From assembly GCA_963696325.1 (NCBI GenBank), contig CAVOJV010000020.1, positions 1 to 30,856 on the forward strand: 30,856 bases of DNA, written 5' to 3'. Position numbers and translations under genes: made by a program. The notes beneath the pieces were generated by a model that saw only the letters and a list, made by a program, of their open reading frames with translations, made no database searches and was not told the origin of the DNA. Origin of the DNA: an uncultured Gammaproteobacteria bacterium (lineage in GTDB: Bacteria; Pseudomonadota; Gammaproteobacteria; Competibacterales; Competibacteraceae). Below are positions 1-30,856 of this stretch, in pieces; position 1 is the stretch's first letter, and every line of letters begins with the position of its first letter.

Positions 1-1302
1 TATACCTCCAGACCCGTAACCGCCTCTGGATTCGGCTGGCGTTGGTAGGCCTTCAGGTCGGCATAGAGATCCCAGATCTCGCCGCGCACCCGTGCCAGAT
101 CCTGACGATGCTGATCATTGAGCGGGATGAGCTTGTGAACAAGGCGTTCGGCGTGAACCCAGCACAAGGCATGGCGCAGAATCGCAAACTGTCCGGCACC
201 ATCGCTGACGATGGCCAAGTCTGTGGAAAGTCCTTGCTCCAGCAAGCCGCCGAGCAAGCCGCCTTCGGTGGCGATGCGGCGATGGCGCTCGGTGGCGATG
301 CCGAGGGTATCGAGTGTTTCTCCCAGGCCTCTGCCGTCGCGAGTTCCTGCGTCGGATGGCGCTCCAGGCGCTGCAACGGCGCCTTGGGCAGCCCCTGCTC
401 GCGCGCATACTCGAGCGCCTCCATAGTGATGCAATAGCGGCGTTCCCCGGCTTGCAGGAGCTGGAGAAAATTGATCCGGCTCTTACTCTCGGTGCTGCAA
501 AACCAGGCGAAGAGGTCGTTCCCAATCTGGGTGACGTAGCCGTTCTTGCCCTGATGCCGCGCCCCCGAATGATCGACCGTGATGAAGGAGCTGACCGCCA
601 AGCCAACCTGCAGCAGCCCATCCTTCTCCGCAAAGAACGGTTCGTTGTGGTCGCTGAGGAGGGCATCGATCTGCCCCACGGAGAGGTCGATGCCCCATTC
701 GAGCAGTTGCTCGCGCAATAACGGCTGGGTGACGTGGCAATGATGGTGCTGGTAGAGCAGATAGGCCCGCAAGCCCGGACCGAAGTGCCCGCCATGAAGC
801 GTCGGCGGCAGTTCCCCGCACAACCATTCCCCCTCCGGGGTCTGCCAGACCTCCAGACGATAGCGGATGTTGTGGGGTGGACCTTCAAGTCCTGAACGAT
901 GAAGTGACGATATCCCTTGAAGCGCGAGTCCGGCGGCAGCGGTTGGCTCGGCGGGATCAGGCAATCCTCGTGGATGCTCAACTGCGCCGTCTTATGCCGC
1001 TTGGCCAAACCCGCTCGCTTGCCGCTGGCCTCGGCCGAGGACCCAGTCCTTGCCTCCGGATCGCGCTGACCTTCCATCCCGCTGGGCTTGAACGTCGGCT
1101 TCGCCTTCTCGCCCTTGAGCACCGCAATCTCATCGCGCAACTGTTGGATGGTTTCCGCCTGCCGGTGGGTTTCCTCAGCCAACCGTTCGATCAGCGCCAC
1201 CAATTGCTCGACCACCGGGGTGCGTTCCGCGTCGGGGATGTCGGGTAGTTGGATCGGGGTGGGCATGTCTGAGGAACGATTCTGAGGTGAGGATTGGTAC
1301 AC
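1..1302 (-). mobile_element. Partial, frameshifted IS66-family transposase (TnpC-like). The N-terminal leucine-zipper part is in ORF 115..1302; the HTH/DDE part is in ORF 53..964, a different frame. It is probably truncated at the window edge, since the expected ~150 aa C-terminus is absent.
   Basis: The N-terminus 'MPTPIQLPDIPDAERTPVVEQLVALIERLAEE…LRDEIAVLKGEKAKPTFKPSGME' is a coiled-coil region. The second frame carries 'LLYQHHHCHVTQPLLREQLLEWGIDLSVGQIDALL', matching the IS66 HTH pattern 'LPLYRQ…GVDLDRSTLADW'. It also carries 'HALCWVHAERLVHKL', matching the IS66 DDE-region pattern 'AYCWAHARRKLYD'. The frame break lies near 900-965. Confidence 0.65.
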
Positions 1303-1336
1303 TTTAACAGGTATCGTCGGTGATGGCTGCCATGAC

Positions 1337-1738
1337 TTATTGAGAAGTTACGTTTAATTCTTCTAACTTCTCTAATTCCTTAATATTTTTTTCCAGTGCC
1401 TCCACTTGCTCCAAAAGTAGACGTATATCCTCGTTGGTAGGCACTCCTAAGCGGCTTAGAGCGCGTGCGACCCGCTTTTGAAATACTTCTTCCAGCTTAT
1501 TCCATGTATCGGCAGCTTTATCCTTAATATACTCAACCTTTTTACCGCTTACTTTCTTGATGCGAGCCTCCAATTTCTCTCCCTCTACAACCAGTGTTTC
1601 AAAAAATTTACCGCCTTCTCTTTCAGCTTTCGCAAAAGCACCGAGACCGGCTAGCCAAATCTGGCGAGCAGAATCCACGACGACGGTTGCTATTTGATTT
1701 TCATCAAGTTCAGCTTTGATAATCATCATATTATCCAA
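1337..1738 (-). CDS. Phasin-family protein (PHA granule-associated protein, TIGR01837-like).
   Basis: The protein contains 'ARQIWLAGLGAFAKAEREGGKFFETLVVEGEKLE…', a typical phasin signature, and is 133 aa long. The gene and its 200 bp upstream region (1739-1930) are markedly AT-rich compared with the GC-rich flanks. Confidence 0.8.
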   Translation of the reverse strand: MDNMMIIKAELDENQIATVVVDSARQIWLAGLGAFAKAEREGGKFFETLVVEGEKLEARIKKVSGKKVEYIKDKAADTWNKLEEVFQKRVARALSRLGVPTNEDIRLLLEQVEALEKNIKELEKLEELNVTSQ

Positions 1739-1977
1739 TCTATATTAAACAAGGAAAATTTTAAAAAGTTTAGTGATGAAAATTAGACTAAACATACTAA
1801 ATCAATAAACACCAGCTAATCCGGATTATTCATAAAAAAGCGTTAATATAACTTAAAATATTGATATATTTATATTTATACTTGATAATCGAGTTTTAGG
1901 ATGAAACATTCGGGCTAGACCTGTGGGGTGATAAGCACTAACTGATTTTCCTGCTGGAGCCGATCACACGGCCCTTC

Positions 1978-2193
1978 CTAAGAGCTCATCGACTCTTGCA
2001 GGATTTCCCTCGTCAACAGTTTCGCAAAGTCAGCACCGCTCCCTCGACTGCTAGCCAACGGCACTTCCAGACTATCCCCATCCAGGTTCAGCACGTCGAG
2101 CTCGGGGTCCGGCATGTCGCCCGAGGGCGACTGACTGACTGCGATTTTCTTGGCGATCAGGCTGAGGCAATCGTTCTGGGCCCTGTTGAGCAA
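1978..2193 (-). CDS. Hypothetical small ORF of 71 aa with no recognisable domain; it may be spurious.
   Basis: It is an open frame only. It sits between the AT-rich phasin upstream region and the zinc-ribbon gene, and its composition is not obviously coding. Confidence 0.15.
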   Translation of the reverse strand: MLNRAQNDCLSLIAKKIAVSQSPSGDMPDPELDVLNLDGDSLEVPLASSRGSGADFAKLLTREILQESMSS

Positions 2194-2210
2194 CGACTAA
2201 CCATCCGTGC

Positions 2211-3299
2211 CTACGGGTGCTGACCCGCCACAGTCATGATGATGGCGAGCACGGCGATAGCCACCAGCACCGCGGTGGTAATCTTAATCCAGCTATAGGG
2301 CCGCTCGCCCTGCACCTCACCGGTCCGCCCGTTGACCACGAAGCGGTAGGACTTGTCGCCAACCCGGTAGGCCGCGAGATAAATAGGGAGCAGGATGTGT
2401 TTGCAGGTGATATGGTCATGGCGGGTTTGCACGCCATGGATGCGCTGCTCATCACCACCGATGTCTTGCCTGATATCCTCATTGATTTGGACAGCCATGA
2501 GGTCCTTCGCGCTCTCGAAGCCCTGCTGCACATCGACCTGATAGGCTTCGGTGCGAAAGCCGCTCAAGTATTGTTCGCTGTAGGGCACCAGGTTCTCCAA
2601 ATCCCAGGGTTCCAGGCGTTCCGTCTGGCTCCTGGGTAGAGAGCTACTAGCCAATGCCAGGATATCGTCGAAGTCGCGCCACACCGTGCCGCTTGCCGGA
2701 TACCAGTTGGTTCGCCGCACCTGCCGGGTGCGCTGCACAAGCCGGCCGTTTTCCTCCTCCGTGTAGGTTTCCGTCACATAATAGTAATCGCCCCGCTGCC
2801 CGGTGTAAGAACTGGTGGTGGAACAGTCAAAGGTCCAATAGGGAATATACATGCCGGACAGGCCGCCGCCTTGGCGGGCATAGTGCTTGACCTTATTGGG
2901 CGCGAACCACAGGCTTTGCAGCCAGGCGGCGAAGCGTTCGCGGGCCTGCTGGTCGGTGAGTGCGAATGGCAACAGCGACTGGGGTTTGAGGGCTACGCCT
3001 TTGTGGGTGTCTTCCAGCACGACCGGAGTGCCGCAGAAAGGGCAGTCCGCCGAACGGACGACGGGATCCAGGGTGAATTCCGCCGCGCAGTTGCCGCATT
3101 TCACTGTAATGCTTTCAAGCACCGGCTGGGCTTTCACCAACTCGGCCAGGGCGGCATGGTAGTCCAGTTCCTCGATGGCCGCCTCGGCTTGGGAAATCTT
3201 ATTTTCATGCCCGCAGTAGGAACACTTGAGGCTGGCCGTGCCTGGCGCGAACTGGAGCGAGGCCCCGCAGGCTTCGCAGGGAAAGCGAGTCTGTTCCAT
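2211..3299 (-). CDS. Double zinc-ribbon protein with a C-terminal transmembrane anchor, the downstream partner of the SPFH gene. It is YdjG-like and possibly DUF4178-like. The start is placed at the MEQTRF methionine rather than the ORF-track upstream methionine.
   Basis: Two CxxC…CxxC pairs are present ('CEACGASL…CSYCGHEN' and 'CGNCAAEF…CPFCGTPV'). A C-terminal hydrophobic helix 'ITTAVLVAIAVLAIIMTVAG' follows. There is an 11-nt gap to the upstream SPFH gene on the same strand. Confidence 0.75.
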   Translation of the reverse strand: MEQTRFPCEACGASLQFAPGTASLKCSYCGHENKISQAEAAIEELDYHAALAELVKAQPVLESITVKCGNCAAEFTLDPVVRSADCPFCGTPVVLEDTHKGVALKPQSLLPFALTDQQARERFAAWLQSLWFAPNKVKHYARQGGGLSGMYIPYWTFDCSTTSSYTGQRGDYYYVTETYTEEENGRLVQRTRQVRRTNWYPASGTVWRDFDDILALASSSLPRSQTERLEPWDLENLVPYSEQYLSGFRTEAYQVDVQQGFESAKDLMAVQINEDIRQDIGGDEQRIHGVQTRHDHITCKHILLPIYLAAYRVGDKSYRFVVNGRTGEVQGERPYSWIKITTAVLVAIAVLAIIMTVAGQHP

Positions 3300-3310
3300 G
3301 TTGGATATCG

Positions 3311-4615
3311 TTACTGGGGTGGCAGCGGCGGCGGCGCGCTGCCAAACAGTGCGTTGAGTTCCGCCACTTCGGCGGCGGGCTGCCATGCGCTCATCCCTTG
3401 CGTCCAGACCAGGGTGTCACGGCTAAGCTGGCCGCCCTGTGCCTGCTTCGTCAGGGCATCCAGGGCGAAAGGCCCAGCCTGCTGGCCGTTGATCGACAGG
3501 TAATAGGCCGCGGGCACCGGTGGCGGCGGCGCCTGGGCGAACAGATCGGCCAGCTCGCCGATCCCGCCCGCGGCCTGCCAGTTCGCCATCCCCTGTTTCC
3601 AGACCAGGGTGTCGCGGGTGAACTGGCCACCCTGGACCAGCTTGCTCAGGGCGTCCTTGGCAAACGGCCCTGCCTGTTGCTGGTTTAGATGTGCAAAGAA
3701 ACCGGCCACCGGTACCGGCGGCGGAGCGGCGCTCGCCACCGGCTGAGGAGCGCCTGGCTGGGCACTCGCGAGGGTCTGGCCGAACTGCTGGGCCAATACC
3801 ACTCCCAATCCCATGCCCATGCCGCCGCCCGCCGGTCCCGGGTTCTCGGCCGCCGCCCGCATGGACTCCGCCGCCTGGAACTGGGCATATTGATTGAGAT
3901 TACCGACGATGCCCATGCTGGAACGCTTGTCCATCGCCGCTTCCACCTCGGGTGGCAGGGAGATGTTTTCCACCAGCAATTTGGTCAGGGTCAGGCCGTA
4001 GGCTTGAAATTCGGGAGCGATGGTATTGGTGATGAACTCGCTCAACTGGGTGTAATTGGCGGCCAGGTCCAGGACCGGAATATTGGCCTTGGCCACGGCG
4101 TTAGTGAAGCGCGAGACGATGATGTTGCGCAACTGCTCGGCGATTTCGTCGGTGGTGAAGTGGCTGTCGGTACCGACGATTTCCTTGATAAACGCCGCCG
4201 CATCGGTTACCCGGAAAGCATAAGTGCCAAAAGCCCGCAGGCGCACCATCTGAAACTCCGGGTCGCGGAGCATGACCGGATTCATCGTGCCCCATTTGAA
4301 GTCGGTGAACTGGCGGGTATTGACGAAGTAAACCTCCGCCTTGAAGGGGCTGGCGAGGCCGTATTTCCAACCCTGCAAGGTCGAGAGAATGGGAACGTTC
4401 TTGGTTTCCAGGGTATACATGCCGGGCGCGAAAACATCAGCGATTTGCCCCTCGTTCACGAACACCGCCATCTGGGATTGGCGCACCGTGAGCTGGGCGC
4501 CGTACTTAATCTCGTTACCGTAGCGTTCGAAACGATACACCAGGGTGTCGTTGGAATCATCGGTCCATTCGATGATGTCGATGAATTCGCCGGTTATCTT
4601 GCCCCACAGTGACAT
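3311..4615 (-). CDS. SPFH/Band-7 (Band_7_1, PF13421-type, YdjI-like) protein with two C-terminal GYF_2/DUF4339 repeats.
   Basis: The N-terminus 'MSLWGKITGEFIDIIEWTDDSNDTLVYRF…' is typical of Band_7_1 proteins. The C-terminus carries two ~55-aa repeats, 'FFAHLNQQQAGPFAKDALSKLVQGGQFTRDTLVWKQGMANWQAAG' and 'YYLSINGQQAGPFALDALTKQAQGGQLSRDTLVWTQGMSAWQPAA', which fit the DUF4339 pattern. The repeats are separated by Pro/Ala linkers. An AAGGAG Shine-Dalgarno sequence lies 7 nt upstream of the ATG. Confidence 0.85.
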   Translation of the reverse strand: MSLWGKITGEFIDIIEWTDDSNDTLVYRFERYGNEIKYGAQLTVRQSQMAVFVNEGQIADVFAPGMYTLETKNVPILSTLQGWKYGLASPFKAEVYFVNTRQFTDFKWGTMNPVMLRDPEFQMVRLRAFGTYAFRVTDAAAFIKEIVGTDSHFTTDEIAEQLRNIIVSRFTNAVAKANIPVLDLAANYTQLSEFITNTIAPEFQAYGLTLTKLLVENISLPPEVEAAMDKRSSMGIVGNLNQYAQFQAAESMRAAAENPGPAGGGMGMGLGVVLAQQFGQTLASAQPGAPQPVASAAPPPVPVAGFFAHLNQQQAGPFAKDALSKLVQGGQFTRDTLVWKQGMANWQAAGGIGELADLFAQAPPPPVPAAYYLSINGQQAGPFALDALTKQAQGGQLSRDTLVWTQGMSAWQPAAEVAELNALFGSAPPPLPPQ

Positions 4616-4649
4616 GGCTGGCTCCTTGCGGCGCGCGCGGCACGCTGTT

Positions 4650-4679
4650 AATGGATTGGTAAAGGATTTTTAGCCTGAT
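4650..4679 (-). promoter_or_regulatory. Candidate sigma70-type promoter for the SPFH/zinc-ribbon operon (-35 TTGACC, -10 TAAAAA, 18-nt spacer, read on the minus strand).
   Basis: The reverse complement of 4650-4679 reads TTGACC-N18-TAAAAA(T), about 35 nt upstream of the SPFH start codon. Confidence 0.3.
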
Positions 4680-4748
4680 GCCAATACTAGGTCAAGCAGC
4701 GCCTGCCGGCAAAGTGGCCATGGGAAAATAGTGTATTCGGCGCCGGCA

Positions 4749-6422
4749 TCACCGCGGAGACTCCAGGTGGAAATAGGCCGTGAGGGTCTTGAGGCGGGGA
4801 TCGTCGATTGGCCGACCCACCGTGAAATGGTACAGGCTCTGCCAGGAGTGGTCTTCGATCCCCAGGATCTGGTGCATGACGTCGTCGAAGAAGCAGCCGA
4901 TGCCGGTGGCGCGAAGGCCCGCCGCTTCCGCCTCCAGGTATAAGATCTGGCCGATCAGTCCCGTTTCCCAGAACAGGCGCGGATAGAACCACGCTCCTTG
5001 CTGGTTCAGGCTGGGCTCGAATTCAGCGAGCATGCCCAGCGCGAAGGCGCCCTCGGCGGCGATGTCCTGATGGCAACTGATGATCCGCGCCGTGTCCCGG
5101 GCATCGCCCGTAAAGAGCAGATACAGATCCAGCAGGTCCGGGCAAGTGGACGGTTTTTGCCAAAGAAACTCCTGGCGCAGTGTGGTCCGCAACACGTCCC
5201 GATGGGACGGGTCCCGCGCGAGCAGATACAACCCAGGCTCCAAACCGCTGACTCGATGGACAAACAACGCCAGCGACACCCGTGGCCGCCAAGGCAAGGA
5301 TTGAAACACGGGTGACAGCCGGGGCGTGACCCGCGCCAGCATATGATAGAAAACCTCCCGATCGATTTCGGTGCGCCCGTCCATGGCCACCGCGCTGCGC
5401 CGTTGGCGGATGATACGCCGCGCGGGTAGTGCACGTTCGGGCAATAGACCCGTGCCAGAACCCTCAATAACGGCCACCACGCTGGGATACGGCAAGCCTG
5501 ACCGACCATCATACCGGGTCGCCGCTGCGACCGCGTCGATGATGGGCCAGGGCTGGTGGTCCCTGCTCAATCGGTTTTCCGTCCCTACCCACTCGGCATC
5601 CGCCAGTGGTGCCAGCCCGTCGGGCCGTAACTTTAGTTCGACAGCGGCCGGTTCCGACCCCTCCCCCACCGGAAACACCGCCAGCAGGCAGTCCGGATGT
5701 TCGGCTTCCGGACCGCTTTGGCGATGTATGCCCAATAACAGCGCGAGTTCGCGATTGGCGATGGTGTCCAGCAAGCGAACCCGCCAGCCCAGCGCGGCCG
5801 ACGCCAGAACCACCGCACCGATGGCATGCCCGATATCATGTTGGCAATAACGGAATGCCCGTTCACCATACTTCCATGCCTCCCGCCAATAAATAGACGA
5901 CAGCCCCACCAGTACGCAGTCACTGGGCAGTTGCTGGGCAAGCGCCTGCCATTGATCATGCGCCAGCTCCAGCCGCCGTTCCAGCGCGTGCTCGAAGGGC
6001 GAATAGTGGTACACGCCCGCCGTCGTGCTCAAACCATTGATGGCGCCGGCAATCAAATACCCTTCCGTGGGATGCAGATCGCCGCTGGAGGGATTGACCC
6101 GTAGCGACCAGCGCCCTGCGCCCTTGACCTCCTTCCAGGCCGACAGCGCCAGGCTGTCATAGAACAACTGGCTGATCGTCGCGCGATTTACCGGCCGAGG
6201 CTGGCTGGGCCGCGTTGCAAACAGCTCGTCAAAATACGGCTCAGCGCTTACGGCGGGATGCTCCAGGGGCAGGCGAGGTGCGCCCGCGAAGCGCCGAAAC
6301 GGATCGGGTTGGGTCGCCCAGTCGAGATAGCCCAGGGAACGCGCGTAGGCATTGGGATGATGCTTGGTGCGTTCATGGTAACCGAGCACTTGCTCGATTG
6401 GGTCTTGCGGTTCGTCTTGCAT
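4749..6422 (-). CDS. SagB-type dehydrogenase / tandem nitroreductase-fold protein (SagB/ThcOx family, ~557 aa).
   Basis: The N-terminus 'VLGYHERTKHH' and the two-domain length are characteristic of the SagB-type dehydrogenase domain (TIGR03605-like), with a C-terminal FMN-type nitroreductase half. No YcaO or cyclodehydratase gene lies nearby. Confidence 0.7.
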   Translation of the reverse strand: MQDEPQDPIEQVLGYHERTKHHPNAYARSLGYLDWATQPDPFRRFAGAPRLPLEHPAVSAEPYFDELFATRPSQPRPVNRATISQLFYDSLALSAWKEVKGAGRWSLRVNPSSGDLHPTEGYLIAGAINGLSTTAGVYHYSPFEHALERRLELAHDQWQALAQQLPSDCVLVGLSSIYWREAWKYGERAFRYCQHDIGHAIGAVVLASAALGWRVRLLDTIANRELALLLGIHRQSGPEAEHPDCLLAVFPVGEGSEPAAVELKLRPDGLAPLADAEWVGTENRLSRDHQPWPIIDAVAAATRYDGRSGLPYPSVVAVIEGSGTGLLPERALPARRIIRQRRSAVAMDGRTEIDREVFYHMLARVTPRLSPVFQSLPWRPRVSLALFVHRVSGLEPGLYLLARDPSHRDVLRTTLRQEFLWQKPSTCPDLLDLYLLFTGDARDTARIISCHQDIAAEGAFALGMLAEFEPSLNQQGAWFYPRLFWETGLIGQILYLEAEAAGLRATGIGCFFDDVMHQILGIEDHSWQSLYHFTVGRPIDDPRLKTLTAYFHLESPR

Positions 6423-6521
6423 ACAGTCGATCTTTCGCCAGCGCTATATGGCACGCATGCCAGGTTGTCGGGACACCCAGGGAGCTGGCAGTATAGCCAC
6501 CATAGGACTTACGTAACATTG

Positions 6522-6541
6522 TCATTCCGACGAAAGTCGGA
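6522..6541. other. Perfect hairpin in the divergent intergenic region: 8-bp stem ATTCCGAC/GTCGGAAT with a GAAA tetraloop.
   Basis: The sequence 'attccgac gaaa gtcggaat' is read directly. It lies between the SagB-type gene start (6422, minus strand) and the CDF gene start (6644, plus strand). Confidence 0.35.
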
Positions 6542-6643
6542 ATCCAGCAACCCAACGAAAAACTGGATACCGGCTTGCGCTGGTATGATGAACGTGGGTG
6601 GTATTGCTTAAGTCATGCACCATTATTGGTTCTGGAGGCCATC

Positions 6644-7591
6644 ATGCATACCCAAACCCTTAACCATTGGCAGCACGATCACGCCTTCGACCAGCAGCAC
6701 GCGCGCCTGGGCGAACGGCGTACGCTGATCGTGATCGTGATTACGGCCATCATGATGGTCGTCGAGATCGCCGCTGGCATCGGCTATGGTTCCATGGCCC
6801 TGCTGGCGGATGGGTTGCATATGAGTTCGCATGCCGCCGCGCTGAGCATCACGGCTATTGCCTACGTCTATGCCCGCCGCCATGCCCATGACCATCGCTT
6901 CAGTTTCGGCACCGGCAAGATCAATGCTCTGGCGGGTTTTACCAGCGCGTTGCTGCTGGCCGGGTTCGCCTTGCTGATGGCTTGGGAAAGCGCGCAGCGA
7001 TTTTTTAATCCAATCGACATCGTCTTCAACCAGGCTATCGCCGTCGCATTCCTCGGTCTTGCCGTCAACGCCGCCAGTGTGGCCGTGCTCGGCGGGCATC
7101 ACGATGATCATAACCACGATCATTCCGATCACGATCACGATCATCATCCGCACGGCCATGCGCACGGCGATCACAATCTGCGGGCCGCCTATCTACACGT
7201 CCTCGCGGACGCCTTGACCTCGCTGCTGGCCATCGTCGCCCTGCTCGCGGGCAAATGGTTTGGCCTGAACTGGATGGACCCGATGATGGGCATTGTGGGT
7301 GCGCTTCTCGTTGCGCGCTGGTCATGGAGTTTACTGCGTGACACCAGCCGCGTGCTCTTGGATTACCAAGCCCCGCGCCCTATTCACAGTGCGGTCATCG
7401 AGGCGATTGAAAGCCACGACGATAACCGCATCACGGATCTGCATATCTGGTCGATCGGCCCCAATATATACGCGGCGCTGATCGCGCTGGTCACCGCCGC
7501 ACCCAAGCCGCCCGAACACTATGTGGCCATGGTTCCCAGCCATCTTGGATTGGTGCATGCGACGGTGGAGGTTCACCACTGCCAGCATTGA
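6644..7591 (+). CDS. czcD: Cation diffusion facilitator (CzcD/ZitB-like Zn/Co/Cd efflux transporter) with a His-rich cytoplasmic loop.
   Basis: It has six transmembrane-like segments, the loop 'HHDDHNHDHSDHDHDHHPHGHAHGDH', and a typical CDF C-terminal domain. The start is placed at MHTQTL, with a GGAGG Shine-Dalgarno sequence 7 nt upstream. Confidence 0.85.
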   Translation: MHTQTLNHWQHDHAFDQQHARLGERRTLIVIVITAIMMVVEIAAGIGYGSMALLADGLHMSSHAAALSITAIAYVYARRHAHDHRFSFGTGKINALAGFTSALLLAGFALLMAWESAQRFFNPIDIVFNQAIAVAFLGLAVNAASVAVLGGHHDDHNHDHSDHDHDHHPHGHAHGDHNLRAAYLHVLADALTSLLAIVALLAGKWFGLNWMDPMMGIVGALLVARWSWSLLRDTSRVLLDYQAPRPIHSAVIEAIESHDDNRITDLHIWSIGPNIYAALIALVTAAPKPPEHYVAMVPSHLGLVHATVEVHHCQH

Positions 7592-7763
7592 TTCCAAGTT
7601 GCGAGCTGAAACTTACTTTCATTCATTTGTCGGGGTTGGTGCGGATGAGGTGAAGGAAATGGCGTGTGATCCAACGTGCGTTAGAGCTCCCATTTGGTGT
7701 TCCGCTGTGGTCCACACTTGTGCTGGCTTGTTTCAAAACCTCTGGGAAACGCTACCAACCCTG

Positions 7764-10700
7764 CTAACCGCTACGCACCTCAATCCTGCTCTGGCCGCCG
7801 GATTGGCGCCGCACCTGAATCTGAATCCCGATCCGTTCGGTCATCTCCTGCACATGAGAGATGACCCCCACCTTGCGGCCCTGGGCCTGCAAATTGTCCA
7901 GGGCGTCCATCGCCACCCGCAGCGTGTCGGCGTCGAGGCTGCCGAAACCCTCGTCGATGAACAGCGATTCCACCCGCACCCGGTTGGAGGACAGTGAGGC
8001 AAGGCCGAGGGCCAGCGCCAGCGAGACCAGGAAGGATTCGCCACCCGACAGGGAATGCACCGAGCGGCACTCGTCGCCCATGTCCTGATCCACTACCATC
8101 AGGGCGAGGGCGTCCTTGACCCGCTCCAACCGGTAGCGGCGGGAGAGATCGGCTAAATGGCGGTTGGCGTAGCCGAGCAGCACGTCGAGGGTGAACTGCT
8201 GGGCGTAGTTGCGGAATTTCTTGCCGTCGGCGGCACCAATCAGTTCGTTCAACTGATTCCAAAGCCGGGTGACTGCTTCCTGTTTGTCGATGAAGCTTTG
8301 CAGTTCTGCTGTTTTGGTGCGGCGGTCGTCGTCCTGGCGCAGATCGAGTTCCGCCTGGATAGCGCGCTGTTTGGCCTGTTCCAATTCGGCGATGGTTTGC
8401 GCATGCGCGGCTTGCACCACGTCCGCCGGGTCCTGGGTAGCGCGTTGTCGTTCGTGTTCCACCCGCTTCGATTGGCGTTCCTTGAGGATTGTTTCGGCGC
8501 GTTGGATGGCGTCGACAAACACCCGCAGCCCCTCCCGTTCCAGCGACAGCCAGGCGCTGTCATGGGCAAGCAGGTCGTGAAGTCGGGCGACATCCAGCGC
8601 TTCGCCGGAATGGCGGGCGTTGAAACCAGCGATCCAGGCATCCAAGGCTAAGCCGGCCTGTTGCTCCGCCTGCTGGGTGTTGTCGAGGGCTGCTCTTGCC
8701 TGAATGAGTACCGCTTCGGCGCTGGCCTGGGCTCGCGCCGCTTTCCTGGTCTCCTCGTCCTGCTTTTGGAGATTGACTCTGGCAGTTTCGATCCCCCTGG
8801 CAAGTTCCGCTTCCACAGCCACGACGGGGCGCCCTCCGAACAGAGCCTGCCGTTGCCGGCGCTTGTCCTGAAGGGCATGATCAATTTTCTCGAAGTCTTC
8901 GGTTGCTCGCTGGAGTTGTACGGATTTTTCAGCGGCGGCCGCAGTGAGATTGCCGATCTCGATTTCGAGCGTGCCACGCCGGATTTGCAGTTGCTTGACG
9001 GTCTCGCTTTGGTTGTTCCATTGCGTGGCCTGTTCCCGTCGATCACGATGGAAGGCGGCGGGATCAGCTTGCCATGCCGGGCGCCAGCTCTGGTCGGGGA
9101 AGGCGGCGTCCAGCGCGGCCAGCCGCTCGTTCAAGCCTTGCGCGGCGTCCGCTTGCCGGTCGCTGGCGGTCTGCACCGCCAGGGTTGTCTGATTGAGCGC
9201 CATTTGCGCGGCGCTCAGGGAGTCCCGCGCCTTCGAATGTTGTTGTTGGGCGTTGTCCCGCGCCGTTTGCGCCTCATCCCTGGCTTTGCTGGCCTGCCGC
9301 AGAGCCTTGTCCTGTTGAGCGATAGCGGCAAGCTGTTCCTGTACCAACTGGCTCTGCGCGGTGAACCAGATTGGACGGTCAGCCTGTGCCCTGGCATCAA
9401 GCTCCGCCGCGACCGGATGAGCGTTCCAGGTGTCGGCATCCCTTTGAATGGCGGCGGTCAGCGGATCGCGCGCTTTGGCAATCGCACTCAGGCGCTGGCG
9501 ACTGCCGTCGAGATTGGCCTTATGCGTCGCTTCCTGTTCGCCAAGGGTATCCAGCGCTTTCCGACAGTCGCTGACTTCGGTCTTGAGGCCGACCAGCATG
9601 GCGCGGGAAGGCGCATCGCCGGCAGCGTAGGGATGTTCCGTCGCACCGCAGACCGGGCAGGGGAAACCCGTCTCCAGATTTTCCCGCAAGGTCTCGACGC
9701 TCTTGGCGCAGGCGGCTTCGGCGGTTTTCAGCGATTTTTCGGCCTGTTCCAGCCGGCCGGCCACTGTCGGTTTGTCCGCCAGAATCTCCTTCAGGGCGGT
9801 TTCGGCCAAGGCGAGCCTGTCCTGAAGTGTTCCCGCTTCATCCCCCAACTCGCGCTGGCGAGCGAGCGAACCGGCGAGCACGTTCCACAACCGCTCGGCA
9901 CTGGCGAGTTGCTCACGGCGGGTTTCGGCGGTTCCGCGACGCGCGGCCAGCGCTTCCGCATCGAAGCCGGCCAATGCGTGTATAGCCGCCTGAAGTTGGG
10001 TTTCCGCGGTGTGGAACGCGGTTTCGGCCTTGACGAGAGCGGCGGCGGCTTTATCCCGCGCCTGCTGCAGCTTCTTTTCGTCCTGTTGCCGGTTGGCGAT
10101 AGCCTGTTCGACCTCTCGCAAGCCGCCTTGGGCTTTGGCCGCCTGTTCGAACAGCATGTCCCAGCGCGACCAATCCTCGGCCAGGGGACGCCACCGTTCG
10201 TTCCTTGCCAGCCAGTCCTGGGCGGTTTTCAGGTCCTGGCCGGTCTGGTTGCGTTCGGACCGCTTGGCGGCAAGATTTTCTTGCGCCTTCGCTTCGACTT
10301 CGCGGGCTTCGGTCAATACCTTGGCGGCGGTGTTGTGGCCGGGGATGAGCGTCGCGATTTCGGCATCCAGCGCCTTGGCGCGGTTGAGGTTGGGATGGGC
10401 CTTGTCGGCGGCCTCCTCGGCGGCGGTGACCGCCTGGCTCGCCAACTCCAGCTTTTCATCCTCCTTCTGTCGGCTTTGCCGCGCCTCGTCCAGCTTGCCT
10501 TCGGCGATGACCAGGCTCTCCCGAGTCCTCGCGACCTCCCCAGCCATGCGCGCAACGGAATCCACCTGGGGGCGGGCGTCTTGTATGGCCTCAACCTGAA
10601 CGAAATAGGCCTGCCGGGGGGCCGCGGCTTCCTGGTCGGCGCAGGCTTTCTGTAGGGTCTCAAGCGCCTGCTGCTCGCTCTGTTGCAGTTTTTCCCAGCC

Positions 10701-11501
10701 TTCATACCACTGTAATCGCCGGCCCAGTTCGTTCTTGCGCTGTTCCAGCGTCGCCGCTTCCGCCTTGGCAGTATCGCGTTCCTGTCCCCGCTGGGCGCGA
10801 ATATCGGCGGCAAGTGGCTGCTGACCGTCGAGTTGGCCCTTCAGGGCATCCAGCGTTTGCTGCTCGGCCTTGGCGCGGTCAAAGGCGCGGATGGAAATGC
10901 CGGTGTAAACATCCAACCCAGTCAGGGTTTCCAACAGTTCCGCCCGTTCATTGTCGTTGGCCTTCAGGAACGCCGCGAACTCGTTCTGGGCCAGCAGCAC
11001 CGCACGGGTGAATTGCGCAAACGACAGCCCCAGCCGTTCCCGAATCGCCTGCTGGACTTCATTTTTTACCCCACCGATGCGTTGCCCACCGTCCAGGGTT
11101 TCCAGCAGCATCTCGGTGTTTTGCAGCTTGCCGCTCGCCTTACCACGAGCGCGGCGCACGCTCCAGCGGGCGCGGTACGCAACCCCGTCGTTGCCCACGA
11201 AATCCACCTCGGCGAAACCCTCGCCCGTGCCCCGGCGCAGCAGGTTGCGAGGATCCTGGGGGGTGATGGTTTCGTCGCCGACATCCGGCAGGCTGACGCC
11301 CTTGACGGTGGCGCGGGTCAAGCGTGGAGTTTCGTCATACAGCGCCAGACACAAGGCGTCGAGCAGGGTACTCTTGCCAGACCCAGTGGGGCCGCAGATG
11401 GCGAACAGGCCAGTGGAGGCGAGTGGTTCCTGGTGGAAGTGCAGTTCGAACTCGCCAGCCAGCGAGGCCAGATTCTTGCCGCGAATGGCGAGGATTCTCA
11501 C
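7764..11501 (-). CDS. sbcC: Exonuclease SbcC (Rad50-like SMC ATPase), 1245 aa, with no frame breaks.
   Basis: The N-terminus carries the Walker A motif 'FAICGPTGSGKSTLLDALCLALY'. A long coiled coil with a CPVCG zinc-hook follows. The C-terminus carries the signature/Walker B 'SLSGGESFLVSLALALGL…LFIDEGFGSLD'. Its ATG overlaps the sbcD stop (ATGA). Confidence 0.9.
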   Translation of the reverse strand: MRILAIRGKNLASLAGEFELHFHQEPLASTGLFAICGPTGSGKSTLLDALCLALYDETPRLTRATVKGVSLPDVGDETITPQDPRNLLRRGTGEGFAEVDFVGNDGVAYRARWSVRRARGKASGKLQNTEMLLETLDGGQRIGGVKNEVQQAIRERLGLSFAQFTRAVLLAQNEFAAFLKANDNERAELLETLTGLDVYTGISIRAFDRAKAEQQTLDALKGQLDGQQPLAADIRAQRGQERDTAKAEAATLEQRKNELGRRLQWYEGWEKLQQSEQQALETLQKACADQEAAAPRQAYFVQVEAIQDARPQVDSVARMAGEVARTRESLVIAEGKLDEARQSRQKEDEKLELASQAVTAAEEAADKAHPNLNRAKALDAEIATLIPGHNTAAKVLTEAREVEAKAQENLAAKRSERNQTGQDLKTAQDWLARNERWRPLAEDWSRWDMLFEQAAKAQGGLREVEQAIANRQQDEKKLQQARDKAAAALVKAETAFHTAETQLQAAIHALAGFDAEALAARRGTAETRREQLASAERLWNVLAGSLARQRELGDEAGTLQDRLALAETALKEILADKPTVAGRLEQAEKSLKTAEAACAKSVETLRENLETGFPCPVCGATEHPYAAGDAPSRAMLVGLKTEVSDCRKALDTLGEQEATHKANLDGSRQRLSAIAKARDPLTAAIQRDADTWNAHPVAAELDARAQADRPIWFTAQSQLVQEQLAAIAQQDKALRQASKARDEAQTARDNAQQQHSKARDSLSAAQMALNQTTLAVQTASDRQADAAQGLNERLAALDAAFPDQSWRPAWQADPAAFHRDRREQATQWNNQSETVKQLQIRRGTLEIEIGNLTAAAAEKSVQLQRATEDFEKIDHALQDKRRQRQALFGGRPVVAVEAELARGIETARVNLQKQDEETRKAARAQASAEAVLIQARAALDNTQQAEQQAGLALDAWIAGFNARHSGEALDVARLHDLLAHDSAWLSLEREGLRVFVDAIQRAETILKERQSKRVEHERQRATQDPADVVQAAHAQTIAELEQAKQRAIQAELDLRQDDDRRTKTAELQSFIDKQEAVTRLWNQLNELIGAADGKKFRNYAQQFTLDVLLGYANRHLADLSRRYRLERVKDALALMVVDQDMGDECRSVHSLSGGESFLVSLALALGLASLSSNRVRVESLFIDEGFGSLDADTLRVAMDALDNLQAQGRKVGVISHVQEMTERIGIQIQVRRQSGGQSRIEVRSG

Positions 11502-12745
11502 GGGGCGCCCTCCCCGTCGGAGGCCAGCAACAGTTCTGTGAAGGCGGCGAGCAGCGCGGCGGAAGGTTCCGCGCCACCGTATTTCGACCTGTGGAGTTTC
11601 TTGAAGATGTCATCCGGTTGCAGCCGCCCCAGTTCGTCCAGCGATTGTGGACCGCTGGCGGAATCGTTCTCAACACTACTTCCGTAGCTGGTTTCGATTC
11701 GGGTCAGCCGTACCGGCTTGCCGTCCAGCACCGACTCGACGCGGGCGCGCAACCCCGGCTCCGGTGCCTTCAGCCGCACCCGCACTTCCAGATAAGGCTG
11801 TGCGTCCAGCGGTGTATCCGGGAGATCGAGCACCGCGAGGGCACCCAGCACCTCATCCAGCGGCGCGGGTTGCGCGGGCACCCGCATTAACTCCACGAAA
11901 CGTGGGATGCTGATCGTGGTGATTTCCGTGACAGCATCGCCATCCAGATCAATGCGGACCACCTGATGGGGATAGCGGATTTCCGCGAACGACATCGGCA
12001 GCGGACTGCCGCAGTAGCGCACCCGCGCCTGACCGCCGACCTTTTGGGCGCGATGCAAATGCCCCAGCGCGGCGTAGGCGATAACTGGATCGAACACCTC
12101 CACCGGCAGTGCCTCGGCCCCGCCGATGACGATGCGCCGCTCGGAGTCCTCGGAAGTCTGGCCGCCGCTCATGTGGCAGTGGCCGAGCGCGACGATGGCC
12201 TGGCCGTTTTCCCGGCGACTCAGGGCGAGTTCCAGCGCCCGCCGGTAGAGCATGGCGACGCCTTCCAGATACGGATCGCCCACCGTCTCCACCCGCGGCA
12301 CGTCACCAGGTCGCAGGAAGGGAACCGCCAGACACCAGGCGGCGATGTCGCCGTCTCGGTTTCTGAGCGGCACCACCAGGCGGTCGAGTTCGATGTCGCC
12401 GCGCGGGTCACGGGTGACATGGCCGACCACGCTGGCATCGAAGGCTGCGAACAACGGCGCGGGTGCTTCCAGCCGCCCCGGCGAGTCGTGATTGCCGGCG
12501 ATGATAACGACATCGAGCCGGGGGACACGGCGCTTGGCCGCGGTGAGGAAGCGGTAGAATTGCTTCTGGGCGGCGGCGGACGGATTGGCGTTATCGAAAA
12601 TGTCGCCGGCAATCAGCAACGCGTCGGTCTGTTCCGCCTCGACCGTGTCCAACAGCCAGTCGAGAAAGCGCTGATGCTCGTAACCGCGGTCGAAAGTGTG
12701 CAGGGTCTGGCCGAGATGCCAGTCCGAGGTGTGCAGCAGGCGCAC
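11498..12745 (-). CDS. sbcD: Nuclease SbcD (Mre11-like metallophosphoesterase).
   Basis: The N-terminus 'MRLLHTSDWHLGQTLHTFDRGYEHQRFLDWLLDTVEAEQTDALLIAGDIFD…AGNHDS' is collinear with E. coli SbcD. The gene is translationally coupled to sbcC. Confidence 0.9.
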   Translation of the reverse strand: MRLLHTSDWHLGQTLHTFDRGYEHQRFLDWLLDTVEAEQTDALLIAGDIFDNANPSAAAQKQFYRFLTAAKRRVPRLDVVIIAGNHDSPGRLEAPAPLFAAFDASVVGHVTRDPRGDIELDRLVVPLRNRDGDIAAWCLAVPFLRPGDVPRVETVGDPYLEGVAMLYRRALELALSRRENGQAIVALGHCHMSGGQTSEDSERRIVIGGAEALPVEVFDPVIAYAALGHLHRAQKVGGQARVRYCGSPLPMSFAEIRYPHQVVRIDLDGDAVTEITTISIPRFVELMRVPAQPAPLDEVLGALAVLDLPDTPLDAQPYLEVRVRLKAPEPGLRARVESVLDGKPVRLTRIETSYGSSVENDSASGPQSLDELGRLQPDDIFKKLHRSKYGGAEPSAALLAAFTELLLASDGEGAP

Positions 12746-12949
12746 GATACCGTCCTCCCTTCATCATAGGGTACTTGGCTGATCGATCGCGGCGAGCAGC
12801 AGGATACCGCCAAATAACACGATGGCCAGCGAGCCGGCGATGGACAGCCCCTGATGAATCCGGTTCTCCCAGACAATGGCGGCCCCCGCCATCCACACGA
12901 TAGCCCTTCTCGACAGCACTGTGAATAGCGCCAGGGCCGATAGAGTGAG

Positions 12950-13171
12950 CGCCGCGCACGGCGCAACAGATAGAACCGTTGTTCATCTCGAAGATTTCCT
13001 CGTCAGCATCGAACACAACCTGGTGATCGATGCCGATTTCGCCGAAGTCGTTCTCGATGACGGCGCTGCGCTTGCCGGGCTGGCGAGCCAGGATGTGATT
13101 GAGCAAGGTGGTCTTGCCGGCTCCCAAAATCCAGTGAGTACGGTGACGGGTACCTTTTCGTGGCTGGCCAT
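12950..13171 (-). pseudogene. N-terminal remnant (~75 aa) of a COG0523 (CobW/ZigA/YeiR-type) zinc-chaperone GTPase. It is frameshifted and lacks its C-terminus.
   Basis: Frame 1 reads 'MASHEKVPVTVLTGF'. It continues in a second frame as 'LGAGKTTLLNHILARQPGKRSAVIENDFGEIGIDHQVVFDADEEIFEMNNGSICCAVRG' (P-loop plus CxCC motif). No recognisable GTPase sequence follows; the frame instead runs into sbcD. Confidence 0.7.
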
Positions 13172-13200
13172 GCCGCACCCCTTGGAGGTTTGCTATCGGG

Positions 13201-14139
13201 TTAATTCTTCGCCATCGCCGCCGCAAGGGCGGGCACATTGTGACGGAAAATGCCAATATAGGTATCACCCGGCTTGCCGGCGGGAGCCAGCGCATCCGAG
13301 TACAAGGTACCGCCGACCACGCCGCCGGCCTCGTCGGCGATGCGCTTGAGCAAACGCGGGTCGCTCATGTTCTCGACAAACAGCGCCCGCACGCCAGCCT
13401 GTTTGATCTGACGGACCAGGTTGGCAACGTCCTTGGCGGAAGGCTCGCTCTCGGTGCTCCAACCCACCGGGGCAAGGAACTGCACCCCATAGGCAGCGCC
13501 AAAATAGCCGAAGGCGTCATGCGAGGTAATCACCTTACGTTTAACGGCCGGGACGGCGGCGAGTTGCCCGCGCACCCACTGGTCGGTTTCCTTGAGTTGT
13601 GCCAGGTAGGCTTCGCCGCGCCGCTGATAAGCCTCGGCATGGGCCGGGTCGGCCTTGGCAAGGGCGGCGGTGATGTTGGCCACATAGCGCTGGCCGTTGG
13701 CCAGATCCTGCCAGGCATGGGGGTCTGTTATCAGGCCGTGGCCGTGCCCCTCATGCTTGTCTTGGCCGTGGCTGTCCTTGGCATGTTCTGCCTCTTCTTC
13801 CTTCAGCTGCCGAGGCGGGATGCCCTGGCTCGCTACCACTACCGTGCCTTTATAATTGGCGGCCTTGATCAGGCGGTCTATCCAGCCTTCGAAGCCCAGG
13901 CCATTCACCACCACCAGATTGGCGTTACCCACGGCCTTGGCATCCGCCGGGGTTGCTTCAAAAACGTGGGCGTCTCCATCGGGACCCACCAGGGTGGTAA
14001 CGGTCACATCCTCACCGCCGACATTCTTCACGAGATCCCCAAGAATGCTGAAGCTGGCCACGACCCGCAGTGGTTCCGCCCAAGCCGTGGGTACTATCAG
14101 AACGAGCGCCAAGGCCATGTGTTTCAGATAAAACCGCAT
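13201..14139 (-). CDS. znuA: Zinc ABC transporter substrate-binding protein ZnuA (TroA-like cluster 9) with a His-rich loop.
   Basis: It has a signal peptide. Conserved ZnuA segments are present, including 'LRVVASFSILGDLVKNVGG', 'VITSHDAFGYF' and the His-rich loop 'EHAKDSHGQDKHEGHGHG'. Confidence 0.85.
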   Translation of the reverse strand: MRFYLKHMALALVLIVPTAWAEPLRVVASFSILGDLVKNVGGEDVTVTTLVGPDGDAHVFEATPADAKAVGNANLVVVNGLGFEGWIDRLIKAANYKGTVVVASQGIPPRQLKEEEAEHAKDSHGQDKHEGHGHGLITDPHAWQDLANGQRYVANITAALAKADPAHAEAYQRRGEAYLAQLKETDQWVRGQLAAVPAVKRKVITSHDAFGYFGAAYGVQFLAPVGWSTESEPSAKDVANLVRQIKQAGVRALFVENMSDPRLLKRIADEAGGVVGGTLYSDALAPAGKPGDTYIGIFRHNVPALAAAMAKN

Positions 14140-14154
14140 AGGTAACTCCTTCGG

Positions 14155-15030
14155 TTAAGCTTGCAGATGCCTACCGCGCAGAAATCGGCCACGTAAGCCG
14201 TCTTGGCTACCCAGGACGATGGAAACCACATAAATGACCCCGGCGGTGAGAATGATGGCAGGCCCGGAAGGCAGATTGCCGTGGTAGGACAGCAACAAAC
14301 CCACGTAACCGGACAGTACCGCGATACCCGTCGCAACGGCGGCCATGGTCCATACCTGTTGCGTCCAGAAGCGGGCGGCGGCGGCGGGCAACATCATCAA
14401 ACCCACCGCCATCAGCGTGCCCAGGGCCTGGAAACCGGCCACCAGGTTGAGCACCAGCAGCATCAGAAACAGCAGGTGGTAGACCGCGCCATGGGCTTGC
14501 ACGGACCGCAAGAACTCCGGATCGAAACATTCCACGATCAAGGGTCGGTAAATCACCGCCAGGCTCAACAAGGTCACGCTGGCGATACTCGCTACCAGCA
14601 ACAGCGACACATCGTCTACCGCCAGAATGGTGCCGAACAGCACATGCAACAGGTCCACGTTGCTACCCCGGGTAGAGACTATCAACACACCCAGCGCCAG
14701 CGAGATCAGATAGAAAACGGCGAAACTGGCATCCTCACGTTGTTCCGTGAAGCGGGTCACCAGGCCCGCCAGCAAAGCCACCACCAGGCCGGCAACGAAA
14801 CCGCCAATACTCATGGCGGTTAGGGAAAAGCCCGCTACCAAAAACCCGATGGCCGCTCCCGGCAAAACCGCGTGGGACATGACGTCACCCACCAAGCTCA
14901 TGCGCCGCAGCACCAGCAATACCCCCACTGGGCCGCAGCCCAGCCCCAAGGCCAGGCAGGCCACCAGTGCCCGACGCATGAAACTGAATTCCAAAAAGGG
15001 GCGGATTAGCCAATCAAAGAGCACGTTCAT
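14155..15030 (-). CDS. znuB: Zinc ABC transporter permease ZnuB.
   Basis: It is a polytopic membrane protein of the ABC-3 family. Its start at MNVLFD overlaps the znuC stop (ATGA). Confidence 0.85.
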   Translation of the reverse strand: MNVLFDWLIRPFLEFSFMRRALVACLALGLGCGPVGVLLVLRRMSLVGDVMSHAVLPGAAIGFLVAGFSLTAMSIGGFVAGLVVALLAGLVTRFTEQREDASFAVFYLISLALGVLIVSTRGSNVDLLHVLFGTILAVDDVSLLLVASIASVTLLSLAVIYRPLIVECFDPEFLRSVQAHGAVYHLLFLMLLVLNLVAGFQALGTLMAVGLMMLPAAAARFWTQQVWTMAAVATGIAVLSGYVGLLLSYHGNLPSGPAIILTAGVIYVVSIVLGSQDGLRGRFLRGRHLQA

Positions 15031-15770
15031 GGTGGATTTACCGCACACAGCGGGGCTTGTTCATCCCAGGCTTCGGCCATGTGACGGGCGCGCAGCAGAT
15101 TCGTCGGGGTGAGCACCTGGGCGGTATCACCCCAGGCAATGCCGGATCGGGCCATCAGCAGAGTTTCGGGGAAATGGGCGCGCACCTGTTCCAGATCGTG
15201 CAGCACGGCAATCACCGTGCGTTGCTCGCCGTGCCAGCGCCGCACTACCTGTAGCAAATCCGTTGTCGTCCGGGCATCGATGGCGGTAAAGGGCTCATCC
15301 AGCAGGATCAGGGCGGCATCCTGCAATAGCATCCGCGCGAACAGCACGCGCTGAAACTGACCGGCTGAAAGACTGTTGATAAGCCGCCGAGGAAAACCAT
15401 CCAGTTCCACTGCCGCCAGCGCCTTGGCGGCCTTCGTCTTGAGGGCCCCGGTCACGGCGCCAAGTATACCGATGCGCCGCCAATGGCCCAGCATGACGAC
15501 ATCCATGACGGTGATGGGAAAGTTGCGATCGATCTGCGCCTGTTGGGGAAGATAAGCGATATCGCCACGGCTCGGAACGGCAGGTTTGATATGTCCCGTC
15601 GTAACCGGCAGCAGGCCCATGATGGCCTTGAGCAGAGTGCTCTTGCCAGCCCCATTGGGACCCACGATGGCTGTCAACGAACCGCTGTTGAATTGGCCGG
15701 ACAGATGATGTACCGCGGGATGGCGGTGATAACATACCGTCAGATCATCGAGTTGAAGCGCTGGAAGCAT
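15027..15770 (-). CDS. znuC: Zinc ABC transporter ATP-binding protein ZnuC.
   Basis: It carries Walker A 'GPNGAGKST', the signature 'LSAGQFQRV' and Walker B 'ILLDEPFTAID'. Confidence 0.85.
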   Translation of the reverse strand: MLPALQLDDLTVCYHRHPAVHHLSGQFNSGSLTAIVGPNGAGKSTLLKAIMGLLPVTTGHIKPAVPSRGDIAYLPQQAQIDRNFPITVMDVVMLGHWRRIGILGAVTGALKTKAAKALAAVELDGFPRRLINSLSAGQFQRVLFARMLLQDAALILLDEPFTAIDARTTTDLLQVVRRWHGEQRTVIAVLHDLEQVRAHFPETLLMARSGIAWGDTAQVLTPTNLLRARHMAEAWDEQAPLCAVNPP

Positions 15771-15914
15771 GACGTGATTAGTGCAGGGCCCAGGCCACGG
15801 CCAGCCACAGTCCCGCCACTAACGCAATCGCGCCATCAACCGTTGAACCACGCCTGTGGCCAGCAGGCTTAAGCCGGTTGGGTATCGTTTTTGCAAGGCT
15901 GCATTACTCGCTAA

Positions 15915-15955
15915 AATCATAACCATGATCAAAATGGTACTTCATAACATAACTC
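15915..15955. promoter_or_regulatory. AT-rich candidate Zur-operator/promoter region upstream of znuC, shared with the divergent large gene.
   Basis: The sequence 'aaaatcataaccatgatcaaaatggtacttcataacataactc' contains ATAAC/GTTAT-type half sites and a CCAT-N7-ATGG inverted repeat, inside an otherwise GC-rich genome. I could not find an exact Zur-box palindrome. Confidence 0.25.
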
Positions 15956-16035
15956 AGCGAAGTCAAAATTCACAAACAATGGCTGCCGGCAGCGCTGGCC
16001 AGGTGTGAAGTGGTATCCAGCAGTAAGCCGGTTTC

Positions 16036-16068
16036 TTCGCCGTCATCCTGCCATTCCTCCTGCCATTC
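16036..16068. repeat. Tandem direct repeat TCCTGCCATTCC, ~2.7 copies.
   Basis: Read directly: 'tcctgccattcc tcctgccattcc tcctgccag'. It lies in the znuC / large-gene intergenic region. Confidence 0.6.
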
Positions 16069-16160
16069 CTCCTGCCAGTCGTGCGCTGTCTGTTCACATT
16101 TGCGTTGATCTTCATGGCGTTTGGGTTTCCGTGCTACTGTAATTATGGCAATACCCGATT

Positions 16161-19100
16161 GTGGAGAGCTTCGCCATGCGCCTCGTGCAAGGACTGATTC
16201 TACTGCTGCTAACGATGACCGGCGTCCAGGCGTCTCCGCCGACCGCCATCCCCGAACCGCTGCGCCCGTGGGTGGACTGGGTACTGCATGGCCAGGAGGA
16301 AATGCGCTGTCCCCTGCTTTACAGCGATACCGTTGGCCGGCGTTGCGCTTGGCCCTCGGCGCTGCGCGTAGCGATCAATGACCAAGGCGGGCGCTTCGAG
16401 CAAACCTGGCATGGTGACGCTGCTACCTGGCTGCCGCTGCCCGGCGACCGCCGCCACTGGCCGCAGTCGGTGATGCTGGATGGTACGGCGGCGACGGTGC
16501 TTGAGCGCGATGGGCGGCCGGCGCTAAAAGCCGAGCCCGGCGAGCATCGTATCAGTGGTCAACTGGTTCGGAGCGCCGTGCCGGAGTCGTTCCGCGTGCC
16601 ACCTGAGACGGCTTTGTTGACGCTGCTGGTCGATGGCGTGGCGATCGCCAATCCGCGTATAGAGGCCGACGGCGCCGTCTGGCTGCGTGAGCGTGCCCCA
16701 CCGGCGACGGATATCCAGGATCACTTGGAGGCGCAGGTATTTCGCAGGATCACTGACGGGGTACCACTTATCCTCACTACCCGCCTCAGCCTGCGGGTCG
16801 CCGGTCAGGCGCGCGAACTGCAACTCGGGCCCATGCTGCCGGAGGGCTTTATCCCCTTGAGCCTGACCACCCCCCTGCCTGCCCGCCTTGAAACCGATGG
16901 CCGCCTGCGCCTGCAGGTCAAACCGGGCGACTGGATCGTCGAGGTCGGCGCCCGCCATGCCGATCCGGTCGAAGCCTTGCAGCGTCCAGCGGCGGGCGAG
17001 CCCTGGCCGGCACAGGAAGTATGGTCGTTCGAGGCGGCCAATGCGGTGCGGGTGGTAACGGTCGAAGGCGCGAGCGCTATCGATCCGGGTCAGACCAATC
17101 TCCCGGAGGAATGGCGTGCGCTGCCAGCCTATCTGATCACACCCGACACTGCCTTGAAATTCATCACCCGCCAGCGCGGCGCCAGCCCAGTACCCGATCA
17201 ACTCAGCCTCAATCGCAGCTTGTGGCTGGATTTCGACGGCGCGGTTACACCGTGCAAGATCGCCTGGAAGGGCGCGTGTCCACCGCCAACCGACTGGAAG
17301 CCGGTGCCGAACTGCAGCTCGGCCGGGTGGCGCTCGATGGCCAGGACCAGTTCATCACCCACCGCCCCGGCGACACCTCGGATGCGTGGAATTACGCCAG
17401 GGCCAGTTGCAACTGAGCGCCGACGGCCGCTTGCAGCCCCTCGCCCGCGGCGATCTACCGGCGGTCGGCTGGCGATTGCCGCCCGCTCAGGTGCGTACCA
17501 GCCTCAACCTGCCGCCCGGCTGGCGCTTGCTGGGAGTCGGTGGGGCCATGGGGTCAGCACCGCCTGGCTGTACCAATGGACCCTGCTTGACCTGTTTATC
17601 GTTCTCATCACCACCGTGGCTTTCGCTCGCCTGTGGAACTGGTGGTGGGGTCTGCTGGCGTTGGCCGGGCTTACCCTGGCGTACCACGAGCCCGATGCCC
17701 CCCGACTGCTCTGGCTCAAGTTGCTCGCCGCCATCGCGCTGCTGCGGGTGCTGCCGCCGGGACGCTTGCAGACGCTGGTCACTTGGTATCGCAAGCTGGC
17801 CGTAGCAGGCTTGGTACTGATGACGCTGGCCTTCGCCATCCAACAAGCGGGCGGCCTCTATCCTCAGCTCAGTTCACCGCCCACCTATGTGGATGCAGCC
17901 GCCTGCCGGCCGAGGATTTTCAGGCCGTGGCGCCGCCTGCCGCCGGACCCGCGCTGCTGAACGCCGGTCCATGGCGAAATCAGCACCCGCCCCGAACCGT
18001 CTGCGGCGCCGTCGCCACGGCTGCGCCTAGGCTATACGCCGGACGTCCAGGTACAGACACGGCCCCGGCCTGCCCCAGTGGCACTGGGGCCGGGCCGAGT
18101 TGCGCTGGACGGGTCCGGTACCTGCCGAGGCCCGACTTACGCTGTGGCTGCTGCCGCCCTGGGCCAGCCGCATGCTGGCCTTCCTCGGGGTTGGCCTGCT
18201 GCTGGCCCTGCTGGGGCGCGTGCTGGAGGTCCGCCTTCCCCGCCGCGCGCTGCCTTTACTGGTCCTGGGTTTGCTGATGCCCTCGCCCGACGCCCATGCC
18301 GATATCCCCTCCCCGGTACTGCTGGAGGACCTGCGCGCCCGCTTGACCGAGGCACCCGACTGCGCACCCCAGTGCGCCGCGCTTGCCAACCTGGCGATAC
18401 AGGCTACGGCGACCGAATTCCGACTCCAGCTCGATTTGCATGCGCAGGCCGACAGTGCGGTACCGTTATCGCTGGACAGCGGACGCTTCGTAGCGCACCG
18501 CATCGGTTTGGACGGCAAGGCGGCGGCGCTCTACCGCGCCGCGGATGGCGGCCTGTGGTTGCGGCTGCCCGCCGGGTTGCACCGTGTTGAAATCGACGGC
18601 CCACTGCCGTCCGATCTGCTGACCCTGCAATTGCCATTGCCGATGGCGCCGGGCCGGGTCACTCTCGATCTCGACGGCTGGAGCGCCGACGGCGTATTCG
18701 ACGGGGTAGCGAGCGGCGCCCAGATCGAACTCAACCGCCAGCGCCGCGAAACCGCCATCACCCTGGAGCCAGGCGTATTGCCAGTGTTCGTCAGCGTCGA
18801 GCGGGAACTGGTGCTGGGCATCGACTGGCGGGTGCATACCCAGGTCAGACGCTTGAGCCAGGCCGATTCCGCCGCGGTGCTGGCGATTTCCCTCTTACCG
18901 GGTGAGCGCCTCACTACCGCCGGCATTCAGGCCGCGACGGGCGCGCGCAACTCAACCTGGCACCGGATCAGGATGCACTGGAATGGACCTCCACCCTGGA
19001 GCGTTCCGATCGCCTTCAACTGACCGCCGCCACCACCCTACTTCATCGAGATCTGGCGGTTGCGCGCCGGCCGATCTGGCATATCGAGGCCGCCGGCATC

Positions 19101-20122
19101 CCGGTGCTCCACTACCATGACAGCGCCGGCGAGTGGACCCCGGAATGGCGCCCTTGGCCGGGAGAACTGCTGACCCTGGTGATCAGCCGTCCGGAGGGAG
19201 TGGCGGGTAAGGTCGTTACCATCGACCAGGCCATTCTGCGTCTGCAACCCGGTGAACGCGTAAGCAATGCCGAACTGGAACTGACGGTGCGCGCCAGCCG
19301 CGGTCTGGACCATTTATTCACCTTGCCGGCGGGTGCGGAACTGACCGACGTGCTGATTAACGACCGCAGCCAGCCCTTGCAGCTCAGGGATCGCGTCCTG
19401 ACCGTGCCGCTGACGCCCGGCGGGCAGCGGATTGCGTTCACTGGCGTGATCCGCGGAGTATGACTATGTACTACGCACCCCGCGGTGGATCTCGGCACCG
19501 ACAGCGTCAATGCGAATATCATTCTGACCGTGCCTCCCGACCGTTGGACCCTGTTTGCCGGTGGCCCCACCCTGGGACCGGCGGTGCTGTTCTGGGGAAT
19601 GCTGGTCGTGGTCCTGCTGGCGGCTGTTGCCTTGGGGCGATATGCGGGTACGCCTTTACGGAGCTGGCAATGGCTGTTGCTGGGGATTGGCTTGAGTTTC
19701 AGACCGACCTGCTTTCCGCCGCAATGGTGGTGGGATGGCTGTTGCTGCTCGGCCGCCGCACCAGGTTGCCGGAAAATATCGATAATCGCATTTTCAATCT
19801 CTTGCAAGTGTTGCTGGCGCTGCTGACCTTGGTGGCGCTGGCGGCCCTCGCTGAAGCGATCCAGCAGGGCCTGCTGGGGCTGCCCGATATGCAGGTCGTG
19901 GGCAACGGTTCCAGCGCCAATGAGCTGCGCTGGTACCAGGACCGTTCGTCGGGGTTGCTGCCGCAAGCCTGGACGGTATCGGTGCCCATGCTGGTTTACC
20001 GGCTGTTGATGCTGGCCTGGGCGTTGTGGCTGGCTTTTGCCCTGTTACGCTGGCTGGCTTGGGGTTGGAACTGTTTCAGCAGTGGCGGGCTATGGCGGCG
20101 CCTGCGATTGCGCAAGGCTTAA
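16161..20122 (+). pseudogene. Very large (~1300 aa) secreted/membrane protein gene of unrecognised family. It is broken by at least six frameshifts and one in-frame TGA at 19461, and may be two adjacent genes (second part ~19485-20122).
   Basis: It begins with a signal peptide 'MRLVQGLILLLLTMTGVQASP'. Clearly protein-like segments alternate between frames (ORFs 16161.., 17021.., 17386.., 18100.., 19104.., 19485.., 19460..). Hydrophobic helices occur at ~17560-17880, ~18150-18290 and ~19560-20100. The frame changes are near 17240, 17400, 17550, 17900-18100, 18930 and 19700. Confidence 0.6.
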
Positions 20123-20135
20123 GGAGTAATAAACC

Positions 20136-20554
20136 ATGCTCTCGCAAACCACACTGACCATCCTCACGCAGGGCCGGGGCACCTATCCAGAGTGACTGAC
20201 CGTGTCCAGGCTGTGGTGCGCGCGACAGGCCAGAAAACCGGCCTGGCCCATGCGTTCATCCATCACACCAGCGCCTCACTGATACTTTGCGAAAACGCCG
20301 ATCCCACGGTGCGCCATGACCTCGAAACCTTCATGGTCCGCCTGGTCCCTGACGGCGTCGCCTGGCTCGAACACAATGACGAGGGTCCGGACGACATGCC
20401 TGCCCATATCCGCACGGTGTTGACCCAGAGCAGTCTGACGATTCCGGTGACAGAGGGGCGCTGTGCCTTGGGAACCTGGCAGGGAATATATCTTTGGGAA
20501 CACCGTCACGCCGGTCACAGTCGCAGGCTAACCGTCACCGTGCAGGGGGAATGA
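20136..20554 (+). CDS. yjbQ: YjbQ/UPF0047-family protein (secondary thiamine-phosphate synthase-like) with a frameshift near 20190. The ATG at 20136 with its AAGGAG Shine-Dalgarno sequence is in a different frame from the rest (ORF 20192..20554).
   Basis: 'FIHHTSASLILCENADPTVRHDLETFMVRLVPDG…EHNDEGPDDMPAHIRTVLTQSSLTIPVTEGRCALGTWQGIYLWEHR' is collinear with YjbQ. The family-typical N-terminus 'MLSQTTLTILTQGRGTYP' is encoded from ATG 20136 in another frame. Confidence 0.7.
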
Positions 20555-20615
20555 GATTTTCCAGGGGCCGGCAGGCTTGCGCAGCGGAAAAAATTACCGC
20601 GCAAGCCATGCGGAT

Positions 20616-21131
20616 TTAGGGAAATGCCGGTATGGTTGGCTCGGTGCCTTCCACATGCGCCTCGGGGTGATGCTGTCTAACCAGATCGGTGACTTCATCC
20701 ACCCGATCCTTGGCGACATCGATGAGCATCAGCAACTGCCCTTCCTCAAGGGCGTCATGAAACTTGTCCAACTGGGTATTGGGTATCGACACGCCGATCA
20801 TGCTCGCTACCCAGGCCCCTAGACCCGCCCCCAACAGGCTGGTGGCAAGGATGGCGCCACCACCCAGAATCAATCCCGCCGGCGGGAAGGTCACGGCGGC
20901 GATACCCGCCAGCAGACCGGTAGCGCCGCCTACGGTCAAACCGCGTTCCAGGGCGGGAACAAAATCGCTCTCTTCAAACAGTCCAGCTTCTGGCAAATTG
21001 GCCTTTAACAACGGCGCATGATCTTTAGCAACGATATGTATATGGCGTTCATCAATTCTCGCTAGCAGCAATTCATTGACGATTTGCGTGGCACTTTCTA
21101 CCGTAGGGACCAAAAAATAGAGTCGTTTCAT
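20616..21131 (-). CDS. Small membrane protein with a glycine-zipper helix (DUF1269-like), hypothetical.
   Basis: It is intact over 171 aa. The central motif 'GGATGLLAGIAAVTFPPAGLILGGGAILATSLLGAGLGAWVASMIG' is a glycine zipper, flanked by acidic regions. The upstream region is AT-rich. Confidence 0.65.
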   Translation of the reverse strand: MKRLYFLVPTVESATQIVNELLLARIDERHIHIVAKDHAPLLKANLPEAGLFEESDFVPALERGLTVGGATGLLAGIAAVTFPPAGLILGGGAILATSLLGAGLGAWVASMIGVSIPNTQLDKFHDALEEGQLLMLIDVAKDRVDEVTDLVRQHHPEAHVEGTEPTIPAFP

Positions 21132-21158
21132 TATGACTTGCCCTTATCTTCGATGATG

Positions 21159-21180
21159 AAATTTTATCAATATAAAATTT
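21159..21180. promoter_or_regulatory. Perfect palindrome AAATTTTAT-caat-ATAAAATTT in the divergent promoter region. It is a candidate operator.
   Basis: Read directly at 21159-21180. It lies between the minus-strand membrane-protein gene start (21131) and the EamA gene start (21262). Confidence 0.4.
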
Positions 21181-21261
21181 AGACCCTAATGCTAAAAATT
21201 AAATCCTGACCAATCCAAAAGACCCAGCCTCTACTCAACATCCAGCACTCTGGAAGCTACC

Positions 21262-22164
21262 ATGCGCGCCCTTGCCAAAACCCTGCACCCTTCTCCTTAC
21301 GTGCTGCTCATCCTGACTACTCTGTTCTGGTCCGGTAATTTCGTCCTTGGCCGCGCGGTACACCTGGCTTTTCCACCCATCGCCCTGTCCTTCTGGCGTT
21401 GGGTGGTGGCCATGATGATCCTGCTGCCCTTGGCCTGGTCACGGCTGCGCCCGCACTGGCCGTTACTGCGGGATCACTGGAAGATCCTAACACTGTTAAG
21501 CATTCTTGGGGTCGTCAACTTCAACACCTTCGTCTACACCGGTCTGCAGTCGACCACGGCTACCAACGCGGTGCTCCTGGTCTCCACCACGCCGGTCATC
21601 ATCGTGGCGCTGTCTTTTGCCTTGCTGCGCCTCACCGTGACTGGCCGGCAAGCCCTGGGAATAGCCATTTCCCTGCTGGGGGTACTGGTGATCGTTACCA
21701 AGGGCGACATGCAAGCACTGCTGGCCCAGCGGATGAACAGTGGCGATCTCTGGATCATGGCGGCAGTGTTAAGTTGGGCATTATACTCGGTCTGTTTGAA
21801 GTGGCGCCCCGAGGGGTTGCATCCCCTGGCCTTCCTGGCCGCCACCATGATCATTGGGGTGGTTTTGCTCATCCCCCTCTACTGCTGGGATCTGTCCCGC
21901 GGCGCCACCTGGGAACCCAATGCCGTGACGCTGGGCAGCATCGCTTATGTGGCCATTTTCCCGTCCGTCCTCGCCTATATTTTCTGGAACCGCGCAGTGG
22001 CGGAACTGGGCGCCAACCGCACCGGCCAGTTCATGCACCTCATGCCGGCCTTCGGCGCCATTCTCGCCATGCTGTTCCTGGGCGAACGGCTGTATCCCTT
22101 CCACCTAGTCGGCATTGGCCTGATCGCCGTGGGGATTTATCTGACGACGGGACGCCGATGTTAA
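21262..22164 (+). CDS. DMT-superfamily (EamA/RhaT-like) transporter.
   Basis: It has ten predicted transmembrane segments and two EamA-like halves ('LLILTTLFWSGNFVLGR…', 'AVLSWALYSVCLKW…'). It is intact over 300 aa. Confidence 0.8.
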   Translation: MRALAKTLHPSPYVLLILTTLFWSGNFVLGRAVHLAFPPIALSFWRWVVAMMILLPLAWSRLRPHWPLLRDHWKILTLLSILGVVNFNTFVYTGLQSTTATNAVLLVSTTPVIIVALSFALLRLTVTGRQALGIAISLLGVLVIVTKGDMQALLAQRMNSGDLWIMAAVLSWALYSVCLKWRPEGLHPLAFLAATMIIGVVLLIPLYCWDLSRGATWEPNAVTLGSIAYVAIFPSVLAYIFWNRAVAELGANRTGQFMHLMPAFGAILAMLFLGERLYPFHLVGIGLIAVGIYLTTGRRC

Positions 22165-22740
22165 GTGTAACGGCCCGACCACATAAGGCGCGGGCGGAGG
22201 CCAGACCGGCCCGGGTGGATGCGGTGATCAGATCCTGTGCCAACCGCACACGCGGCAAGGCTTCGGCCAGGACCAGCCAAAATACCTGCACTGGTTGCTC
22301 GCCCAAGCCCTGGCGCCGAAGGCCCAACGCGAGACCATGCTGACGGTGGGTGCGGTAACCCTGCTGGTGCGAGCGACTCGCCACCCCGTTGCAGGTTGAC
22401 AAATACCTGACCTTGGCGTTGGAAGACGGTTACCGGACCGGGCAAAGCCGGTCGGCGCGGATACCCTCGAGAGCCTCCTGGCGATTGACCTGGACGCTCT
22501 GGAGGCGCGGCTGATGCGCAACGGCTACAATGGTGAAGGTGCGCTCGGAAATCCGCAACGCTAAACTTCGCGAAAGTCGCTCCTTCCTGAGTGGGCAACT
22601 GCCACCGGGCCGAACGCAGGCGCTTCACCAGGAGCTGCTTGCGGCCAGCGTGCCGCGGTAGCCGTTCTCACCGCGAGGGGTTCCTGGCCGATGTCCTCTG
22701 TCCCCTACCGATAGCCAGCCCCGCAGATGGGAGAAAACGC

Positions 22741-25700
22741 TTGACCGCCAACAACCAAGCTCAGCCTGCCTCAGCCAGTGCACCCGCCGGTGCGGCCGGT
22801 CCCGGCTGCCGCTTTCCCATCGTCGGCATCGGCGCGTCGGCCGGGGGGCTGGCGGCCTTCGAGGCCTTCTTCTCCGGCATGCCCGCCGACACCGATCCGG
22901 GCATGGCCTTTGTCCTGGTGCAGCACCTGGCCCCGGACCACAAGAGCATCCTCACCGACCTCATCCGGCGCTACACCCGCATGCAGGTCTTCGAGGTCGA
23001 GGACGGGATGGCGGTGCAGCCCAACTGCGCCTACATCATCCCGCCCAACCGCGACATGGCCTTTCTGAACGGCACGCTCCAACTGATGGAACCGTCCGCG
23101 CCCCGCGGCCAGCGCCTGCCGATCGACTTCTTCTTCCGCTCCCTGGCCCAGGACCAGCGCGAGCGGGCCATCTGCATCGTGCTTTCGGGCACCGGCAGCG
23201 ACGGCACCCTGGGCGTGCGGGCCATCAAGGGCGAGGGCGGCATGGTCATGGCCCAGAACCCCGCCTCCACCGAGTACGACGGCATGCCGCGCAGCGCCAT
23301 CGCCACCGGCCTGGTGGACTACGAGCTGCCGCCGGCCGAGATGCCCGCCCAGCTCATCGCCTACGTGGCCCACGCCTTCGGCAAGCCGCCCCGGCCCGCC
23401 ACCGTCCCGGCGCCCAAGGCCGAGAACGCGCTGAAGAAGATCTTCATCCTGCTGCGCGCCCAGACCGGCCACGACTTTTCCCAGTACAAGCCGAGCACCA
23501 TCCACCGCCGCATCGAACGGCGCATGGCCGTCCACCAGATCGAAACGATGGACGGGTACGTCAAGTATCTGCAGCAGACGCCGGCGGAGGTGGAAGCGCT
23601 CTTTCGCGACCTGTTGATCGGCGTGACCAATTTCTTCCGCGATCCGGAGGCCTTCAAGGCGCTCGAGGAACAGGTCATCCCCAAGCTCTTTGCCGGCAAG
23701 CCCGCGGGCGCCGTGATCCGCGTCTGGTCGCCGGGCTGCTCCACCGGCGAGGAGGCCTATTCCATCGCCATCCTGCTCGCCGAGCGCCATGGAGGCGCTG
23801 AAGCAGAGTTACAAGGTGCAGGTCTTCGCCACCGACATTGACAGCCAGGCGATTGCCACGGCCCGCGCCGGCCTCTATCCGGCCAGCATCGCCGCCGACA
23901 TCTCGCCGGAGCGGCTGGCGCGCTTTTTCACGGCCGAGCCCGACGGCAGCGCCTACCGCATCCACAAGAGCATCCGCGACATGCTGGTCTTTTCCGAGCA
24001 GAATGTGATCAAAGACCCGCCCTTCTCCAAACTCGACCTGATCAGTTGCCGCAACCTCCTGATCTACATGGGCGGCGACTTGCAGAAGAAGCTCATTCCC
24101 CTGTTCCACTACGCGCTGAACCCGGGCGGTTTTCTCTTCCTGGGCACCTCGGAGACCGTGGGCGAGTTCGGCGATCTGTTTGCCGCGCTGGACCGCAAGT
24201 CGAAGCTGTATCAGCGCAAGGAAGATTTTCACAGCGCGCAGCGCGCGGCCCTGGGCCGGTTTCTGCCGCCCATGACGGCGATCGATGCGGCGCTCCCGCG
24301 GGCCGCCGGAAAGACGGCCTGCCCCGGGAAACTGCCGCTGCGCGAGCTGACCGAACAGGCGCTGCTGCAACAGGTCGCCCCGGCCGGCGCGCTGGTCAAC
24401 GGCCAGGGCGACATCCTCTATCTCCACGGCCGCACCGGGATGTACCTGGAACCGGCCCCGGGCGAGGCCGGCATCAACAACATCCTGAAGATGGCCCGCG
24501 AAGGGTTGCGGCGCGAACTGACCACGGCCCTGCACAAAGCCGCGGGGACAAAGGAGATCGTGCGCTGCCCGGGCCTGCGCGTCAAAACCAACGGCGACTT
24601 CACCACGGTCAACCTGACCATCCGCCCGGTGGCGGCAGGCCCCGCCGCGACGCCCGAGGCGCCTCTGTACCTGGTCATCCTGGAGGAAGCGCCGCCGCTC
24701 GATCCCGAACAGGCGCAGCAGGCCGCCCCGCATGCCGTCGGCAGGAGCGGACGGCCCCGACACGGACGCCGACGCGCGCATCGCGGCGCTCAAGCAGGAA
24801 CTGCGGGCCAAGGAGGAATACCTCCAGACCGCCAACGAGGAACTGGAGACCTCCAACGAAGAGCTCAAGTCCTCGAACGAGGAGATGCAGTCGGTCAACG
24901 AGGAATTGCAGTCCACCAACGAGGAGCTGGAGACCTCCAAGGAGGAACTGCAGTCGGTCAACGAGGAACTGGCCACGGTCAACGCCGAACTGCAGACCAA
25001 GGTGGCCGATCTGTCGCGGGCCAACAACGACATGAACAACCTGCTGGCCGGCACCGGCATCGGCACCGTCTTCGTGGATCATCAACTGCGCATCCTGCGC
25101 TTCACCCCCGCCGCCACCCGGATCATCAACCTGATCCTGAGCGACGTGGGGCGGCCCGTGGGCCACATCGTCTCCAACCTGGTGGGCTACGACCGCCTGG
25201 TGGCGGACGTGCAGGCCGTGCTGGACACCCTGGTTCCCAAAGAGGTGGAAGTGCAGACCACGGAGGGCAAGTGGTACACGATGCGCATCCTGCCCTACCG
25301 CACGCTCGACAACGTGATCGAGGGCGCGGTGATCACCTTTGTGGACATCACGGAGATGAAGCAGACGCAGGAGGCGCTGCGGAAAGCCAATGAGCTGCTC
25401 CGCCTGGCCGTGGTGGTGCGCGATGCGCACGATGCCATCACCGTGCAGGACCTGGATGGCCGCATCCTGGCCTGGAACCCGGGAGCGGTGAGGATGTACG
25501 GCTGGAGCGAAGCCGAGGCGCTGGCGATGAACGTCCGCGACCGGATCCCGGAGGGGCTGCGCGAGGAAGCGTTGGCCAAGCTGCATCAGCTTAGCCGGGC
25601 TGAGATTCTGGAGCCGTATCGCACCCAGCGGATCACCAAGGACGGTGCGGTCGTGGAGGTCTCGATGATCTCCACCGCTTTGGTGAATGAGGCCGGGCAG

Positions 25701-25778
25701 ATGTATGCGATTGCGACCACGGAACGGGCGAGCAGAATCAGGCAAAGACAGGCCGAACGGATGGAGGCCGCACGATGA
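22741..25778 (+). pseudogene. CheB methylesterase - CheR methyltransferase - coiled-coil - PAS_10 fusion protein gene (~1010 aa) with frameshifts near 23790 and 24725. A TTG start is proposed at 22741.
   Basis: The CheB domain is 'FPIVGIGASAGGLAAFEAFF…VLSGTGSDGTLGVRAIKGEGGMVMAQNP' (ORF 22591..). The CheR domain is 'FFRDPEAFKALEE…VWSPGCSTGEEAYSIAILLAE' and continues as '…VQVFATDIDSQAI…LIYMGGDLQKKL' in the 23789 frame. The coiled coil is 'EELETSNEELKSSNEEMQSVNEELQ…'. The PAS_10 domain is 'GTGIGTVFVDHQLRILRFTPAATRII' in the 24732 frame, which stops at 25778. Confidence 0.7.
24835..24990 (+). repeat. Periodic nucleotide repeat (~21-33 nt units) encoding the (S/T)xNEEL(E/Q) coiled-coil region of the CheB-CheR fusion.
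   Basis: Repeated aacgaggaactg/gagctg…tcggtcaacgaggaa units are read directly. Confidence 0.5.
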
Positions 25779-25797
25779 CCAGCAAGGATGAACGCCG

Positions 25798-27900
25798 ATG
25801 ACCGCAGCAAGACGCTGCGCCGAACTGCGCCGGCAGGCCGAAGAGATCGCCCGGGAAAAAGCGGCCCAGTCGCCGGAAAACCTCGAGGCCCTGTCGCCCG
25901 AGGAAACGCGGCAGACGCTCCACGAACTGCGGGTGCATCAGATCGAGCTGGAGATGCAGAACGAGGAGCTGCGCCGGGCGCAGGCGGAACTGGACGCCGC
26001 GCGGGCGCGCTATTTCGACCTCTACGACCTGGCGCCGGTGGGCTATTGCACCCTCAGCGAGCAGGGGCTGATCCTGGAGGCCAACCTCACCGCCGCCACC
26101 CTGCTGGGCGTGGCCCGGGGCGCGCTGGTCAAGCAGCCGATCTCCCGGTTCATCCTCAAGGAGGACCAGGACATCTACTACCTGCACCGCAAACAGCTCT
26201 TTGAGACCGGTGAGCCGCAGGCGTGCGAACTGCGGATGGTGAAAAAGGACGGCACGCGCATTCTGGGCGCATCTGGCGGCCACCGCCGCGCAGGACGCCG
26301 ACGGCGCGCCCGTGTGCCGCGTCGTGCTGAGCGACATCACCGAGACGCAAGCAGGCGGAGGACGGCGCTGCGGGAGAGCGAGGAACGGCACCGGACGCTC
26401 CTCGAGACGGCCATGGACGGCTTCTGGCTGGTGGACCGGGACGGGCGTCTGCTGGAAGTCAATGAGACCTATTGTCGGATGAGCGGCTACAGCGCGCAGG
26501 AATTGTTGGCCATGGGGCATTCACGACCTGCGAGTTCGCGAAACGGCCGACGGCGTAGCCGCTCGCATCCAGAAAATCATGGCGGAGGGCGAGGATCGTT
26601 TCGAGTCCCGGCACCGCGGCAAGGACGGGAGCATCAGTGACGTCGAAGTCAGCGTCCAGTACCACCCGTCGAAGGCGGGCGATTGGTGGCATTTCTGCGG
26701 GACATCACCGAGCGCAAGCGGGCCGAGGCGGAGCGGGAGAAGCTGCAGGCGCAGTTGAGCCAGGCCCAGAAGATGGAATCGGTGGGCCGGCTGGCCGGCG
26801 GCGTGGCCCACGACTTCAACAACATGCTGGCGGTGATCCTCGGCCACGCGGAGCTGGCCCTGGAGCAGGTGGACCCGGCGCAGCCGCTCCATGCCGACCT
26901 GCAGGAGATCCGCAAGGCCGCCGAGCGCTCCGCCGACCTCACCCGGCAACTGCTGGCCTTTGCCCGCAAGCAGACCGTCGCCCCCAAGGTGCTCGACCTG
27001 AACGAGACCGTGGCAGGGCATGCTCAAGATGCTGCGGCGGCTGATCGGCGAGGACATCGATCTCGCCTGGCTGCCGGAGGCGGACCTGTGGCCGGTCAAG
27101 ATGGACCCCTCCCAGATCGACCAGATCCTGGCCAACCTGTGCGTCAACGCCCGGGACGCCATCGCCGGCGTCGGGCAAGATCACCATCGAGACGGGCAAC
27201 ATGCGCCTTCGACGAGGCCTACTGCGCCGCATCACGCGGGTTCGTCCCCGGCGAGTACGTGCTGCTGGCCGTGAGCGACGACGGCTGCGGCATGGACAAG
27301 GAGACGCTGGCCCACCTCTTCGAGCCGTTCTTCACCACCAAGGACGTCGGCAAGGGCACCGGCCTCGGGCTGGCCACGGTCTACGGCATCGTCAAGCAGA
27401 ACGACGGCTTCATCAACGTCTACAGCGAGCCGGGCCAGGGAACGACGTTCACGATCTACCTGCCCCGGCATGCGGGCAAGGCCGGGCAGGCGCGGCCGGA
27501 AGGCGCGGCGGCGCCGGCCGCGCGCGGCCACGAGACCATCCTGCTGGTGGAGGACGAGCCGGCCATCCTGAACACTGACCACGACGATGCTCGAACGGCA
27601 GGGCTACACCGTGCTGGCCGCCAGCACGCCGGGCGAGGCCATCCGCCTGGCCCGGGAGCACGCCGGCGAGATCCACCTGCTGATGACCGACGTGGTCATG
27701 CCCGAGATGAACGGCCGGGACCTGGCCAAGAACCTGCTGTCCCTCTATCCGGACCTCAAGCGCCTGTTCATGTCCGGCTACACGGCCGACGTCATCGCCC
27801 ACCACGGCGTGCTGGACCGGGCGTGCACTTCATCCAGAAGCCGTTCTCCAAAGGGCTGGCCGCCAAGGTGCGCGAGGTGCTGGATCATGGAAAAGATTAA
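25798..27900 (+). pseudogene. PAS-PAS-HisKA-HATPase_c-REC hybrid sensor histidine kinase gene (~700 aa) with about eight frameshifts.
   Basis: The PAS N-terminus is 'LHELRVHQIELEMQNEELRRAQAELDAARARYFDLYDLAPVGY'. The second PAS is 'TLLETAMDGFWLVDRDGRLLEVNETYCRMSGYS'. HisKA is 'ESVGRLAGGVAHDFNNMLAVILGHAELAL'. HATPase is '[20 protein letters not shown]' and 'GTGLGLATVYGIVKQNDGFINVYSEPGQGTTFTIYLP'. REC is 'ILLVEDEPAIL…LLMTDVVMPEMNGRDLAKNL…LFMSGYT'. These segments alternate among the 25798, 26683, 27020 and 27587 frames. Confidence 0.7.
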
Positions 27901-28078
27901 GAATCACCATTCGGCTAACAAGACGCTGCACCGGGCGCAGGCGGAACTGAATGCCGCGCGGGCGGGGCTGGAGGCGGTTGCGGGGCAGGATGCTGATGGC
28001 CTTCGCGTGTGCCGCGCTAACGCAAGGCCAAGGAGGAACAGCTGTGTCAGGCCGATGACGAATGGCGAAAACCCTTGA
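27887..28078 (+). pseudogene. Possible truncated N-terminal remnant of another PAS sensor gene.
   Basis: 'MEKIKNHHSANKTLHRAQAELNAARAGLEAV' echoes the 'LRRAQAELDAARARY' N-terminal motif of the kinase at 25798. It is cut off after ~60 aa where it meets the LpxH-like remnant. Confidence 0.2.
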
Positions 28079-28500
28079 TCGTCGAGACACACTCCAGCAC
28101 GGACAGATGCGCATCGATCAGATCGCGTGATCCTGCCCGTAAATAGCCAAGACCCTCGACAAGCTCGCGCAGCTTGGCAGGAATGGCGCGCAAGGTGATG
28201 GAGAATAACCCGAACGGCGCTCCAGCGAATTGCCGCAGGGCATCGTCATGATTGCCGGGTATATAAATAATGCAGCGTACCTTGCTTGGCTTTCGCCAGC
28301 AGCTTCTGGATCACCGCATTGTGCGCTGGGGGCCAGTGCAGAGCCGGTACTCATACTCCATAAATCGATAATGTCCCCCACCAGGTAAAGGAATTTCGAA
28401 TCGGTGGCGTCGAGGAACTCCAAAAGCGCCTCGGCCTTGCAGTCGGACATGCCAAGGTGCACATCGGATATCCAGATGGACCTGAAACGAGCGTTTTTCA
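28045..28500 (-). pseudogene. LpxH-like calcineurin-type metallophosphoesterase remnant. It is frameshifted, and its C-terminal half is degenerate.
   Basis: 'MKNARFRSIWISDVHLGMSDCKAEALLEFLDATDSKFLYLVGDIIDLW' is in ORF 28118..28507. It continues in other frames as 'PPAHNAVIQKLLAKAKQGT' and '…IYIPGNHDDALRQFAGAPFG…'. The distal HGDxxD part expected for LpxH is missing. Confidence 0.55.
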
Positions 28501-28654
28501 TAAGCAATCACCGGGCAAGCCAGGGAAGCCAACGGCGCCCGAGGGTAGCCGGCTCCTGCTACATTTTTGGGCAGTCGAAATGACAGTTCGGGGACACGTA
28601 CGGCGCTAGATTTCCACCGCCCACTGTGTCGCCGTACTGTCACAGAACCCGCAT

Positions 28655-28900
28655 TTGCCTGAAATACACCTCGCGCAATTTGATCGGGAAGGCTGCCGTA
28701 CGCGGAGCCTGTACACTTTGCTGCAATTGATATCGGCTTTGGCTTTCTGTATTACGGCATGGGCAGGGCATTGCGCCCCAAGCACGTCCTGGTCATCGGC
28801 TCTGGTTTCGGCTTCAGGCCTCGCCCTCGGGTTGAAGGACAAGGGCAAGGGCAGGCGCACCTCGTCGATCCCTCGTTCTCGGTTCTCGAGGACGGCCCTT
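28655..28900 (+). pseudogene. Degenerate ORF alternating between two frames. It is possibly a class I SAM-dependent methyltransferase-like remnant.
   Basis: Frame c reads 'AAIDIGFGFLYYGMGRALRPKHVLVIGSGFGF' and 'VHLVDPSFSVLEDG'. The ORF-track frame reads 'GLALGLKDKGKGR' and 'ALKTIGGTGYWNDPDRL'. Joined together they read like a Gly-rich SAM-binding fold. The identification is weak. Confidence 0.2.
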
Positions 28901-29154
28901 AAAACCATCGGCGGCACGGGTTATTGGAATGATCCGGATCGGCTCCCAGGTGGACCTGACGTACCCTGGCGTGAGAACCTACATACTCGGGTACGGGCCG
29001 GCAATCAGGCACGGGCCGGCGAGACTATCCTGATCGACTGAGTGCTTCCCCGCGGGAACCCGGCGGCTCCTATTCGCGGCAGTTTCAGTATACTGAACCC
29101 AGGGCGGTCGCCTTCCGCCGCCCACGCCCTGGACGCCACTTTAGGAGGACCGCC

Positions 29155-29698
29155 ATGCTCGTCACTTGTGAACATTCCTGCTTGCTGGTCATCGATATTC
29201 AAGAACGCCTGATGGCAGCCGTTCAGGATAGCCAAACGGTTATTGCCAACAGCGCCTGGTTGCTGAAAATCGCGAGGCAACTGGAGGTGCCTATTCTGGC
29301 CTCCGAGCAATATCCCCAAGGTCTGGGACATACGGCGCCGGAACTACGAGGCCTGGTCCCGGCGGCAAGCATCATGGAAAAAACCTGCTTCTCCTGCGCC
29401 GCCGACCCGGCCTGCCTGCAGCGCATCAACGCCTGCCAGCGCGAACAGGTGATCCTGCTCAGGTGCGGAGGCGCATGTCGTGTTGCAGACCGCCCTTGGC
29501 TTGCTGGCGGTAGGCAAGGATGTCTATGTGGTGGCTGATTGCATATCATCGCGCCGGCCACGGGACATGGAATTGGCGGTCGAGCGCATGCGCACCGAGG
29601 GGGTGCGGGTGGTGAGCCGGGAGATGGTGGTGTTCGAATGGTTGCAGCAGGCCGGCACCGACCGGTTCCGCCAGATCAGCCACGAGTTCTTGCGCTAG
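29155..29698 (+). CDS. Isochorismatase-family hydrolase (YcaC-like) with one frameshift near 29465.
   Basis: 'LLVIDIQERLMAAV…EVPILASEQYPQGLGHTAPEL…EKTCFSCAADP…QREQVIL' is in ORF 29155... It continues as 'EAHVVLQTALGLLAVGKDVYVVADCISSRRPRDMELAVERMRTEGVRVVSREMVVFEWLQ' in ORF 29480... Confidence 0.7.
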
Positions 29699-29763
29699 TC
29701 GCGCCGGCACAACGCCCATTCTCCTGCCCGAGCTTTCGGGAGGGGAGCGGGCAGGCAGTCAGC

Positions 29764-30697
29764 TCACTCGAACAATCCCGCCACCGACAGGTAGCGTTCG
29801 CCGGTATCGTATGAGAACGTGAGAATCCTGCTGCCTTTCGGAAGTTCGGGCAGTTTTTTCGCGACCGCAGCCAACGAAGCTCCTGATGAAATGCCGACAA
29901 AAATTCCCTCTTCCCGGGCGGAGCGTGTTGCGTACTCAAAACGCCTCTTCCTTGGTAACCTGAATGACACCATCGAGAACGCTTTGGTGTAGATTCGCCG
30001 GGATAAACCGGCGCCGATTCCCTGAATCGGATGAAGGCCCGGGGCGCCTCCGCTAATCACCGGCGAGAGCGCAGGTTCGACTGCAAACACCTTCAACTTC
30101 GGAAATCGTTCCTTCAGAACTTCACCTACGCCCGTGATGTGTCCACCTGTTCCAACGCCTGTGATGAGCACGTCAAAACCGTTCGGAAAGTCGGCGAGTA
30201 TCTCTTTCGCAGTTGTTTCCTTGTGTACTGCGATGTTTGCCTCGTTCTCGAACTGCTGCGGCATCCAGGAATTGGGTATTTCGGCGGCGAGTTCCTGAGC
30301 CCTGGTAATCGCCCCGGACATACCCTTTTCCCGCGGGGTCAATACCAGTTCCGCGCCCAGCGCCGCCAGGTAGCGCCGGCGTTCCAGGGGACATGGATTC
30401 GGGCATGGTCAGAATCAGCCGGTAGCCCTTGGCGGCCGCCACCATGGCCAGCGCAATGCCGGTATTGCCCGAGGTGGGCTCAATGATAACGGTATCCTTG
30501 TGAATCCGGCCCTTGTGCTCCGCATCTTCAATCATTGCCAGCCCGATCCTGTCCTTGATGCTGCCGCCGGGATTGGCGCGTTCGAGCTTCATCCACACCT
30601 CAACTCGACGATTCTCAAACAGCCGGTTGATTTTGACATGGGGTGTATTGCCAATCGTTTCCAGGATATTGCGCGCTTTCATTGTCTCTTCATCCAC
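29764..30697 (-). pseudogene. cysK: Cysteine synthase (CysK/CysM, PLP-dependent) with at least three frameshifts: one near 30385 and a compensating pair at ~29998 and ~29938.
   Basis: The N-terminus '[17 protein letters not shown]…[28 protein letters not shown]…[20 protein letters not shown]' is in ORF 30173..30697. The C-terminus '[18 protein letters not shown]…[19 protein letters not shown]…GIGAG' and '…[29 protein letters not shown]…[12 protein letters not shown]' is in ORF 29764..30342. The internal 22 aa '[23 protein letters not shown]' is readable only in a third frame between ggg>gg and ttt>tttt homopolymer changes. Confidence 0.75.
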
Positions 30698-30856
30698 CCT
30701 TCATAAACATAAGGTTCACGGGAACGCCCTTTTTATCACTTTACGGCAAGCAATATAAAACTCGTAAGAATTTTAGATTTTATTTAAATAACCAATACCA
30801 CTAAACATTGTTAGCCATACTTTTATAAAGATAGTTTAAGATATTGATAGTATGCG

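Follow-up and report, generated by a model that had tools for sequence, protein, structure and literature searches.

The window analyzed here, a stretch of 30,856 nucleotides, is a whole contig from a Competibacteraceae metagenome-assembled genome. At its left end, cut by the end of the contig, lies a fragment of an IS66-family transposase gene (30-1266, reverse strand), to which homologs of 537 to 544 residues align in three frames, at 1254-823, 871-320 and 314-30, with two frame changes near 873 and 317. P0396 carries DDE_Tnp_IS66, and the fragment may be a real pseudogene. From 1337 to 17240 follow genes for a phasin, a Zn-ribbon protein, an SPFH/GYF protein, a nitroreductase/SagB-like protein and a CDF protein, then sbcC, sbcD, a cobW relic, znuA, znuB and znuC, and the block ends 1.08 kb into a large gene designated G1. 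Within this block each gene reads in one frame without a break, and its Pfam domains are covered in full. When 6446-17240 was compared base by base with L082, a contig of another metagenome-assembled genome that is 96% identical, the only indels were an in-frame one of 6 nt and some between genes, plus one 1-nt difference where znuB and znuC overlap (15037); comparison with L091 agrees. The cobW relic, at about 12944-13127, lies in a stretch that also aligns with L082.

G1 (16161-20122, forward strand) encodes a 1324-residue membrane protein of unknown family, intact as P0242 in L082. The earlier note may have taken this region as several genes, but it is one, although public gene calls on the same contig cut it into pieces of 594, 283, 119 and 150 residues. 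Fourteen frame-breaking indels interrupt it, at 17241, 17384, 17548, 17896, 17959, 17994, 18059, 18932, 19038, 19070, 19435, 19474, 19482 and 19697. Twelve of them are deletions, and comparison with L082 and with the JGI contig L092 shows the same indels. Further indels in G1, at 17849 and 17884, preserve the frame, and one base is inserted at 20119, just before the stop. Downstream, a UPF0047 (YjbQ-like) gene (20136-20554, forward strand) has one frameshift at about 20186, +2 relative to L092, in which the 139-residue reading frame is intact. Translation properly begins at the ATG at 20136, preceded by AAGGAG, and stitching gives a 139-residue protein that spans the whole profile (positions 1-117 of 117). 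A second clean patch (20616-22164) holds a DUF1269-like gene (20616-21131, reverse strand) and an EamA transporter gene (21262-22164, forward strand), both intact with full-length, single-frame matches, and here indels relative to L092 are intergenic only (20556, 20588, 22244). The 80 species representatives compared share only EamA, and sometimes its neighbors, with this region and so offer no reference for the broken genes.

Two signaling genes follow on the forward strand. The first, 5a (22591-25778), encodes a CheB-CheR-PAS_10-PAS fusion and has inserted bases at 23789 and 24740; its CheR profile match is split into 2-59 and 60-190, and homologs switch frame at 23787-23792 and at about 24740. 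The second, 5b (25798-27900, stop codon at 27898-27900), encodes a PAS-PAS-HisKA-HATPase-receiver protein and has ten indels: single-base insertions at 26258, 26344, 26362, 26514, 27019, 27171, 27203 and 27573, and single-base deletions at 26665 and 27818. The copy of 5b in L085 is intact over 685 residues. Reading 22591-28078 as one giant gene was considered and rejected, as in relatives, represented by L083, the region holds two genes that overlap by 4 nt; a frame change previously placed near 25780 is therefore the natural boundary between 5a and 5b.

At the right end, an insert (27951-28926) that L085 and L088 lack contains the N-terminal region, about 130 residues, of a calcineurin-like or LpxH-like phosphoesterase gene (28100-28500, reverse strand), truncated, read in three frames and matching positions 4-80 of the 191 in the Metallophos profile. 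Pfam searches with the three open reading frame pieces at 28121-28920 returned no match, and the sequence was recognized only once stitched; it may be a real gene remnant or pseudogene. An isochorismatase family gene (29155-29698, forward strand) has one inserted base at 29460, which splits its domain match into 1-118 and 120-174, and an in-frame 3-nt deletion at 29479; the 181-residue ortholog in L085 is intact. The last gene, cysK (29764-30697, reverse strand), has an insertion at 29936, a deletion at 30005 and an insertion at 30387, each of one base. Stitched, it yields a full-length, 305-residue CysK that aligns end to end with CysK proteins of that length and is identical to P0250 over residues 1-139.

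We counted about 35 frame-breaking indels over the window. Comparison with intact references verified 31 of these: 14 in G1, one in the UPF0047 gene, two in 5a, ten in 5b, one in the isochorismatase gene and three in cysK. At least two more occur in the phosphoesterase remnant and two in the transposase fragment. Not one falls between about 873 and 17241, and a stretch of 16.4 kb or more that holds none of 35 events would arise by chance with a probability of about 1e-10. The affected stretches have a rate of 3.2 per kb, which would put 34 events in 6446-17240, where none, or one, is seen. One- or two-base indels occur at about three per kb in three stretches (approximately 30-1266, 17241-20190 and 22591-30697), and the accurate stretches are 1337-17240 and 20200-22164. 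The sign of the errors differs as well (Fisher p = 0.004): of the 16 events at 17.2-20.2 kb, 12 are deletions, and of the 16 at 22.6-30.7 kb, 13 are insertions. Nothing in the sequence accounts for this switch, nor is there an explanation for how abruptly the clean blocks begin and end. A Viterbi frame caller based on codon usage gave the same overall pattern, although it was too noisy for event counts in the low-GC right end.

The earlier note had described an intact first half set against a frameshift-riddled second half beginning at 16161. Its central observation, that the frame changes are far from uniformly spread, is borne out, and all nine of the frame-change sites it listed were recovered to within a few bases. 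The genes it named as uninterrupted are so across 1337-17240. The left end (30-1266) is broken too, however, and the cobW relic means that the first half is not wholly pristine, so that the clean part is a block rather than a half. The breaks begin at 17241, inside G1, and the second half is not riddled throughout, since 20200-22164 is clean.

Every affected gene is intact, with gene order kept, in relatives of about 96% identity on short-read-type contigs (L082, L091, L092 and L085). L082 carries the CDF gene, sbcCD, znuABC and G1 in order, with G1 intact; the JGI contigs L091 and L092 carry G1, UPF0047, DUF1269 and EamA; the JGI contig L085 and five others carry intact 5b, isochorismatase and cysK genes; and L083, used as a reference for the shared signaling module only, has 5a and 5b intact as two genes. 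Nucleotide identity to these references is about 96% on the G1 side, where the references differ by about 4% and thus represent relatives rather than the same strain, and 88-100% at the right end. None of the 31 verified indels occurs in L082, L091, L092, L083 or L085 through L090; they are private to the window. Around 29460 and 30387, there are zero to two mismatches per 100 nt relative to short-read-type contigs from six samples, and only the window has the extra base. Among three assemblies of one species-level group, G1 has no breaks in L082, about one in a contig of 38,209 bp, and 14 in the window.

The earlier note had left two explanations standing, decay of an island where selection is relaxed or a segment of low assembly quality, and had proposed comparison with orthologs and dN/dS of the readable segments as checks. 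Both were carried out. In the corrected frame, dN/dS (Nei-Gojobori) is 0.23 for G1, 0.27 for 5a, 0.23 for 5b, 0.09 for the isochorismatase gene and 0.22 for cysK, a range of 0.09-0.27 that matches the 0.02-0.24 of intact genes. Differences by codon position are 40:21:85 for G1, a third-position bias, and 35:36:91 for the intact sbcC. The same genes that hold 31 frame-breaking indels contain no in-frame stop in 3311 corrected codons. Substitution density, about 3-4%, is equal in clean and affected stretches, and no larger deletions were found within the affected genes, whose remaining length changes are small, keep the frame and measure 3, 9 and 18 nt, the truncated phosphoesterase remnant excepted. 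The genes thus bear the signature of continued purifying selection, which contradicts the decaying island.

A real but very recent, strain-specific pseudogenisation, with frameshifts in G1, UPF0047, both signaling genes, the isochorismatase gene and cysK, could escape part of this argument, since the roughly 4% divergence in G1 leaves room for such an event. The breaks are limited to particular stretches, and the lineage does lose genes, as the cobW relic, the truncated phosphoesterase in its insert and the IS66 fragment show; intact orthologs in relatives fit this explanation and an artifact equally well. To explain fourteen real indels in a 4-kb gene, however, one would have to assume a neutral phase without any trace in substitutions, and some 31 indels with essentially no neutral substitutions lie far from the indel-to-substitution ratios known for bacterial pseudogenes. 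In cysK, moreover, conservation of the segment between the compensating shifts at 29936 and 30005 is confined to the frame that translation would not use. We regard pseudogenisation as very unlikely.

The local context of the indels also argues against mutation by slippage, as most insertions are not run extensions: ten of the 13 single-base insertions extend no run, and three do. The suggestion that frame changes are tied to homopolymers did not hold beyond chance. Runs of at least four or at least five are no denser in affected stretches than in clean ones, and the clean block, with about 1.8 runs of at least five per kb, shows no error. Only three of the 20 private insertions in the shared signaling module (below) extend a run. 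A homopolymer explanation was rejected on these grounds. No common sequence or methylation motif was apparent among the 31 indel contexts.

That module (22802-26364, forward strand) occurs with 91.6-95.5% nucleotide identity in L001, L084 and L083, in other genomic contexts, one of which has flanks of 48-51% GC. Its copies carry private single-base insertions at different places, four in the window, nine in L001 and seven in L084, the latter two bearing "contig_N" names in ENA assemblies; the JGI copy has none. L001, itself full of private insertions, was rejected as a reference for the module, and frames were therefore judged against many homologs and L083. In L084 only the module is broken, while its housekeeping neighbors are intact. 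That independent assemblies should show different private indels in the same module is hard to reconcile with pseudogenisation. Allowing that indel placement in an alignment is partly arbitrary, 11 of the 20 private insertions lie directly beside a polymorphic column, against an expected 22% (p = 0.0013), and nine read as two alleles in tandem, as where the window has CGCCATGG and other copies have CGCATGG, CGCCTGG or CGCCAGG. The G1 deletions are mostly not adjacent to polymorphic sites, so a mixture of templates does not cover them.

The same module raises the question of a chimeric contig, in which DNA of at least two organisms was joined, for example through the widely shared CheB-CheR-PAS module, so that the boundary would separate a well covered genome from a poorly covered one. 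The module is 93-95.5% identical in unrelated contexts, cysK is a mosaic when set against L085, with a stretch of about 70% identity flanked on either side by at least 99%, and synteny flanking EamA is not conserved in the 80 species representatives. Against this, short-read-type contigs from the relative of about 96% identity bridge 7894-20126 (L091), 17445-22308 (L092) and 25822-30826 (L085) in the same order, and a piece of G1 and a piece of the CheB/CheR gene are each listed, from the same sources, on a contig of one and the same length, 38,209 bp. The boundary break at 17241 falls within a gene, and to either side of it collinearity with relatives is kept; divergence from relatives is uniform across the boundary. 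A chimera therefore seems improbable, to about the same degree as pseudogenisation.

Biological recoding, in which programmed ribosomal frameshifting or transcriptional slippage would let the genes be expressed through their shifts, has a sole hint in nearby compensating sets (26258/26344/26362 and 29936/30005). Sets of three -1 events that restore frame are, however, trivial where deletions dominate, and the approximately 31 sites share no motif and include no slippery heptamers. Their absence from orthologs of 96-100% identity, which are intact, effectively refutes the idea, the least probable of all considered. A probability as low as that of pseudogenisation attaches to the indels being real in one subpopulation, through a recent burst of non-slippage indel mutagenesis that struck a few kilobase-scale stretches and seven genes before substitutions accumulated. 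Such a burst, if true, would imply a localized indel-generating process (error-prone repair tracts, for example) of a kind not described for bacteria.

The frame breaks are thus very probably a localized sequencing or consensus artifact of the deposited sequence rather than mutations in the organism. Intact orthologs, private indels, the private indels of other "contig_N" assemblies and insertions resembling merged alleles all fit the low-quality segment that the earlier note had offered as its second option. The most likely process would be an error-prone long-read consensus left uncorrected in places. Local depth may have been too low at 17.2-20.2 kb, where deletions dominate. At 22.6-30.7 kb, where insertions dominate, the stretch includes the module that many community members share at 91-97% identity, and there the consensus may have pooled reads that came from several divergent copies. 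We infer the platform, the roles of depth and of mixed templates, and whatever reason underlies the sharp edges.

If the frame breaks are consensus errors, the genes of the second half, cysK included, are to be read as intact. Taken at face value, the contig would describe a Competibacteraceae population in which cysK is lost, together with a large sensor kinase pair of the chemotaxis type, an isochorismatase and a 1324-residue membrane protein. Recognizing consensus error averts false calls of pseudogenes, of auxotrophy or of an "island of decay", and the contig needs repair or polishing ahead of metabolic inference. The error signature is patchy, not homopolymer-tied, and partly a merging of alleles in a community-shared module, and a frameshift filter that looks to homopolymers would thus overlook such damage.

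Pseudogene-rich, decaying genomes include those of Mycobacterium leprae and recent host-restricted symbionts. As in such regions, several adjacent genes of the window are interrupted while orthologs in relatives are intact. Unlike them, the window has no nonsense mutations, rise in dN/dS, excess of substitutions or larger deletions inside affected genes, and its frameshifts far outnumber what divergence allows.

The indel errors of long-read assemblies offer a closer parallel. The IDEEL length-ratio test measures gene-fragmenting indels in Nanopore and PacBio assemblies, Kastor is among the tools that correct them (PMC9262707, PMC12007338), and Nanopore consensus reaches near-finished quality at about 40-fold depth (PMC9262707). 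In the window, likewise, single-base indels split genes into several called reading frames while the genes are whole in relatives and in short-read assemblies, the load varies between assemblies of the same organism, and neighboring long-read metagenome contigs (L001, L084) are similarly damaged. The indels are not concentrated in homopolymers, unlike classical long-read or 454 errors, and the damage differs further in being patchy within a 31-kb contig, with one stretch biased toward deletions and another toward insertions. For a diploid genome, the collapse of alleles with nearby variants has been described to produce indel errors and truncated reading frames (PMC8445201). That mechanism does not explain the G1 deletions, and the mixed templates here would be genomes or strains of a metagenome rather than two homologous chromosomes. 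The likeness lies in the signaling module, common to co-resident genomes at 91-97% identity, where private insertions sit beside copy-variable sites with both alleles in tandem.

Frame-breaking indels are strongly clustered in the window. We verified 31 of them, and the total rises to about 35 when a truncated metallophosphoesterase remnant (28100-28500) and an IS66-type transposase fragment (30-1266, minus strand), each read in three frames, are included; with 35 events, a stretch of 16.4 kb would be free of them by chance with a probability of about 1e-10. A frame caller trained on the codon usage of the first half kept each gene in a single frame up to 17.2 kb and often switched frame, on the same strand, beyond it; it also switched at about 873, within the first 1.3 kb. 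Conserved domains are split between frames: the CheR profile (positions 2-59 in ORF 22591-23838, 60-190 in ORF 23717-25390), the PALP profile (2-93 and 86-292, two minus-strand ORFs) and the Isochorismatase profile (1-118 and 120-174, two ORFs). These results bear out the clustering described in an earlier note, which had set an intact first half against a broken second half with a sharp boundary at 16161. The edge is indeed sharp, at 17241 rather than 16161, and the division holds for the most part, except that the left contig end is damaged too and 20.2-22.2 kb is clean.

The window is a whole contig of 30,856 bp (G+C about 0.62). Its EamA gene, whose product is 72-74% identical in amino acids to its counterparts in Ca. 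Contendobacter and Competibacter MAGs, places it in the Competibacteraceae. Each gene between 1337 and about 16 kb is one long ORF with complete Pfam coverage (phasin, zinc-ribbon protein, SPFH/GYF, nitroreductase/SagB-like, CDF, the 1245-aa SbcC, SbcD, ZnuA, ZnuB and ZnuC). The related contig L082 (GCA_964353485.1, 17.5 kb) is collinear with 6446-20132 at 96.0% nucleotide identity. At the 3.2 events per kb of the damaged stretches, 34 would be expected in 6446-17240, where L082 differs in length by a 6-nt indel that keeps the CDF gene in frame, by some indels between genes and by 1 nt at 15037; six would be expected in 20200-22164, where alignment with a reference gave no coding indels (P = 0.002). 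The site at 15037, in the znuB/znuC overlap, has one T more in the window than in L082 and is the sole candidate frame-affecting difference within the clean block, altering the end of ZnuC (247 aa vs. 251 aa in L082) and the start of ZnuB (297 vs. 291 aa).

Between sbcD and znuA (12944-13127, minus strand), a CobW/HypB/UreG fragment is all that is left of a gene (profile positions 9-70 of 180). The stretch aligns through in L082, with a called ORF of just 42 aa. Although it lies in the "intact" half, it thus looks like the real remnant of a gene lost longer ago. The nitroreductase/SagB-like gene (4749-6422), intact in the window, is mostly absent from L082 (window 4921-5853 and 5918-6446 vs. 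L082 1-285), on this alignment a real presence/absence difference between relatives of about 96% identity. The left contig end lies inside the IS66-family transposase gene, cut at about residue 409 of about 540; many of its database homologues likewise are incomplete or lose the frame. Contigs typically end in a repeat where an assembly has broken.

The sites of frame change listed in the earlier note were all recovered to within a few bases, with the corrections that G1 (16161-20122, plus strand), encoding a membrane protein of unknown family, is one gene, and that near 25780 the frame changes because one gene gives way to the next. G1 carries -1 changes at 17241, 17384, 17548, 17896, 17959, 17994, 18932, 19070, 19435, 19474 and 19482, -2 at 19038, +1 at 18059 and +2 at 19697, along with in-frame losses of 3 nt at 17849 and 9 nt at 17884 and a +1 at 20119, directly before the stop. 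The next gene, UPF0047, has +2 at 20186; its real start is ATG 20136, preceded by AAGGAG. The CheB-CheR-PAS_10-PAS fusion gene 5a (22591-25778, plus strand) has +1 at 23789 and 24740. In 5b, the PAS-PAS-HisKA-HATPase-receiver gene (25798-27900, plus strand), +1 changes occur at 26258, 26344, 26362, 26514, 27019, 27171, 27203 and 27573 and -1 changes at 26665 and 27818, with in-frame differences of +18 and -3. The isochorismatase gene has +1 at 29460 and an in-frame -3 at 29479, and cysK has +1 at 29936, -1 at 30005 and +1 at 30387. Deletions predominate in 17.2-20.2 kb (12 of 16) and insertions in 22.6-30.7 kb (13 of 16; Fisher p = 0.004). The indel sites share no motif, and the earlier association with homopolymers is not supported: within the window, damaged stretches have no more homopolymers than the rest and no distinctive composition.

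Comparison with orthologous loci, proposed in the earlier note, found them intact in relatives. L082 encodes G1 as a single 1324-aa protein; in a protein search, a 594-aa product of the window was matched at 100% identity, and further pieces of 150, 283 and 119 aa called from it cluster with this intact form. Two JGI contigs, L091 (spanning window 7894-20126) and L092 (17445-22308), were retrieved with a search pattern that takes in two indel sites of the window and makes the bases there optional; both extra bases are present in each. Identity of these contigs is 96% to the window and 99% to L082. The 4.4-kb JGI contig L085 covers 25822-27951 and 28926-30826 at 88-90% identity. Its PAS-HK-RR gene is intact over the 685 aa that precede the contig end, its isochorismatase has 181 aa and its CysK 305 aa; the cysK-isochorismatase pair occurs likewise in five more contigs (JGI, ENA, Logan). 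In another JGI contig, L083 (8.7 kb), the CheB/CheR gene is intact (1145 aa) and overlaps by 4 nt a separate 718-aa PAS-HK-RR gene. Among three assemblies of one species-level group, breaks in G1 number none in L082, about one (residue ~572) in a 38,209-bp contig and 14 in the window; a count that varies by assembly points to assembly quality rather than biology. That residue falls in the proline-rich linker of G1 (17849-17896, P0122/P0240; about residue 572 of 1324), whose length varies among relatives, the window lacking 3 and 9 nt; the copy on the 38,209-bp contig leaves frame there too, marking the linker, in these alignments, as a local hot spot of length variation or consensus trouble.

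Decay under relaxed selection, the other option raised earlier, is rejected. By the Nei-Gojobori method on pairwise alignments, with frame taken from the intact reference, dN/dS in the broken genes (G1 0.23, 5a 0.27, 5b 0.23, isochorismatase 0.09, cysK 0.22) is like that of the intact ones (CDF 0.17, sbcC 0.24, sbcD 0.15, znuA 0.19, znuB 0.02, znuC 0.22), with no sign of relaxation. Differences by codon position are 40:21:85 in G1 and 35:36:91 in sbcC, none of 3311 corrected codons is a stop, and substitution density against relatives stays level, at about 30-45 per kb, across the edges of clean and damaged stretches. Drift long enough for 14 frameshifts in G1 would have left many neutral substitutions, and none are detectable. 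CysK, read in corrected frame, matches 305-aa orthologues over their full length; its 23 residues between the shifts at 29936 and 30005 are conserved solely in the frame that the broken gene would not use, and residues 1-139, spanning the 30387 shift, are identical to the database protein P0250. Flanking 29460 and 30387, the window and L085 differ by 0-2 mismatches per 100 nt, and the window alone has the extra base.

Large-scale misjoining of the contig is unlikely, since 7.9-22.3 kb and 25.8-30.8 kb are spanned, with order kept, by L091, L092 and L085, and the G1 and CheB/CheR pieces are each listed on a 38,209-bp contig from the same sources. Among the contigs compared, however, no relative bridges 22.3-25.8 kb in the same context, and cysK is a mosaic relative to L085; local mixing of consensus is thus possible on these comparisons. 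The mosaic (29821-30300) joins an isochorismatase gene and first ~400 nt of cysK 98-100% identical to L085 to a 3' portion of ~500 nt with 26-36 mismatches per 100 nt; against P0250, corrected CysK has 100% identity over residues 1-139 and about 70% thereafter, a pattern that either recombination or consensus mixing could produce. The stretch 27951-28926 (about 975 nt) is replaced in L085 and L088 by about 146 nt. Encoded in it are the N-terminal ~130 aa of a truncated calcineurin-like (LpxH-type) phosphoesterase, read in three frames, probably a real remnant that arrived by insertion. The last ~990 nt of L082 (13979-14968), past the G1 stop, match neither the window nor L092, although L092 shares 99% identity with L082 as far as that stop and is collinear with the window beyond it; either the strains differ here or L082 is misjoined at its end.

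The stretch 22802-26364 (3.5 kb), comprising CheB-CheR-PAS_10-PAS and continuing through the first PAS domain of the following gene, recurs in differing genomic surroundings in L001 (10096-13641, 95.5% nucleotide identity), L084 (10115-13706, 93.4%) and L083 (2253-6161, 91.6%). Homology extends from the CheB domain to a DITERK motif that follows a PAS domain, and beyond it the outputs differ (HK-RR in the window, a sigma-54 activator in L084). GC3 of this module in the window is 0.88-0.94 vs. about 0.74 elsewhere, GC in L084 is 66% vs. 48-51% in the flanks, and in a protein search MAGs carrying the labels of many phyla yielded homologues of 80-97% identity. It looks like a recently spread signalling cassette recombined at domain borders; L084 may itself be a chimeric assembly. 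Within 5a, a coiled-coil region of NEEL-type heptads (24806-24999) contains internal DNA repeats; none of the best 120 homologues exceeds 721 aa, and the longest end near this region. Many of the 120 carry the label partial, a hint that short-read assemblies break there.

The clustered indels do exist in the deposited sequence, and they are an artefact of its production: relatives are intact, indels are private and break counts differ between assemblies, which favours the assembly option of the earlier note. We are highly confident that the indels are not biological, and moderately confident of the specific causes proposed here. The second-half genes are best read as intact; the metallophosphoesterase remnant is an exception and the IS fragment may be another, and in the first half the cobW relic is a remnant as well. 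An inserted base differing from both neighbours is not a typical product of replication slippage, and 10 of 13 +1 insertions in the right part of the window are of this kind (P = 2e-5 if 80% run extension is expected). Mixed templates do not account for most of the G1 deletions, since these do not adjoin variable sites; 17.2-20.2 kb may instead reflect low depth of deletion-prone reads. Nanopore consensus quality depends on reaching about 40-fold depth (PMC9262707). The sharp edges could be depth steps or limits of short-read polishing or of strain sharing.

In a four-way alignment of the module, the window has 4 private single-base insertions, L001 has 9 and L084 has 7, with no position in common; the JGI copy (L083) has none, and its frame is open. 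Both L001 and L084 come from ENA assemblies and bear "contig_N" names; genes neighbouring the module in L001 are fragmented too, and in L084 the module is broken and the flanking housekeeping genes are intact. Insertions adjoin columns variable among the copies in 11 of 20 cases (22% expected; binomial p = 0.0013), and nine can be read as two alleles written in tandem, as at 23789, where the window has CGCCATGG vs. CGCATGG, CGCCTGG or CGCCAGG in other copies; only three extend a run. Judged from these copies, the damage looks like a consensus drawn from mixed, diverged templates, the same effect as has been described for collapsed alleles (PMC8445201).
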